From positions 2,976,001-3,040,000 of the forward strand of contig OY968796.1 of the NCBI GenBank assembly GCA_963695545.1: a DNA stretch of 64,000 bases, in the 5' to 3' direction. This DNA comes from Terriglobia bacterium. GTDB taxonomy: Bacteria > Acidobacteriota > Terriglobia > Acidiferrales > UBA7541. Within the stretch, counting starts at the first letter, position 1. Every line of letters starts with the position of its first letter. The translations under genes were made by a program, and so were the position numbers. The notes beneath the pieces were generated by a model, which had not been told where the DNA came from, ran no database searches, and saw only the letters and a list, made by a program, of their open reading frames with translations. Shown here in pieces: positions 1 through 64,000 of the stretch.

Positions 1-3
1 GCC

Positions 4-1296
4 GTGGCAAAACAGAAGATTTTCCCCGCGAAGAAAATCTCCGGCGCCGTCGAAGTGCCCGGCGATAAATCCATCTCGCACCGCTACGCAATTCTGGCCT
101 CGCTCGCCAGCGGCGCAAGCGAGATCGCGCATTTCTCCGCCGCGGACGATTGCCGCCGCACCCTCGAATGTTTCCGGCGCCTCGGAATCGAGATCGAGCA
201 GCGCGGCGATCTGGTGCGCGTCGGCGGAGCGCGCCCCGAAGGCTTGCGCGCGCCGCGCCGCACGCTCGATGCCGGCAATTCCGGCACCACCATGCGTTTG
301 CTCGCAGGCGTGCTCGTGGGCCAGGCCTTTAGCTCGAAGCTCGATGGCGATGGTTCGCTCCGCCGCCGCCCCATGCGCCGCGTGATCGACCCGCTCACGC
401 AAATGGGAGCGAAAATTCACGCGCGCGACGGCGGCACGGCGCCGCTTGAAATCGAAGGCGCGGTGCTGCGCGCGATCGAATACAAATTGCCGGTGGCCAG
501 CGCTCAAGTGAAGTCCGCCGTGCTGCTGGCGGGCCTTTTCGCCGACGGCGTGACGTCCGTGATCGAAGATATTCCCACGCGCGATCACACCGAATTGGCG
601 CTCGAAGAATTTGGCGCCGAAATACTTCGCGAAGGCCACGCGATTCGCCTCGAGGGCCATCCGTCGCTCGAAGGGCGAAAACTCACTGTGCCCGGCGATC
701 TTTCCTCCGCGGCTTTTTTTCTCGCGGCGGCGCTGATTTTGCCCGGCTCGACGCTTGCCGTGCACGACGTTGGCTTGAACCCCACGCGCACCGCGGTGCT
801 CGATGCTTTCGCGCGCATGGGCGGCGCCGTGCAGGCGATTTCCGTGCGCAGCGCCGGCGGCGAATTGGTCGGCGATCTTTCCGCGCACCACGCGCCGCTC
901 GAAGGTGGCGTGATCGAAGGCCCGATGATCGCGCAATTGATCGACGAACTGCCGGTGCTCGCCGCTCTTGGTCCTTACACCGAGCAGGGAATCGAGATTC
1001 GCGGCGCGGAAGAGTTGCGAGTGAAGGAAAGCGATCGCATCGGCGCACTCGTTGAAAATCTGCGCCGCATGGGCGCTACGGTCGAGGAGCGCCCGGATGG
1101 CCTGCGCGTCGAAGGCCGCCGCGCGGGCCGTTTGCACGGCGCGACCATCGAGACGCGCGGCGATCATCGCATGGCCATGGCGTTTGCCGTGGCCGCGCTC
1201 GGCGCCGAAGGACCGACGGTGATCGAAGACGCGCAGTGCGCCGCGGTATCGTATCCGGATTTCTTCGCGACGCTGGAAAGATTGGTCGAGCGCTAA
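4..1296 (+). CDS. aroA: 3-phosphoshikimate 1-carboxyvinyltransferase (EPSP synthase)
   Basis: PGDKSISHR, DAGNSGTTMRL, ASAQVKSA, ELRVKESDRI and DHRMAMAF motifs; GTG start. Confidence 0.97.
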   Translation: MAKQKIFPAKKISGAVEVPGDKSISHRYAILASLASGASEIAHFSAADDCRRTLECFRRLGIEIEQRGDLVRVGGARPEGLRAPRRTLDAGNSGTTMRLLAGVLVGQAFSSKLDGDGSLRRRPMRRVIDPLTQMGAKIHARDGGTAPLEIEGAVLRAIEYKLPVASAQVKSAVLLAGLFADGVTSVIEDIPTRDHTELALEEFGAEILREGHAIRLEGHPSLEGRKLTVPGDLSSAAFFLAAALILPGSTLAVHDVGLNPTRTAVLDAFARMGGAVQAISVRSAGGELVGDLSAHHAPLEGGVIEGPMIAQLIDELPVLAALGPYTEQGIEIRGAEELRVKESDRIGALVENLRRMGATVEERPDGLRVEGRRAGRLHGATIETRGDHRMAMAFAVAALGAEGPTVIEDAQCAAVSYPDFFATLERLVER

Positions 1297-1383
1297 GCTC
1301 GCCGTGATCAACGCGCGGTAAGTTCGCGCGGAACGCTGAACGCCATGCGCGCGCATTTTGTCGCGCGTTAGCGCGTGGCGCGC

Positions 1384-2748
1384 TCAGCTTCCTTTGCGCA
1401 GATTGATGTCGCCGTAGGTTGTGCGCACGTGAATCGTTGGGCCGTGCGTGCCCGCTTGGCCAACGAGCGACGATCGATCGTCGTCTTTGTGCGTCGCAAT
1501 GCCGGGAAATTCGCTGTCCACGTCGCCGGAATCCGACACCGCGTCGATTTGAAAATTCGATTGCGCCGGCAGCGTCACGGAAACATCGCCGGAACCATCG
1601 GTGATGTTCACCGGCTGGCGCGGCTGCTGCGCGAAGCGCACGTCGACGTCGCCATCATGATCGTCGATGTCGATGCTGCCCGCGATGTTTTCGATCACCA
1701 CGTCGCTTTTTTGCGTGGTCACGCTCACGGCGCCGGAGGAATTTTCGATATTCAGATCGCCCGAATCGAGCTCGAGCGTTCCGGCGAGCGCGCTCACGGT
1801 CAGATTGGCGTGCTTGGAACTCAAACGCGCGCCCTTGGCGATTTCAGAAAGGTGAATCGGCCCGTAATATTCGCCGTCGATCGCCACTTCGCCTTGCACG
1901 CTCGAAATCGAGACTTCATCGCCCTTGCCGGAGAGCTGCACATTGCCCGCGACGCCCGTGATGCGCACGTCGCCATGGTCGGTCGATGCGGTGACGTCAG
2001 CTCCGGCGTCGCGGATATCGAGATCGCCCTTGTGCGTCGTCGCTTCGAGCGTGCCGGCCACGCCGGCAACCACCACGTCGCCCTGCTGCGTTGCCGCCGA
2101 AATGGATGCGTGCTGCGGAACGTGCACATCGAGATCCGTGTCCATTCGGCCCGAGTCCGATCCTTGCTGTTGCGGTTCGACCTCGAAACTTCCGTCGTGA
2201 TTGTCCACGATGATGAAGTGCACGGCGTCAGCGCGCGATTGCGCGTCGCTTTGCCTCAGCTCGTTCACCGTTTTCTTCACCGTCACCAAAATTTCCGCGC
2301 GTTCTTCCGCGTGCACCGAAATATCGCCGCGCACATTCGAGATTTCGATGCGCGCATTCGCCGGAACCGCCTGCGGCGAACTGACCTGTTCGGTGAAAAC
2401 GTATGGATTGCCGAAGTTCACGGCCCAAAAATCCGCGTCGCCCAGCCGCTCGCGCACTTTGGAGATTCCACCGGCCACCGCCACGAGCAAAAGAATCGCG
2501 ATGATCAGGAAAATATCGCCGCCGCTCACGATGCGCGGCGCGGGAGCATCCGGTCCCGCGCGCTGCGCCACCAGATAGTCGATCAGCCGCGCCACGCCCA
2601 GCAGGATCAGCAGCAACGGCCACCAGCGCAGCACCGCATTCCAGAGCTCGAACACAGGGTAGAAATTTTGAATCAGGAACAACGCGCCCAAGACAACCAG
2701 CACCAGGCCGCCAAAAATCGAGTTTCTGCCGCGGCGTTGTTCGCTCAT
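1384..2748 (-). CDS. LiaF/DUF5668-type membrane N-terminus plus DUF4097 beta-strand-repeat domain protein
   Basis: N-terminal GGLVLVVLGALFL..RWWPLLLILLG helices, then many short G-D-V/I beta repeats ending TTYGDINLRK. Confidence 0.8.
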   Translation of the reverse strand: MSEQRRGRNSIFGGLVLVVLGALFLIQNFYPVFELWNAVLRWWPLLLILLGVARLIDYLVAQRAGPDAPAPRIVSGGDIFLIIAILLLVAVAGGISKVRERLGDADFWAVNFGNPYVFTEQVSSPQAVPANARIEISNVRGDISVHAEERAEILVTVKKTVNELRQSDAQSRADAVHFIIVDNHDGSFEVEPQQQGSDSGRMDTDLDVHVPQHASISAATQQGDVVVAGVAGTLEATTHKGDLDIRDAGADVTASTDHGDVRITGVAGNVQLSGKGDEVSISSVQGEVAIDGEYYGPIHLSEIAKGARLSSKHANLTVSALAGTLELDSGDLNIENSSGAVSVTTQKSDVVIENIAGSIDIDDHDGDVDVRFAQQPRQPVNITDGSGDVSVTLPAQSNFQIDAVSDSGDVDSEFPGIATHKDDDRSSLVGQAGTHGPTIHVRTTYGDINLRKGS

Positions 2749-2802
2749 GACCGCTTGTCCGTCACATCGCGCATACGATTTCGTCCATCCTTGACTACGA
2801 AT

Positions 2803-3021
2803 CTACGACTTCGAGCTCACGTGCCCTTCGGTCGAAGCCAGCGACGCGGCCAGCTTCATGCCGCCGACCGCAAGAAGAATCACGGGCCACAAACGGCCGA
2901 AGCTCAGGCCGGGAACCATTTGGTCGAGCAGAAAAAGAACACCCACGGTGATCAGAATCACCGGGCCCATCAATCGATTCGTCGAACATCGTTGGCACTT
3001 GCATTCAACCTTGTCGGACAT
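2803..3021 (-). CDS. small LiaI/LiaF-like (DUF5668) membrane protein with N-terminal CxCxxC
   Basis: CKCQRC then GPVILITVGVLFLL..LWPVILL; in operon context. Confidence 0.75.
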   Translation of the reverse strand: MSDKVECKCQRCSTNRLMGPVILITVGVLFLLDQMVPGLSFGRLWPVILLAVGGMKLAASLASTEGHVSSKS

Positions 3022-3075
3022 CCGAGCCGTCCCTCCGAATTTCGGCGCTGCGCCAGCGCCGGCCGGTCGATTTCT

Positions 3076-3786
3076 TCAGCGCCGGTTCTTCAACACTTGC
3101 CACAGCCCCAGCGCGATCAGGATCAGCGGCCAGCCGTGCGCAACCACGCGATCGGCATCCAGCCAGCCGAGATTGTCCGCCAGAAAAATCGCGCCGATCA
3201 CGATCAAGATCACCGGGAGAACCAGACGCGGCCGCCGATCGGACGCGGGCGCGTCCGCGGGGGCGGCGACGGGCAGCACGCTCGGCGATTGCTCCGCGGC
3301 GGGCGCGTCCGTCGGCACAAAGCCGCTCGATTGCGCCGGCGCGGGCGATCGCGCGGGCCCCGCCGATTGCCCGGGCGCGGCAACAGGGAACGCGTACGCC
3401 TCTCGATCGCGCAGGTGCATTGCCGTGACGCACGCTTCGATCGGCATGTACACAACGAAGAAAGAGATCAGCAAACTGTACAGGACGTGTTGCGAACCGG
3501 CGGAATCGGCGGTGACCAACCCCACGAAGATCGCCACGTAAATCAGCGCCTTGGTGTACTCGCGATTGTAGACCGCTCCGAGTCCGGGAATGAGTCCCAA
3601 GAAGAATGCCGCGACAGGAGAGTGTTGGCTTGCGCGCGCGGCCGGCGGCTGCGTTACCAGCGCCGCCAGACACGGCTCGCAATAGTGCATTCCCCGAACG
3701 CTGCGCGTGCACTCCGCGCAAAGCGCTTTTCCGCAATTCCGGCAGTACGCGGTGGCGTCCGCGTCGGGATGTACTGCGCATTTCAT
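3076..3786 (-). CDS. B-box-type zinc finger membrane protein with C-terminal DUF5668
   Basis: CAVH..CRNC..CAEC..CEPC N-terminus, LIPGLGAVYN TM segment, C-terminal LIVIGAIFL..WPLILIALG; overlaps the anti-sigma stop. Confidence 0.8.
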   Translation of the reverse strand: MKCAVHPDADATAYCRNCGKALCAECTRSVRGMHYCEPCLAALVTQPPAARASQHSPVAAFFLGLIPGLGAVYNREYTKALIYVAIFVGLVTADSAGSQHVLYSLLISFFVVYMPIEACVTAMHLRDREAYAFPVAAPGQSAGPARSPAPAQSSGFVPTDAPAAEQSPSVLPVAAPADAPASDRRPRLVLPVILIVIGAIFLADNLGWLDADRVVAHGWPLILIALGLWQVLKNRR

Positions 3787-4553
3787 AGCACGCTCCTCGG
3801 ATTAATTCCCGGAACGAGGGTCGCCGCTTCGGCCGCGGCGCGGCGCATTAGATTGATCGGGTGACTCGCGCGGCTCGGATCGCGAGGCCCGAGGGACGGA
3901 GTGACGTGCGGAGCGATTTCGGTTTGGCCGGGAGCTTGCCGCTGCGCGGGTTTCGGCTGCGGCGCGGAATCGGGTGCCTGCTGGCCCTCGAATGCGGATT
4001 GAATCTCGTAGACCACGCGCGAATCCGAGACGTACTTCGTGCCGCGCGCGTAGATCAAATGACCCTGGCGATTCGCCTCGCGATAGATGCTCGCCGGCTG
4101 AAGTTCGGCCACCGTCGGCTGGCGCCACCTGATGCCGAGCGCGTGCGAGACCACCACCACCGAGATCAACACCGCCGCCGCGCCGTATGCGAACTGTGGC
4201 TGCGCGATTGCGGAGAGCCAATCGAACCACCCGCGCTCCGAATCCGCGGGCCGCGTGGCCGGAACCGTGGGCCTGGCAGCGGGAATGGACGCCACGCCGT
4301 GCTTCGCGTCGCGCGCGCCGATCGTGCGATCCAGAATCGAGCGCACCAGCTCGGGCGGCTCTTCAAGCAAAGCCATGCCGCGCATTTCGCTGACGGTTGC
4401 GCCGACGCGCGCCGAAAGCGCGGCGCAAGCCGAGCAGCCAGCGCGATGCCGCTCGAAAGCCGCCAGTTCGTCCGCTGCGAGCAAGCCATCGGCGAAATCC
4501 GAAAGCCGCTCTTCGGTTTCGGCGCAGGCCCAGGTTGTGTGATCAGCAGCCAT
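3783..4553 (-). CDS. zinc-binding (zf-HC2/ZAS) anti-sigma factor
   Basis: LSDFADGLL..HRAGCSAC (HxxxCxxC), one TM helix, directly after the ECF sigma gene. Confidence 0.88.
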   Translation of the reverse strand: MAADHTTWACAETEERLSDFADGLLAADELAAFERHRAGCSACAALSARVGATVSEMRGMALLEEPPELVRSILDRTIGARDAKHGVASIPAARPTVPATRPADSERGWFDWLSAIAQPQFAYGAAAVLISVVVVSHALGIRWRQPTVAELQPASIYREANRQGHLIYARGTKYVSDSRVVYEIQSAFEGQQAPDSAPQPKPAQRQAPGQTEIAPHVTPSLGPRDPSRASHPINLMRRAAAEAATLVPGINPRSVL

Positions 4554-4562
4554 AATATTGTC

Positions 4563-5174
4563 CTATTGCGCGCGAACTCCCATTTGCTCGAGCAGCCGCG
4601 CAAGTTCGATACGCCCGCGATTGATCCGCGATTTCACGGTTCCCTCAGGCACAGACAACACTTGTTGAATCTCGCGATAATCGTAGCCTTGCAGGTCGCG
4701 AAGGATCACGGCCTCGCGCAGCTCGGGCGACATTTTCCCCAGCGCGATTTGCAGATGCCGCTGAAGCTCGCCGTGCTCGGCGATCTGGTCCGGCCGGCGG
4801 CCGGCGGAAGGTTTTTCTTCCACGGGCGAGACCTCGTCGTCGATCGAATCGGTGATGCGATCGCGTTTGGTCCGGCGGTAATTGTCGATCAATAAATTTC
4901 GCGTCACGCTGGTCATCCACGCGGTGAATGCGCCTTGCGCCGAGCTGTAGCTGCCGAGCGTGCGAAAGACCTTCACGAAAACATCCTGCGTGAGGTCTTC
5001 CGCGGCGTGCCGATCGCCGGTGAATCGGTAACACAGGTTGTAAACGCGCCGCGTATGCGTTTGCACGAGTTGTTCCCAGGCCGAGTTCTCGCCTCGCAGG
5101 CACTGCTGGACCAGTTGGTTGTCTGGCTCCAACGCAGCTTCCGCCTCGATCGAGCTCGGCTCCTCGGTCTCCAC
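4563..5174 (-). CDS. ECF sigma-70 factor (RpoE/SigW-like); start uncertain (GTG 5174 or TTG 5132)
   Basis: AEDLTQDVFVK region 2 and YREIQQVLSVPEGTVKSRINRGR region 4. Confidence 0.93.
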   Translation of the reverse strand: METEEPSSIEAEAALEPDNQLVQQCLRGENSAWEQLVQTHTRRVYNLCYRFTGDRHAAEDLTQDVFVKVFRTLGSYSSAQGAFTAWMTSVTRNLLIDNYRRTKRDRITDSIDDEVSPVEEKPSAGRRPDQIAEHGELQRHLQIALGKMSPELREAVILRDLQGYDYREIQQVLSVPEGTVKSRINRGRIELARLLEQMGVRAQ

Positions 5175-5180
5175 TGAATG

Positions 5181-5207
5181 TAACGCAGGCTGCGCCCGAA
5201 ATGTTCC
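5181..5207 (-). promoter_or_regulatory. putative ECF-type autoregulatory promoter GGAAC-N17-CGTTA
   Basis: Minus strand GGAAC (5207-5203), 17 nt spacer, CGTTA (5185-5181), 6 nt before the in-frame GTG of the sigma gene. Confidence 0.65.
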
Positions 5208-5406
5208 CTTGGCAATCGGCTTGCTCGGGCATGCGCAGGGCGCGAATGCCCGCATCTTAGTCTCGGCGGCGGGAGGTGACAAGGCGCGCGGGGGCTCCTC
5301 TAGCGTGGGCCACGCCCGAATCGCCCTAGGCGAACTGCTCATGGATCGGGAGATATCGCCGGTCCGCTCGTGCCCAGCGCAATCGGCGATCGATTCAGAA
5401 CGTTCG

Positions 5407-5685
5407 CTACGAAGCGCTCTCCGCGGAAGTGGGGTCGATCATGCCGCGTATCACAGATACGGAGTCGGCGGGAAAGCCCCCGCGGCGCGCGTGCTCGCGA
5501 ATGGCTTCAGCATCCGGCGCGATATACACGCAATAAATCTTGTCGTCGGTGACAAAGCTTTCAACCCACTGCACCTGGGGAAGGGAGCGCAAGACACTGC
5601 AAGACTTCTCGGAAATGGCTTGAAGCTCGGCGGCGCTGAACTTACCCGCGCCGGGAATTACGCGTTCGATGATGAACTTCGGCAT
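5407..5685 (-). CDS. DUF4242 family protein
   Basis: MPKFIIER..WVESFVTDDKIYCVYIAPDAEAIREHARRGGFPAD; AGGAG RBS. Confidence 0.9.
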   Translation of the reverse strand: MPKFIIERVIPGAGKFSAAELQAISEKSCSVLRSLPQVQWVESFVTDDKIYCVYIAPDAEAIREHARRGGFPADSVSVIRGMIDPTSAESAS

Positions 5686-5921
5686 GGCGATCTCCTCTCG
5701 AACGATTCAATCGGAATTTTTCTGAGCCCGAAAAGTGGCATCATTGTACGCGCATCTTGCCCATTCGCAACGCTCTAAAGTAATTGCATCGGGGGCGAGT
5801 GCCGAAGCCCGACATCCGACGGGGCAATCGCCGGCGGTGTGTGATCTGCCCCTTTCGGAAAGCCGCCGCGAGAGCATGTCGCTCGCCAGGAAACTGAGCC
5901 ATCACCGGGAGGGCTGATTCC

Positions 5922-5951
5922 TTGACACCCGGCCGGGCGAGCGGATACGCT
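5922..5951 (+). promoter_or_regulatory. putative sigma70 promoter TTGACA-N18-TACGCT
   Basis: Perfect -35 and TAnnnT -10, 8 nt before ATG 5960. Confidence 0.5.
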
Positions 5952-5959
5952 CCGGGCCG

Positions 5960-7078
5960 ATGCGTAGTTGGCTTCGTAAGTCCCTTCTTGTGGTCCTTGT
6001 GGTCGTGGTGTTGGCGGCGCTGGCCTACCGCTCCAGGCGCGCCTTTCACATCGGCAATTTCAATTGGTCGAAGCTGGGGCATGCGGTGGCGCATGCCAAT
6101 CTTTGGCTGCTGCTGCTCTCGATCATTGCGATCTACGCCTGTTACGCAATCCGCGCGTTTCGCTGGAAATGTTTCTGCCGCCATCTGGGCGAATCGAGTT
6201 TCTGGGGCGTTTACGGCGGCACGATTATCGGATTCGCCTCGATCTTTCTCCTGGGCCGCGCCGGAGAGCCGGTGCGGCCGCTGATCCTCGCGCGCAAAAC
6301 GCGCTTTTCGGTTTCCAGCCAGTTTGGCATTTACGTTCTTGAGCGCCTGTTTGATTTCGCCACTTCAGCCGTGATGGCTGGAGTGGTTCTTGCAATTTTT
6401 ACCAGGCAGCTTTCCACTGCCGGCGCCGACGAAGCCTGGGTGGTCAAAGCGCGCGCGAGCGGCGGCATCTTGCTCGCGGGACTCCTGGGCCTCGCGGCCA
6501 TGCTCGCGTATTACCGTCTCCACGGCGCGAACGCGATCGACCGGAGGCTTGGAGGCTGGCGCCGCGCCGGAGGATGGCGCGGGCGCGTAGCCGCGCAGTT
6601 CACCGGCTTTAGCGAAGGGCTGCAAGCGATTCGCGATCTACGCGATTTGGGCGTAGCCGGATTGTTATCGCTGGTGCACTGGATGCTCGTCGCGTGCATT
6701 TATCTTTGGGTGATGCGCAGCCTCGGCGAATCCTTCGCTGGATTGAATTACCCGAGCGCCGTGCTTCTGCTTGCCGTCACCATGCTTGGCTCGCTGCTCC
6801 AGCTCCCGGGCGTCGGCGGAGGCGCGCAGGTCGCGAGCTTCATCGCGCTCACGCAGATCTTCGGCGTCGATCCTGAACCGGCCGCGGCCGCGGCGATCGT
6901 GTTGTGGCTCGTCACGTTCGCGGCCTCCACGCTGGCCGGTGTTCCGCTGTTGATCCGCGAAGGGTGGTCCATGGGCGAGCTGCGGCGTCTCGCGCGATCG
7001 GAAAAGGACGCAGAGGAAATCGGCGAGCACGTCGGCGTTGGCGCCAGCACAGGTCCGGACGGAGGCAGCGCGCGGTGA
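5960..7078 (+). CDS. lysylphosphatidylglycerol synthase TM / UPF0104 flippase-like membrane protein
   Basis: Multi-TM; IRAFRW, GRAGEPVR, LERLFD and PGVGGG motifs. Confidence 0.85.
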   Translation: MRSWLRKSLLVVLVVVVLAALAYRSRRAFHIGNFNWSKLGHAVAHANLWLLLLSIIAIYACYAIRAFRWKCFCRHLGESSFWGVYGGTIIGFASIFLLGRAGEPVRPLILARKTRFSVSSQFGIYVLERLFDFATSAVMAGVVLAIFTRQLSTAGADEAWVVKARASGGILLAGLLGLAAMLAYYRLHGANAIDRRLGGWRRAGGWRGRVAAQFTGFSEGLQAIRDLRDLGVAGLLSLVHWMLVACIYLWVMRSLGESFAGLNYPSAVLLLAVTMLGSLLQLPGVGGGAQVASFIALTQIFGVDPEPAAAAAIVLWLVTFAASTLAGVPLLIREGWSMGELRRLARSEKDAEEIGEHVGVGASTGPDGGSAR

Positions 7079-7539
7079 AGTGCCCGTTCTGCTTTCATTC
7101 CGACGACAAGGTGATCGACTCGCGCGAGGGCAAGTCGGGGGATCTGATTCGCCGCCGCCGCGAATGCATCAAGTGCGGCCGCCGCTTCACCACCTACGAG
7201 CGCGTCGACGAAATCCCCTACATGGTCATCAAGAAGGATGGCCGCCGCGAGCGCTTCGAGCGGCAGAAAATTCTGCAAGGCCTGCTGCGATCGTGCGAAA
7301 AGCGCCCCGTGCCGACGACCAAGCTTGAATCCCTGGTCGACGAGGTGGAGCGCTTCGTCAACGAAGCCCCGCAACGCGAGCGCGCCACCAAAGAAATCGG
7401 CGAGCTGCTCATGAAGCATCTCAAGAAGCTCGACAAAGTCGCCTACGTGCGCTTCGCCTCTGTCTATCTCGATTTCAAAGATGTGAAAGAATTCATGGCC
7501 GAATTGAAAGGCCTGATGAAGGAGCGCGGCCGCCACTGA
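7075..7539 (+). CDS. nrdR: transcriptional repressor NrdR
   Basis: CPFC..KVIDSRE..IRRRRECIKCGRRFTTYE, ATP-cone, DKVAYVRFASVY; GTG overlaps the upstream TGA. Confidence 0.97.
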   Translation: MKCPFCFHSDDKVIDSREGKSGDLIRRRRECIKCGRRFTTYERVDEIPYMVIKKDGRRERFERQKILQGLLRSCEKRPVPTTKLESLVDEVERFVNEAPQRERATKEIGELLMKHLKKLDKVAYVRFASVYLDFKDVKEFMAELKGLMKERGRH

Positions 7540-7608
7540 CGGGCTTGTCTGCTCGGACGGGACCCCGCGTGGTCTCGTCAGAAACGGCGACACACTTCCA
7601 GTTTCCGT

Positions 7609-8055
7609 TTAGATTTCGGAATCCGTAAAAAGAGTCTCAGTGCCGGGGAGCCAGCGAGTGTGAACAGCAGCTTGTTTGTGGCGAGCCGTCCGTGCAGGAA
7701 TCGCAGCGCGGCAGAGATGCACTTTCGATTTGGGCAGTTTCTCGACAGCCATCCAACGTCGATCCCGGTAAACCAGTATCGATGACCAGTCCAATTTTGG
7801 CTGCCCGTCCTGATAGCCCTTAGGGTACGCGAAGCCCCCGCCCGCAATCCATCGCGCTTGGTGTGGCGTTTCCCAGTGAGAGCACGCACCAACCAACAGC
7901 ACCCACTCGCCGCGCGTGGGCTTGTCATCGTGCCGCTTTGTGAATTCGTCCGCCAGGACGGCTAACGCTGTGCGCCAAAAGTCCCGGTCATCGTCCGCGC
8001 CCAGGTTGGGCTCGACGGATTCAAAGGGACAGGTCGGACTTTCGTGGGCGTCCAT
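7609..8055 (-). CDS. hypothetical protein, possibly frameshifted near its 3' end
   Basis: Lower-GC ORF filling the gap between convergent nrdR and the GNAT gene; protein-like reading continues in another frame after a T5 run. Confidence 0.5.
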   Translation of the reverse strand: MDAHESPTCPFESVEPNLGADDDRDFWRTALAVLADEFTKRHDDKPTRGEWVLLVGACSHWETPHQARWIAGGGFAYPKGYQDGQPKLDWSSILVYRDRRWMAVEKLPKSKVHLCRAAIPARTARHKQAAVHTRWLPGTETLFTDSEI

Positions 8056-8121
8056 GAAACTAATCGAAAGAAAGATCGTAAATCAGTTCTGAGAGAAAAC
8101 CAATCTACATCGGCATGCGCT

Positions 8122-9120
8122 TCAGGCCGCTTGCCACACGCCGGCGGCGAAAGTTTTCACGGTGCGAAATCCAAACTGTTCATAGAGGCGCGCGGCCTGG
8201 CGGTTCGATGCCGTCACGGTGAGCGAGAGCGCCGTATAGCGATGCGCGACGAGTGCCTGAATCGAGGCGGTCAGCATGCGCGAGCCGAGGCCGTGGCTTT
8301 GATATCCGGGCATCACGCAAATTTGAGTGGTGTGCGCCACGCCGGGCGCCACAGTCGAAGTCAAAACAATTCCCGCGAGCTCCGTCGTGTAGGGCGCGCG
8401 CAGCACGAACGATGCTTCGGGATAAAATAATCCGCATCCGGGTAACACGATGATGTTCTTCAGAAATTTCAGCGCGCCGGATTCGCTGCGGTATTGATCG
8501 TTGATCTCGCCGTCGACGTGATTCGCATACGCGAGCTGGATCAATCGCGCGGAGGCGTTCAGATGGCGCTGCTCCCAGCGCTCGAGCACAAACCCAGCGC
8601 CGATGCCATCGCCCGCCGCGCCCCGCGCATGCGGCGCTGAAGCGCTCGCGCCGCCAGTGTGATTCGCTGCCGCGTCCTTCAGATCGAGCAACATGAAATT
8701 CCGCGTCGAAATGCGGAAACCGTGAAAGGCCAGCGCGGGATCGAGAGGGCAGCCGAAAGGCATCAACTGCGCTTCAATGCGCGAGATTTGCGGCAACGCG
8801 CGCAGCGTGCCCAGAACGTCGCCCAGAAGTTGCTTGGCGAGCTCCTCTTGCGGGAAGCGCTGCGAAACGTAAAGTCCGCCGACCAGGCCCTTGTGTTCTT
8901 CGATAACGTAAAACGTGTAGCCCGCCGGCTCGCCGTTTTCGAGCACCGCCGCGCCCGCAAGCGATCGCGCGTCAACAAAGCGCCGGATCACCTCGATCGA
9001 GTTGCGATAGTCCCAGTGCAGTTCCTCGCGCCAGAAGCGCGCCTCTTCCTGCAGCAGCGGCTCGAGTTGCCGCGCGTTCATCTGGCGCAGGTCGACAATC
9101 GCCATAGTGGCCATAAGCAA
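8122..9120 (-). CDS. tandem-domain GNAT family N-acetyltransferase
   Basis: C-terminal ICVMPGYQSHGLGSRML..LTVTASNRQAARLYEQFGF acetyl-CoA motifs. Confidence 0.88.
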   Translation of the reverse strand: MLMATMAIVDLRQMNARQLEPLLQEEARFWREELHWDYRNSIEVIRRFVDARSLAGAAVLENGEPAGYTFYVIEEHKGLVGGLYVSQRFPQEELAKQLLGDVLGTLRALPQISRIEAQLMPFGCPLDPALAFHGFRISTRNFMLLDLKDAAANHTGGASASAPHARGAAGDGIGAGFVLERWEQRHLNASARLIQLAYANHVDGEINDQYRSESGALKFLKNIIVLPGCGLFYPEASFVLRAPYTTELAGIVLTSTVAPGVAHTTQICVMPGYQSHGLGSRMLTASIQALVAHRYTALSLTVTASNRQAARLYEQFGFRTVKTFAAGVWQAA

Positions 9121-9456
9121 GCCGCGCGGCGGCGCGCGACGTTACCACTATCCTACTTCACCGCGCGCGAACTTGTGAATCCCCTCGGGTTCCGGGCGGA
9201 AGCTCGCGGCGAAGTCGGATCGGCGGCGGCGTGCCGCTAAAATGCCCGTCCCCCGGGCATGCGCTCGGCGCGGACGCGTTGACTTCATTGCACATCTCGA
9301 AAAAAGTTCGCTACGCGCCGCCGGTTCAGCCAGAGCATCTGTGTTACCATTCGCTCAGTTGCCGATTGCGCCCGACCGGGTGTCGCGGATCGAACTCCCG
9401 GCGCGGAGGGGAACGGCCGTGGGGCCCGCAAGGCCCTCAAACGAGCCGCCGAATGC

Positions 9457-10395
9457 ATGGGCTTCATCTCCGAAATTCAGTATCCGACTCGCTGGTATTC
9501 CAAGTTGTTGGCCGCGGTGCTGGCGCTCGCGTTTTTCTGGTTCGTGGCCACGCTGGCGATTTCGGGATTTATTTTGTACCGCATTGTTTCGCCGGCGCCC
9601 AGCCAGACGAATCTTGACTTCAGTAATTTCCCCGGTCATCCCGAAGATATGACGTATCAGGTGCGCGGCGAAGGCAGCCGCGACGGTTGGTTTTTCCCCG
9701 GCCGCGAGAATGCGCCGACCATCGTGCTGTGCCCCGGCTACCAGCAGAATCGCGGCGAACTGCTTACGCTCGCTTCGGCCTTGCAATATCACGAATACAA
9801 CGTTTTCCTTTTCGATTTTTCGGGCCAGGGCACAAGTCCCGGCCGGTCGTTGCTTGGCTATCGCGAAACCGTGGAGCTCAAGGCGGTGATCGATGCCCTG
9901 GCGCAACGCGACGACGTGGACCGCTCGCATTTCGGTCTGTGGGGCACCAACATGGGCGGCTACGCCGCGATGGCCGAGGCTGAATCCGATCCGCGCGTGG
10001 CGGCGTTCGCCGTGGAATCCGTGTACGATCGGCCCGAAGAGGAACTCGATCTTCTTGTTTCGCGCTCGGGCCTCGGCGCCATGCCGTTAATCACACGCGC
10101 GACGCACTGGGATTTCGATTTGCTCGCGCGCGACTACCGCGGCACGCCGCCGCTATCGACCGGACTCGGGCGCCTTGCGGACGTGCCGAAACTTTATATC
10201 GAAGCCGCCGATGAACCGGAACTTTCCGAGAGCACGCACGATCTCTTCGTGAACTCCCCCGATCCCAGCCAAGAGGCGGTTATCGCGCGCGGCAATTATG
10301 TCAGCATGCTCGACGACGACAAGCACAGCTACGAAAACCGCCTCGTCAGTTTTTTCCTTACCAACTTGCCGCCAGCAAGCCGCGCTCACCGCTAA
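9457..10395 (+). CDS. membrane-anchored alpha/beta hydrolase-fold protein
   Basis: N-terminal TM, GWFFPG..TIVLCPG, FDFSGQG; nucleophile elbow reads GTNMGG (Asn in place of Ser). Confidence 0.8.
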   Translation: MGFISEIQYPTRWYSKLLAAVLALAFFWFVATLAISGFILYRIVSPAPSQTNLDFSNFPGHPEDMTYQVRGEGSRDGWFFPGRENAPTIVLCPGYQQNRGELLTLASALQYHEYNVFLFDFSGQGTSPGRSLLGYRETVELKAVIDALAQRDDVDRSHFGLWGTNMGGYAAMAEAESDPRVAAFAVESVYDRPEEELDLLVSRSGLGAMPLITRATHWDFDLLARDYRGTPPLSTGLGRLADVPKLYIEAADEPELSESTHDLFVNSPDPSQEAVIARGNYVSMLDDDKHSYENRLVSFFLTNLPPASRAHR

Positions 10396-10486
10396 TCGCC
10401 CGCGCAGCGCCGTCCGTTCGCAAAACGGAGACGCGACACGGCGCGGCGCTGGAATACTGGCGTTGCTCTCCTACATAATGCCCCGC

Positions 10487-11443
10487 ATGCGGGAGCGCCT
10501 GGAAGTTGCGGCAGCGTGGCTATTCTTGAAGGCGCTGCGGATTTTGCCCCGGCCGCTCGCGCGCGTGGTGGGCGCTTGGATCGCGCGCCTGCTGTTTTCT
10601 CTGAGGCCGCCGCTGCGCCGCGTGGCGCTGGAAAATTTGCGCTTCGCGTTTCCGGATTGGTCCGACCCGCAGCGCCGCGGCGTGATTCGCGGAATGGTTC
10701 GGCAAATCGGCTGGCTGGCGGCGGAGTTCGCGCATCTCCCGTCGCTCAATCGCCGGAATCTCGAGCGCGTGATCCTGCTGGACGATCTCGAAAATTTTCG
10801 CGCGGCCCTGGCGCGAGGAAAAGGCGTGCTGTTTCTCACCGGGCACATGAGCGCCTGGGAATTGGGCCCATACGCGCACGCCTTGCACGAAGCGCCGCTG
10901 CATTTCCTGGTCCGCGCGGTGGACAACTCCCGCGTGGACGCACTTATTGAGCGCTATCGTTGCGCCAGCGGCAACACGCCGATCGATAAGAATGAAGCGG
11001 CGCGCGCGGTCCTGCGTGTTCTCCGTGCCAACGGCGTCGTCGGCATTCTGGCGGACCACAACGCGTCGCGCTTGGAAGGTGTGTTCGTCAATTTTTTCGG
11101 AGCCCCCGCGTGCAGCACCGCGGGCCTCGCGCGTTTCGCCTTGCACACCGGCGCCGCCGTGGTGCCCGCGTTCGTAAGTTGGGACGCCGCCATCGCCAAA
11201 TATCGACTCGCCTATCAGCCGGCGCTGGAAATCGTGCGCACCGGCGACGAGACGGCCGACGTCATCGCGAATACCCAGCGCTTCATGGAAATCGTCGAAG
11301 CCCACGTGCGGCGCTATCCCGACCAATGGCTTTGGGTGCATCGGCGCTGGAGAGAACGCCCCGCGGGCGAGAACGCCTCGATTTACGACGCGCGCCCGGC
11401 GGCAAACACAACAACGACAACGACGACCACGACGAAAAACTGA
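10487..11443 (+). CDS. lpxL: lipid A biosynthesis acyltransferase (LpxL/HtrB family); alternative start 10478
   Basis: LTGHMSAWE, GILADH, FFG and YPDQWLWVHRRW motifs. Confidence 0.88.
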   Translation: MRERLEVAAAWLFLKALRILPRPLARVVGAWIARLLFSLRPPLRRVALENLRFAFPDWSDPQRRGVIRGMVRQIGWLAAEFAHLPSLNRRNLERVILLDDLENFRAALARGKGVLFLTGHMSAWELGPYAHALHEAPLHFLVRAVDNSRVDALIERYRCASGNTPIDKNEAARAVLRVLRANGVVGILADHNASRLEGVFVNFFGAPACSTAGLARFALHTGAAVVPAFVSWDAAIAKYRLAYQPALEIVRTGDETADVIANTQRFMEIVEAHVRRYPDQWLWVHRRWRERPAGENASIYDARPAANTTTTTTTTTKN

Positions 11444-11473
11444 CCGCTGATCCGCGCGTACCGGAGGACGATC

Positions 11474-11800
11474 ATGAGCGACGCAGAATTCTTCGAGCTT
11501 TCGGAACTACGACGACGCCAGACGGCCGCTGGTAAATCGTACTTTGAATTTCTGCGAAATGCCGCGATGAGCGCCGGCGTTTACGTCGTCTCACCCGGCG
11601 GCTCGGATACGCAAACGCCGCATCGCGAAGATGAACTGTATTATGTAGTCCGCGGACGTGCTCGCATGCGTGCCGGAGCGGAAGAGAGAGTCGTGAACAC
11701 GGGTAGCGTGATCTACGTCGCCGCGGGCGTAGAACACCGCTTCCACGATGTCGAAGAGGAATTGACCGTGCTCGTGTTCTTTGCCCCTCCGGAAAGTTAG
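11474..11800 (+). CDS. cupin domain protein
   Basis: QTPHREDELYYVVRG..AGVEHRFH; GGAGG RBS. Confidence 0.9.
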   Translation: MSDAEFFELSELRRRQTAAGKSYFEFLRNAAMSAGVYVVSPGGSDTQTPHREDELYYVVRGRARMRAGAEERVVNTGSVIYVAAGVEHRFHDVEEELTVLVFFAPPES

Positions 11801-11865
11801 GCGCGCAGAACGCGCGTTTCTAAGAATCCTTTGCGAGGAATCGAACGAAGAAGAGAGGTCACGCC

Positions 11866-12882
11866 ATGCCGACCGCAGCAGAACTCGCCAAACATTTGAA
11901 TTGCCGGTTGATCGGAGAATCCGTGCGCATTTCCGGCGTGGCCGCTCCCGAAACCGCCGGCGCCGAAGATTTGATTTATCTCGATGCGCCTCGTCAGGCC
12001 AGCCGCGGCGCGGCTTCGGCCGCACGCTGCGCAATCGTTGCGCCGGGCGTGGAGCTTGCGGGCAAAACGCTGATCGAATCGTCCACGCCGAAACTCGATT
12101 TTGCGCGGGCCGCCGCATTGATTCTGACCGCGCCGCGCATCGCGCAGGGAATTCACGCCCGCGCCGTGGTCGCGCCCACTGCGAAGCTCGGACTCGGCGT
12201 TCGCGTTGGGCCGTTTGCGGTCATCGAAGAGGACGCGGTCGTCGGTGCGAGCTCTGAGGTCGGCGCTCATTGCGTGATCGGCCGCGGCGCGCGCCTTGGC
12301 GATCGCTGCCGCTTGTATCCCCGTGTGACCCTCTATCCCGGCGCGCGAATCGGCGCGAACGTAATCATTCACGCCGGCGCGGTGATTGGTTCCGACGGCT
12401 TCGGCTACGTTCCGGACAGCGACGGAAAATATTGGAAATTCCCGCAGACCGGCGAAGTTGAAATCGGCGACGACGTGGAAATCGGCGCCAACACCACAAT
12501 CGACCGCGGCTCGCTTGGCCGCACGGAAGTCGCCCGAGGCACCAAGATCGACAACCTCGTACAGATCGGCCATAACGTGCGCATCGGCGAGCACTCCGTC
12601 GTCGCCGCCCAGGCGGGAATCGCCGGTTCCTCGGTCCTGGGCCGGCGCGTCGTGATCGGCGGCCAAGTGGGAATCGCGGACAACTGCACAATCGAAGATG
12701 GCGCCATCGTTGGTGCGCAAGGCGGCGTCCCGTCGAACAAGAGATTGCCGGGTGGCCGGGTCTATTGGGGCACTCCGGCTCGGCCCATCGAAGATATTCT
12801 GGAGCAATACGCCTGGCTCGGCCGCCTGCCTGGGCTTGCCGAGCGCCTGAAGGCGCTGGAAATGAAAAATTCTGCGGATTAG
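11866..12882 (+). CDS. lpxD: UDP-3-O-(3-hydroxyacyl)glucosamine N-acyltransferase
   Basis: Hexapeptide repeats, [31 protein letters not shown]. Confidence 0.95.
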
Positions 12883-13201
12883 CGCTCCCGCGTGACGCTA
12901 TGTGGAGTAAACGTTTCCATGAATTGGGCTTTTTGGTTGGCCCGGACCTGTAACCTTTTCTCCCAAATTTTGTATAATCCGGGTTGACCGCTCGCCCAAA
13001 CCCCCCGATAATATTGCTGTCAGTACCATGCTTCCCGGCGCCGGGAGCGGACTCGTGGGTGCGGGTCTGTGAATGGCTATTGGGCCCCAAAAGAAAAATC
13101 GGGGGAATGCGAGAGCACCGGGTACAGGTATTTGTGAAGCCAGTGTACTTGCAGGGCCCTCCGATGCATCTCAACCTTGGGACGGAGAGTCTAATTAAGC
13201 T

Positions 13202-15250
13202 ATGGCGGTAGGAGCGAGAATCGGCCTCGACCCGGTGCCATCCGGGGGACAACGCGGCGTTGAATCCGCGCCCGCGCTTGAACGCCTGCAGGAGGCGATT
13301 GAGCGGGGCGTCGACTATTTGCTCTCGATTCAGGCGCCGGAAGGTTACTGGCTCGGCGAACTCGAAGCCGATACCACGCTTGAATCCGACTACATCTTCT
13401 ATCTCAACGTTTTAGGCAAGGCCGATCCCCTGCGCGTCTCGAAGCTCGCGAATTACGTGCAGCAACGCCAGCTTGATGACGGCGGCTGGAACATTTACGA
13501 AGGCGGGCCCTCCGAATTAAACGCCACGATCAAAGCCTACGTGGCTTTGAAACTCGCTGGCCATTCCTCCGATGCGCCGCACATGCGCCAGGCGCGCGAG
13601 CGCGTCCATGCCCTGGGCGGATTCGAGCACGCGAATTCCTACACACGCTTTTATCTGGCTCTGGTCGGCGCCGTGGAATGGGATGTTGTCCCCGCTGTGC
13701 CGCCTGAGCTGATGCTCCTGCCGAATTGGTTCGCCGTGAATATCTACGAGATGTCGTCGTGGACGCGCGGCATCGTGATTCCTCTCGCGATACTTTACGC
13801 GCGCAAGCCGGAATGGAAACTCGATCGCCCGCTCGGCATCGAGGAACTCTTTCGCAATCCCGAGAATAAATCCGCGGCGCTCGCATGGAGCGATCGCCTC
13901 ATCAGTTGGCGCAATTTCTTCCTGGCGCTCGATCGTGCCTACAAACTTTACGAACGCTTGCCTTGGAAGCCGCTGCACAATCGCGCCGTGCGCCAGGCCA
14001 ACGCCTGGCTGCTCGAGCACCTCGAGCGCAGCGACGGTCTCGGCGCCATTTACCCCGCGATGATGAACGCGATTTTCGCGCTGGTCGCCATGGGCCACGC
14101 GCCCGACGATCCGCTCACCATGCGCGAAATTGGGCAGCTCGCGCGATTTGAAATCGAGGAAGAAGACACCATTCGCGTGCAGCCATGCACCTCGCCGGTT
14201 TGGGACGCGGCCATCGCATTGGTCGCGCTTGAAGAGGCTGGCTTGCCGCCCGACCACCCCGCGCTGGTGCGCGCCGCGGATTGGCTGCTGGGAAGACAAA
14301 TTGTCGGCACGGGCGATTGGATGGTGAAGAATCGCGACGCCGCGCCCGCCGGCTGGGCCTTCGAGTTCCGCAACGATTTCTATCCAGACGTAGACGACAC
14401 CGCATTCGTGCTCATGGCGCTTCAGAGCGTGGATTTCCCGGAGAAAGAGCGCATGGAAGCCGCAGTGCGCGGCGGCATCGCGTGGCTTGTCTCCATGCAG
14501 AATCGCGATGGCGGCTGGGGCGCGTTTGACCGCGACAACGATCGCGCGTTCTTGACCGAAATTCCCTTCGCCGACCACAACGCCATGATCGATCCTTCCA
14601 CTGCCGACGTCACCGCGCGCGTGGTCGAATGCCTGGGCCGCTACGGCTGGCCCGGCGCGCATCCGGTGTTACAGCGCGCGATCGCTTTCCTCCGTAAAGA
14701 TCAGACCGACGATGGTTCCTGGTACGGCCGCTGGGGCGTCAACTATGTCTATGGCACAAGCGGCGTGTTGCGCGCGCTTGAGACACTCACGCTCACCGCG
14801 CAGGAATATTGCCAGCGGGCGGTCTCGTGGCTGCGCTCCGTGCAAAATCCCGATGGCGGTTTCGGCGAAACGGCTGCGTCCTATGCGGACGCTTCGCTCA
14901 AGGGCAAAGGTCCGAGCACGCCTTCGCAAACCGCCTGGGGACTGATCGGCCTGCTGGCTGCCGGCAAGACGCACGATTCCGCGCCCGGCCCCGTGGCCGA
15001 TTCTTCCGTGCGGCGTGCCGTGAGTCATTTGGTCGAGACGCAAAATTCCGATGGCTCGTGGGATGAAAACGAGACCACCGGCACAGGTTTTCCGCGCGTC
15101 TTCTACTTGAAATATCATTTGTATCGCGATTACTTCCCGCTGTACGCGCTGGCCCGCTTTCGCAACATGGAGCAGCAGAGCGGAACTTTTTGCGCCTTGC
15201 ATGTCGAGCCGGAATCGCTCGGCCTGCAATCACGCGCCCGGAGCAATTGA
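13202..15250 (+). CDS. shc: squalene-hopene cyclase
   Basis: YPDVDDTA catalytic motif, QW repeats (QNRDGGW, QNPDGGF, QNSDGSW), GTGFPRVFYLKYHLY. Confidence 0.97.
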   Translation: MAVGARIGLDPVPSGGQRGVESAPALERLQEAIERGVDYLLSIQAPEGYWLGELEADTTLESDYIFYLNVLGKADPLRVSKLANYVQQRQLDDGGWNIYEGGPSELNATIKAYVALKLAGHSSDAPHMRQARERVHALGGFEHANSYTRFYLALVGAVEWDVVPAVPPELMLLPNWFAVNIYEMSSWTRGIVIPLAILYARKPEWKLDRPLGIEELFRNPENKSAALAWSDRLISWRNFFLALDRAYKLYERLPWKPLHNRAVRQANAWLLEHLERSDGLGAIYPAMMNAIFALVAMGHAPDDPLTMREIGQLARFEIEEEDTIRVQPCTSPVWDAAIALVALEEAGLPPDHPALVRAADWLLGRQIVGTGDWMVKNRDAAPAGWAFEFRNDFYPDVDDTAFVLMALQSVDFPEKERMEAAVRGGIAWLVSMQNRDGGWGAFDRDNDRAFLTEIPFADHNAMIDPSTADVTARVVECLGRYGWPGAHPVLQRAIAFLRKDQTDDGSWYGRWGVNYVYGTSGVLRALETLTLTAQEYCQRAVSWLRSVQNPDGGFGETAASYADASLKGKGPSTPSQTAWGLIGLLAAGKTHDSAPGPVADSSVRRAVSHLVETQNSDGSWDENETTGTGFPRVFYLKYHLYRDYFPLYALARFRNMEQQSGTFCALHVEPESLGLQSRARSN

Positions 15251-16407
15251 TGAGATATCCGCTGAAGATGACCACGAATCTGGCGAAGTACATCGCCAAG
15301 AATCGCTTCAAAGGCAAAGAGAAATTCCCGATGGTGCTGATGCTCGAGCCACTGCACGCCTGCAACTTGACGTGCACGGGCTGCGGCCGCATCCGCGAAT
15401 ATAAATCCACCATCAGTGAAATTCTCACCGTCGAGGAATGCCTGGCCGCGGTGGATAGCTCGGGCGCGCCGGTCGTCTCCATCTGCGGCGGCGAACCGAT
15501 GATCTATCCGGAAATCGGTCGCCTCACGCGCGAAATTCTGGATCGCGGCCGGCACATCATCCTCTGCACGAATGGAATGTTCATTCGCAAGCGCCTGCAT
15601 GAGTTCAAGCCGAGCTCCAGCTTTTTCTGGAACGTGCATTTGGACGGCATGGAGCGCACGCACGATCTGTGCGTCGAAAAAGACGGCGTTTTCCGCGATG
15701 CCGTTGAGGGCATCAAGGCAGCCAAGGCCGCCGGCTTCCTGGTTTGCTCGAACACCACAATTTACAAGGAAACCGATCTCGAAGAAGTCGCCGAGCTCTA
15801 TTCCTTCCTCGATGGCCTCGGCGTCGATGGCTACATGGTTTCGCCCGCGTACGGTTACAGCTCCGTGCAAACCAAAGACATCTTCATGTCGCGCGAGGAC
15901 GTGCGCGAAAAATTCCGCGCCGCGCTCGAATTGCTCGGCAAATACAACCTGATGGTTTCGCCGATCTATCTCGATTTCCTGCGCGGCGAACGCGAACTCG
16001 ATTGCACGGCCTGGGGCACGCCCACATTTAATCCCCGCGGCTGGAAAGGTCCGTGCTACCTGATCACCGATCAACACCACGCGTCGTATCAGGAACTGGT
16101 TGACAACACCGACTGGTCGAAATACGGACCCGGCAACGATCCGCGCTGCGCCGATTGCATGATGCATGTCGGCTTCGAGCCTTCCCCGATTCTGGGCGCG
16201 CACCGCCGCCTCGGCGACACCTGGAGAATGTTCAAGTGGCAGATGAGCGGGCGCATGGGCGGCCGACATTTTTCCGATAGCCGCGACAACGGCCATTCCA
16301 CAGGTTCAAATGGCGGCGCGGGCACCGGCGTTAGCGGAATGATTCCGCCGCCTCCGGCGCGGCCCGAGGAATTGGTTTCCGCCGACGGGAGTTTGCGAGT
16401 GCTATGA
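15250..16407 (+). CDS. hpnH: radical SAM adenosylhopane synthase
   Basis: LMLEPLHACNLTCTGCG, GGEP, CTAWGTP, DPRCADCMMHVGFEPS; ATG overlaps the shc stop. Confidence 0.93.
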   Translation: MRYPLKMTTNLAKYIAKNRFKGKEKFPMVLMLEPLHACNLTCTGCGRIREYKSTISEILTVEECLAAVDSSGAPVVSICGGEPMIYPEIGRLTREILDRGRHIILCTNGMFIRKRLHEFKPSSSFFWNVHLDGMERTHDLCVEKDGVFRDAVEGIKAAKAAGFLVCSNTTIYKETDLEEVAELYSFLDGLGVDGYMVSPAYGYSSVQTKDIFMSREDVREKFRAALELLGKYNLMVSPIYLDFLRGERELDCTAWGTPTFNPRGWKGPCYLITDQHHASYQELVDNTDWSKYGPGNDPRCADCMMHVGFEPSPILGAHRRLGDTWRMFKWQMSGRMGGRHFSDSRDNGHSTGSNGGAGTGVSGMIPPPPARPEELVSADGSLRVL

Positions 16408-17432
16408 CCACGCTGGTCACAGGCGCAACCGGTTTTCTCGGCAGCCACGTCGCGCTGCAACTCCTCGCGCGCGGCGAGAAAAACGTGCGCGTACTCGTGC
16501 GGCCATCGAGCGATCTTCGCGCGCTCGCCGGCCTCGCTGTCGAGCGCGTCACCGGCGACCTGCGCGATCCCGCTTCGCTCGATCGCGCGCTCGCGGGCGT
16601 CGAACGCGTCTATCACGTCGCCGCGGATTACCGATTGTGGGCGCGCGATCCGCGCGAAATTTACGAATCGAATGTCACCGGCACGCGCAATCTTCTCGCC
16701 GCAGCGCGTCGCGCGGGCGTCGCGCGCATCGTGTACACAAGCACCGTCGCCACAATCGCCGTTCCCAGCGCGGGGCCGCTTCCGAATGAGAATACGGAAG
16801 CGCGCCTGACGGACATGATCGGCGCGTACAAGCGCTCGAAGTTTCTCGCCGAGCAGGAAGTTCTGGCGGCTGCGCGCGAAGGCTTGCCCGTGGTGATCGT
16901 GAATCCGACCACGCCCGTCGGCCCCGGCGATTGGAAGCCCACGCCGACCGGCAAGATCATCGTCGATTTTCTGAATGGCCGAATGCCCGCGTACGTCGAT
17001 ACCGGCCTGAATTTCGTCGCTGTCGAAGACGCTGCCGCCGGACACCTGCTGGCGGCTGAGCGTGGCCGCCTCGGCGAGCGCTATCTGCTCGGCGGCGAGA
17101 ATCTTTCGTTGCGCGAATTGCTCGAAGGTTTGGCCCACGTGAGCGGCCGCCCGGCGCCGCGATTCCGCGTGCCGATCGCCGTTGCGTTCGCCGCGGCCTA
17201 CGCCGATACGCTCGTCGCACGCCTCACCGGTCGCGAGCCGCAAATTCCGATCGATGGCGTGCGCATCGCGCGCCACCGCATGTTCGTCGATTGCAGCAAG
17301 GCCGTGCGCGAGTTGGGCTTTGCGCCGGGCCCCGTCGCCGCGGCGCTGGACCGCGCGGTCCGCTGGTATGAAGGCAACGGTTACGTCGCGGAAATCGGCG
17401 GCGAGCGATTGCAACGCGCGCACGCAGCCTGA
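16404..17432 (+). CDS. hpnA: hopanoid-associated NAD-dependent epimerase/dehydratase
   Basis: GATGFLG, HVAADYRLW, YKRSK, PVGPGDWKPTPTG. Confidence 0.92.
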   Translation: MTTLVTGATGFLGSHVALQLLARGEKNVRVLVRPSSDLRALAGLAVERVTGDLRDPASLDRALAGVERVYHVAADYRLWARDPREIYESNVTGTRNLLAAARRAGVARIVYTSTVATIAVPSAGPLPNENTEARLTDMIGAYKRSKFLAEQEVLAAAREGLPVVIVNPTTPVGPGDWKPTPTGKIIVDFLNGRMPAYVDTGLNFVAVEDAAAGHLLAAERGRLGERYLLGGENLSLRELLEGLAHVSGRPAPRFRVPIAVAFAAAYADTLVARLTGREPQIPIDGVRIARHRMFVDCSKAVRELGFAPGPVAAALDRAVRWYEGNGYVAEIGGERLQRAHAA

Positions 17433-17504
17433 GCGCGAGCGCCAACGAATTTGTTTTTGGGCCCAGGGAAGTTTGGGCCAGGCCCGAAGAAGCCGGAGGA
17501 AGCG

Positions 17505-18263
17505 ATGAGGGCGGTTGTCACGTTTGCGGTGAATGCGGAGTTCGCTCCGTGGCGGCGATTGCGAGAATTTCGTCGCGTTCGATCCGCCGCGCCGGTGTGG
17601 TACGAATATTCCGCGGCAGAAGGGCTTAAGGTGCGAGTGGTGCTGACGGGAATGGGCGAAAGTCTGGCGCGTTTGGCGGCGAGAGAAGCTCTTGCTGACG
17701 GCGCGGACGTTTGCATTTCGTCCGGCCTGGCGGGAGGATTGCGCGCGGGGCAGCGCACTGGGGATATTCTGGTGGCCCAGGTCGTCGTGAAAGATCGCGA
17801 GCCGGTGGCCGTAGCGAGCGATCCCGATCTCGTCGCGCTGGCTGCGGAATGCGGCGCGCGGCAAGCCGCCCGCTTCGTCACCTGCAAGGAAATCGTGGCT
17901 CGCGCCGCCGATAAAAAGCGTTTGGGCGATCGAGCGGACGCGGTTGAAATGGAAAGTCTCGCGGTGCTGGCCGAAGCCGCCGTGCGCGGCGTGCCGGCAG
18001 TTGCCGTTCGCGCGATTGCGGACACCGTGGATTTCGATCTGCCGTTCGACTTCTCGAAAGCGCGCGGCGCCGATGGTCAGATTCGCACGAGCCGCGTGTT
18101 CGCCGCCGTCGCGTTGCGGCCGCAGCGCATTCCCGCGCTCATGCGCCTGGCCGGAGATTGCCGGCGCGCGTCGCGCGGTTTGGCGCAATTTCTGGATGCG
18201 TACACGGGCTCTCTCTTGGAACGCTACAAAGGCGCGAAATCAGAATTGTTGGCGACCACATGA
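17505..18263 (+). CDS. hpnG: nucleoside phosphorylase-family protein, HpnG-like
   Basis: LTGMG, SSGLAGGL, AVEMES, VRAIAD; GGAGG RBS; position in the hopanoid operon. Confidence 0.72.
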   Translation: MRAVVTFAVNAEFAPWRRLREFRRVRSAAPVWYEYSAAEGLKVRVVLTGMGESLARLAAREALADGADVCISSGLAGGLRAGQRTGDILVAQVVVKDREPVAVASDPDLVALAAECGARQAARFVTCKEIVARAADKKRLGDRADAVEMESLAVLAEAAVRGVPAVAVRAIADTVDFDLPFDFSKARGADGQIRTSRVFAAVALRPQRIPALMRLAGDCRRASRGLAQFLDAYTGSLLERYKGAKSELLATT

Positions 18264-19366
18264 CGGAAGCCGTAGCCACGCACAACCCGCAGAATGCGGC
18301 GCTTGATTTCGGCGGCGCCGGAATGCGCGCGGCCGTGTATCGCGGCGCGGGTCGCGTGGTGGTCGAACCTGTACCCGTGCCTGAAATTTCCGCGGGCGAA
18401 ATCCTGATTCACGTCGCGGCCTGCGGCATCTGTGGCACCGACGTCAAAAAAATTCAGCACGGTTTCGTCGCGCCGCCGCAGATTTTCGGGCACGAAGCGG
18501 CCGGCACGGTCGTCGCGGTGGGCGAAGGCGTGGAGCGCTGGAAGCTTGGCGATCGGGTAGTTGGTTTTCACCACGTTCCTTGTGGTAACTGTTTTTATTG
18601 CACGCGTCGTCTATTTTCCCAGTGTCCGGCGTATAAGAAAGTAGGATTGACGGCTGGATTCACGCCAAACGGCGGTGGCTTCGCGGAATATGTGCGTGCC
18701 ATGCCCTGGGTGGTCGAGCGAGGCCTGCTGCGCATTCCGGACGAGGTCACGTTTGAAGAGGCCACGTTCGTCGAGCCGGTCAACACGTGCTTGAAAGCCG
18801 TCGAAGGCGCGCGTGTGGCAGCCGGCGAAACAGTTTTGGTGATGGGCCAGGGCCCGATCGGACTTCTGCTGATGCTTCTTGCGAAATTAAAGGGAGCTAC
18901 CGTGCTCGCGAGCGATCCGATGCCCGAGCGGCGCGCGAAAAGCGTGCAGCTTGGCGCCGCGGCGGCATTCGATCCGAACGAAAAGCGACTCTCCGCGCAA
19001 GTTCGCGAGTGGACCGATGGCCGCGGCGCTGACGCCGTTCTCGTCGCCGTGCCGATTCCCGCGGCGCTCACCGAAGGATTGTCCGTCGCGCGGCCCGGCG
19101 GACGCGTGCTGCTGTTCGCGCAAAACGATCCTAAGATGCGCATCGAATTTCCGGCCGCGGAAGTCGGCGTCGAGGAGAAAGAAATTCTAGGCAGCTACAG
19201 CGCCGCGATCGACCGCCAAAGCGAGGCGGCCGAACTGGTCTTCTCGCGGCGTTTGCCGGTGCGCGAGTTGATATCTCATCGTTTTCCGCTTGCGCAGTTT
19301 ACCGAGGCGCTTGATCTCGCATCTAATCCTAGGGGAGACTCTTTGAAGGTCGTTGTACTGCCATGA
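18260..19366 (+). CDS. zinc-dependent medium-chain dehydrogenase (polyol dehydrogenase-like), paralog 1
   Basis: CGICGTD, GHE, CGNCFYC..C, GQGPIG; Asp at end of Rossmann beta2 (LASD). Confidence 0.92.
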   Translation: MTEAVATHNPQNAALDFGGAGMRAAVYRGAGRVVVEPVPVPEISAGEILIHVAACGICGTDVKKIQHGFVAPPQIFGHEAAGTVVAVGEGVERWKLGDRVVGFHHVPCGNCFYCTRRLFSQCPAYKKVGLTAGFTPNGGGFAEYVRAMPWVVERGLLRIPDEVTFEEATFVEPVNTCLKAVEGARVAAGETVLVMGQGPIGLLLMLLAKLKGATVLASDPMPERRAKSVQLGAAAAFDPNEKRLSAQVREWTDGRGADAVLVAVPIPAALTEGLSVARPGGRVLLFAQNDPKMRIEFPAAEVGVEEKEILGSYSAAIDRQSEAAELVFSRRLPVRELISHRFPLAQFTEALDLASNPRGDSLKVVVLP

Positions 19367-20430
19367 GCACAGCCACCTCTACTTCGATCGGACACATGAC
19401 CGCCGCTGTTCTGCGCGGCCGGGAAGACGTGCGCATCGAGCGCGTCGAAATTCCCGACATCGGCGCCGACGAAGCCCTGGTGCGCGTCAAGGTCGCGCTG
19501 ACCTGCGGCACCGATCTCAAAGTCTGGCGCCAGGGATTCCACGAGCGCATGATCACGCCGCCCGCGCTCTTCGGACACGAATGGGCCGGCGTCGTCGAGC
19601 GCGTTGGTCCCGACGTGCCCGATTGGGTGCGTCCCGGCTTGCGCGTCACCGCCGGGAATTCCGCGCCGTGCTACCGCTGCTTCTATTGTTTGCGCGGCCA
19701 GCAAAATTTGTGCGAAGACCTGGTGTTCAACAACGGCGCCTACGCCGAGTACGTTCGCGTGCCCGGCCGCATTGTGCGCGAAAATCTTTTGGAAATTCCC
19801 GAGAATGTTTCCTATCGCGATGCCGCTCTGGTCGAGCCGCTGGCCTGCGTCCTGCGCGGCATCGATGAAACCGGCGTGCGCTCCGGAGACACTGCGGCGC
19901 TGATCGGCTGCGGCCCGCTCGGACTTATGTTCGTCCGCTTGCTCTCCGCGCGTGGAGTCGGCGTTTTGGCCGTCGCCAAACACGCCAGCCAAGCTGAAGC
20001 GGCTCGCCGCATGGGCGCGACCGTCGCGTTCGTGTCCGGCCAAATGGAAGATCCCGTCGCCGAGGTTCGCCGCAAGACCGGCGCGCGTCGCGGCGCCGAC
20101 GCCGTAATCGAAGCCGTGGGCACGCCCGCCACCTGGGAATGGGCCGTGCAGATGGTGCGCCGCGGCGGCACCGTAAATCTTTTCGGCGGCTGCCCGCGCG
20201 GCAGCAAAATTTCGCTCGATCCGACGGCGCTGCACTACTCCGAGATCACAATCAAATCGTCGTTCCACCATACGCCGCAATTCGTGCGCGAGGCGCTTGA
20301 AACCATCGCTCGCGGCGAAATCAGCGCCGACGATTTTGTGAATCGGGAAACTCCGCTCGCCGATCTCCCGCAGTTGTTCGCGCGCATGAGGGATCGCAAG
20401 GGCGAGATGAAAGTCGCCATCATTCCCTGA
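19363..20430 (+). CDS. zinc-dependent medium-chain dehydrogenase, paralog 2
   Basis: TCGTD, GHE, CYRCFYC..C, GCGPLG; no acidic residue at end of beta2 (LAVAKH). Confidence 0.92.
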   Translation: MSTATSTSIGHMTAAVLRGREDVRIERVEIPDIGADEALVRVKVALTCGTDLKVWRQGFHERMITPPALFGHEWAGVVERVGPDVPDWVRPGLRVTAGNSAPCYRCFYCLRGQQNLCEDLVFNNGAYAEYVRVPGRIVRENLLEIPENVSYRDAALVEPLACVLRGIDETGVRSGDTAALIGCGPLGLMFVRLLSARGVGVLAVAKHASQAEAARRMGATVAFVSGQMEDPVAEVRRKTGARRGADAVIEAVGTPATWEWAVQMVRRGGTVNLFGGCPRGSKISLDPTALHYSEITIKSSFHHTPQFVREALETIARGEISADDFVNRETPLADLPQLFARMRDRKGEMKVAIIP

Positions 20431-20509
20431 TTTGCGTCACGGCGCGCGGCACGCGCTCGGGGATTTTGTTCTGTCGCAGTCGGCACACTGTCACCGTTTT
20501 CCGCAAAAC

Positions 20510-22495
20510 ATGTCTTCCTCCGCCATCGAGAAACTCGAAATCGCGCGCCGCTTGCCGCCCGAGGGCTGCTCGGTCGAAGAGGCCGAGGCTTACACGCGCC
20601 ATCTCGCGCGCCATCACTACGAAAATTTCAGTGTGGTCTCGTGGCTCCTGCCGCGCCGCTTGCATCAGCATTTTTACAACGTGTACGCCTATTGCCGCTG
20701 GTCCGACGATCTGGCCGACGAGATTCCCGATCACGCGCAAGCTCTCGCCGCGCTCGAGGATTGGGAAATCATGTTGCGCCGCTGCTATGCGGGCGAAACC
20801 GCTCATCCCGTTTTCATCGCGCTTGCACCCACGATTCGCGCCTGCGAAATTCCCATCGAGCCCTTCGCCGATTTGCTTGCAGCGTTTCGCCAGGATCAAA
20901 CCGTCTCTCGCTACGCCACCTGGAACGACGTGCTCGGTTACTGCCGCTATTCCGCGAATCCGGTTGGCCGCCTCGTGCTCTATTTGTGCGGCTACCGCGA
21001 CGCCGAGCGCCAAGCACTTTCTGACGCCACTTGCACCGCGCTGCAACTCGCGAATTTCTGGCAGGACGTCGCGCGCGATCTCGAGAAACACCGAATCTAC
21101 ATTCCGCTCGATCTCCTCGCGCGCCATGGTCTTTCCGCCGAAGATATTGAAGCGCGCCGCTTCGACGATCGCTACGTGAAATTGATGCACGAGCTCATCG
21201 CGCGCACACGCCAACTCTTCGCCGAAGGCTTGCCACTCGCGAATCTTCTCGATCCAGATTTGCGCGTCGATATCGAACTCTTCAGCCGCGGAGGCATGGG
21301 GGTGCTCGATGCGATCGAAACCTCGGGTTACGACACCCTGCACCGCCGCCCGTCGATCGGCCGCGGCGCGAAGTTCGCGTTGCTCGCGCGCGCGCTCGCC
21401 GGCCGCGCGGTTTCTCCGGTGCGCCGCAGGTCCGCGCCAACTCCCGCTGCAGCAGCCGCCGCGCTTCCGACTACCGCATCCGAGCCCGGCCGCCCGGTAC
21501 TTGTTCCGACGCCCGCGCAGATGGGCGCCGCGTCCGCCGCGCCAACCGCCAAGAGCGCCGCGGATCTCCGCGAGATCGCGCGCTCCTACGCCGATTGCCG
21601 AGAAGTCGCCCGCGCAGCCTCCAGCAATTTCTACTATGCGTTCTATCTTCTCCCGCGCCACAAGCGCGACGCGCTCTGCGCGCTCTACGCCTTCATGCGC
21701 CTGGTGGACGACGTTTCCGACACGCCCGGCGATCTCGCGGCCAAGCGCGCAGGTCTCGCGCGCTGGCGAGCCGCGCTCGATGCCGCCGTTGCCGGCGATC
21801 CATCAGCGCATCCGGTTTTGCCCGCGCTCGCCGATACGCTCGAGCGCTTCCAAATCCCGCCGCGCTATTTTCACGATCTGATTTCCGGCGCGGAAATGGA
21901 TTTGACCGTCGGCGCCTACGCCACCTTCGACCGCCTGCGCGAATATTGTTATCGCGTGGCCGGCACGGTCGGCCTTACGTGTCTGCATGTTTTCGGCTTC
22001 ACCGATCCGCGTGCGCCCGATCGCGCCGAATCGCTGGGCATCGCGTTTCAATTGACCAACATCCTGCGCGACGTCCGCAGCGACCTCGAATCGGGGCGCG
22101 TCTACCTCCCGCAGGAAGATCTCGATCGATTCGGCGTCTCAACCGGCGAGCTCATCGGCGAAACCATCACGCCCGGTCTGCGCGCGTTGATGGAATTTGA
22201 AGTCGCGCGCGCCTGGTCGTTCTATCGCGAAGGCGAGCCGCTCGTGCGCCTGGTCGATCGCGATAGCCGCGCCGCGCTCTGGGCGCTGGTGCGCACGTAC
22301 AGCAGTTTGCTCGCGCGCATAGAAGCCCGCGGCTTTGACGTTTTTTCCACGCGCACGCGCCTCACCACGGCGGAAAAAGCCGGCATCCTGGTGCGCGCGC
22401 GCTTTGGCTGGTTCTCCCAACAAAATGTCCTCGAAGAGCGTGATCGTGATCGGCGGCGGCCTGGCGGGACTTTCCGCGGGCGTCGCGCTGGCTGA
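20510..22495 (+). CDS. hpnC-hpnD: fused hydroxysqualene synthase HpnC and presqualene diphosphate synthase HpnD
   Basis: N-domain HYENFSVVSWLLP..CRWSDDLADE..LQLANFWQD; Ala/Pro linker; C-domain SSNFYYAFYLLP..RLVDDVSD..FQLTNILRD; no intervening stop. Confidence 0.88.
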   Translation: MSSSAIEKLEIARRLPPEGCSVEEAEAYTRHLARHHYENFSVVSWLLPRRLHQHFYNVYAYCRWSDDLADEIPDHAQALAALEDWEIMLRRCYAGETAHPVFIALAPTIRACEIPIEPFADLLAAFRQDQTVSRYATWNDVLGYCRYSANPVGRLVLYLCGYRDAERQALSDATCTALQLANFWQDVARDLEKHRIYIPLDLLARHGLSAEDIEARRFDDRYVKLMHELIARTRQLFAEGLPLANLLDPDLRVDIELFSRGGMGVLDAIETSGYDTLHRRPSIGRGAKFALLARALAGRAVSPVRRRSAPTPAAAAAALPTTASEPGRPVLVPTPAQMGAASAAPTAKSAADLREIARSYADCREVARAASSNFYYAFYLLPRHKRDALCALYAFMRLVDDVSDTPGDLAAKRAGLARWRAALDAAVAGDPSAHPVLPALADTLERFQIPPRYFHDLISGAEMDLTVGAYATFDRLREYCYRVAGTVGLTCLHVFGFTDPRAPDRAESLGIAFQLTNILRDVRSDLESGRVYLPQEDLDRFGVSTGELIGETITPGLRALMEFEVARAWSFYREGEPLVRLVDRDSRAALWALVRTYSSLLARIEARGFDVFSTRTRLTTAEKAGILVRARFGWFSQQNVLEERDRDRRRPGGTFRGRRAG

Positions 22496-23876
22496 GGCCG
22501 GCTTTCGCGTCCGGTTGTACGAGAAGCGTCCGCACCTGGGCGGCCGCGCTGCCTCGTACGTTTTGCCCGGCGGCGAACACGTCGACAATTGCCAGCACGT
22601 CACGCTGGGTTGCTGCACGAATCTTGCGGATTTTTATCGCCGCGTCGGCGCCGCCGGAAAAATTCAATTCTTCGATCGTTTGGTCTTCGCCGATTCCACC
22701 GGGCGCCGCGGCACCATGGAAGCCTCTTCGCTCGCGCCGCCCATGCACATGGCCGGATCGTTCGCCGCGTTTCCGTTGCTCGATTGGCGCGATAAGCGCG
22801 CCATTGCGAACGCGCTCGTAGCCATCGCGCGCTCTGGCGGCCGTCCCGACGACGCAAACGGAAACGGAAACGGAAACGGCGGCGTCTCCATGCTCGATTG
22901 GCTGCGTCGCCGCGGCCAAACCGAAGCCGCGATCGCGCGCTTCTGGGGTGTGGTCCTGGTCAGCGCGCTCGATGAAGAGCTCGCGCGCACCGACGCGCAC
23001 TACGGCATCGATGTTTTCTGGAAAGCGTTTCTCGCAAATCGCTCCGGCTATCGCGTCGGCATTCCGTCGGTTCCGCTCGGCGATCTCTACGGCGGTTGCC
23101 TCGCCGCGATCGAGCGGCGGGGCGGGGAAGCGCGGCTTCGAGCCGCGGTACGCGGAATCGCGATCGAAGATGGCCGCGCCGCCGGCGTCGAATTTGAAAA
23201 CGGCGCGCGCGAAGTTGCCGATCACTACGTCGTCGCCGTGCCGCACGAAGCCTTGCCGTCGCTCTTGCCCGCGCCTGTCGTCGAGCGCCACGCCGAGTTT
23301 CGCAATCTCAGCCGTTTGCGCTCATCCCCAATCACCGGCGTGCACCTGTGGCTCGATCGCGAAGTGATGTCCGAACCGTTTTTGACCGTGGTCGATCGCA
23401 CCACGCAATGGATTTTCAACAAGACGCTGCTTTCCGAATCCGCCGCCAACGGATCGAACGGCGCAAACGGAGCAAGCGGCGCGCGCCAATATCTGCAGCT
23501 CGTGATCAGCGCGTCCTACGATTTAATCCCACGCTCGCGCCAGGAAATCCTCGCGCTCGCGTGGCGCGAACTCTGCGAAGTCGTGCCCGCGGCGCGTGAA
23601 GCGCGCGTGGTGAAAGGCGCGGTGATCAAAGAAACCGCGGCGACGTTTTCGCCCGAGCCCGGCTGCGATCGCTGGCGCCCCGCGCAATCGAGTCCCATCG
23701 CGAATCTCTATCTCGCCGGCGATTGGACCGCCACCGGCTGGCCGGCCACGATGGAAGGCGCCGTGCGCAGCGGCTATCTCGCCGCCGAGGCCATTCTCGC
23801 CGCCGCAGGAGCCCCTGCGCGCCTTCTGCGCGCCGAATTGCCCACCGAGGGCCTGTCGCGCTGGTGGGCGGGATAG
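22425..23876 (+). CDS. hpnE: hydroxysqualene dehydroxylase (FAD-dependent)
   Basis: IGGGLAGL, LGGRAAS, VDNCQHV, LAGDWTATGWPATMEGAVRSG. Confidence 0.93.
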   Translation: MSSKSVIVIGGGLAGLSAGVALAEAGFRVRLYEKRPHLGGRAASYVLPGGEHVDNCQHVTLGCCTNLADFYRRVGAAGKIQFFDRLVFADSTGRRGTMEASSLAPPMHMAGSFAAFPLLDWRDKRAIANALVAIARSGGRPDDANGNGNGNGGVSMLDWLRRRGQTEAAIARFWGVVLVSALDEELARTDAHYGIDVFWKAFLANRSGYRVGIPSVPLGDLYGGCLAAIERRGGEARLRAAVRGIAIEDGRAAGVEFENGAREVADHYVVAVPHEALPSLLPAPVVERHAEFRNLSRLRSSPITGVHLWLDREVMSEPFLTVVDRTTQWIFNKTLLSESAANGSNGANGASGARQYLQLVISASYDLIPRSRQEILALAWRELCEVVPAAREARVVKGAVIKETAATFSPEPGCDRWRPAQSSPIANLYLAGDWTATGWPATMEGAVRSGYLAAEAILAAAGAPARLLRAELPTEGLSRWWAG

Positions 23877-23993
23877 TGACGCATGACGCCGCTCGCGGAA
23901 TCGCGTCAGCGTTGGCGTTTGCGCGGAAACTTCGCTTTTTCATGTTCTTTCGCGCTGCATAGCGTATGATGGGGTATCCCCCCGGAGGTTTTC

Positions 23994-24455
23994 TTGGACC
24001 GGAAGTATAAGCAGCACGGCTACATGTCTGACGACAAGCCGAAAAAACAGGAAAAAAAACCGCCGCACGATGGCCGCCCGCGTCAGGAGCAGTTTGGACC
24101 GCGCACACCGCGGATGGTCGGCACGGTTTCGCGCATGCGCTGCTCGAATTGCGGCGCTGTGCTCCAGGCCAATGTCGATCCGAACGCGAAGTGCCCGCGC
24201 TGCGCCTTCGATCTTCACTGCTGCAAACAGTGCCGCTTTTTCGATAGCGCCGCGCGCTTCGAGTGCATGCAGCCCGTGGTCGAGCAAATTGCGCGCAAAG
24301 ACGTGAAGAACGATTGCGCGCTTTACGAATTCCGCACCACGATTGAAAAGGACACCGCTCCGGCCGCGGCACAAGCCTCGCCCTCGGCGCCGACTTCCAG
24401 CCCTTCGCGCCCGCACGATGCGCGCCGCGCCTTCGACGACCTCTTCAAGAAGTAG
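23994..24455 (+). CDS. Cys-rich hypothetical protein (putative double zinc finger)
   Basis: TTG start with GGAGG RBS; CSNC, CPRC, CCKQC plus two further Cys; C-terminal ARRAFDDLFKK. Confidence 0.78.
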   Translation: MDRKYKQHGYMSDDKPKKQEKKPPHDGRPRQEQFGPRTPRMVGTVSRMRCSNCGAVLQANVDPNAKCPRCAFDLHCCKQCRFFDSAARFECMQPVVEQIARKDVKNDCALYEFRTTIEKDTAPAAAQASPSAPTSSPSRPHDARRAFDDLFKK

Positions 24456-24495
24456 CCGCAGCTTCGCTGTTCAGCACCAAATTGTTCTCAGAGGA

Positions 24496-25434
24496 TCAAC
24501 GCGGAGGATTTGGGAATAGCGTCGGCTCTCGCGCCGGCTCGCTCGCGATCGCATCAAGCGAAGGATAATGATGCCGCAACGTCTCCGGCACTTTCACTTT
24601 CGCGCCGGTCAATAGCTCGATCAATTCCAGCGCGTTCACCACGCCTTTTCCGAGAAAATGATTATTGGTGATCACGTAGGTGTCGCCGGAGTGCTCCGCC
24701 ACTTTTTCGATGCGCGCGGCCCACGGCGCAAGCTCTTCCTGGCTGTAAAGGTAGTTGTATCGCTCCGCTGGCGGCGTTGCCGGGTCGTCGCTGAACCAGG
24801 TGTCGTAGCGCCGTCCGTGCAGACGAACATATCCGATGTTTCCCGTCGCGCGCCCAGAAGGCCGAATCGAGCGCCCAATCACCGGCTGATCGATATTGCA
24901 GAATCCCACGCCGCGCTCGGCCAGCATCGCGTAAAACTCTTTCTCGTTCCACGAAGCGTGCCGCACTTCCACCACCAGCGGAAAATCCGCAAATCGCGTC
25001 AGTATATTTTCCAGCTGCGCGTCATTCTCCGCCGTGCGATGAAACGAATATGGAAATTGCAGCAGCACCGCGCCCAATTTTCCCGCGCGTCGCAGCGGCT
25101 CAAATCCCTCGCGCACCGCGCGCTCGTCTTCGGCGGTCGCTCCGGATTCGTGCGTGAATTTCTGCCAGAGCTTTGCCGTGAATAAAAATCGCGGATTTGC
25201 CGCTACGCGCTCCACCCACTGCGCCCCCAGTTCCGGCCGCAACGGTTGGTAAAACGAAGTATTGATCTCGATGGTGTCGAAATATTCCGCCAGGTAAGTA
25301 GCTTCGTGAAATCCGCGCGGCCTCCGCGCCGGATAGACCACTCCGTTCCAATCGTCGTACGACCAGCCCGCTGGACCGACGCGGATCGTGCGCAGAGGCC
25401 GTTCGATGCGAGATTTCGGTTCCGATCGCGGCAT
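24496..25434 (-). CDS. DUF72 (YecE-like) family protein; start approximate
   Basis: GPAGWSYDDW, DTIEINTSFY, LLQFPYSF, VEVRHASW, YVRLHGR, YLYS. Confidence 0.92.
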   Translation of the reverse strand: MPRSEPKSRIERPLRTIRVGPAGWSYDDWNGVVYPARRPRGFHEATYLAEYFDTIEINTSFYQPLRPELGAQWVERVAANPRFLFTAKLWQKFTHESGATAEDERAVREGFEPLRRAGKLGAVLLQFPYSFHRTAENDAQLENILTRFADFPLVVEVRHASWNEKEFYAMLAERGVGFCNIDQPVIGRSIRPSGRATGNIGYVRLHGRRYDTWFSDDPATPPAERYNYLYSQEELAPWAARIEKVAEHSGDTYVITNNHFLGKGVVNALELIELLTGAKVKVPETLRHHYPSLDAIASEPAREPTLFPNPPR

Positions 25435-25517
25435 TCGCGCGCACCCAGGAATCCGCATGTTATCATCCTGCCGCTGGGTGGCCCCTATCGAACGGGTCGT
25501 CGAAAGAGGCATATCTC

Positions 25518-27707
25518 ATGTTGCGCTCCAAACTGTCTCGCGCGCGAATCGCGCTCTGTCTTGGCACTGGCGCGATAATCGCGGTTGCCGCTCTCGCACA
25601 ATCGAGCAATCAATCCGGTCCGCCGCCCACGCCGCGCCACGACGTCACCGAAGCCTTCTTCGGCCAAACCGTCACCGATCCCTATCGCTGGCTCGAGAAC
25701 TGGCATGACGCCGACGTCGCGGCGTGGTTCAAGGCTCAGAACGACTACACGCGCGCCGCGCTGGCCGCCATTCCCGGCCGCGAAAAGTTCCTCGCGCGGG
25801 TTAAGGAGCTCGATACCGAGAACACGGGCGTGCGCAGCGCGCAGGTTTGGGGTGGCAAGATTTTTTACCTCAAGACCGCAGCCGGCGCCAATAATGCCAA
25901 GCTGTTTGTCGAGGATTCCGCCGGCTCGCCCGAGCGCTTGCTCATCGATCCCGAGCAGCTCACGAAAGACGGCGTGCATTACTCGATCGACTACTTTGCG
26001 CCTTCGCTCGACGGTGCGCTCGTGGCTTACGGAATTTCTCCCGGTGGATCCGAAGAGAGCGTGATTCACGTCCTCGAAACCGCCACCGGCAAGCAGTTGG
26101 CAGACGCGATTGACCGCTGCCGTTTTGGCGGAGTTCAATGGCTGCCGGGCGACAAATCGTTCCTCTACAACCGGCTCCAGAAGCTCACTCCAGACATGCC
26201 CAGCACTGCTTTTGAACAGCGCAGTCGTGTGTATCTCCACGAACTGGGCCAAGATCCCGATAGCGATCGCTTCGTGTTCGGCTACGGATATTCCGACGAC
26301 CTAAAGATCGCTGATGTCGACCTGAGTTTCGGTTTGTTCTCCCCCGCGTCGCCGTACATTTTCGGAATCGTGGCGCACGGTACGCAAAGAGAACAGACCG
26401 CCCACTACGTTCCGCTCGACGAACTGAACTCGCCGGCCATCAAGTGGAAAAAGCTCTTCGACGTCGAAGACGACGTGGTGAACTTCGACGTCCATCATGA
26501 CGACGTCTACCTGATCTCGCACAAGCGAAGCCCGCGCTATGACGTTGTCCGTGCCAGCCTCAAAAGTCCGGATCTCGAGCACGCGCCCGTCGTTGTGCCC
26601 GCAAGCGAATCCGTGATCCTGGAGGCCGACGTCGCCACGGACGGAATCTACATTCGCGATCTCGACGGCGGAATCGGGCGCATCCGGCGCCTCTCGTACG
26701 ACGGGCGAATCGAATCGATACCCGTGGCCGAAGGGCAATCCGTCACGGATATTTCGGTCACGCCAAGCGAGGCTGGTGCGCTGATCCACGTCGCCTCGTG
26801 GACCACCTCGCCGAAATGGCTGGCGTACGACGCACAACGCAAGACCTCGAGCGATACCGGAATTCAACCGCCGTCACCCATCGATACGTCGGCCTTTGAA
26901 TCCGTCGAAGTAAAGGCCAAGAGCGCCGACGGAACAATGGTTCCGCTCTCCATTATCCGCGCCAAGAACATCGTGTTGGATGGCACTCATCCCACTCATT
27001 TGGTCGGATACGGCGCCTATGGTATCTCCATGGATCCGGCGTTCGCGCCGTATCGGGTGGCTTGGCTCGAGCGCGGAGGCGTGATCGCCGTCGCCCACGT
27101 TCGCGGCGGCGGAGAATACGGGCAGGAGTGGTATCACGCGGGCTACAAGCTGACAAAGCAGCACACCATCGATGACTTCATCGCCTGCGCCCAATATCTG
27201 ATTAAAAACAAATACACCAGTCCCGCACACCTTTCCGGTGAAGGAACCAGCGCCGGCGGAATTCTGATCGGAGGCGCCATCACGCAGCGCCCCGATCTGT
27301 TTGCCGGAGCGCTGATCCGCGTTGGTCTCTCTGACGCGCTCCGCGCGGAGTTCACGCCGAATGGCCCGCCGAACATCGCCGAGTTCGGCACCGTCACCGA
27401 TCCCGATGGCTTCAAAGGTCTCTACGCGATGGACGCGTATCAGCACGTCAAAGACGGCGTGGCGTACCCGGGCGTTCTGTTGACCGCCGGAATCAACGAT
27501 CCGCGCGTCGATCCCTCGCAGCCCGCGAAGATGACGGCGCGTTTGCAGGCCGCGACTTCGAGCCATAGACCGATTCTGCTTCGCGTGAACTACGACGCGG
27601 GCCACGGTTTTGGTTCTACGCGAGCGCAGAACGACTTGGAGTATGCCGACGAAATGTCGTTCTTGCTTTGGCAGGACGGCGATCCGGAATTTCAGCCGGC
27701 ACACTAA
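25518..27707 (+). CDS. secreted prolyl oligopeptidase (S9A)
   Basis: Signal peptide, DPYRWLE, RGGGEYG, triad GTSAGG / NDPRV / AGHG. Confidence 0.94.
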   Translation: MLRSKLSRARIALCLGTGAIIAVAALAQSSNQSGPPPTPRHDVTEAFFGQTVTDPYRWLENWHDADVAAWFKAQNDYTRAALAAIPGREKFLARVKELDTENTGVRSAQVWGGKIFYLKTAAGANNAKLFVEDSAGSPERLLIDPEQLTKDGVHYSIDYFAPSLDGALVAYGISPGGSEESVIHVLETATGKQLADAIDRCRFGGVQWLPGDKSFLYNRLQKLTPDMPSTAFEQRSRVYLHELGQDPDSDRFVFGYGYSDDLKIADVDLSFGLFSPASPYIFGIVAHGTQREQTAHYVPLDELNSPAIKWKKLFDVEDDVVNFDVHHDDVYLISHKRSPRYDVVRASLKSPDLEHAPVVVPASESVILEADVATDGIYIRDLDGGIGRIRRLSYDGRIESIPVAEGQSVTDISVTPSEAGALIHVASWTTSPKWLAYDAQRKTSSDTGIQPPSPIDTSAFESVEVKAKSADGTMVPLSIIRAKNIVLDGTHPTHLVGYGAYGISMDPAFAPYRVAWLERGGVIAVAHVRGGGEYGQEWYHAGYKLTKQHTIDDFIACAQYLIKNKYTSPAHLSGEGTSAGGILIGGAITQRPDLFAGALIRVGLSDALRAEFTPNGPPNIAEFGTVTDPDGFKGLYAMDAYQHVKDGVAYPGVLLTAGINDPRVDPSQPAKMTARLQAATSSHRPILLRVNYDAGHGFGSTRAQNDLEYADEMSFLLWQDGDPEFQPAH

Positions 27708-27875
27708 CACGATCGTGGGGCGGGCGATTGGGATCTCGCATTCGCCCGCAGCACACCATTCGCGGGGCTTCGTTTGCGTGGTTCCCGCACCGGTGCTACG
27801 CTAACCTCAATGATGCGTCTCCGGTTCCATCCGCGAGTCGCTGTCCCGGTCCATCCACCCGTAGGAAGGTGCCCC

Positions 27876-28226
27876 GTGAAATTTTCCATCAGCTACAGAA
27901 ACGTCGAATGGCATGAGCCTGTCGAATTGGTCGCCGAGCGAGCCGTCGCGAAGCTCGCTAAACTGCTGCAGCACTACCAACCTGACTTGGTTCAGTTGCA
28001 CGCGTGCATGGAACGCGTTCGCGGCAAGGACGAATTTAAATTTTCCGTGAGTCTCGCTCTTCCCTCAGCCACTTTGCATGCTACGGGTACGGCGCGCGGC
28101 ATCGCTCCCGCCGTGCGCCTCACGTTTGCCGAAATCGAAACGCAATTGAAGAAGCACACCTCGCTGCTGCGCCACGATTACCAATGGAAGCGCAAGCGAC
28201 GGCAGCCGCGCGAAGCGGTCGCCTAA
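27876..28226 (+). CDS. HPF/RaiA-like ribosome-associated protein
   Basis: KFSISYRNVE..KLAKLL..LHA..AVRLTFAEIETQLKKH pattern of the S30AE fold; GTG start after AGGAAGG. Confidence 0.7.
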   Translation: MKFSISYRNVEWHEPVELVAERAVAKLAKLLQHYQPDLVQLHACMERVRGKDEFKFSVSLALPSATLHATGTARGIAPAVRLTFAEIETQLKKHTSLLRHDYQWKRKRRQPREAVA

Positions 28227-28347
28227 TTCTCCCCGCGCTGTGCGGCGCTAACGCGTTACAACTCGCGCGTTTTCGTTTGCGGAGGCGAGGCGCGTGGCGT
28301 GCATAACTCGGCGCAAATTCTCGGCAAACAGTGTGTCGGCGGCGGCC
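28160..28347 (+). repeat. diverged direct repeat copy 1 (intact hpf 3' end, intergenic, dead glycoside hydrolase 5' end)
   Basis: About 82% identical by manual alignment to 30127-30315; exact 30-mer at 28205-28234 equals 30173-30202. Confidence 0.9.
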
Positions 28348-28404
28348 GACTGTTGCGGGGGGTACGAACCGCGCTGGAAGTGCGTCAATGCTCGGCCGGG
28401 TATT

Positions 28405-28608
28405 TCAAGCTTCTGGAAGGCGCGCCGAAGGAGGATTGAATCTGGCCACAATCTGGTTGGCGCGCTGGCTAAAGACGGCGTATTCGCCGGGCGAATGCGC
28501 TTGAAGTTCTCGGATCCTGACCTCGGCGGATTGCAGGTCTCGAGCGGCTTCAACCCATTCGAAATTCGCGGCGTCGGTTTTCCTCAGAATGTCGAAGGCG
28601 AGCTCCAT
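28405..28608 (-). CDS. small hypothetical protein
   Basis: 67 aa MELAFDILRK..WVEAARDL..PGEYAVF; AAAGG RBS. Confidence 0.6.
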   Translation of the reverse strand: MELAFDILRKTDAANFEWVEAARDLQSAEVRIRELQAHSPGEYAVFSQRANQIVARFNPPSARLPEA

Positions 28609-28808
28609 CTCGGCACCTTTCCGTAACAAGCTGGACTGGGTGCGATGCACAGGACTCGAAACTGTTTCCGAGTCTTACGAGCCAGCCGTCCCCTCGGCCA
28701 TAATTCGATGATCGAAAAATTCTTGGTCGCTTCTAAATCGCCCTTTGAAGAGCAGCCGCCTTGCGCGTGTGCGGGGATCGCACGGCATCCCGCGTGCTGG
28801 TGACGAGG

Positions 28809-29021
28809 CTAGAGGGGAGGCTTCCCCGATTTCGGGTGCGCTGCGCATACATGGGCTGTGAACTCCTTGTCGCGGTCCCGTTCGTACTGCGCCATCATCT
28901 CGTCAAATGTGCCGCCACTGACCGGGCCCCGCGGGTTGAACATCCACGCGCATTCGGAGCAAGCCCAGCCTTGGAAATTCCGGCCTTCGACCCACACCAT
29001 TTTGCGGTTCCCCGTCACCAT
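28809..29021 (-). CDS. small putative zinc-binding protein
   Basis: GWACSECAWMF ... FTAHVCAAH. Confidence 0.6.
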   Translation of the reverse strand: MVTGNRKMVWVEGRNFQGWACSECAWMFNPRGPVSGGTFDEMMAQYERDRDKEFTAHVCAAHPKSGKPPL

Positions 29022-29246
29022 CGCGCACCCCAAGCTTTGGCGTAGTTACGCTTCTCTGAAAAACGGCGTGGTACTGCTCGTCGCCGCCGCTAGGCTGATC
29101 GCCGCTCGTCTCATTTCTCCGAGCGAGATTCCGTATTAATCCCCGTTTATTGAATTCACCTGAGAACCAAAGTAAACGCGCACGCGCTAGAGATTAGCGA
29201 TGGGAAGAGGCTCTGTCTGTGGGGTATCCAACGGTGGCAAGAATTA

Positions 29247-30002
29247 TTATCGCAATCCGAGGTCGTCCTCGGACTGCCGAATGACCGCGTAACATTCGCA
29301 GGCGGCGTTCTGGAGTTTCCTGCGGTTCACAACTTTCACCGCACCTCGCACGTATTCGATCATGCCGCTTTTCTGCAGAACGCCCGCGGCCACGCTCACC
29401 GTGGATCGGTCCGTGCCCATCATGGTCGCAATGAAATCGTGGGTGATCGGAAGCAGCCCCAAGAGCACCCGATCCTGAGTCATCAGCAGCCACCGCGCAA
29501 GACGCTGCTGGATATTGTGCAGCCGATTGCACGCCGCGGTCTGCGCAACTTGCATCCCTTGCAGCGCTGCGTGCCTGCCCAAGATCGTGCGCAATCGCGG
29601 AGCCGACAGCAGAATCCGCTCCACCGCGCTTCCCGCGATTCGAGAGCCATCGCCGCCGACTTGAACGATCTCGCGCACCGGGCTTCTGCTCAAGCCGACT
29701 GCCAATCCCGCCCCGACACAGCCCTCGTTCCCCACCACGCCTACTTCCACGGTTCGACCGTCGTTGGTCACGACCACCTGAGAAATCATTCCCCGGTTCG
29801 GGAAATAGATGAACTCGAGTTTCTGACCGGGCTCGTGAAGACTAAGATGATCCGGCAAATCGACGTATGTCAATTCAGGGCGCATCAAATGGTATTCATG
29901 ATCGGGCGTCGCCAACAGCGCCTTATTGCTTACCGGCTTGCCATCGATAGTGGTCCGTTCGCCCGATCGTGTGGCTGAAGTGTTTTTTCGACTCATGACC
30001 AT
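29247..30002 (-). CDS. Crp/Fnr family transcriptional regulator
   Basis: IYFPNRGMIS, VEVGVVGNEG, AACNRLH..RLARWLL, THDFIATMMGTDRSTVS HTH, ACECY. Confidence 0.92.
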   Translation of the reverse strand: MVMSRKNTSATRSGERTTIDGKPVSNKALLATPDHEYHLMRPELTYVDLPDHLSLHEPGQKLEFIYFPNRGMISQVVVTNDGRTVEVGVVGNEGCVGAGLAVGLSRSPVREIVQVGGDGSRIAGSAVERILLSAPRLRTILGRHAALQGMQVAQTAACNRLHNIQQRLARWLLMTQDRVLLGLLPITHDFIATMMGTDRSTVSVAAGVLQKSGMIEYVRGAVKVVNRRKLQNAACECYAVIRQSEDDLGLR

Positions 30003-30126
30003 CCTGGATGGCGCGAAAGTGCCTTGCCACCATTCGGCGAAACTTCGCTGGCTCTGAGAGCCAATTTCAATTCAAGCAGAAAACCGGTCAATGATCTGTG
30101 CGAAATGGAACATAGATCAAAAACAA

Positions 30127-30315
30127 CTCGCTGCTGCGCCACGGTTATCAACGGAAACGCACGCGCAGGGCGGCCGCGCGAAGCGGTCGCCTAATTCTCC
30201 CCTCGCTCGAGGACGCTAACGCGCTACAATACGCGCGTTTTCGTATGTGGAGGCGGAGCCTTTGGCGCGCATAACTCGGCGTAAATTTCTGGCGAATAGT
30301 GCGTCGGCCGCCGCC
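30127..30315 (+). repeat. diverged direct repeat copy 2 (dead hpf 3' end, intergenic, intact glycoside hydrolase 5' end)
   Basis: Matches 28160-28347; the hpf-derived part has a 1 nt insertion and a TGG>CGG change. Confidence 0.9.
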
Positions 30316-31875
30316 GGAGCGATCGCGCTCGGCGCTTCGCCGTGGCCCGCACGCGCTTGGGCGCAAACTGTAGCGACCGGTCCCGATCTCACCGGCTTCG
30401 CGCCGCCGGAATTTACCACCGACAACGCCGCGCTCGACGCCTCTTATCGACACGCGCTCAAAGTTCTCGCGAGCAACGTCACGACCGTTCTCAAATTCCC
30501 CGATCCCGTTTTGATCGAAGGCAGCGTGTACCGCGGCGTTTGGCTCGAGTGCGCCCCGCAGGAAGGATTGGTCTATAGCCAGATCGCTCCCGCGCTGGGG
30601 TTCGCCAATCATCGCGTGTTTTTCGAGACGCAACGCGACGACGGCTACATTGCGTGCGACGTGAAGCCCGACGTTCTCGGCACAGGGCAAATCCAGATGG
30701 TCGTGCCCATCGCGGCGACGGCTCTCGATCTGTTCGAGACGTTCGGCGATTCCGCTTTTCTCGAAGATGCCTACGAATCGTGCGCGCGCTGGGACGCCTG
30801 GCTTGTGCGCTATCGCAACACGCGCGGCACCGGCCTCTGCGAAGGCTTCTGCACTTACGATACTGGCCAGGACAACAGTCCGCGCTGGAAAGGCATGCCG
30901 AATCGCTGTGCGGACGATGACGCTCGGCTGTGTCCCTCGGCGCCGGGCTTGCCGCGTCTCTGTCCCGATTTATCGGCGACTGTATTTGGAGGCCGCGTGG
31001 CTCTCGCGAAAATGGCGCGCATTCTCGGAAAGAACTCCGAAGCGGATGATTGGGATGCGCGGGCCGCGGCGATTCGCAAACTGATTCTCGATCGCCTGTA
31101 CGTTCCTGAAGACGCGTGCTTTTATGATTTGGATTCCGACAATAAATTCGTGCGCGTTCGCGGTGACGCCATGATTCGCGTGCTCGGCGAGCACGTGGTG
31201 GATTCAACGCTCTTTGAAGAAATTTATCGCAAGCAGATTCACAATCCCGATGCGTTCTGGGCGCCGTACCCGCTCCCTTCCATCGCGCTCGACGATTCTT
31301 CGTTCGTGCGGCCGATTCCGCGCAACTCCTGGGGCGGCGCGAGCCAGGCGCTGACGGCGTTGCGCGCGCCGCGGTGGATGGAATTCTACGGCAAGCCGGC
31401 CGATCTCGCGCACTTGATGGATCGCTGGGTAGACGCGATCGTGCGCTCGGGCGATTTTTATCAGCAACTGGATCCACTGAGCGGCGAATGCACGAAGGCC
31501 GGAGATCCCGGCGGATATTCGCCGGCGGCGCTTGTGCTGCTGGATTTCGTATGGCGGCTCTACGGCGTGCGCAAAGTGGGTGAGAGCATCGAGTGGAATT
31601 GCCGGCCGCCGGCGAACTCCGCGAAGACCGTGGCGACGATCAAGACTCCGCGCGGAACGGCGCAGTTGCAACATGCGAGCGATGGCTCCGCACTCACTTT
31701 GGCGGGCAAGCCGGTGCTGCGCGTGTTTGGCGCGGCGCGCATCGTCACCGACCTGGACGGGAAGCCAACGGCGATCGCGGGAACTTCGGATGCGGCCGTC
31801 GACGTGCGTTTAGTCTGGCCGAACGGGAAACATCGCAAGATCGCGATCGCGCCGAACGCGACGCAGGCGATTTAA
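30262..31875 (+). CDS. Tat-exported (alpha/alpha)6 glycoside hydrolase (MGH1/GH63-like)
   Basis: ITRRKFL Tat motif, DTGQDNSPRW, YPLPSIA..NSWGG; TTG start after GGAGG. Confidence 0.75.
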   Translation: MARITRRKFLANSASAAAGAIALGASPWPARAWAQTVATGPDLTGFAPPEFTTDNAALDASYRHALKVLASNVTTVLKFPDPVLIEGSVYRGVWLECAPQEGLVYSQIAPALGFANHRVFFETQRDDGYIACDVKPDVLGTGQIQMVVPIAATALDLFETFGDSAFLEDAYESCARWDAWLVRYRNTRGTGLCEGFCTYDTGQDNSPRWKGMPNRCADDDARLCPSAPGLPRLCPDLSATVFGGRVALAKMARILGKNSEADDWDARAAAIRKLILDRLYVPEDACFYDLDSDNKFVRVRGDAMIRVLGEHVVDSTLFEEIYRKQIHNPDAFWAPYPLPSIALDDSSFVRPIPRNSWGGASQALTALRAPRWMEFYGKPADLAHLMDRWVDAIVRSGDFYQQLDPLSGECTKAGDPGGYSPAALVLLDFVWRLYGVRKVGESIEWNCRPPANSAKTVATIKTPRGTAQLQHASDGSALTLAGKPVLRVFGAARIVTDLDGKPTAIAGTSDAAVDVRLVWPNGKHRKIAIAPNATQAI

Positions 31876-31929
31876 GCATCGCGCGCGACCAGTGGCGAAC
31901 TTCTGCATCAACGGCGAATTCCATCGTAG

Positions 31930-33120
31930 CTAATTCTCGAACGTTGAGCGCGAGCCGGCGGGAGTTGGCGCGGAGACGTTGGTCGTGACCGGAGTTTCGA
32001 GAGCGGCCATCAACGAATCGTTGGGATAAAAGTGGTCCACGTTCTCCGGCGTGACGAGTTGGTGCTTGGTGAAAACGGCGGGCGGAGTGGGTTTCCCTTC
32101 GAGAATGTCCAGAGCCAGGCGAATCAAATTTGGGCCGTATTTTTCGGGGAAGTAGGCAACCGAGCCAATCAGTCGCGTGTCGTTCTCGCGAAGTTCCGCG
32201 CGGCCTTCCGGTTCCGCATTCTGGCCCACCACGGCGCATTCGCCGGCGCGCCCCATTTCCTGAAATGCCCGCAACGCGCCGAGTGCGCTGGGGTCGGTTG
32301 CAGCGCCGACCAGCGTATGTTTTGTTTTGGAAAAACGCAGATGCTTGCGCACGCACTCGAGCGTTTTTCGGAATTGACCGTCGCCGTCGATATGTTGCAC
32401 ACCGCAGGAATCGCCCAGGTGCAGAACTTCGTTGATGCCCGCCAGCATTCCGCGCATGCGCGTTTGCGGTATCGAGCCGGCGCGCGAAATTCCGAACAGC
32501 AGCACCTCGTCCACTTGTCCGTGCCAGTGCGTGTGCGCCCAGCGTCCCAAGTGGCGGCCCGCGATCAAGCCCGCGTCGTAATTGTTCGCGCCGAAATAAG
32601 TCGCGCCGGGGTGGGGAATATCGATCGCGATAATGGGAATCCCCGCTTTCAGATATCGTCCGGCGATTTCGGGCGCGACCGATTCGTCGGTTTGAAATTC
32701 GATCACCAGATTCACTTCTTCGCGAATCAGTTGATCGGCGCTGCGCAACGCGATCTTCGGATCGTAGCGATTGTCCACCACAACAAGTTCGAGATCTGCG
32801 TCCGCGGCAGCCTTGATCAAACTGGTGCGCACTTCGCGCGGGAACGAAGAGTCCTGCCCCTGCGCCGCGTAGCCGATGCGGTAACGCCGCCGCGGACGCG
32901 TTCCGGAAACAAGGCGGTAGCGGTTCTCACCAACTTTTTCGACGAAGCCGCAGGCGTGGAGCGTGTAGAGCAGCCGAAAGCACATGCCTTTGTTGAAGCC
33001 AGTGTGCGCGGCGACATCGCGCAGACGCAGAATTTCGCTATTGCCCTGGAACGCGTTGACGATCTGAAACGCGTGGACCAGGGATTTGACCATGTAGCGA
33101 TTGTCGGCAGGTCGTTTCAT
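31930..33120 (-). CDS. IclR-type HTH fused to an RbsB/LacI-type sugar-binding domain (regulator)
   Basis: YMVKSLVHAFQIV..LRDVAAHTGFNKGMCFRLLYTL..YRL, then PBP-like IPIIAIDIP..YFGANNYDAG; no signal peptide. Confidence 0.82.
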   Translation of the reverse strand: MKRPADNRYMVKSLVHAFQIVNAFQGNSEILRLRDVAAHTGFNKGMCFRLLYTLHACGFVEKVGENRYRLVSGTRPRRRYRIGYAAQGQDSSFPREVRTSLIKAAADADLELVVVDNRYDPKIALRSADQLIREEVNLVIEFQTDESVAPEIAGRYLKAGIPIIAIDIPHPGATYFGANNYDAGLIAGRHLGRWAHTHWHGQVDEVLLFGISRAGSIPQTRMRGMLAGINEVLHLGDSCGVQHIDGDGQFRKTLECVRKHLRFSKTKHTLVGAATDPSALGALRAFQEMGRAGECAVVGQNAEPEGRAELRENDTRLIGSVAYFPEKYGPNLIRLALDILEGKPTPPAVFTKHQLVTPENVDHFYPNDSLMAALETPVTTNVSAPTPAGSRSTFEN

Positions 33121-33654
33121 GTCGGTATCGTTCGCGCCGGTGCGCGCGCCACTTCGACGGCGAATGTCTTGATTCCTCCCAGCAAATCGTTTCGCATTGT
33201 ATAACACACGTTGGAATCGGTCCTCAGAGAAATTGTCGCTATTTGTGTATGTGCCTTACACATAGCTGATAACAGGGGCCTTACACTTATCGCCCTGGCG
33301 ATGAAAGTTCTGTGCTGCGAAACGAGCCCGCGCGACAGCCTTTCGCTTGACCACTTCCCGGGGCAGGATGTAAACGACACGCTGTTCTTGCCTTATGGAA
33401 GCATGTTCTGTGGGACTCTCGGCGCCCGGCTGATGTTTCAACTGCCGAATCCGAAGGCGCCGGGCCGACACAGGGCCTGCTTCTATCGTGGCTGGGGTGC
33501 TGCGATATAGAACAGTCAATATGCATCGCGGGGTAGGGAAATGCAGGGCGGCAGAGGCGATTTGGATTTGCTTCGGCCGATTCGTTTCCATGCCCCGTAT
33601 AGAGATCCGCGCATTCTGGAGCTGGCATTGCGTTATCGGTTCTAGAACGCGGTC

Positions 33655-33731
33655 AAAGGAGCCGCATCCAAGGCGGAGAGGAAGGCCCCGGACGCCTCCC
33701 AGAGCCTGCTTCTCCGCCGGCTCCTTTTTTT
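33655..33731 (+). terminator. long hairpin followed by T7 (terminator- or attenuator-like)
   Basis: AAAGGAGCCG (33655-64) pairs with CGGCTCCTTT (33718-27); inner GCGGAGA/TCTCCGC. Confidence 0.55.
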
Positions 33732-33942
33732 GCAACAGATGGTAGCGTTGATCCACGCTTCCCGATTTGAATTTCGTCCTGCGATCCTCTTTAACTCCGA
33801 GCAGAATTTCCGCCGCCGATAAATCGCTCCGAATTTGGCAGCAACTTTTTTCTAGCCCCGGTGTTTCACGCTCATTGGGGGTGCGGCGCGCAATTTGGCC
33901 GGCCCGAGCCATTATCCTTTTTCGAGATTGAAGGAGAGCGAT

Positions 33943-35364
33943 ATGCACGGACTGAAGCGACTTCCGGCGTGGTTTCTCGTTTTGCCGCTCGCGATTTGGG
34001 CGGCGGGCTGCGGCAGCACAGGGTCTTCGTCGGGTTTGGGAGGAGGCGGCGGGCAGCAGCAGACGGCTTCGGTGTTCACGATTGGCACGGACGCTTCTTT
34101 GCCGAGCGTCATATCGTGCGCGGTCACGGTGAACTCGGTGACTTTGTACAACGGCACGAACAACATTCTCGTAATGTCGACGCCGCAGATTGTGGACTTC
34201 GCGCAATTGAGCGGACTTCATCAGCTCCTCGATCTGAATACCGTGCCGACGGGAACTTATACTTCGGCGACGGTGACGATTGCAGCGCCGACGATCGGCT
34301 ATATCAACACTGGCGTCACGCCGCCGACGATCACGAACCTCAACGGGACGTTGCCGACTAATCCTAATCCGGACCCCGTCGTGGTGCCGCTCGCGGCGCC
34401 AGTGACGGTGGCCGCGAACGATCTGTACGGCGTGCGCATGGACTTCGACATACGGAAATCGCTGGCCGTGGACGGCAGCGGAAATATCACCGGCGCGGTG
34501 AATCCGGTGTTCGAGATGGCGCTGGTGAATTCGACCGACGCGACCGTTACGATCGACGATTTCCGCGGCGGCGTGGTCGGCGTCTCCGGACCGAACTCGT
34601 TCACGGTGCAAGGGCCGCTGGGGCGCGAGTGGAACGTGACCACCAGCAGCAGCACCTCGTTCGATACCAGCGAGCAAGTGGCCACCTTCACGACCGACGG
34701 CAACACCATCGTGGACATCTCCGGCACGCTCGATCCGGTGACGCACAGCATCGACGCCACGGAAGTCTCCGTGATCTCGACCGATAAATTCCTGGTCGGC
34801 GGATTGTTCACTTACGTTCCGCCGCCGAGCGGTGGTAGGACCATCACAAATCTTTACGTGCGCTACGAGCTGCCGGCGATCAGCGGCCTTAGCCCGGGCG
34901 ATATCACGCCGATCACTTTGAACGGCACGGAGCGATATGGCATCGCGAACATCAGTTCGCCGATCACCAATCTGCTGTTCGGATATTCGCTGCTGACGAC
35001 GGGGCAGCGCGTGGACGTCGGCGGCATGGTGCAAACGGTGAACGGCGTGACCACGCTTACGCCGCACCGCGTGATTCTCGGGCGGCAAGGGCAGGAGGGA
35101 TCGTGGGTGGTCGGCAGCACGTCGATCACGTCGGGCAACGCGGGCAGCTTCTCGTTGCTCGACAATGGAACGGCGGGGATTCTCTTGCCGAGTCCGCTTA
35201 CGGTGCTGACGTTCGCGCAGACGAATTTCATCAACCTGAGCGGCCTTTCGGCGCTGACCGGCGGGGCTGCGATTCCGATTCGCGTGGTCGGCTTCATACT
35301 CATCAATCCCGTGACGCACCAGCCGGTGATGGTGGCGCGTTCGGTGGAAGAACTCACTTCATAA
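33943..35364 (+). CDS. lipoprotein with DUF4382/DUF5666-like beta domains
   Basis: Lipobox WAAGC, Gly/Ser linker, FTIGTDA, VPTGTYTSATVT; AAGGAG RBS. Confidence 0.75.
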   Translation: MHGLKRLPAWFLVLPLAIWAAGCGSTGSSSGLGGGGGQQQTASVFTIGTDASLPSVISCAVTVNSVTLYNGTNNILVMSTPQIVDFAQLSGLHQLLDLNTVPTGTYTSATVTIAAPTIGYINTGVTPPTITNLNGTLPTNPNPDPVVVPLAAPVTVAANDLYGVRMDFDIRKSLAVDGSGNITGAVNPVFEMALVNSTDATVTIDDFRGGVVGVSGPNSFTVQGPLGREWNVTTSSSTSFDTSEQVATFTTDGNTIVDISGTLDPVTHSIDATEVSVISTDKFLVGGLFTYVPPPSGGRTITNLYVRYELPAISGLSPGDITPITLNGTERYGIANISSPITNLLFGYSLLTTGQRVDVGGMVQTVNGVTTLTPHRVILGRQGQEGSWVVGSTSITSGNAGSFSLLDNGTAGILLPSPLTVLTFAQTNFINLSGLSALTGGAAIPIRVVGFILINPVTHQPVMVARSVEELTS

Positions 35365-35983
35365 CGGCGCCGGGAGTTCCGGCGTTGCGGATGTACGCGG
35401 CCTCGCGCGCGGTTTCCCCGGCGCGAGGCCGCGGTGTTTTTGGGCGCGTTCGCTCGGGACACGAGGCGCGGCGAGCGACGGGCGGGCTGGCGCACGGGGA
35501 TTTTTCGCAGTGTGGCGCGCGGGCCCTATATACACCCCGGTGTGTTTTTGCGAAAGTGTTGAAATCACAGGGGTTGCAGGGAAAGAGTGCGGATGAGTGT
35601 GAAAAGACAGCAAGTTGATGTTCTGTTGTTTCAATGGATTACGCACTCTTTTGCAATCGATTGGAAATGCAGGGGTTGCGGAGGCGTTTTCGTGCAAATG
35701 AATGCGTTTGTTGTTGGGGCGATCGGTCGAGCGCGTGGCCGGAAGGTGTCGTTCGCAGTTCATGCATGAGCATAACACGCACAATACTACTGTGTCAACA
35801 TCAATCTATGGGTTATTCGAATACGTTGGGTAATTTTTATCCGCGTTGCGGAGGCGCGGCGTTTTGGGGCGGATGTTTTTATTCGAATAGGTTGTGCGTT
35901 CGCGCATCGCGTTGATCTGTGTCGCGGAGTTTCGGGGCGATGCTAAGGCGTTGGTTTTCAAGTAAGATGGTAGGACTCACTGC

Positions 35984-36058
35984 AGGGGCGTAGCTCAGTG
36001 GTAGAGCAGTGGCCTTTTAAGCCAAAGGTCGTGGGTTCGATCCCCACCGCCCCTACCA
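35984..36058 (+). tRNA. tRNA-Lys (anticodon UUU)
   Basis: Acceptor AGGGGCG/CGCCCCT, D arm GCTC/GAGC, anticodon loop CTTTTAA, T arm GTGGG-TTCGATC-CCCAC, encoded CCA. Confidence 0.96.
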
Positions 36059-36506
36059 CTCTTCTTGTTCACTTCACAGGACTTGCGAAAACCGCGAGGC
36101 AGCAAAAGGCAGCATTAAGAACAAATCGGCGTCGGCGCGAGGGAAAAACTCGCGGTACGGATGGCAAACTGACGCGAGGTAAACTGATAGAGTTCGCGCG
36201 CCGACAAACTCCCACCATGCCTCGCAGTGTTCGCAGTTATCCGTGGTGCGACCAACTCAAGGATTCCGGCGAGGGAAGAGACTGCTTCCGGAGTTGCGCT
36301 GACAGCCGCGAACGACGGCCAGAACCCGCCTCCAGTAAAGCATGTAGTTTTTATGCCCTGAAAGGCCTGAAGACACTAACTCACACTGGAGCGAATGCAA
36401 TGTCGAGCAGCCGAAGCGCTGACTGAAACGTATGGCCCTGCAGCACAACGAAACGCCCGCCCCAGCGCGTGATAGAATCCCCGTCATCGAATCGGTTCGG
36501 TGAGGC

Positions 36507-36950
36507 GTGAAAAACAATTTCCAGCGTGTCGGCTCTATTAGCAACGCTCACGTAGGAAGAGAATTCGAAGAAGCGGCACGGCTTTTCTTTGCCGGAACAG
36601 GTATTTCGCTTGAGGGTGGATTTGTCGCCCCGGTCGGATACAAAGTGAAGAAGTCCCACAAATTCGATTTGGGCAGCGAAACCCCACCGATACTTGTTGA
36701 ATGCAAATCGTACACTTGGACGAGTGGCGGCAATTCACCGAGCGCGAAAATTAGGGGCTTGAACGAGGTCATGCTTTTGTTTAGCGTCGCCCCGGACCGC
36801 TATCGGAAGATCCTTTTCCTACTGAAACATCTAAGGAAGAACCTGAGCTTGGCCGCCCACTACATCAAAACACAGGGACACCTAATCGGTCCTAGTGTTG
36901 AGATATGGGAATTCGACCTCGATGCCAAGCGGGGCGAACGGGTATTCTGA
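36507..36950 (+). CDS. PD-(D/E)xK restriction-endonuclease-fold hypothetical protein
   Basis: GREFE helix, HKFD, ILVECKS; GTG start after GAGG. Confidence 0.68.
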   Translation: MKNNFQRVGSISNAHVGREFEEAARLFFAGTGISLEGGFVAPVGYKVKKSHKFDLGSETPPILVECKSYTWTSGGNSPSAKIRGLNEVMLLFSVAPDRYRKILFLLKHLRKNLSLAAHYIKTQGHLIGPSVEIWEFDLDAKRGERVF

Positions 36951-36992
36951 AAGTTCACACTGTCTTTGCTGCAACGACAGGAGGAGCAAGGA

Positions 36993-37271
36993 ATGCCTAC
37001 CGCTGAGGACTTCAGACTTGAACTGCACCGCATGATGTTGGAAGCGGTGAAAGAGGGCAGGGAATTTGCGGAAATCAACGCAGGTGATCTGCACAGGCGC
37101 GTGGGCGACTATCCTGGTAGGAATCACCGAATGCCAGTTTGCTGCGAAGTCATGCGGGGTGCACTTGCGCCGGATGCTGGGGATATAATCCGAGAACAGC
37201 CGCCGAGCGGACTAGGTGCCAGCTTGACCATACGATACGTGCTGCCACGCCCAGAACCGGTTCCGCTTTAG
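36993..37271 (+). CDS. small hypothetical protein (92 aa)
   Basis: GAGGAG RBS; INAGDLHRRVGDYPG..HRMPVCC..LTIRYVLPR. Confidence 0.75.
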   Translation: MPTAEDFRLELHRMMLEAVKEGREFAEINAGDLHRRVGDYPGRNHRMPVCCEVMRGALAPDAGDIIREQPPSGLGASLTIRYVLPRPEPVPL

Positions 37272-37365
37272 GCACACATCGCTGCCTAGCTTTGCTAAGT
37301 TCACCATCAAGAAACGGTTCACGCACGAGGGATATACGTCTCTCGATTTGAAGTTGTAGAGACCG

Positions 37366-37782
37366 CTAGCCGGATGATCGAGCGAAGGGATTTCGAATCG
37401 TGAGTTGCCCATCGATCGTCTGGCCATCGTGAAGGTCTTCGGAATAGAGAGTCGCGCAACCAGCTTCCAACGCAGCGGCAACGACCAGCGCGTCATAGAT
37501 GTTGTAGCCGTGCTTCTCCGCAATTTTGAGTGCCGCTTCGTGCATTTCAATGGTGATGGGGATCGGAGAAGGGCAGAGAACTCGAAAAGCATCCAACGCT
37601 TCCGTCACGTCACTCCAGGACATCAAGATTTTTCGTCGAGCGACAGAAACAAATTCATTCAAGACCTGCACACTGAGTATCCCTCCCGATGCGAGGAGTT
37701 CCTCGGCTTGCGTGCTGCGTGGATCGTCTTGCGCCACAGCATAGATCAGCACGTTCGTGTCGAAGAAAGCCTTAACGGGCAT
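37366..37782 (-). CDS. vapC: PIN-domain toxin VapC
   Basis: FFDTNVLIYA, QVLNEF, YDALVVAAALEAGC..LYSEDL. Confidence 0.93.
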   Translation of the reverse strand: MPVKAFFDTNVLIYAVAQDDPRSTQAEELLASGGILSVQVLNEFVSVARRKILMSWSDVTEALDAFRVLCPSPIPITIEMHEAALKIAEKHGYNIYDALVVAAALEAGCATLYSEDLHDGQTIDGQLTIRNPFARSSG

Positions 37783-38002
37783 TGGCCTCTTCCCGGTCAA
37801 AGACAAATCCGGGAGGCAAAGGACGTCGGAGTTTGCGTAGGCGAGCGAGCGCGTGATGTTTGCTTTGATCGCGGCCCACTTCGAAGACCCGGTCACGTGC
37901 GATCCGAATCTCGATCTGGTCGCCTTCTTTGAGATCTAGCGCGTCAACCACAGCCGTTGGCAACCGCACCGCCAGACTATTGCCCCATTTCGATACCTGC
38001 AT
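37772..38002 (-). CDS. vapB: AbrB/MazE-type antitoxin VapB
   Basis: MQVSKWGNSLAVRLP..LKEGD..FDREEANAR; AAGGAGG RBS; overlaps the toxin start. Confidence 0.93.
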   Translation of the reverse strand: MQVSKWGNSLAVRLPTAVVDALDLKEGDQIEIRIARDRVFEVGRDQSKHHALARLRKLRRPLPPGFVFDREEANAR

Positions 38003-38014
38003 TGGGCCCTCCTT

Positions 38015-38037
38015 GATATACATTACAATTGTATATC
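38015..38037. promoter_or_regulatory. vapBC operator inverted repeat GATATACA-N7-TGTATATC
   Basis: Perfect 8 bp arms immediately upstream of the antitoxin RBS. Confidence 0.7.
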
Positions 38038-38361
38038 CTATAGAGAATCTGCGCAACTCACTCCAGCGGTGCTTCATCGCAAGTGGCCGAGCACCTTTTC
38101 AATATCACAGCGGCCCCCCACATGCTTTACTCGGCGCAAGATAGGCCGTAGTCCGCTCCCACTGTAAAGCCCGCTTGTGCAGCTCCGCTCGGTATACCCC
38201 AACGGTGCTCGCTTCCGTGCCCCTCCGGGCGAAGCTCCAATGCGCTTTGGAGTTTGACAGTCGCGAAGCACGGCCAGAACGGGTGTGACGGGAGAGAAGT
38301 CTGTGACTGGCGCAGCCGTATTGACCAGCCCGAGTTTTTGTACCACGGTGAATGAGAGAGT

Positions 38362-39240
38362 CTACATCACAGCCGTCGACGGCGAACCGAGAATTGGCGG
38401 CACCAAGGGGCTACAGGCCACCGGCGCCGGTGGCCTGTAGCCCAGCGCTGAGTGCGGACGCAGCGTGTTGTACACCATCCGCCATTTCTCGATCACGATC
38501 TGCGCTTCCTTCAGCGAGTAAAAAATCTCTCCGTTCAAACATTCATCGCGCAATTTCCCGTTGAAGCTTTCGCAGTAGCCATTCTCCCAAGGGCTTCCCG
38601 GTTCGATGTACAGCGTCCCCGTTCCCACCTTCGCCAGCCAACTCCTCAGCTCCTTGGCCACGAACTCCGGGCCGTTGTCCGAGCGAATATGTTCCGGAAT
38701 TCCCCGGTAAAGCATCACGTCCGCCAGCGCTTCGATCACTTCGTATCTCCCCAGCCTTCTCGCCACGCGGATCGCCAGGCACTCCCGCGTGTATTCGTCG
38801 ATCAGCGTCAGCATTCGCAGTGTTCGGCCGTCGTGGGTCATCGCGCTCACGAAATCGTAGCTCCACACATGGTTGGCTCGTTCCGGCCGGAGACGAACAC
38901 ACGATCCGTCGTTCAACCACAGCCTTCCTCGCGGCCTTTGTCCCTGCGGCACTTTCAGCCCTTCGCGCCGCCAGATCCGCTGCACCCGATCCTTGCCCAC
39001 ATACCAGCCCCGTGCTTGCAACAGCGCCGTGATCCTCCGATAGCCGAAGCGCCCGTACTCGCTGGCCAGCGCCACGATGTCTCGCGTCAGCGCGTCTTCA
39101 TCCGTTCGGTGGATCACCTCGTAGCGTTGTGTCCCTCTCCACTGCCCCAGCAACCGGCAGGCATGCCGCTCTGATACTTGGTAGCTCTCGCGTGCATGCT
39201 CCACCGCGCTACGTCGCCGCTCAGGGCTTAGAAGTTTCCC
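38362..39240 (-). CDS. IS3 transposase OrfB (DDE), reached by -1 frameshift
   Basis: WSYDF, RSDNGPEF, ENGYCESFN, YNTLRPHSALGY; slippery G-GGA-AAC at 39240-39234. Confidence 0.9.
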   Translation of the reverse strand, partial: GKLLSPERRRSAVEHARESYQVSERHACRLLGQWRGTQRYEVIHRTDEDALTRDIVALASEYGRFGYRRITALLQARGWYVGKDRVQRIWRREGLKVPQGQRPRGRLWLNDGSCVRLRPERANHVWSYDFVSAMTHDGRTLRMLTLIDEYTRECLAIRVARRLGRYEVIEALADVMLYRGIPEHIRSDNGPEFVAKELRSWLAKVGTGTLYIEPGSPWENGYCESFNGKLRDECLNGEIFYSLKEAQIVIEKWRMVYNTLRPHSALGYRPPAPVACSPLVPPILGSPSTAVM

Positions 39241-39506
39241 TCTGCCACATCCTTCAGAATTTGCTTCTCCAACGAAAGCTCCGCCACCAACCGTTTCAGC
39301 TTGGCGTTTTCCCGCTCCAACTCTTTGAGGCGTTTCGCTTGATCCAACTTCAGGCCGCCGTATTCCTTCCGCCAGCGGTAGTAGGTCTGCGCGGTGATCT
39401 CGGCTTCCTTGCAGGCTTGTGGGGTGCTCTTTCCGTTGGCGATTTCAACTTCAACTTGCCGCAGCAGCGTGACGATCTGCTCCGGCTTGTATCTCCTCAT
39501 CGGCAT
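39228..39506 (-). CDS. IS3 transposase OrfA
   Basis: YKPEQIV..QTYYRWRKEYGG..LKELERENAKLKRLVAELSL. Confidence 0.92.
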   Translation of the reverse strand: MPMRRYKPEQIVTLLRQVEVEIANGKSTPQACKEAEITAQTYYRWRKEYGGLKLDQAKRLKELERENAKLKRLVAELSLEKQILKDVAEGNF

Positions 39507-39713
39507 ACCAGCTTCCCTCCAGAGTGAATTCTCTCTCACTCCCGCTGGTACAAAAAACCCCGGTCAGGTCACGCGAAGGCGTAGGCGCATGATTGTGTGG
39601 GAGTTATAGAATGTTCTAGAGGTAAGGTGCCAAAACTGAGCCCCTTTAGCGCCGCGATAGCACAATATTAGTGAGGAAGTGCGAAAATTGGCAGAGTAGA
39701 TTCAGCAGGCTCG

Positions 39714-40427
39714 CTAATTTGATTTTTCCAAGTAACTTTTCCAAGCACTCAAGGACTCGAATGCGCTGGCGGGCACCGCGTTTGTGGCTAGTTGCCTCAG
39801 TCTAGCCAGCAGTAGTGCGCGCGTTTCGCGGAAAAAAGCGCGATCTTCGAGCAGATATGCGCAGTGGGCTCCAAGTAACCTGCCGTTTAGTTCGAGCGCG
39901 ATCCGCTCGGTGCGCATGTCCCGAACCATCTCTCTCTGTTCCTGCGCGTCCGCGACAGCCGTTGCTAGCGTGTCGAGCCACTCCCGTGTTGCATGGTTGA
40001 TCGCTTTGGCAACCGGTTCCGGCCGGTTCGCATATTCGAAGATCGCGCCGGTAAAGAAATAAGCCCCCGAAAATACGTGCCGTTCAACATGGAGCAGCCA
40101 CAAATCACAGAGTTTCCAGAGATGTTCGATGCCTCGGCCATTGGTCGGCGCTGGCCGTAAGACCGAATCGGCAAAAACATCCCTGGCCTTTTCAATTGTT
40201 GCCAACTCCGGGGCCTGCTTGGAACGGAAGTGGGCGAACAATCCGCTTTTGCTCATTTGGAGTTCTTTTGCCAGGCGGCCGATAGTCAGAGCCGACAGCC
40301 CTTCTCGCGCAGCTATTTTTAGGGCGAGCGCCAAGATCGCCTGCCGCCTCCGTTCGCCTTGGGACCGAGGTCCAGTGGCTGGACCGGCGGTAGGGGATAG
40401 CTGGTTATTGAAACTCACGGCCAACAC
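39714..40427 (-). CDS. TetR/AcrR family regulator; start approximate
   Basis: EGLSALTIGRLAKELQMSKSGLFAHFRSK; palindrome CGAACGTTCG at 40437-40446 upstream. Confidence 0.88.
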   Translation of the reverse strand: MLAVSFNNQLSPTAGPATGPRSQGERRRQAILALALKIAAREGLSALTIGRLAKELQMSKSGLFAHFRSKQAPELATIEKARDVFADSVLRPAPTNGRGIEHLWKLCDLWLLHVERHVFSGAYFFTGAIFEYANRPEPVAKAINHATREWLDTLATAVADAQEQREMVRDMRTERIALELNGRLLGAHCAYLLEDRAFFRETRALLLARLRQLATNAVPASAFESLSAWKSYLEKSN

Positions 40428-40589
40428 CTAAGAGCACGAACGTTCGCTTTCAAGACTTTCCTCCATTTATGCTGCGCCACTAAGCACGCCATGTATGACC
40501 TTCCGTGAATGTGTCCCGCGCCGGTCGCAGTAACAATGATCTTGACTGTTATATATAGCATACTATATAGTCCGGCCGAGGGTATCGAG

Positions 40590-41120
40590 ATGAAATCAAG
40601 CAAAGGTCACAAGCCCGCCGCCGTCGCCCTGTTGCAGTTGGGGCCGGAAGTTCATGCGGCTCTGGAATCAGCGGCGCTGCGTAGCGGCCAGAACAAGAGC
40701 GAGTTCGTCCGGCACGCAGTTCTAGGTGCGATTCAGGCCCAGGCAGGATACTGGGAACGCCTCTTGATGGATGTGCTTCGCCTTATTCCTGAACTGATAG
40801 AGGCGGCTTCATACGCGGGACTGCTCACGGAGAAGGAGGCCGCGAATATTACCGAGCCGATGGATCAGGCGCGGTCACGGTTGTACGGAGTTCTTGACCG
40901 GATCGATAAGCTCCCAATTCATTGGACTCCCGGAAAGGGCGAGGCGGCGCGTCCGTATGAGGAAGTCATGCGCATTCGTGCGAGCCGCGCCGAAATGCTT
41001 CGCCCCGAAACTGAGCCGTTAGACCGTCTCACGAACAGATTCATCGAACTGCACAACACGCTACACCGTGCAGAACGCGAAAAAGCTAAGAAGAGTCGGC
41101 GCAAATCGCCACGGCCATGA
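40590..41120 (+). CDS. hypothetical protein with N-terminal ribbon-helix-helix-like segment
   Basis: LLQLGPEVHAALESAALRSGQNKSEFVRHAV; preceded by TTGACT-N18-TATAGT. Confidence 0.65.
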   Translation: MKSSKGHKPAAVALLQLGPEVHAALESAALRSGQNKSEFVRHAVLGAIQAQAGYWERLLMDVLRLIPELIEAASYAGLLTEKEAANITEPMDQARSRLYGVLDRIDKLPIHWTPGKGEAARPYEEVMRIRASRAEMLRPETEPLDRLTNRFIELHNTLHRAEREKAKKSRRKSPRP

Positions 41121-41168
41121 GCAGGGAAGCCGCGTCGCGAGCGCGTAGCGCGCTTATTCGGGTGTGCA

Positions 41169-41402
41169 ATGAATAAGCAACCAGATCACGTTCGCAATTC
41201 TGAATTCGAACCTCTGTTGGACAGCAAACAAGCTGCCAAGTTGCTGGGCGATATTCATGTCAAGACCCTACAGCGATATGTGCGAAAAGGAGAGCTTCCC
41301 GGTTATCGTGTCGGCGGTCACTGGTATTTTCGCGCGTCCGACCTAGACGTGTGGCTGCGTTCTCGTATAAATTCGGGCTGCCATCCGTGCCGCAGAACAT
41401 AG
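41169..41402 (+). CDS. excisionase-like HTH_17 protein
   Basis: LLDSKQAAKLLG..TLQRYVRKGELPGYRVGGHWYFRASDLDVWL; directly upstream of the integrase. Confidence 0.88.
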   Translation: MNKQPDHVRNSEFEPLLDSKQAAKLLGDIHVKTLQRYVRKGELPGYRVGGHWYFRASDLDVWLRSRINSGCHPCRRT

Positions 41403-41414
41403 GAGGCAAAGTGA

Positions 41415-42554
41415 ATGTTCAAGCGGACACGGTATCAGTTCGGTTGGTTACGTAAGAAACGCCGCAAGCGAGGCCCCGACGTTTGGGTATGGACCTATCG
41501 GTCCAAGACACCGAGCGGACGGCGAAAGGAAAATTCGGTGATTGTGGGAACGGTATTGCAGTATCCCTTAAGAGCCGAAGCCTGGAAGGCGACTGAAGGT
41601 TTACGCCTTTCGATCACTCAGCCAAATCAAGACGAAGAGGTGACGTTCGGAGCGGTTATCGAGCGTTACATCCGAGAGGCAATTCCCGCACGGCTTTCGA
41701 CCCAGAGCAAGTACAAATCCTGGATCAAGAATTACATCAAGCCGCGTTGGAAGGATGTTCCTCTCTCGAAGATGAAGCCTCTCCCCGTCGAGAAGTGGAT
41801 TGAGAGCCTCAGTCTTGCCCCGAAGAGCAAAGGGCATATTCGCAGCATGATTCACCTTTTGTTCAACTGGGCGATGCGGTGGGAGCTGATTCCATTTCAA
41901 ATTAACCCCATGAATCTCGTTCACATTAAAGGTTCGTCCAAGCGCGAGCGCGAACCTCGAACGCTTACCATAGAGGAGTTTCTCCTATTCATCGAGCATG
42001 TGCCCGAGTCGTGTCGGACCATGTGCATCGTGACGGCGTGCCTCGGGCTTCGAGTGAGCGAAACGCTTGGTCTCAAATGGGGCGATTTTGATTGGAATGA
42101 CCTGCGGGTAAAAATCCAGCGTTCATGGGTCGCTGGAGTCGAAGACGATGTGAAAACGCAGTATTCAAGGAAATGGATGCCCGTTGATTCAATCCTTGTG
42201 AAGCTGTTGCAAGAGCACAAGGCAAGGACAACTCCGAACGCAAAGGACACGGATTGGCTCTTTTCCAATCCGGACACCGGAAAACCGTACTGGCCCGGAC
42301 GCCTACAGGAACATTATCTTGTTCCTGCGGGAGTAGCGGCCGGGATCGGGCGCATCGGATGGCATACATTTCGTCACACGTACTCGACTCTTTTGCGAGC
42401 GTTCGGTGTTGACATCAAGGTGCAGCAAGAACTGCTGCGCCACGCCGACATTCGGACAACCATGAATATCTACACGCAGGCAGTCCCACAAGCATTGCGG
42501 GAAGCGCACGGGAAAGTCGTAGAAATGTTGGTGCCGATGCGGAAGGCGGGATGA
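41415..42554 (+). CDS. tyrosine recombinase/integrase
   Basis: Catalytic R (GLRVSE), K (DVKT), HxxR (HTFRH), H (LRHADI) and Y (MNIYTQ) all present. Confidence 0.96.
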   Translation: MFKRTRYQFGWLRKKRRKRGPDVWVWTYRSKTPSGRRKENSVIVGTVLQYPLRAEAWKATEGLRLSITQPNQDEEVTFGAVIERYIREAIPARLSTQSKYKSWIKNYIKPRWKDVPLSKMKPLPVEKWIESLSLAPKSKGHIRSMIHLLFNWAMRWELIPFQINPMNLVHIKGSSKREREPRTLTIEEFLLFIEHVPESCRTMCIVTACLGLRVSETLGLKWGDFDWNDLRVKIQRSWVAGVEDDVKTQYSRKWMPVDSILVKLLQEHKARTTPNAKDTDWLFSNPDTGKPYWPGRLQEHYLVPAGVAAGIGRIGWHTFRHTYSTLLRAFGVDIKVQQELLRHADIRTTMNIYTQAVPQALREAHGKVVEMLVPMRKAG

Positions 42555-42663
42555 AAAACGAGGCAGCATTAGGGCCGCATTAAGCGTTCCCCTGAGTGCT
42601 AAGTCGTTTCTTTCTGTTCCGTAGAGTGTTTCGTAAGTCCTTGAAAGAATGGTAGATGCGAGA

Positions 42664-42686
42664 TTCGATCCCCACCGCCCCTACCA
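42664..42686 (+). repeat. distal att site: duplicated tRNA-Lys 3' end
   Basis: 23 bp identical to 36036-36058. Confidence 0.95.
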
Positions 42687-42749
42687 ACTCACCGGAGACA
42701 GCCCACCCTTCCTGCGCGAAGGACGGGCCACGCGCCCGTGAACTCGGCA

Positions 42750-43469
42750 TCACAGTCGCCGGCCTACCATTCGTTCCACGACAGTTTCGATAGCGTGGTG
42801 AAGACGGTCTTCCACCGTGCGGCCGGAGCAAAGGACGACGAATCCGCTCCACGATGCGCCATACACGACCACAGTGGTCCTGGGCAGAACTTCACCGGCA
42901 ACTCGCGACAAGAAGTACATGAAACCGAGAATCGGCAGGGACAAGAGGCAGGTGAGCAGAATTCCTAGAGGAATGGCCCCCATGAGCACGAAAAAGTACC
43001 CGCCCAGAGTCAACAGTCTGCGACCAAGGACGCCCAGAATGACGAATTCGAGCAGGAAGCCTGCAAACAACTGCAAGGCATCGACGAGAGTTTGCGTCGG
43101 CGGCTCGCTAAACAGCGAGCGGATCAATAAAAATAGCGCGTGCACGAGCAAGTAGGCCTGGCCCTGGATTGATGTAGGCGCCCTAACCCGCTCGAAGCAG
43201 TGTTGAGATTCGGCGAGGGGCAGGCTCATGCAGGCTGCCGTCCCCTGTGCGACATCAATTTCGTGCGAATACCGCTTGCCCATTTCCCAGGGGCTAAGGT
43301 TCTTCAGCGCGGAGGAGGTGTCGCTCGAAACTCCGTCGACGAATTCGGACGCCTTCGCTTTGACGAGCACCCACAGAAGGAATACGAGAAAAACGGAAGC
43401 GAGCGCGGAGATCGCCAGAGAAGTGATCCATCGGCGGTGAGGTGAGCCTGGCTTTGATTCGTCGGTCAT
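42750..43469 (-). CDS. hypothetical membrane protein
   Basis: Several hydrophobic helices; no recognised family. Confidence 0.6.
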   Translation of the reverse strand: MTDESKPGSPHRRWITSLAISALASVFLVFLLWVLVKAKASEFVDGVSSDTSSALKNLSPWEMGKRYSHEIDVAQGTAACMSLPLAESQHCFERVRAPTSIQGQAYLLVHALFLLIRSLFSEPPTQTLVDALQLFAGFLLEFVILGVLGRRLLTLGGYFFVLMGAIPLGILLTCLLSLPILGFMYFLSRVAGEVLPRTTVVVYGASWSGFVVLCSGRTVEDRLHHAIETVVERMVGRRL

Positions 43470-43764
43470 AGTCTAGGCCGCTCTGTCTAATCGGTGTAGA
43501 AATCTCTGATTTGGAACTCTGAGCGACGCATTGTAGGCCGGGCTCGCCCAGGCCACAACGAAATTTAGCACCCGATGAAGGCCGCGCGGCGTGCGCGAAG
43601 GAGGGACCGCGTGGCACGGTACGTCCGCAAATGAGCGCCTCGCCGTCGGACCATTCGTAATCGGATGCAATCATCGAAAAGGATCATGTGTGGTGATACC
43701 ATCCTCGCGCCCGTAGGGGAATTTCGGTTCACCGGGCACAACTAAACGCGGGAGGAGAACGCTA

Positions 43765-44049
43765 ATGATCGTTGTTCGCAACAGCTTCATCGCCAAGCCG
43801 GGCCTGGCCAGCAAACTTGCGGCGCAACTGAAAGAGGCCGCAGCGGCTTCCAATCTCGGGAAGCCCCGCATCTTGACCGACCTTACAGGCGATTTCAATC
43901 GCGTGATCCTGGAACACGAGGCCGAAAGCTTGAGCGGCTTTGAGGCGGGCATGAAAGACTACGCTGGTAATGCGGCTTTCAGGGACAAGATGAAGGGATA
44001 CACCGATTTGTGGGTTACCGGCAGCCGCGAGATTCTTCAGATTGTTTGA
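43765..44049 (+). CDS. small hypothetical protein (NIPSNAP-like dimeric alpha/beta barrel)
   Basis: GGAGG RBS; MIVVRNSFIAKPG..RILTDLTGDFNRVILEHE..GSREI. Confidence 0.75.
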   Translation: MIVVRNSFIAKPGLASKLAAQLKEAAAASNLGKPRILTDLTGDFNRVILEHEAESLSGFEAGMKDYAGNAAFRDKMKGYTDLWVTGSREILQIV

Positions 44050-44148
44050 GGCGGAACTTCGGGCGGTGATTTCGCAGATTCCAACGTGCGGTCGCTGCAC
44101 GGTGCCCGTTTTCGTGAGGGCCCCGCGCGCTGCCGGGATCAGGCGAAG

Positions 44149-44361
44149 ATGGGCTATAACACGCAGCGGGAACCGTACGAGATCACGAACGAACATTTGA
44201 AAACGTTTGGTGTACGCGTGGTGTCGCGTTCTCTTGATCCGTTGATGCTTGAATGCGCAAAGTGCGAAGAACGATTCATGGTACTCCGCGAAACAGGCGG
44301 GACTTTGCCCGAACGATGGTGGATCTGTCCCAATCGATGTAACCAGCAGGATGCCTCTTGA
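44149..44361 (+). CDS. small putative zinc-ribbon protein; start uncertain
   Basis: LECAKC ... WWICPNRC. Confidence 0.45.
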   Translation: MGYNTQREPYEITNEHLKTFGVRVVSRSLDPLMLECAKCEERFMVLRETGGTLPERWWICPNRCNQQDAS

Positions 44362-44390
44362 GGGGATGGATTGGCTGCGGCAGGAAGTAG

Positions 44391-44543
44391 GCCCGTGCTC
44401 CGGTGCGCGAAGGATGGGCCATCCGCGCCGGCAAACCTGTGTCGCCCCTACGGGGCTCACAGAAAACATTTGAGAAAAGGTTTTTTTGCTCTGCGTACCC
44501 AGGGCCTCCGCCCTGGGCTAAAATGTGCCGCCCCTACGGGGCT
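44391..44543. repeat. REP-like palindrome cluster
   Basis: CGCCCCTACGGGGCT at 44443-57 and 44529-43; hairpin CCCAGGGC-CTCC-GCCCTGGG at 44498-517; GCCC..GAAGGATGGGC hairpin at 44391-419. Confidence 0.75.
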
Positions 44544-44562
44544 TGAAGCAAACATTAGGGGC

Positions 44563-44629
44563 AGTGGCGAGTGACGAGTGACGAGTGGCGAGTGGCGAGT
44601 GGCGAGAAAGGACGGGGCGTTAGCGGCGA
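44563..44629 (+). repeat. heptamer tandem repeat (AGTGRCG)x6 plus conserved 19-mer
   Basis: Six units at 44563-44604; GACGGGGCGTTAGCGGCGA at 44611-29. Confidence 0.85.
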
Positions 44630-44745
44630 TTGCGGTCGGAAGGAGCGAAGATGCTGCCAGGCTGAAGGCTGGGGCGCTACAAAATGCGCGGAGGTAGGGC
44701 GGCGCGGGCTCAGTGACGGGAAAATTGCCACGTGGTAGCGCGTTG

Positions 44746-46470
44746 CTAAGAAACGCTTGGTGCGACGGGCAGCGGATTCGGTGCGGAAGTTGGCGCGAGA
44801 TGCTTTGCCAAATCGGCCTGGGCCTGGGGCGGAGCGATCATCAGGAGCCGGTCGCCGGGCTGCAAGACGGTTTCGGGGCGAGCGAGCAAGACCGACTTGC
44901 CGCGCAAGACGGCCACCATTTTCGTATCGACGAGGTCACCTGTAAGGTCTCGGGATTGGATTTGTTTTCCGACCCAAGGACTTTCGGGTCGAAGCACGCC
45001 AACCGTTAACTGCGAAGCGTCCGGAAGGTCCACTGCGAGGCCCGACTGCAACAGCGCGGCCAGATGAAGATGGTTAACTTCCGGCGGTAACGAAATCTGG
45101 CCCTGGTCCAAGAGTCGTAAGGCGATTCGGACGTTCTCGGCACGATGCGCCGGAGAATCTGCCTGCCCGGCGACCTGGGCTTCGTACAGGCTGCCGTATT
45201 TGAGATACGCCGACAGTTTGACTTCGATGAGGTAGCTGAGCATAACGGCGAGTCCGGCGGGAACGAGGAGTTGGTAGCCGCCGGTCATCTCCGCAACCAT
45301 CAGCAACGTTGCGATTGGGACGCGCGCGGCAGCCCCGAAGACCGCCGCCATCCCGACAATCACCAGGGCGGCTGGCGGCTGGTGGAAGATTCCTGCGAAC
45401 GCTCCGCCCAACATTGCGCCGATAAAAAGGCTCGGAGCAAACACGCCACCCGAGCCTCCGGAGGAAACCGTAAACGACAACGCGAATATCTTCGCGACGA
45501 GAAGCACGAGGAACACGCGTACGATCAATCGTCCATCGATGGCTTCCTGAATCCAGCCGTAGCCGCCGCCCAGCACTTGCGGCAATCGCAGAGCCATCAC
45601 ACCTAAGAGCAGTCCGCCGATGCCGGGCTTGATCCATGCGGGAACGCGCAAGGCGACAAACGCGTCTCTTGCGCGATAAAACACTTCAGGCAGGATCGTG
45701 GCGACGATGCCGGCCGCCGCGCCGAGGCCGATGTACCAGCCGTAGTTTGCAAGTCCCGGGACATACAAGGGTGACGGAACGCGGAACAATGGCTGCCATC
45801 CGACGAACCAGCCGTTGACCGCGTAGGCCACGATCGCGGCGAGCATGCAGTAGACAAGAGCGCCGGCCTCGAAATCCATACCGCCGTAAAGAACTTCGAC
45901 GGCGAACATCGCGGTGCCGATCGGTGAACGGAAGATAGCGGAGAGCCCCGCGGCCATGCCCATCAAAACCAACAATCGTCTCTCGTGCTCGGGGCGATGG
46001 AAGAAGTTCGCGTAGATCGAACCAAAGCCCGCTGCGATAAGAGCGATGGGGCCTTCGCGGCCGGCCGATCCGCCGGAGCCAATGGTGATGGCCGAGGCCA
46101 GCATCTTCACCGGGGCCACGCGCGCTCGAAGCACGCCCCCGGTGAAATGGACGGCTTTTACAACGGTGTCGGTGCCGTGGCCTTCCGTTTCGGGCGCCAG
46201 GCCGTAGACGAGGGCGCCGGAAATCAGTCCGCCTAACGTTGTAACAACCGGGATGAGCCACAAACCGTGAACGCCAATAAATTGTTGCGGCGCGCCACCC
46301 TCTGCGGGAAGTCCTGGGGGCTGGTAACCGGCGAGTCGCGTCAGGAAAATATTCTGAGAGAGGCGCAACATCCACATGAAAAGTTGCGCGCCTAAGCCGC
46401 CCACGATGCCGAGGATAACCGAGTCCAGAAGCAGGCGCGGCCTGTCCACGGTCTGCTCGGCGGTCTGCAT
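44746..46470 (-). CDS. ClC-family chloride channel/transporter with C-terminal TrkA-C (RCK_C) domain
   Basis: EGHGTD, GSAGREGP, GGSGGVFAP; C-terminal SPWVGK..AVLRG..VLQPGDRL. Confidence 0.9.
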   Translation of the reverse strand: MQTAEQTVDRPRLLLDSVILGIVGGLGAQLFMWMLRLSQNIFLTRLAGYQPPGLPAEGGAPQQFIGVHGLWLIPVVTTLGGLISGALVYGLAPETEGHGTDTVVKAVHFTGGVLRARVAPVKMLASAITIGSGGSAGREGPIALIAAGFGSIYANFFHRPEHERRLLVLMGMAAGLSAIFRSPIGTAMFAVEVLYGGMDFEAGALVYCMLAAIVAYAVNGWFVGWQPLFRVPSPLYVPGLANYGWYIGLGAAAGIVATILPEVFYRARDAFVALRVPAWIKPGIGGLLLGVMALRLPQVLGGGYGWIQEAIDGRLIVRVFLVLLVAKIFALSFTVSSGGSGGVFAPSLFIGAMLGGAFAGIFHQPPAALVIVGMAAVFGAAARVPIATLLMVAEMTGGYQLLVPAGLAVMLSYLIEVKLSAYLKYGSLYEAQVAGQADSPAHRAENVRIALRLLDQGQISLPPEVNHLHLAALLQSGLAVDLPDASQLTVGVLRPESPWVGKQIQSRDLTGDLVDTKMVAVLRGKSVLLARPETVLQPGDRLLMIAPPQAQADLAKHLAPTSAPNPLPVAPSVS

Positions 46471-46746
46471 TCTAACTTTGTACCATCATTCTGGCGGGGT
46501 GAATGCAGAATACCTTGCGAAAGCTGCTGCGGCGAGCGCACGCGATCATCGACTCGGAGCGATCACGCTGCGATGACGATTCAGGGCGTAAAATGAATTG
46601 GGCTGTTCGAAAATGGCGGCTGTCGGCCGGAGGGGTTCCAAAATCCGGTCGCGGCAAAAGGTGAGGGCAGAGATGGTCCGGCTAGGAAGAAGAGTGCGGT
46701 GCGCCTGCGAGGGACAAGGGATTTATAAGATGCCGGGGAGTTCTTG

Positions 46747-47172
46747 ATGAAAAAAGACAGATACGCAGTTTTTGAGGCGCTCGATCCATTCTTCGAGATC
46801 GTGATGAGAGGTCTCGGCGGGCTGGTGGATGGGGAACATTATTTCGATACGTTCGCCGAGGACGCGATCTTTGAATCGCGCTATCAGTTTCCGGGCTGGC
46901 CGGCGACGATTCGAGGGCGAGCCGACTTGATGGCGAGCCTCTCGGGATACGGGAAGACGATCAAGCTGCGCTCGGGCGACGGACTTGTGGTGCATCGAAC
47001 CGAGAATGGTCGCGTGGTGATCCTCGAATACGAAGTACACGGGAAGATTCTTTCGAGTGGCGCGCGCTACGACAACAGGTTCATATCGGTGGTCACGATT
47101 GAGAAGAGAAAGATCGTGCATTGGAGAGATTACATGGATTCTCTGGCAGCGTGGACGGCGTTGAATGGTTAA
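46747..47172 (+). CDS. SnoaL/NTF2-like protein
   Basis: FAEDAIFE, GARYDNRFISV..KIVHWRDYMD. Confidence 0.85.
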   Translation: MKKDRYAVFEALDPFFEIVMRGLGGLVDGEHYFDTFAEDAIFESRYQFPGWPATIRGRADLMASLSGYGKTIKLRSGDGLVVHRTENGRVVILEYEVHGKILSSGARYDNRFISVVTIEKRKIVHWRDYMDSLAAWTALNG

Positions 47173-47176
47173 GAGA

Positions 47177-47222
47177 AGTGGCGAGTGGCGAGTGACGAGT
47201 GATGACGGGGCGTTAGCGGCGA
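47177..47222 (+). repeat. second heptamer array (4 units) plus identical 19-mer
   Basis: AGTGGCG AGTGGCG AGTGACG AGTGATG; GACGGGGCGTTAGCGGCGA at 47204-22. Confidence 0.85.
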
Positions 47223-47271
47223 AAAAGAGCGAAGGCGCACGGGCAGGAGTGTCTGTGGTGCTAAAGGCCGC

Positions 47272-47685
47272 TCACTTGCGCTTCGCGGACTTCTTTGAGG
47301 ACGAAGTGTTGAGGGCGACGGCGGCGCGGATCAGCGCTTTGAACGCGTTCGCGTCAATCTGCTCGCCCTCGTGAATGTCGATGGCGCGCCTTACGTTGCC
47401 CTCGAGGCTCGAGTTGAAGAGCTTGGCGGGATCCTTCAAGGAAGCGCCCTTAAAGAAAGTCAGCTTCACGACGGACTTGTAGGACTCTCCGGTGGAGATT
47501 CCGCCGTCATGGTACCAAACCGGTGTTCCCATCCATTTCCAGTCCTCGACAACGTCAGGGTCGGCCTCGATGATGAGGGCGCGCATTCTTGCTAGTGTGG
47601 CGCCGCGCCAGTCGCCCAACTTGGCAATCTTTTCGCTGATTAGTTTGGACGCCCGCCTGCCTGCTAGCTTTGGTTGAGTCTTCAT
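47272..47685 (-). CDS. DUF1801 (YdhG-like) protein
   Basis: LGDWRGATLARMR..WKWMGTPVW..LFNSSLEGNVRRAIDIHEG. Confidence 0.9.
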   Translation of the reverse strand: MKTQPKLAGRRASKLISEKIAKLGDWRGATLARMRALIIEADPDVVEDWKWMGTPVWYHDGGISTGESYKSVVKLTFFKGASLKDPAKLFNSSLEGNVRRAIDIHEGEQIDANAFKALIRAAVALNTSSSKKSAKRK

Positions 47686-47751
47686 GTTCCTACCTTTCGC
47701 TGGGGATCACGCGGCGAGCCGCCGCGCGGATGACGATGACGTGGTGGTCGC

Positions 47752-48396
47752 TCAGGTCGGAACTCCGGTGCCGGATTGCTCCGCGATCATGTACTCGGCA
47801 TACCAATCGGGCCAGTTGGGATCGGCCGCGCCGATGCGCTTCTCGTGCTGGCCGTGGGCGGCCTCGGCACGGCGAAGCGCGCTCGCGAGATCGCTTGCGG
47901 AGGAGAAGGAAGTGGCGGCAGGGTCGATGCGGCCGGGCGCCCGGGTGGTGACTTCTTGCAGCACCCAACTATTGCCGTCGGGATCGCTGAACGTGGCGCG
48001 CGAGGAATAGCTGTGATGTTCGGGATCGGGACCGCTCACGCGGCCGCCCGGGCCGATATGGATGATCTCGCCGACTTCGACGCCGGCGGCTACCAGCGCG
48101 TCGCGCGCGGCCGCGATATCGGAGACGACCAGGAAGCTTTCGGCCGAACCGGGCGCGGCGGAGGTGAGCGTCGAGCCGAACTGGATGGAGCAGCCGGAGC
48201 CGTGCGGCGTGAACTGAACGACGCGGACGCCGTGACCGAGGTTAAGATCGGCGTCGAGGCGCCAGCCGAGCCGCGCGTAGAACGCTTTCGCGCGATCAAC
48301 ATCCGAGACGGGGATGACGACGACTTCGAGCTTCAAGTCCACTTTGACGATCGCTTTGCTGGTCGCGGCGTTAGTGCCAGCTTCATTGGTGCTCAT
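47752..48396 (-). CDS. VOC/glyoxalase family protein
   Basis: KLEVVVIPVSDVDRAKAFY, FSDPDGNSWVLQE; GAGGAG RBS. Confidence 0.9.
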   Translation of the reverse strand: MSTNEAGTNAATSKAIVKVDLKLEVVVIPVSDVDRAKAFYARLGWRLDADLNLGHGVRVVQFTPHGSGCSIQFGSTLTSAAPGSAESFLVVSDIAAARDALVAAGVEVGEIIHIGPGGRVSGPDPEHHSYSSRATFSDPDGNSWVLQEVTTRAPGRIDPAATSFSSASDLASALRRAEAAHGQHEKRIGAADPNWPDWYAEYMIAEQSGTGVPT

Positions 48397-48426
48397 GGGC
48401 GTCTCCTCGGCAATCAGTACCATGAA

Positions 48427-49431
48427 TCACTTCGGAATCATACCGATTGTCGCGAGCCACGTCTGGACCAACTGAGGCCACGCGGTGATCGGGGAGTCCG
48501 TGCGGCGCAGTCCGAACGCGTGGCCGCCGTGCGCGTACAAATGCATCTCGACGGGAACGCCGGCCTTCTGCAGCGCGATGTAGTACGACAGCGCATCGTA
48601 AACGCTGTCCACGTGGTCGTCCTCCGCCTGGAGCAAAAATGTGGGCGGCGTCTGGTCGGTAACGTGGAGATCGGGATTCAATGCCAGATTTTCATCGGCA
48701 ATCGGAAGATTAGCCGGACGAGGAATCGCAAACTTTTTAGTGCCTTGCGTGGCATCCCACTCGGCCGCGGAGAGCGACAGATGGCCCGGATAAATCGCCA
48801 CGGCAAAATCGGGGCGGCAACTTTCTTCGTCGGCGGCATCTACGGGCGGATACAAACGCGTGGCAAAGTGCGTGCTCATCGCTGCCGACAAATGGCCGCC
48901 CGCCGAAAATCCCAGCACTCCAATCTTGTGCGGATCGATATGCCACTCCGCCGCGTGGAAGCGCACGAGGCCGAGCGCGCGCTGCGCATCTTCCAAGGCC
49001 ATCGGCGATTCCGGATACGGCCCGGATTTCGGATACGGCCCCACGTCCGTCACGCGGTATTTCAAGAGCACGCAGGTGATGCCCTCGGGCGTCAGCCAGT
49101 CGCAGACATCCGTGCCTTCAAGATCGATTGCCAGACCCTGGTAACCACCACCCGGGAAGACGACTACGGCTGCGCCCGTATTTTTTCCTGTTGGGGCATA
49201 GACCGTCATCGTAGGCTGCGTCACGTTCACCACCCATACTGTCGGGCGGCCCGCAATCAAGTCCTTCGAGGTCGAAGCATTCTCCGGCCCCGCGACCGGC
49301 TGCGCATCGGGAGGTGCGCCGGGCCATATCGGCACTTGCGTGTGCCCCGGCGACGGCTGCCAGGCAGTCGTCTGCGTGCGCAGGCCGCCAAACGCGAGCA
49401 CAACGGAGAGACCAAGGATCAAAGTCTTCAT
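48427..49431 (-). CDS. secreted alpha/beta hydrolase (carbohydrate esterase-like)
   Basis: Signal peptide, PGGGY, GFSAGG, QAEDD, GGHAFG. Confidence 0.88.
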   Translation of the reverse strand: MKTLILGLSVVLAFGGLRTQTTAWQPSPGHTQVPIWPGAPPDAQPVAGPENASTSKDLIAGRPTVWVVNVTQPTMTVYAPTGKNTGAAVVVFPGGGYQGLAIDLEGTDVCDWLTPEGITCVLLKYRVTDVGPYPKSGPYPESPMALEDAQRALGLVRFHAAEWHIDPHKIGVLGFSAGGHLSAAMSTHFATRLYPPVDAADEESCRPDFAVAIYPGHLSLSAAEWDATQGTKKFAIPRPANLPIADENLALNPDLHVTDQTPPTFLLQAEDDHVDSVYDALSYYIALQKAGVPVEMHLYAHGGHAFGLRRTDSPITAWPQLVQTWLATIGMIPK

Positions 49432-49732
49432 CACGGTTCGCACAGTTTAGTACAACCAGTCGCTGGTGGAGGCTGCTGATTAGAAACTGTGCCGGAAAAT
49501 TACTCGCCGATCGCGCGTCACGCATCTTCCCCGTATCGGATGATCTGGGTTAGGGTACGGGTCGCCGTGGATCGCCGCGTGGCGTTTTCCTGGAGATGCG
49601 AATTCGATTTCGACTGCGCCCACCAGACCTTTGCAGTGGTTCGATATAGATCCCTCAAGCGGCCGCGCTAGTAATAGAGTACTGTCCCGAATGAAGGTTT
49701 CGTCGCCTGCGAACGAAATGAGGAGGTCTTGA

Positions 49733-50971
49733 TTGAGGAAGCCGCGGATTCTTGCGTGTGTGATGGCGTGCGCGCTTGCGGGTGGCGCATTGGCAGGCGC
49801 GCGCGCTCGAAGCGCGCACGTTGGCACCGGTCAGTGGGTTGGCACGTGGGCAGCGGCGCCTCAGCTCGGGGATCCGGGCAACGCGCCGCCCGCGCCGGGG
49901 TTTTCCGATAGCACGCTGCGCCAAATCGTGCACGTATCAATCGGCGGAGACCAGATCCGCGTTCGATTTACAAACGCCTTCGGCGCCGGACCGCTTTCAA
50001 TGTCTTCCGCGCACGTCGCGTTGGGGGCGGGTGGCAGCGCCATCAAACCGGAAAGTGACAGGGCGCTCACGTTTGCCGATCAGCCATCGGTGACGATTCC
50101 TCCGGGAGCGCTGGTGTATTCCGATGCGCTCGATTTTGCATTGGCTCCGTTGTCCGACGTGGTGGTGACGATTCACGTGGCGGGCGCGCCGAACGGCGTC
50201 ACGACGCATCCAGGATCGAGAGAAACGTCCTATCTGGCGGCGGGCGATTTAGTCTCCGCCGCGACGTTGCCGTCGCCGGCGCAAACCGATCACTGGTATT
50301 TTCTGAACGGCATCGACGTACTCGCCAAGCGATCGGCGGCAACCGTGGTGACGCTCGGCGATTCGATTACCGACGGCAGAAATTCCACAACCAACGGAAA
50401 CGGGCGCTGGCCAGATGATTTGGCGCGGCGCCTTGTGGCCAACAAGGGCACGGCGAACATTGGAGTGCTCAACGAAGGGATTGGCGGCAACCGGATTCTG
50501 CACGATGGCTTGGGTCCAAATGCCTTGGCGCGTTTCGATCGTGACGTGGCGGCGCAAGATGGCGTGCGCTGGGTGATCGTTTTCGAGGGTGTGAACGATA
50601 TCGGCACTGCAGCAGCGGCCGCCACGCACAACGAGAAGCCGGCCACGGCGCAAGACATTATCGCGGCCTACGAGCAGATTATTCTTCGCGCGCACGCGCA
50701 CGGAATCCGCGCGATTGGCGCGACGATTACGCCGTTTGGCGAATCGTTTTATTCGAGTCCAACGGCTGAGGCCGCGCGCCAGACCGTGAACACCTGGATT
50801 CGCACCAGCGGGAAATTTGACGCCGTGATCGACTTCGATGCCGCGGTCCGTGATCCGAAAAATCCTACGCATCTGCTGGCGGCCGCCGACAGCGGAGATC
50901 ATCTGCATGCGGCGGACGCAGGCTACAGGATGATGGCTGACGCGATCGACCTCACGCTGTTCGGGAGATAA
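49733..50971 (+). CDS. secreted SGNH/GDSL hydrolase
   Basis: GDSITDG, EGIGGN, EGVNDI, GDHLH. Confidence 0.92.
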   Translation: MRKPRILACVMACALAGGALAGARARSAHVGTGQWVGTWAAAPQLGDPGNAPPAPGFSDSTLRQIVHVSIGGDQIRVRFTNAFGAGPLSMSSAHVALGAGGSAIKPESDRALTFADQPSVTIPPGALVYSDALDFALAPLSDVVVTIHVAGAPNGVTTHPGSRETSYLAAGDLVSAATLPSPAQTDHWYFLNGIDVLAKRSAATVVTLGDSITDGRNSTTNGNGRWPDDLARRLVANKGTANIGVLNEGIGGNRILHDGLGPNALARFDRDVAAQDGVRWVIVFEGVNDIGTAAAAATHNEKPATAQDIIAAYEQIILRAHAHGIRAIGATITPFGESFYSSPTAEAARQTVNTWIRTSGKFDAVIDFDAAVRDPKNPTHLLAAADSGDHLHAADAGYRMMADAIDLTLFGR

Positions 50972-50993
50972 AGCAAAACTCCGCTCGCTTGCT

Positions 50994-52700
50994 TTACCTA
51001 TAGCGATAAAGTCGCACTCGATAAACTCTGCCTTGCGCGGAATCGTCTGCGTTTAATTTCAACACCTGGCCCTGGGACGTTTCGTCGCCATTCAAGCGGC
51101 GTCCGAGGATCCATTGCGTGCCATCGAAGGACTCTTCGTCAATGCTCTCGATTCCGACGATCGGCGGGCCGGGAGTGCTCGTCGTGAACGTGACCAGAGA
51201 GTTGCCGCTGCCTGCGACGATGTACTCGTTCGGGCCGGTTTGAAGGAAGAGCGCCGATGCGCGCACTGCCGCGGCGGACGCATCGTTCGTCGGGTTCGGC
51301 GGACGCGTAACGGTCATAGTGTAGTCCCCGAGCGTGACTCTTGCAGCGCGCTGGGCTTCGCCTTCGAGAACCGCGGAAGCAATCTCGCCAGTCGTTTGTT
51401 TCTCGAGGATCAAGGGCGCGAGGTGCGACAACGTGGCGTATGCGTCGCCGATCGGCGACCGGCGCGATGCTTCCATGTTGCTTGGCTCCGCAGCGGAAGT
51501 GATAGCACCCGAATCCTCAGAATCGATTCCGAACGGCGAGAATCCGATCGTGGCGACTTGTCCTAGCGCATAAAAAGCGTTGGCCGCGCCCTCCGCTCCG
51601 CCGCGCGCTTCCGGAATGAACAGCGGATTGCCGGGGCGGATATATTTCTGGCACCAGGCCTCGAAATCGTCCAGGTAAATGTCCGGCGAGAGCAAATCAA
51701 TGCTCGGCGCGCCGACGCGCCAGATATCCATAGACTGCGGAAGCGGGCCGCCGCTGGCGTACTGGCCCGGTTGATAATTGGGGCGAATCAACGCGGCATT
51801 TACGTACATCGGCAGCGGATATTCGGCTTTTCCCGCCGCGGCTACGTGGTTGACGTAGCTGGCGTAAGACCACGCCATAAAGAGGTCGTCGGTAAGCGCG
51901 CCTTTGCCGAATACGTCTTCCCACGATCCGGACGTTTTGCTGCCGTTGGCTTCCCATATCGCGCGAAATTCTGGAACCAGCGCTTCGCGATGCTGCTGCA
52001 TGTAGTTCGTCAGATCCGAAGGCACCGCTGCCGCGAAGGCCGCGTTCGCCGCGGCGGAACGATCTCGCGAGTCAGGGCCAACTCCTATCTCGTTTTCGAC
52101 CTGCACCATGATCACGGTGCGCGCATCGCCGTCGGTTTCCCGAATGTGCTGCATCAAGGATGCGAAGGCGTGCGCGTCCGCGTCACGATTCGTGGCGCTG
52201 AAGGGCGAAAGCCGCTCGGTATCCAGGCCGTCGCTGGTTTGAACGCGTGGAAACCTTTGCGTATCGCTTTTCACCCACGCCGGCACATAGCTCGAAAGAG
52301 TATTTTTCCAGCTGCCGAACCACAAAAAAACCAAACGCAGATTATTTTGGCGGGCCCCCTGAATCAAACCGTCTACCACACTGAAGTCGAATTTGCCCTC
52401 CTCAGGTTCGATCGTCTCCCAGGCAACTGGCGCCAGCACGGTATTCAAATGCATCGTTGCCAGTCGCGGCCAGATCGGCTTCATGTAGGCCACGCTCGAC
52501 GAACTGGAATTGTGCAGCTCGCCGCCCAGAATCAAAAACGGCTTGCCGTCGACGATAATCTGGGTGGTAGTCCCTCGTTTTTCAAGATGCGGCGCGGCCG
52601 GGGCCACCGAGGACGTTTGCGCGAGCGCCTGTCCGACGCTGACACATGCGAGGAGCGCCACAGCCAGCGTGGGCCACTTACGTCCCATTTTTCTTATCAC
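50994..52700 (-). CDS. GH35-like beta-galactosidase with DUF5597 domain
   Basis: LGGELHNSSSSS, WFGSWKN, MVQVENE, LSPDIY, NPLFIPE, RRLNGDE; GTG after GAGGAG. Confidence 0.85.
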   Translation of the reverse strand: MIRKMGRKWPTLAVALLACVSVGQALAQTSSVAPAAPHLEKRGTTTQIIVDGKPFLILGGELHNSSSSSVAYMKPIWPRLATMHLNTVLAPVAWETIEPEEGKFDFSVVDGLIQGARQNNLRLVFLWFGSWKNTLSSYVPAWVKSDTQRFPRVQTSDGLDTERLSPFSATNRDADAHAFASLMQHIRETDGDARTVIMVQVENEIGVGPDSRDRSAAANAAFAAAVPSDLTNYMQQHREALVPEFRAIWEANGSKTSGSWEDVFGKGALTDDLFMAWSYASYVNHVAAAGKAEYPLPMYVNAALIRPNYQPGQYASGGPLPQSMDIWRVGAPSIDLLSPDIYLDDFEAWCQKYIRPGNPLFIPEARGGAEGAANAFYALGQVATIGFSPFGIDSEDSGAITSAAEPSNMEASRRSPIGDAYATLSHLAPLILEKQTTGEIASAVLEGEAQRAARVTLGDYTMTVTRPPNPTNDASAAAVRASALFLQTGPNEYIVAGSGNSLVTFTTSTPGPPIVGIESIDEESFDGTQWILGRRLNGDETSQGQVLKLNADDSAQGRVYRVRLYRYR

Positions 52701-53062
52701 GATCGCGTCTCCTCGCAACTTACCGCGGTTTCGTGCGCCATCGGAACTCGCACTGGGCGCTCGCCACGTGAGCTCAACCGGAAGCGCGCGCACACGAGCT
52801 CGAAATCCCGAATTCAGCCCGAGCAGCGGACATGATAGTCCCCGGAAACCAAGTTTCACCAGCGATCTTGGCGCGAGCGCCTCCCAGCGCGCCGGAACCG
52901 GCCTTCGGACTCCGGGGCTTGACCTTTCCGACAACGCCCCGGCGGCGCGACTTTTTGCCCGCCAACGGGTTGGATTAGTATCGGGCTAAGCGCAATCCGC
53001 ACGCTTCCCGGCCCGCCGCCTTGGGCGCGGTGGGAGGCAGCCGAAAATGGAGGAATTCTTAC

Positions 53063-54037
53063 ATGCGATCGTTGCTGAAGGCTCGCCATCTTGTTCTTTT
53101 TAGCTCGGTTATCGCCGTACTCTTTGCGCTGCCGGCCATATCGCACGCACAGGTTAGCGTCGGGGTTGCGATCAGGGTGGCGCCGCCGGCTCTGCCGGTA
53201 TATGACCAGCCGCCTTGCCCCACCGAGGGATACCTTTGGACCCCCGGTTACTGGGCCTACGGCGCCGCGGGTTACTACTGGGTCCCGGGCGTGTGGGTTG
53301 CGCCCCCGCGCGCAGGGCTGTTGTGGACACCCGGCTATTGGGGATTTGCGGGCGGCCTTTACGGCTGGCATGAGGGCTACTGGGGGCCGCACGTCGGATT
53401 CTACGGCGGAATCAATTACGGCTTCGGCTACGGTGGCGTCGGATTCTGGGGCGGACGCTGGGCGGGCGGCGCATTCCAGTACAACACAGCGGCGTGGCAC
53501 GTGGGCGCGGGCTTCCACGGTGTGTACGAGGATCGCACCTACGTCAGCAACGTCACGGTGAACGACAACCACTACAGCTTTAACGGCGACGGCGGCGTTC
53601 ATGCGATGCCGACCGCCGACGAACGCGCCGCGATGAACGAGCAGCATTTCGGGCGCACTCCGAACCAGATCTCGCAGCGGCAATCCGCGCGGGTCGACCG
53701 CAGCAATTACGCGTCGGTTAACCACGGGACTCCGGCTCATCCGGAAGGGATGGGCGTGAACGCGCGCCAGGATCGCCAGCAGAACCGCATCAATCAGGGA
53801 GTTCATTCCGGGGAGATGACGCCGGGCGAAACTTCGCACGTCGAAAAGAACGAAACCGGAATTCACGACGAGGCGCACAACGATCGTGCGGCGAATGGCG
53901 GTCATTTGACGCCACAAGAGCACAGGCAGATCGAGCATCAGCAGAACGCGGAGAGCCGCCAAATTGCCCGCGATAAGCACAACGCCAAAACCGACGCTCA
54001 CCCCAAGGGCGGAGCGAAGGACGGTGGAAAGGGTTAG
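53063..54037 (+). CDS. secreted YXWGXW repeat protein
   Basis: VAPPALPVYDQPPCP, WTPGYW repeats, GFYGGINYGFGY; C-terminal QQNRINQGVHSG region. Confidence 0.88.
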   Translation: MRSLLKARHLVLFSSVIAVLFALPAISHAQVSVGVAIRVAPPALPVYDQPPCPTEGYLWTPGYWAYGAAGYYWVPGVWVAPPRAGLLWTPGYWGFAGGLYGWHEGYWGPHVGFYGGINYGFGYGGVGFWGGRWAGGAFQYNTAAWHVGAGFHGVYEDRTYVSNVTVNDNHYSFNGDGGVHAMPTADERAAMNEQHFGRTPNQISQRQSARVDRSNYASVNHGTPAHPEGMGVNARQDRQQNRINQGVHSGEMTPGETSHVEKNETGIHDEAHNDRAANGGHLTPQEHRQIEHQQNAESRQIARDKHNAKTDAHPKGGAKDGGKG

Positions 54038-54075
54038 CGGCGGACATTTGGTCTGACGCAGGATCGGAAGGTTTG

Positions 54076-54099
54076 GGGCGGCCGCAAGGTCGCCCTTTT
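54076..54099 (+). terminator. rho-independent terminator
   Basis: GGGCGGCC-GCAA-GGTCGCCC followed by TTTT, downstream of the YXWGXW gene. Confidence 0.7.
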
Positions 54100-54364
54100 C
54101 ATTTCGCGGCGCGACTTTGCAACGATAAAAAAAGAGAGGCGCATGGCAGAATCACACGCGCCTCCCTCACAAATGAGTCAATTCGATGTGTACCTCAGGG
54201 ATCACCTCCTTCTCGAGAGCATCCTCGATACGCCCATGATAAAACGGGTCGGAGCGATTTCACAACCGTAGCTTATTGAATTTTTGGCGGAGCGCGCGCA
54301 CGGCGGGCAAGGCGCGGGCCGATACTCCGCGCCGGGCGATCGAGCCAGTTGTGCTGACGACGCT

Positions 54365-55405
54365 CTAGGGAAATAGAAGATGAACCTTCATCGACTGGCT
54401 GCGATCGAGCGCCACGTCGAAGGCATGATTGGCCTCGGTGAGGGCGAAGGTGTGCGTCATCAATGGCCGGAGATCGATTTTCCGCGCGACAATCTCCTCA
54501 ACCGCAATGGCGTACTGATCGCTGTTGAAGCGGAACGATCCCTGGAAGCGCAGTTCCTTGGCCATGATCAGATTGATTGCCACCGGCGATTGGCCGGCGG
54601 GCAGGTTACCAACTTGCACGACGCTGCCGCCCGCAGTGACGGTGCGCAGAGCGGTGTTCAGTCCCGCGGGGCTGCCGGATGCTTCGATGACCACGTCGAA
54701 CGTGCCGCGATTCTGCGACCAGCGATCGATCGCGGATTGATCGTCGGCCAACACGGTCTCGTCCGCGCCGAGCCGCGCAGCCATGTCCAACGCCTTCTGC
54801 GCGAGATCGACCGCGGTGAGTTTGTGCGCCCCCGCGCGTTTGGCGGCGGCCAGAAGAATGCAACCGATCGGTCCGCAGCCGACCATAAGCACGCGCGCGC
54901 CGAGCAGCGATCCAGCCTGACCGATGGCGTGCAGCGCAACGGCCAGCGGCTCAGCCATCGAAGCCTGCGCAAAATCGAATGAATCCGGCACGGGAATACA
55001 CTGGCGCCCGGACACTGCGATAAATTCGCGAAACGTTCCCTGCACGTGGGGAAATGTCGACGCACTTCCCATGAAACGCATGTTCAAACATTGGTTCGGC
55101 ATGCCCTTCAGACAAAACCGGCACGATCCGCAATTCGCGCTGGGATTCACCGCGACGCGCTGCCCGACGCGCAATTCGCTTACGCCTTCACCGAGCGCGG
55201 CCACTTCGCCCGCCACTTCGTGGCCCAGCACAAGCGGCTCGCGCAGCGCAAAATCTCCGCTCTTGCCCTTAAAGTAGTACGCCAGGTCGGACCCGCAGAT
55301 ACCTCCCGCGCGCACGCTGATCAATACATGGCCAGGCATGAGCTGCGGGCGATCCTGTTCCTCGATTACGATTTTTTTCGGCTCGTGGAGTACGGCTGCA
55401 ATCAT
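54365..55405 (-). CDS. idnD: L-idonate 5-dehydrogenase-like Zn-dependent dehydrogenase
   Basis: GGICGSDLAYY, LREPLVLGHE, MRFMGSASTFPHVQG, GSFRF, SMKVHL. Confidence 0.8.
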   Translation of the reverse strand: MIAAVLHEPKKIVIEEQDRPQLMPGHVLISVRAGGICGSDLAYYFKGKSGDFALREPLVLGHEVAGEVAALGEGVSELRVGQRVAVNPSANCGSCRFCLKGMPNQCLNMRFMGSASTFPHVQGTFREFIAVSGRQCIPVPDSFDFAQASMAEPLAVALHAIGQAGSLLGARVLMVGCGPIGCILLAAAKRAGAHKLTAVDLAQKALDMAARLGADETVLADDQSAIDRWSQNRGTFDVVIEASGSPAGLNTALRTVTAGGSVVQVGNLPAGQSPVAINLIMAKELRFQGSFRFNSDQYAIAVEEIVARKIDLRPLMTHTFALTEANHAFDVALDRSQSMKVHLLFP

Positions 55406-56438
55406 GAATGCTCCCACAGTTCTTTGGCGCGGCGAGGGCCAGTACTTCTTGCCAAACGCCATCGTCGACGACGATTCCTTTTTCAAGCTGTTCGATTCTG
55501 GTTCTCAGCGCGCTTTCTCCGGGATACAAAACTTCCGTGCTTTTCTCTACGAGTGTCGATCCATGCACAAAATCCACCACACTGTCGGCTACCTGCTCAG
55601 TGAATGCCGCGCCGCCCAGTTTGCGCGGATCGATCAGGATGAACACTTGCGAACATCCGGTACAACTCCCTTGCTGGATTTTGTCGATCGCGTTCGTCGG
55701 AGACCCTTCGGAAAGCACGGCGGCCAGCAGATCGAGCATGATGGAAAGACCGGAGCCTTTCCAATAGCCCATCGGCAAGATGCGCATCGATTCTTCAACC
55801 GGTCCCGGCTCGGTGGTAAGCACGCCGTGCTTATCAAAACCGGCGGGGAAGGGCATCGACTTGCCCTTCATTCGCGCGGATTGCAGTTTGCCGTAAGAAA
55901 ATTGCGACATGGCCATGTCCAGAACCATGTTTCCTTTTTTTCGCGGCGCCGCGATCACCAACGGATTGTTGCCCAGGCGCGTATCCTTGGCGCCCCAGGC
56001 AGGCATGCAGGATTCCGTGTTGGTCCAACCGATCGCGATCAGCCCACGATCCGCAGCGCGCCAGCCGTACGTTCCGCCGCGCATCCAATGGGTCGTGTTT
56101 CGCAACGCCACGATGCCGACACCCTGCTCTCGGGCCACTTGCATGGCGCGGTCGGTCGCGAAGAGCGCATTCAGGATTCCGGGGCCGCGATGACCGTCGT
56201 ATATTTCAATCGCCCCAGCCTGCCGCACAAGTTCCGGTTGCGCGTCCAGTCTCACCCAGCCCTTGGCAATGTAATCCACAAATCGCGGCACGCGGTTCAA
56301 TCCGTGCGAGTTCACTCCGTCGCAGCTCGATTCGGTGTGGATGCGCGCGCAAAGCCGGGCGTCGTGGTCGTTCATGCCCGCGTTCAGAAATGCCGTCGCG
56401 ATCGAAGCCTGCATTTCGGCGAAAGGAATTCTGGCCAT
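55269..56438 (-). CDS. yiaK: 3-dehydro-L-gulonate 2-dehydrogenase (Ldh2 family) with C-terminal extension
   Basis: SHGLNR, LRNTTHWMRGGTYGW, GNNPL, DMAMSQFSYGKL, GYWKGSGLSI. Confidence 0.88.
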   Translation of the reverse strand: MARIPFAEMQASIATAFLNAGMNDHDARLCARIHTESSCDGVNSHGLNRVPRFVDYIAKGWVRLDAQPELVRQAGAIEIYDGHRGPGILNALFATDRAMQVAREQGVGIVALRNTTHWMRGGTYGWRAADRGLIAIGWTNTESCMPAWGAKDTRLGNNPLVIAAPRKKGNMVLDMAMSQFSYGKLQSARMKGKSMPFPAGFDKHGVLTTEPGPVEESMRILPMGYWKGSGLSIMLDLLAAVLSEGSPTNAIDKIQQGSCTGCSQVFILIDPRKLGGAAFTEQVADSVVDFVHGSTLVEKSTEVLYPGESALRTRIEQLEKGIVVDDGVWQEVLALAAPKNCGSIHDCSRTPRAEKNRNRGTGSPAAHAWPCIDQRARGRYLRVRPGVLL

Positions 56439-56701
56439 CTTTGAGTCGTCTCCTCTAAGCCCAATGAAGCGCGGCACCCTGTCCTGACTGCGATTTGGCA
56501 GCAGCATATTCCGTGTCGAAACCAATGTACATCCGCGAGCGGCTAACCGCCCGCCCGAGATCCGAGCGGTGTACCAATCACCGAACCAAATGCATCGAAC
56601 GGAAGTCGGCGCGCGCGCGTCGCCTTCGCCTTTCGGCTAAAAATATATATTTGACGCAACCGATCATCAGCGATACGACCGATTAAGAATGAGGTCCAGA
56701 A

Positions 56702-57430
56702 ATGGCAACTGCGCGGAAAACAATGATCGTGACCGGCGGCTCGCAGGGCATTGGAGCGGGGCTTGTGAAGGCCTTTCTGGATCGCGGTTACAACGTCGTG
56801 GCGAATGCGCGGCACATCACCCAGTCGGGCGCCTTCGCGCCCTCGGATCAGCTCGCGTTGGTTGATGGAGACATCGTGGAAGCGGAAACGGCGGCGAAGA
56901 TCGGCGAAACCGCCAAAACCAAATTTGGATCGATCGACGCGCTGGTCAACAACGCCGGAATCTATTTCTCGAAACATTTCACGGATTACACGATCGCGGA
57001 TCTGCGATCCCTCATTTCCGTCAACATCGAAGGCTTTTTCTTTATGAGCCAGGTCGCGATCAAGCAGATGCTGGCTCAGAATACCGGCGGAAGCATTGTG
57101 AATTTGTCGTCGACAATGGCGGGTCATCCCATCGCTGGAATAAACGCTACGGTTCCCATGATCACTAAGGGCGGGCTTGAGGCCGCCACGCGCAGTCTGG
57201 CGATGGAGTATGCGAAACAGGGCATACGCGTGAACGCCGTCGCGCCGGGCATCGTCGACACGTCTATGCACGAGAATGAGTCGAACGATTTCATGAAGAC
57301 GCTGCAACCGATGGGTCAGATTTCCTATGTGAAAGACATCGTGGACGCGATCGTTTATCTGACGGAAGCCGGTCAGGTGACCGGGGAGGTGCTGCACGTG
57401 GATGGCGGCGCGCACATCGGCAAATGGTAA
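56702..57430 (+). CDS. SDR family oxidoreductase
   Basis: TGGSQGIG, LVNNAG, RVNAVAPG; the YxxxK position reads MITK. Confidence 0.9.
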   Translation: MATARKTMIVTGGSQGIGAGLVKAFLDRGYNVVANARHITQSGAFAPSDQLALVDGDIVEAETAAKIGETAKTKFGSIDALVNNAGIYFSKHFTDYTIADLRSLISVNIEGFFFMSQVAIKQMLAQNTGGSIVNLSSTMAGHPIAGINATVPMITKGGLEAATRSLAMEYAKQGIRVNAVAPGIVDTSMHENESNDFMKTLQPMGQISYVKDIVDAIVYLTEAGQVTGEVLHVDGGAHIGKW

Positions 57431-57912
57431 CCCGCGAAAGTTCGCGGCCGGTCGGCGCCGAGCAGCGGTTGAAAGAACTTGGCATCGAGTTGCCGACGCC
57501 GCCTGAGCCGTTCGGCATCTATGCGGAAGCCGTGCAGACGGGCAATCTGCTATTTCTGACGGGAATGCTTCCCACCGAAGGCCGCGCCGCGAAATTCGTC
57601 GGGCGCGTCGGCGCGGAGCTCGATGTGGAAGCCGGGCGTGCGGCGGCGCGCCTCGCGGCACTCAACGTCCTCGCCGTCGCGCGGCAGCATTTGGGTTCGC
57701 TCGATAAAATCACGCGGGTCGTCCGGCTCGGCGTGTCCGTGGCTACTTCGGGAGATGTTCGCGATCAACCGAAAGTCGCCGACGGCGCTTCCGAGTTGCT
57801 GCAAGACGTGTTCGGAAAAGACAAGAACCCTTGCCGCCTGGTGTATGGCGTCGCGAGCCTGCCGCTCGGCACGCCGGTCGAGCTGGAAGTTATTTTCGAG
57901 GTGGTGGTGTAA
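57424..57912 (+). CDS. RidA/YjgF family protein
   Basis: AVQTGNLLFLTGMLP, VADGASELL, GVASLPLGTPVELE. Confidence 0.88.
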   Translation: MVTRESSRPVGAEQRLKELGIELPTPPEPFGIYAEAVQTGNLLFLTGMLPTEGRAAKFVGRVGAELDVEAGRAAARLAALNVLAVARQHLGSLDKITRVVRLGVSVATSGDVRDQPKVADGASELLQDVFGKDKNPCRLVYGVASLPLGTPVELEVIFEVVV

Positions 57913-58008
57913 CAGAGATAGCGAGAGGCGCGGATCCACCGTGGCCCGACACGCAATCGTCTTTGCGGTTCGTTCCGCCTATAATCCAGACAGAGGAGCA
58001 AATAATTT

Positions 58009-59013
58009 ATGTCGCACCATTACTCCGGTCCCGATTTTGGGTTTCCGCATGGCGATGCCCGCCTGGACTTCACTGATTTGTATGCTTTCCCGAAGCCCGG
58101 GGACGCTGGCAAGTCGATCCTGATCATGAACGCGCATCCGTCCGTCGGTGTGAACCCGCCTGGGCCCACGATGGCCGAACCCTTCGCCCCCCAGGCGGTG
58201 TACGAGCTTCGGATTGACACTAACGGTGATTTCGTCGCCGATATCGCCTACCGAGTGCGCTTCTCGTCCTCCAAGGACGGCGCGCGGAGCGCAACATTGC
58301 GCCGGGCTGAAGGCGCGCAGGCCGCCGGAGCAGGTGACGAAGGGCAGACGATCATCGAAGCAGCACCGGTCTCGACCGGGCCGGAGATACGGGTGACCGA
58401 CGCCGGGGGCTACCGCTTCTTCGCCGGCTGGCGCAGTGATCCCTTTTTCTTCGACGTGCAGGGCGCCCTGAACAACCTGCAATTCACCGGTGACGATTAT
58501 TTCACCGACAAGGACGTGTGCAGCATCGTGCTGGAGGCGCCCAACTCCGCCCTCGGTTCTCAGAAGATGGCACTGTGGGTTCGCACTCTCGACGGCGCCG
58601 GCGGGAAATGGGCTCAGGCGGATCGTGGTGCGCGGTCCAATCAAACTCCGTTCCTTGCCGGCGAGCAGAACGCGGCCTATCTCGCTGCGGAGCCGGCGGG
58701 CGATGCTCGTTTCGTCCCCGTCTTCGCACACGCGCTGGAGCACACTGGTGGATATACGCCGGCGGAAGCAACTCGAGTGGCCGGGACCCTGCTGCCGGAC
58801 GTCCTCCATTATGATCCCACGCGGCCGGCGTCTTACCCGGACAGTGGCCGTGCACTCACTGACGACGTCGTAGATTTTTTCCTTCCCCTCCTTACAAATG
58901 GAAAGGTGACGCAGGATAAGGTAGGGCCCCACAAAGATCTGCTCGCGTCGTTTCCTTACGTCGGTCCGCCGCACAAGGACCGAACTGCGGAACTGGCGGC
59001 CGGCAAGGCGTAG
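58009..59013 (+). CDS. DUF4331 family protein
   Basis: MSHH..LDFTDLYAF, FAGWRSDPFFFD, GRALTDDVVD, FPYVGPP. Confidence 0.85.
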   Translation: MSHHYSGPDFGFPHGDARLDFTDLYAFPKPGDAGKSILIMNAHPSVGVNPPGPTMAEPFAPQAVYELRIDTNGDFVADIAYRVRFSSSKDGARSATLRRAEGAQAAGAGDEGQTIIEAAPVSTGPEIRVTDAGGYRFFAGWRSDPFFFDVQGALNNLQFTGDDYFTDKDVCSIVLEAPNSALGSQKMALWVRTLDGAGGKWAQADRGARSNQTPFLAGEQNAAYLAAEPAGDARFVPVFAHALEHTGGYTPAEATRVAGTLLPDVLHYDPTRPASYPDSGRALTDDVVDFFLPLLTNGKVTQDKVGPHKDLLASFPYVGPPHKDRTAELAAGKA

Positions 59014-59044
59014 GTCGTCGCGTTACGAACGATCGCGACGCGCG

Positions 59045-60010
59045 ATGGGTAAGGTAACTCGGCGAAAGGTCATGAAGATCGCGGCGGCGGCCGCGGCCAC
59101 CGCGGCCTTGCCCGCGCGTTGGACATCGGCCAGCGCCGCAGAAAAGGAACCTCCCGTGAACTACCCGACTTTTTATCGCACGACAAAAATCGATGGCCTC
59201 TCGATTTTTTACAGAGAGGCCGGCCCGAAAGATGCGCCAACGCTTCTCCTGCTGCACGGATTGCCTTCTTCATCGCGGATGTTCGAGCCTCTCTTCGCGC
59301 GCCTTTCCGACCGCTACCACCTCGTGGCGCCGGATTACCCGGGCTATGGGCACAGCGACTGGCCGGACGCAAAGAAATTCGCTTACACGTTTGATCACAT
59401 CGCCGAGATCATGAATCACTTCGCGGAAGCGCTCGGCCTTTCGCGCTACACGCTGTACATGCAGGATTATGGCGGCCCCGTCGGTTTTCGCATGGTCCTG
59501 GCCCATCCGGAGCGCGTCGAGGCCCTCATCGTCCAGGACGCTGTGGCGCACAACGAAGGACTGGGCGCGAACTGGAAAACGCGCCGCGCCTTCTGGGCCG
59601 ATCGCGCTGCCAACGAAGCCGCTCTGCGCACAAATCTCCTTTCGCTTGCGACCACGCGGGCGCGCCACGCGGGGGACGATCCCAACCTCGAACGCCATGA
59701 CCCCGATCTCTGGACCGATGAATTCTACTTTCTCAACCAGCCCGGACAGGGCGAGATTCAAGTTGACCTCTTCTACGATTACCGCACTAACGTTGAGAAC
59801 TATCCGAAGTGGCAGACCTGGATGCGCGAGAAGCAGCCGCGCCTGCTGGTGATCTGGGGCAAGTATGAGTCGTCGTTCGATCCCTCGGAGCCGGAATCCT
59901 TTCGCCGCGATGTGCCGAAGGCCGAGGTGCACATTGTCGATGGGGGCCATTTCGCGCTCGATACCGCGGCGGACCAGATTGCGCAGCTCGTCCGCGATTT
60001 CATGAAGTAG
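59045..60010 (+). CDS. Tat-signal alpha/beta hydrolase (epoxide hydrolase-like)
   Basis: VTRRKVM, LLHGLPSSSRMF, QDYGGPVG, GGHFAL. Confidence 0.88.
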   Translation: MGKVTRRKVMKIAAAAAATAALPARWTSASAAEKEPPVNYPTFYRTTKIDGLSIFYREAGPKDAPTLLLLHGLPSSSRMFEPLFARLSDRYHLVAPDYPGYGHSDWPDAKKFAYTFDHIAEIMNHFAEALGLSRYTLYMQDYGGPVGFRMVLAHPERVEALIVQDAVAHNEGLGANWKTRRAFWADRAANEAALRTNLLSLATTRARHAGDDPNLERHDPDLWTDEFYFLNQPGQGEIQVDLFYDYRTNVENYPKWQTWMREKQPRLLVIWGKYESSFDPSEPESFRRDVPKAEVHIVDGGHFALDTAADQIAQLVRDFMK

Positions 60011-60136
60011 CGTTATCTAAGCCGCGACTGCGAACAAACGCCGGGTCCCGAAATATTGGGGGAACCTTATTGCGGTCAGGCGAATCTAACTTACCAGGGC
60101 CGCTATGAGGTGGAGTTGCAGAGGAGGTTCACGAAC

Positions 60137-61276
60137 ATGACCATTTTGGGACATGACGCTAAGAGCTCATGGTCTCTGCTGCGTAAAGGAATCGTTGTCT
60201 CCCTGATTTCCGCGGGGTTGATCGTCGCGACCTTGCCCGCGGATCTGGCGGCGTATCCGCAAGACGCCCAGACGCCACCGCAGAGCGCGCCACCTCCAGA
60301 CCAGAGCGCGCAGGCCCCGCCGCCATCCACGCCGCAAACTCCCGAGCAGTTGCAGCAATTGGTAGCGCCGATTGCTCTGTATCCCGATTCGCTCGTGGCG
60401 CAAATCCTGGCGGCAGCCACTTTTCCCGAACAGGTCGTTGAGGCCGATCGCTGGCTCCAAGCGAATCCCAATTTGACCGGCGACGCTTTGGCCAAAGCGG
60501 TCGACCAGCAACCCTGGGATCCGAGCGTCAAGGCGCTCACCGCGTTTCCATCCGTCCTCGCCAACATGGACAAGAATATTTCCTGGACCTCATCGCTGGG
60601 AGACGCTTACTACAATCAACAGCAAGATGTGATGGACGCGGTTCAGGTGATGCGCCAAAAAGCGCAGCAAGCCGGCACTCTAAAAGACACGCAGCAGGAG
60701 ACTGTGCAGACGCAGGGATCGACGATCGACATTGAACCGGCAAATCCCGATGTGGTCTACGTCCCAGAATATGATCCATGGTTGGTTTACGGATATCCAA
60801 TAGCGCCTTGGCCGTATTGGTACGACGAGCCTGGGATCTGGTTCGGCGGCCCCTACATCTCGTGGGGACTTGGATTCAACATCGGCTTCTTCGGCGGGTT
60901 CGGATGGGGCTGGGGACACTGGGGATTCGATTGGCGCGGCGGCTATCCGATCTACGACCATGCCAGGTACTACTCGCACAGCGCGACGTTTTACAACCGC
61001 GGCAGCTACTATCGCGGCGGCGGCCAGCGTGGCGTAAATGCGAATGTGCGCGCTGGAATGGGCAGGTCGGCCGCGCGCGGGTACGGTGACGCTCGCGGCC
61101 AAAGCGGCGTTCGCTCCGGCGCATTCAGCGGGTACGATCGTGGCGGAGCCGTTCGAAGCGAATCGTCACGCGGAAGGTCCAGCTTCGGTGGCGGTGGCGG
61201 CGGAGGATCACGCGGTGGCGGCGGATCTCGTGGAGGCGGTGGCGGATCGCATGGCGGTGGCGGCGGCCGTCACTAA
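60137..61276 (+). CDS. DUF3300 family protein with Gly/Arg-rich tail
   Basis: LVAPIALYPDSL, WDPSVKAL, QQDVMDAVQVMR, VYVPEYDP; GAGGAGG RBS. Confidence 0.9.
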   Translation: MTILGHDAKSSWSLLRKGIVVSLISAGLIVATLPADLAAYPQDAQTPPQSAPPPDQSAQAPPPSTPQTPEQLQQLVAPIALYPDSLVAQILAAATFPEQVVEADRWLQANPNLTGDALAKAVDQQPWDPSVKALTAFPSVLANMDKNISWTSSLGDAYYNQQQDVMDAVQVMRQKAQQAGTLKDTQQETVQTQGSTIDIEPANPDVVYVPEYDPWLVYGYPIAPWPYWYDEPGIWFGGPYISWGLGFNIGFFGGFGWGWGHWGFDWRGGYPIYDHARYYSHSATFYNRGSYYRGGGQRGVNANVRAGMGRSAARGYGDARGQSGVRSGAFSGYDRGGAVRSESSRGRSSFGGGGGGGSRGGGGSRGGGGGSHGGGGGRH

Positions 61277-61333
61277 TCGCAATTTCCGAATGTTCCAGAC
61301 AGCTTGAGAGATCGAGAAATGGAGAAAAGACAC

Positions 61334-62305
61334 ATGCGGCGAACAAAGCTGAACGCGGAATATTTGCACTGGGGTGACCTTCTGAAATTGGCCACCATCG
61401 CTCTCATTTTGACTTGCTGCACTCCCATGCGTTCGCTGGCGCAGCAAGCCGGCCAGAAAACATTTGCGTCAGCGCAAGAAGCGAGCGCCGCGCTGTTCAC
61501 TGCGGCCCAGAATAACGACGAGCAAGCCATGCTCGCCATTCTCGGCCCCGATGGAAAGCAAATCGTCTCGTCCGGTGATGACACCGAGGACGCCGAGAGC
61601 CGCGCCAACCTCGTTGCCAAATACCAGGAAATGCATCGCTTGATGAAAGAACCCGATGGAACCACCACGCTCTATATCGGCGCGGAGAATTGGCCGATGC
61701 CCATACCGCTCGTGAACAAAGGCGATGTGTGGTACTTCGACACCGCAGCGGGCAAGATGGAGATTTTGTATCGCCGAGTTGGCCGGAATGAGATGTCGAC
61801 CATCGTCGTTTGCCAGGAACTCGTGGCGGCGGAAAAAGAATACCAGGCCACACAGAGCGAATACGCGCAGAGAATTCTCAGCGACGAAGGCACACAGAAT
61901 GGCCTGTATTGGAAAGTTGCGCAGGGCCAACCACAAAGTCCCATCGGGCCGCTCGTCGCTTCGGCCGTCGCGGAAGGTTATCGCAAGGATCAATCCGGCG
62001 CGCCCACTCCGTTCCACGGCTACTATTTCCACATCCTCACGATGCAGGGAGCGCACGCTCATGGCGGCGCTGAAAATTACATTGTGAGCGGCAAGATGAC
62101 CCGCGGTTTTGCTTTCGTGGCCTATCCCGCCGACTACAGATCATCCGGCGTGATGACGTTCGTCGTTGGCGATGATGGAGTCGTCTACCAGAAAGATCTC
62201 GGCAAGGAAACCGGCGTTCTCGCGAAAGAAATGAAGGTTTATAATCCGGATCCCACTTGGCACAAGGCCGAAGATCAGTTGGAAGAATCGGCGAGCGAAC
62301 GGTAA
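61334..62305 (+). CDS. DUF2950 family protein
   Basis: WPMPIPLV, RRVGRNE, GLYW, PFHGYYF, YRSSGVMTF..VYQKDLG. Confidence 0.9.
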   Translation: MRRTKLNAEYLHWGDLLKLATIALILTCCTPMRSLAQQAGQKTFASAQEASAALFTAAQNNDEQAMLAILGPDGKQIVSSGDDTEDAESRANLVAKYQEMHRLMKEPDGTTTLYIGAENWPMPIPLVNKGDVWYFDTAAGKMEILYRRVGRNEMSTIVVCQELVAAEKEYQATQSEYAQRILSDEGTQNGLYWKVAQGQPQSPIGPLVASAVAEGYRKDQSGAPTPFHGYYFHILTMQGAHAHGGAENYIVSGKMTRGFAFVAYPADYRSSGVMTFVVGDDGVVYQKDLGKETGVLAKEMKVYNPDPTWHKAEDQLEESASER

Positions 62306-62567
62306 ACGAAGTTCCGAGATCTGCTCAATTGCCCGCTGACGCTCGGAAGCGGTCGAGACGGCCGCTGATCGTCCTCGAAACGACGTAAATTACACAGCAA
62401 GCAGTTACCCGCCTTCCCCTAGAGTCCGCCTGGGCGCCGCGCCGCTAAGTCGCGCAATCGAACAATTCCCTCCGTAGCACGAGTCCAGACGCTTCGCCAA
62501 AACATCAAAAACGATGGGAGATGCGGAACAGGATTTACGGCGATGCATTAAAGGGAACCGGCTCGCT

Positions 62568-63656
62568 ATGGGCATGACGCGGTACGGCGGCGAAGAGGGC
62601 ACATACGTCGAGGCGCCTCGGGTGCATGGCGCGGCTGCGCACGGCCGCGAGGTCGCGCGCTGCTGGTTCTTCATCGCACGGTCGTTGGCGATCGAAATCC
62701 TCGAACCGTGCGGCGCATTTGAGTGGGTCGCTCTGTTCTATCTCGGGGTCAGCGGCGCCCTGATGCTTATTTTTCACCAGAATCTCGCGCACGCCGCATT
62801 GCACATCACCGCGCATTTCGCCGTCATGGCCGGGATTCTGCTGATCGTGAATGTCGCGGATCGCTTCGGCGGCTACGGCCTTTCGCGTGCTCGATTTGCC
62901 CCGACGTTTCGTTGGATCCGCAATTGGTATCCGCAACTTGTCTTTCTTTTTTGCTTCGAGGAACTCGCAATCCTCGTTCATCTGATTTTTCCGGCGTGGC
63001 GGGATTCCATTCTGATTGCGTTCGACCACCGCCTCACGGGCGTCTATCCCGCAGTGTGGCTCGCGCAGTATTCAAGCTTCTGGCTCAACGAGACGATGCA
63101 AGTCGCCTACATCAGCTACTTCCTGTTCCTCACGATCGTTGGAGCTTCCATTTATCACCGTCGCCGCGTCCACTCGGACGCCTCGCACTCGGCCGATCCG
63201 TTCGGAGCCGACGCATTGCGCGCATTCTGGACGCTGATGACCGCTTCGATCGTGGCCTACTCCATCGGCTATTTGATTTCGATTTTCTTTCCCGTGGAAG
63301 CGCCGTTCTTCGCCATGCGCTCATTCCATTTGGCGCCGCTCAGTGGCGGCCCCGCCACGCGTCTGATCAATTTCATCGAAGGCTGGGGGCGCGTGCGTGG
63401 CGGCGCGTTTCCGTCGGCGCATGTCTCGGGGTCGTTCGTCGCGCTGATTGGCGCGTGGCGCTACCGCCGCTATTTGTTCTGGGTGTTTCTCCCATTCTTC
63501 ATCGCGATGTGCGTCTCCACAGTTTATTGCCGATACCACTACATGGCCGACGTGTTTGCCGGACTCCTCGTTGGGGCGGTTGGTTTCCTTCTTGCTGACC
63601 GGCTCATGGCCGTCCCCGGCGCGAATCCCGCTGAGCGCGCCAGCCTTCAAAGCTGA
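62568..63656 (+). CDS. PAP2-family membrane phosphatase; start uncertain
   Basis: Multi-TM; AFPSAHV and STVYCRYHYMADVFAG. Confidence 0.85.
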   Translation: MGMTRYGGEEGTYVEAPRVHGAAAHGREVARCWFFIARSLAIEILEPCGAFEWVALFYLGVSGALMLIFHQNLAHAALHITAHFAVMAGILLIVNVADRFGGYGLSRARFAPTFRWIRNWYPQLVFLFCFEELAILVHLIFPAWRDSILIAFDHRLTGVYPAVWLAQYSSFWLNETMQVAYISYFLFLTIVGASIYHRRRVHSDASHSADPFGADALRAFWTLMTASIVAYSIGYLISIFFPVEAPFFAMRSFHLAPLSGGPATRLINFIEGWGRVRGGAFPSAHVSGSFVALIGAWRYRRYLFWVFLPFFIAMCVSTVYCRYHYMADVFAGLLVGAVGFLLADRLMAVPGANPAERASLQS

Positions 63657-63794
63657 GCGCAGCTCCGCCGTAAATATGCACTCAAAAGTTGGAAAGATAG
63701 CGCTCGCCGTTTACACTGATCGCCAAGAGTCGACCGCGTGCGCCGCGTCATCGCGCCTCATGCGCGAACGGTGAGTTTGGCTCGGAGAAACGTG

Positions 63795-64000
63795 ATGGTT
63801 GAAGCGGCAAAAAGTCTATTCCTGTTTGTCAGCGCGTTGTTTCCGATCGTCGACCCGCTCGGAGGAAGCCCCATCTTCCTGGCTATGACCAGACAATACT
63901 CACCGGGTTCGCGCAGGGCCCTGTCCTGGCGGATTGCCATAAATAGTTTTTTCTTGCTGGTGGGATCGTACTTCATCGGAAATCATGTGCTTTCTTTCTT
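63795..64000 (+). CDS. marC: MarC family membrane protein (5' part, runs off the window)
   Basis: Manual translation MVEAAKSLFLFVSALFPIVDPLGGSPIFLAMT..ALSWRIAINSFFLLVGSYFIG; GGAG RBS; not in the ORF track. Confidence 0.8.
   Translation, partial: MVEAAKSLFLFVSALFPIVDPLGGSPIFLAMTRQYSPGSRRALSWRIAINSFFLLVGSYFIGNHVLSF

What the first reader, a model, noticed from the sequence alone, without database searches (positions are those of the whole stretch)
18260..20430. Tandem Zn-dehydrogenase pair with opposite predicted cofactor preference inside the hopanoid operon: candidate missing side-chain reductase/epimerase
Seen: two polyol-dehydrogenase-like MDRs coupled by ATGA overlaps directly behind hpnH-hpnA-hpnG and ahead of hpnCD-hpnE. 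Paralog 1 has Asp at the end of Rossmann beta2 (TVLASD, the NAD signature); paralog 2 has Ala-Lys-His there (VLAVAKH, NADP-like). Known: HpnH makes adenosylhopane and HpnG removes adenine to give ribosylhopane. To my knowledge the enzyme that converts this to bacteriohopanetetrol, and the origin of BHT stereoisomers, are unassigned, and these genes are not among the canonical hpn set. An NAD+ oxidase plus NADPH reductase pair is a classic way to invert a hydroxyl through a keto intermediate. Inference: an undescribed hopanoid side-chain redox or epimerisation module. No hpnB/I/J/K/O/P/R is in this cluster.
Basis: partly seen in the sequence, partly recalled or inferred. Interest (0 to 1): 0.8.

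Follow-up and report, generated by a model that had tools for sequence, protein, structure and literature searches.

The report
Dehydrogenase pair, possible isoprenoid-precursor bypass
Two zinc dehydrogenase genes inside the hopanoid lipid operon of a soil Acidobacterium, listed since 2017 as 'function unknown', look less like hopanoid side-chain enzymes than like a two-step route to the isoprenoid precursor DXP, whose usual synthase is missing in many of these bacteria; this is inferred from genome comparison and is untested.

Summary
In detail: two Zn-MDR genes with ATGA overlaps between hpnG and hpnCD, carrying an NAD-type Asp (80/80 homologues) versus an NADP-type basic motif (79/79). They are ug1/ug2 of Sinninghe Damsté 2017, function unassigned. 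This scan reported the pair before on other DNA (seven notes seen).

The side-chain epimerase reading is only partly supported. The pair tracks shc (121 of 124 carriers, 201 class genomes). But two genomes lost shc, hpnH, hpnA and hpnG (one tested also lost hpnI/J) and keep the pair intact beside ispH and hpnCDE. Ten shc-positive genomes lack it.

New here: 119 of the 201 genomes, including this one, have dxr but no dxs. Of 131 shc-positive genomes, 130 have dxs or MDR2. In three other genomes the pair sits directly before tlyA, the usual dxs position. MDR1 belongs to the clade of LsrF-linked dehydrogenases. MDR2 groups with a gene in a kinase-aldolase polyol operon.

Best reading (about 0.4): NADPH reduction plus NAD+ oxidation isomerises 5-deoxyribulose-1-phosphate to DXP, bypassing DXS. 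Against it: 28 dxs-less genomes lack the pair, 33 carriers have dxs, and the carbon flux is unexplained.

The parts
13202..15250 (+). shc, squalene-hopene cyclase
   Evidence: TIGR01507 780 bits, cut-off 431
15250..16407 (+). hpnH, adenosylhopane synthase (radical SAM)
   Evidence: TIGR03470 421 bits, cut-off 225; TGATG junction with shc
16404..17432 (+). hpnA, SDR/epimerase-like, function not established
   Evidence: TIGR03466 468 bits, cut-off 368
17505..18263 (+). hpnG-like nucleosidase/phosphorylase
   Evidence: TIGR03468 123 bits, below cut-off 187; PF01048; directly before MDR1 in 80 of 80 loci
18260..19366 (+). MDR1 = ug1: Zn-MDR, NAD-type (Asp219). Homologues align from Met22 (18323). 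Clade includes LsrF-linked dehydrogenases and a cyanobacterial subfamily
19363..20430 (+). MDR2 = ug2: Zn-MDR, NADP-type (Ala-Lys-His 205-207)
   Evidence: directly after MDR1 in 79 of 80 loci
20510..22495 (+). fused hpnC-hpnD
   Evidence: TIGR03464 550 bits and TIGR03465 453 bits on the two halves
22425..23876 (+). hpnE, hydroxysqualene dehydroxylase
   Evidence: TIGR03467 452 bits, cut-off 283

Best explanation
[quoted passage not shown] Proposed steps: MtnP and MtnA turn 5'-deoxyadenosine into 5-deoxy-D-ribulose-1-phosphate (or an aldolase makes it from DHAP and acetaldehyde). MDR2 (NADPH) reduces its C2 ketone to 5-deoxy-D-arabitol-1-phosphate. MDR1 (NAD+) oxidises C4, and read from the methyl end the product is DXP with the right C3 configuration (my own Fischer-projection check). 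The reverse order, through 3-hydroxy-2,4-pentanedione-5-phosphate (the LsrF substrate), gives the same product. Opposite cofactors would pull the reaction forward. The genes would sit in the hopanoid operon because hopanoids are a large isoprenoid sink, as ispH does. Shown: anatomy, co-retention, deletions, missing dxs, family relationships, presence of mtnP/mtnA. Inferred: substrates, regiochemistry, direction and flux. No enzyme activity is shown.
For: (1) dxr is found in 201 of 201 class genomes, dxs in 82 of 201, HMG-CoA reductase in 9 of 201, so 119 genomes need another DXP source. In this genome dxs is not found and ispA is followed about 70 bases later by tlyA, so the usual dxs slot (order recalled) is empty and not an assembly gap. 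(2) 130 of 131 shc-positive genomes have dxs or MDR2; 9 of the 10 shc-positive genomes without MDR2 have dxs; 3 of the 3 shc-negative genomes that keep MDR2 lack dxs. (3) After loss of the hopanoid block, what remains in G165 and G173 is ispH-MDR1-MDR2-hpnC-hpnD-hpnE. dN/dS against the intact congener G181 is 0.11-0.13 for the MDRs, against 0.15-0.19 for ispH and hpnCDE. (4) A diverged pair lies directly before tlyA in G023 (xseAB-ispA-pair-tlyA-nadK; unpublished genome), G091 (dxs-transporter-pair-tlyA) and G147. (5) MDR1 falls in one clade (SH-aLRT/UFboot 96/98) with single-copy dehydrogenases that lie next to an LsrF-type thiolase in 15 of 20 loci examined. 14 of the 15 LsrF-like proteins scanned pass the NF006081 cut-off. 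These singles are sister (98/99) to the MDR1 partners of G085, G147 and G091 and share HH(V/I)PC, (L/V)(F/L)FA and xSY motifs. (6) MDR2 forms a clade (98.5/99) with a Rhodococcus plasmid gene in an MFS / FGGY kinase / DeoR / class II aldolase operon. The aldolase's best hit is ribulose-1-phosphate aldolase, 207 bits, below the cut-off of 300. (7) This genome has mtnA and mtnP over cut-off, no LsrF, no MtnC/MtnD motif hits, and its RubisCO-like protein is of the apiose OiaX type. (8) Precedent for the net reaction: the R. rubrum RubisCO-like protein isomerises methylthioribulose-1-P to methylthioxylulose-5-P en route to DXP (PMC4958253, passages).
Against: (1) 28 of the 119 dxs-less genomes have no MDR2 orthologue: best profile scores are at most 216 bits, against 278-286 for diverged true members, and 14 genomes of family f65 gave no match at 1e-55. 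At least one other bypass must exist, and it may serve all of them. Only 2 of the 28 (G172, G188) were seen to have an LsrF-like cassette; 3 more tested had none and 1 had an ADH-synthase-like aldolase. (2) 33 genomes have both dxs and the pair; G091 and G147 have dxs too. (3) Co-occurrence with shc is far tighter than with dxs loss (odds ratio 270 versus 4.8). Both tables are inflated by kinship, and the 9 of 10 sits in families that mostly have dxs anyway. (4) No mtnA or mtnP lay near any MDR among the 308 loci held. (5) 3 of 5 LsrF-cassette genomes tested have dxs. (6) 5'-deoxyadenosine waste alone seems too small a flux for hopanoid-scale isoprenoid synthesis (inference). (7) G165 and G173 differ by dS of only about 0.05, so selection after the loss is weakly sampled; MDR2 dN/dS between them is 0.29. 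(8) f68 genomes G156, G164 and G180 keep MDR2 without MDR1.
Confidence: 0.4

Rival explanations
1. Lineage-specific hopanoid side-chain redox. Ribosylhopane is itself a 5-substituted 5-deoxyribose, so the same chemistry could act on a hopanyl-ribulose(-1-phosphate) intermediate. MDR2 would set the C-34 hydroxyl (ribitol or arabitol configuration, BHT-34S or 34R) and MDR1 would oxidise C-32, or the two would epimerise a hydroxyl through a ketone.
For: hpnG directly before MDR1 in 80 of 80 loci. 121 of 124 MDR2 carriers have shc and 67 of 70 shc-negative genomes lack it. The pair tracks shc better than hpnC: 27 hpnC-positive, shc-negative genomes lack it. Among 138 phylum genomes outside the class, 6 of 11 pair carriers are among the 11 shc carriers, 5 of them unlinked to shc (one of the six is the unpublished G023). 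The BHT-forming enzyme is unassigned (PMC12583986).
Against: Intact pair in G165 and G173 without shc, hpnH, hpnA and hpnG, and in G165 without hpnI and hpnJ. Pair with no shc domain found in G058, G060, G137, G147 and G091. 10 shc-positive class genomes and 6 of 24 shc-positive phylum genomes lack it. Closest relatives sit in soluble sugar-phosphate operons. I found no intact-BHP or BHT-isomer data for Acidobacteria.
Confidence: 0.25
2. Same chemistry, different purpose: disposal or recycling of 5'-deoxyadenosine/methylthioadenosine sugar waste (from HpnJ-type and other radical SAM enzymes) into a deoxy-polyol or into central metabolism, with no real contribution to isoprenoid supply.
For: MDR1 clade linked to LsrF. 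mtnP and mtnA present with no recognised downstream step. Carriers with dxs exist (33 of 124). Very high conservation of the MDR1 subfamily in cyanobacteria, 86-100% among the top 120 hits to P0125; cyanobacteria have dxs (control S. elongatus; generality recalled).
Against: Does not explain the position between ispH and hpnCDE, or directly before tlyA in the ispA/dxs operon. No linkage to mtnA/mtnP in 308 loci.
Confidence: 0.17
3. The pair serves squalene or C30-carotenoid metabolism (for example farnesol/farnesal or presqualene-alcohol redox), travelling with hpnCDE.
For: MDR2 precedes hpnC in 76 of 80 loci (cluster A of PMC5462960). It stays with hpnCDE when clusters split or shc is lost.
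Against: 35 of 77 MDR2-negative genomes have hpnC. Diverged pairs are not near hpnCDE. Family neighbours point to sugar phosphates, not prenyl alcohols.
Confidence: 0.1
4. Ordinary sugar-alcohol catabolic dehydrogenases that hitchhike in the operon.
For: Databases label them 'L-iditol 2-dehydrogenase'. The Rhodococcus relative is in a polyol-uptake operon.
Against: No transporter or kinase beside the pair in any hpn locus examined. The sorbitol-dehydrogenase FRY motif is replaced by SYS and FHH. Both genes are kept even when over 100 kb apart or on different contigs in genus g7.
Confidence: 0.08

Closest known systems
ug1 and ug2 of acidobacterial hopanoid clusters C (hpnA-hpnG-ug1) and A (ug2-hpnC-hpnD-hpnE), Sinninghe Damsté et al. 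2017, PMC5462960
   Same: Same genes: Zn alcohol dehydrogenases of about 370 and 350 aa at the same positions; fused hpnCD noted there for SD2 genomes.
   Different: That paper gives 'Not established' for function. In the passages and supplement table I read it does not discuss cofactors or link them to missing dxs, which it attributes to aceE.
MTA-isoprenoid shunt of Rhodospirillum rubrum (MtnP, MtnA, RubisCO-like isomerase, cupin sulfurylase; PMC4958253)
   Same: Same proposed net conversion, a ribulose-1-phosphate analogue to a xylulose-5-phosphate analogue ending in DXP, fed by MtnP and MtnA, which this genome has.
   Different: There one RubisCO-like protein does a tautomerisation. Here two Zn-MDRs would do it by reduction and oxidation. 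This genome's RubisCO-like protein is OiaX-like.
Polyol(-phosphate) dehydrogenases of the MDR superfamily: whitefly NADP(H) ketose reductase 1e3j, sorbitol dehydrogenase 1pl6, galactitol-1-phosphate 5-dehydrogenase 4a2c, S. meliloti 4ej6/4ejm
   Same: Fold, Zn ligands, Glu-type fourth ligand region, Asp versus basic cofactor determinants.
   Different: Only 23-32% identity by structure alignment; substrate-loop motifs differ; no NCBIfam family reaches its cut-off.
LsrF (3-hydroxy-5-phosphonooxypentane-2,4-dione thiolase, NF006081) with its adjacent Zn dehydrogenase
   Same: MDR1 is in the same clade as the dehydrogenase of this cassette.
   Different: No LsrF in this genome; the partner here is a second MDR. 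The cassette's own function is untested.

Membership tests
Zn-dependent MDR superfamily | GroES-like catalytic domain plus Rossmann domain, catalytic Zn ligands Cys and His(-Glu) | tested here: met
   CGTD at 58/48 and GHE at 77/71; folds; Pfam PF08240 and PF00107 on homologues
Zn-dependent MDR superfamily | Four-cysteine structural Zn loop | tested here: met
   CxxCxxCx7C at 108 (MDR1) and 103 (MDR2)
Sorbitol / L-iditol 2-dehydrogenase | Arg-Tyr polyol-binding motif (FRY) near the C-terminus; role of the motif recalled | tested here: not met
   1e3j SVFRY aligns to GSYSA in MDR1 and SSFHH in MDR2
Named NCBIfam MDR families (Tdh, IolM, GatD, IdnD and others) | Score over curated cut-off | tested here: not met
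   best 174 versus 458 bits (MDR1) and 150 versus 450 bits (MDR2)
ug1/ug2 (Sinninghe Damsté 2017) | Zn-ADH of about 370 aa after hpnA-hpnG; Zn-ADH of about 350 aa before hpnC | tested here: met
   matched by size and position, not by the paper's accession numbers
General ribosylhopane reductase (BHT-forming) | Present in all producers of extended hopanoids | tested here: not met
   10 of 131 shc-positive class genomes and 6 of 24 shc+hpnH phylum genomes lack it
General ribosylhopane reductase (BHT-forming) | NADPH-dependent reduction of ribosylhopane in vitro (cofactor recalled from Bodlenner 2015, seen only as a citation) | not testable with these tools
   needs an enzyme assay
DXS bypass / deoxynucleoside-to-isoprenoid shunt | Host has dxr and ispH but no dxs and no mevalonate route | tested here: met
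   own genome: dxr, ispH, no dxs, no HMG-CoA reductase
DXS bypass / deoxynucleoside-to-isoprenoid shunt | Upstream MtnP and MtnA present | tested here: met
   own genome only, both over cut-off; not linked to the pair; not profiled across genomes
DXS bypass / deoxynucleoside-to-isoprenoid shunt | Present in every dxs-less MEP genome | tested here: not met
   91 of 119 have MDR2, 28 do not
DXS bypass / deoxynucleoside-to-isoprenoid shunt | Forms DXP in vitro or rescues a dxs deletion | not testable with these tools
   needs experiment
MTA-isoprenoid shunt of R. rubrum | Deep-Ykr RubisCO-like isomerase plus cupin sulfurylase | tested here: inconclusive
   the one RubisCO-like protein found by motif search scores best as OiaX (444 bits, under cut-off 700) beside an OiaK-like kinase; no whole-genome family scan was run

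The most novel reading that the evidence does not exclude
ug1/ug2 are an undescribed DXS-independent entry into the MEP pathway: an NADPH/NAD+ dehydrogenase couple that isomerises 5-deoxy-D-ribulose-1-phosphate to DXP. It would let most Terriglobia-like Acidobacteria (91 of 119 dxs-less genomes sampled) build hopanoids and other isoprenoids without DXP synthase. The same MDR1 lineage would send the sugar to acetyl-CoA plus DHAP when paired with LsrF, and to isoprenoids when paired with MDR2.
Probability: 0.3. Interest if true: 0.85.

Novelty: new variant of a known kind. Interest (0 to 1): 0.6.

Why it matters
Two open questions meet at this locus. The enzyme that makes bacteriohopanetetrol from ribosylhopane is unassigned (PMC12583986). 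And 119 of 201 sampled genomes of this abundant soil class run the MEP pathway without DXP synthase, a gap noted for six species in 2017 and attributed to aceE, which in E. coli needs a point mutation to do this. The data here argue that the pair is not the general answer to the first question, and make it a concrete candidate for the second. One cheap experiment, rescue of an E. coli dxs deletion plus an in vitro assay, separates the readings. If the side-chain rival is right instead, Acidobacteria would make a distinct BHT stereoisomer, which matters for its use as a biomarker.

Tried and rejected
1. 'Undescribed module': rejected, the genes are ug1/ug2.
2. General BHT-forming reductase: rejected by absence in shc-positive genomes and retention in shc-negative ones.
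3. 'The pair is THE DXS bypass of the class': rejected as a necessary function, since 28 dxs-less genomes lack it and none of them has HMG-CoA reductase.
4. Tie to squalene synthesis alone: weakened, hpnC is in 35 of 77 MDR2-negative genomes.
5. Cyanobacterial context: 0 of 11 loci had an hpn gene or MDR2 within the flank held (up to 8 kb), and the neighbours scanned were unrelated. Cyanobacterial genomes could not be profiled, so whether they carry MDR2 elsewhere is open.
6. Plasmids: no MDR1 match at 1e-40; MDR2 gave 33 records, all under 43% identity. Viral contigs: none.
7. mtnA/mtnP linkage: none in 308 loci apart from this genome's own two.
8. Fold and PDB searches gave only generic MDRs at 23-32% identity and no substrate.
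9. Literature: no held paper links these genes to DXP or assigns them. The library lacks most subscription journals. Liu 2014 was not held. The supplement tables of PMC12324291 on domains near shc were not visible (one file searched, no hits) and may list these domains.
10. No complex prediction was run: two MDRs would likely pass by likeness to MDR homo-oligomers.
11. The 101-row tree is a quick tree with SH-aLRT only. The claims rest on the 37-row bootstrap tree, from which I dropped 8 of 16 LsrF-linked singles to save time and which holds no biochemically characterised enzyme.
Full report
Observation. The window comes from an Acidobacterium: the closest genome loci are titled Candidatus Acidiferrales, up to 92% identical in MDR1. 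The cluster is shc-hpnH-hpnA-hpnG-like-MDR1-MDR2-hpnCD(fused)-hpnE. ATGA overlaps join hpnG to MDR1 and MDR1 to MDR2; 79 bases separate MDR2 from hpnCD. Both proteins have complete Zn sites and confident MDR folds. The cofactor contrast is conserved: Asp in 80 of 80 MDR1 homologues, Gly/Ala followed by Lys/Arg in 79 of 79 MDR2 homologues. Some distant MDR2 genes have Asp instead. The two are 32% identical and fall in two separate, well-supported clades. In the 80 best genome loci hpnG precedes MDR1 in 80, MDR2 follows in 79, hpnC follows in 76 and shc is in reach in 76.

Prior description. Sinninghe Damsté et al. 2017 (PMC5462960; abstract, outline, passages, part 1 of 4 of the supplement and searched passages of it) list ug1, a Zn alcohol dehydrogenase of about 370 aa after hpnA-hpnG, and ug2, about 350 aa before hpnC, both 'Not established'. 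They note ug2 in all SD1 and SD3 genomes but not in the BHT producer Chloracidobacterium, and that six species lack dxs. A 2025 survey (PMC12583986, passages) states that the ribosylhopane-to-BHT enzyme is not established; a 2026 review (PMC13459092, passages) calls the step predicted non-enzymatic. Earlier notes of this scan found the same pair in other genomes and reached 'known, unproven'. A word search of the notes for a dxs bypass in Acidobacteria returned nothing.

Co-occurrence with hopanoid genes. In 201 genomes of the window's class, at least 95% complete except the own genome (unnamed; I take the class to be Terriglobia from record titles), MDR1 is found in 121 and MDR2 in 124, and every MDR1 carrier has MDR2. 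shc is found in 131; both in 121, shc only in 10, MDR2 only in 3, neither in 67. In genus g7 the two genes are far apart and both kept. hpnC occurs in 35 of the 77 MDR2-negative genomes. Among 138 phylum genomes outside the class, 11 have shc and 11 a tandem pair, with 6 in common, 5 of them unlinked to shc (one is the unpublished G023). Kin are not independent, so the P values overstate. The link to hopanoid producers is real.

Natural deletions. G181 has ispH-shc-hpnH-hpnA-hpnG-MDR1-MDR2-hpnC-hpnD-hpnE. Its congeners G165 and G173 have ispH-MDR1-MDR2-hpnC-hpnD-hpnE on continuous sequence, and no shc domain, hpnH or hpnA elsewhere (96-97% complete, 10 and 4 contigs). G165 also lacks hpnJ and hpnI, which G181 has. 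The MDRs are intact, with dN/dS 0.11-0.13 against G181 and 0.09 and 0.29 between the two deletion genomes, which are close (dS about 0.05). G156 keeps MDR2-hpnCDE with only remnants of the block. G060 has ispH-hpnA-MDR1-MDR2 at one contig end and the rest of MDR2-hpnCDE at the start of another, with no shc or hpnH found. G058, G137, G147 and G091 carry pairs with no shc domain found. Conversely G188, G308, G324, G194 and G204 have shc-hpnH-hpnA-hpnG clusters without the pair. The pair therefore has work to do without hopanoids, and hopanoid clusters exist without it.

A missing enzyme upstream. dxr is found in 201 of 201 class genomes, dxs in 82, HMG-CoA reductase in 9. The own genome has dxr and ispH but no dxs, and ispA runs straight into tlyA. 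MDR2 is in 91 of 119 dxs-less and 33 of 82 dxs-bearing genomes. Of 131 shc-positive genomes 130 have dxs or MDR2; the exception, G188, has an LsrF-like gene with an MDR1-clade dehydrogenase. In G023 (unpublished), G091 and G147 a diverged pair lies directly before tlyA, in G023 between ispA and tlyA, where dxs usually sits (order recalled). Against this: 28 dxs-less genomes have no MDR2 orthologue, so another bypass exists; G091 and G147 keep dxs; and the pattern is largely family-level.

Family chemistry. Single-copy relatives of MDR1 lie next to an LsrF-type thiolase in 15 of 20 loci; 14 of 15 such proteins scanned pass the NF006081 cut-off. In a 37-row maximum-likelihood tree they group with window MDR1, a cyanobacterial subfamily and the partners of the diverged pairs (96/98), and are sister to the partners in G085, G147 and G091 (98/99). 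LsrF's named substrate is 3-hydroxy-5-phosphonooxypentane-2,4-dione, which is what oxidation of C4 of 5-deoxyribulose-1-phosphate would give (inference; LsrF products recalled). After I had written this reading down, unchecked notes of this scan turned out to report the LsrF-dehydrogenase cassette next to mtnA in archaea and Omnitrophota; I did not see that linkage in my own loci. MDR2 groups (98.5/99) with a Rhodococcus plasmid gene flanked by a transporter, an FGGY kinase and a class II aldolase most like ribulose-1-phosphate aldolase, under cut-off. This hints at redox at C2 of a ketose-1-phosphate. MtnA and Ald2 are known to take 5-deoxyribose-1-P and 5-deoxyribulose-1-P (10.1101/2023.08.10.552779, passages). 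The own genome has mtnP and mtnA, no LsrF and no MtnC or MtnD motif (a weak test).

Mechanism. Reduction at C2 by MDR2 with NADPH and oxidation at C4 by MDR1 with NAD+ turns 5-deoxy-D-ribulose-1-phosphate into 1-deoxy-D-xylulose-5-phosphate with the C3 centre unchanged. I give it 0.4. Because ribosylhopane is a 5-substituted 5-deoxyribose, the same chemistry could act on the side chain in these lineages (0.25). Waste disposal without isoprenoid supply (0.17), squalene-linked redox (0.1) and ordinary polyol catabolism (0.08) follow. The main unsolved point is flux: by-product deoxyadenosine seems too little for hopanoid synthesis unless an aldolase or another source feeds the intermediate.

Verdict. 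The feature is real and already catalogued, and this scan has met it several times. It is not the general BHT-forming enzyme. What is added here is the deletion evidence, the widespread loss of dxs in the class, and the family links, which together make a DXS-bypass role a concrete, cheap-to-test hypothesis. Other papers seen: PMC12324291 (passages; one supplement file searched without hits), PMC7306690 (passages), PMC3424233 (search listing only). Interest 0.6; new variant of a known kind.

Noticed in passing
class-wide; own genome G000:C1:3070919-3072553: 119 of 201 class genomes have dxr but no dxs and almost none has HMG-CoA reductase; 28 of them also lack the MDR pair, so an unidentified DXP source exists in this class. 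In genus g124, 4 of 11 genomes have dxs and 7 do not, several being single-contig.
   Followed up: partly
L279-L292, L294 (G128, G113, G053, G089, G188, G006, G045, G069, G022, G125, G135, G001, G044, G041, G068): Two-gene cassette of an LsrF-type thiolase and an MDR1-clade Zn dehydrogenase in 15 of 20 loci; G026 has it 1.2 kb apart with an HD-domain gene between; G068 has a class II aldolase-like gene beside it.
   Followed up: partly
L283:3821-4852 (G188), L268:2510-3526 (G172), L300:1096-2055 (G164): Longer, diverged LsrF-like proteins with an internal insertion (under the NCBIfam cut-off) coupled to an MDR1-clade gene in family f68, the family that lost operonic MDR1.
   Followed up: partly
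P0125 and L132-L141, L152: A cyanobacterial MDR1 subfamily with the TAGFxPxGGG insertion, 86-100% identical among the top 120 hits, stands alone in 11 of 11 loci; no function known to me.
   Followed up: partly
P0138: An MDR1-clade dehydrogenase fused behind an N-terminal nucleotidyltransferase domain (PF00483/PF12804), reminiscent of cytidylyltransferase-reductase pairs for polyol phosphates (recalled).
   Followed up: no
L226 and L227 (G165, G173); L225 (G156); L112 and L230 (G060): Independent losses of the hopanoid block that keep hpnCDE: squalene synthesis retained without a cyclase. 27 further class genomes have hpnC without shc; the fate of their squalene is unknown.
   Followed up: partly
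L298:7538-11425 (own genome about 2.18 Mb): hpnJ and hpnI with small membrane proteins between them, unlinked to the main cluster; hpnK not found in the genome.
   Followed up: partly
L001-L080: hpnH is missing from the fetched locus in 38 of 80 cases (some are contig ends; many read shc-hpnA directly); in the phylum sample all 24 shc genomes had hpnH somewhere.
   Followed up: no
L308:5846-8459 (own genome about 0.98 Mb): OiaX-like RubisCO-like protein and OiaK-like kinase, near a split transketolase and an FGGY kinase at about 0.96 Mb: probably apiose-type sugar catabolism.
   Followed up: no
window 10481-12882: Lipid A lauroyltransferase-like gene, a 108-aa cupin and lpxD directly upstream of shc on the same strand.
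   Followed up: no
window 23994-25512 (-) and 25518-27707 (+): Cys-rich 153-aa protein without a family hit, a DUF72 protein and a prolyl oligopeptidase-like gene downstream of hpnE.
   Followed up: no
L236:6381-8298 (G194): A pair-less hopanoid cluster that instead carries a GT2 glycosyltransferase and a YdjC-type deacetylase (hpnI/hpnK-like); possible mutual exclusion with the pair was not tested beyond 5 genomes.
   Followed up: partly
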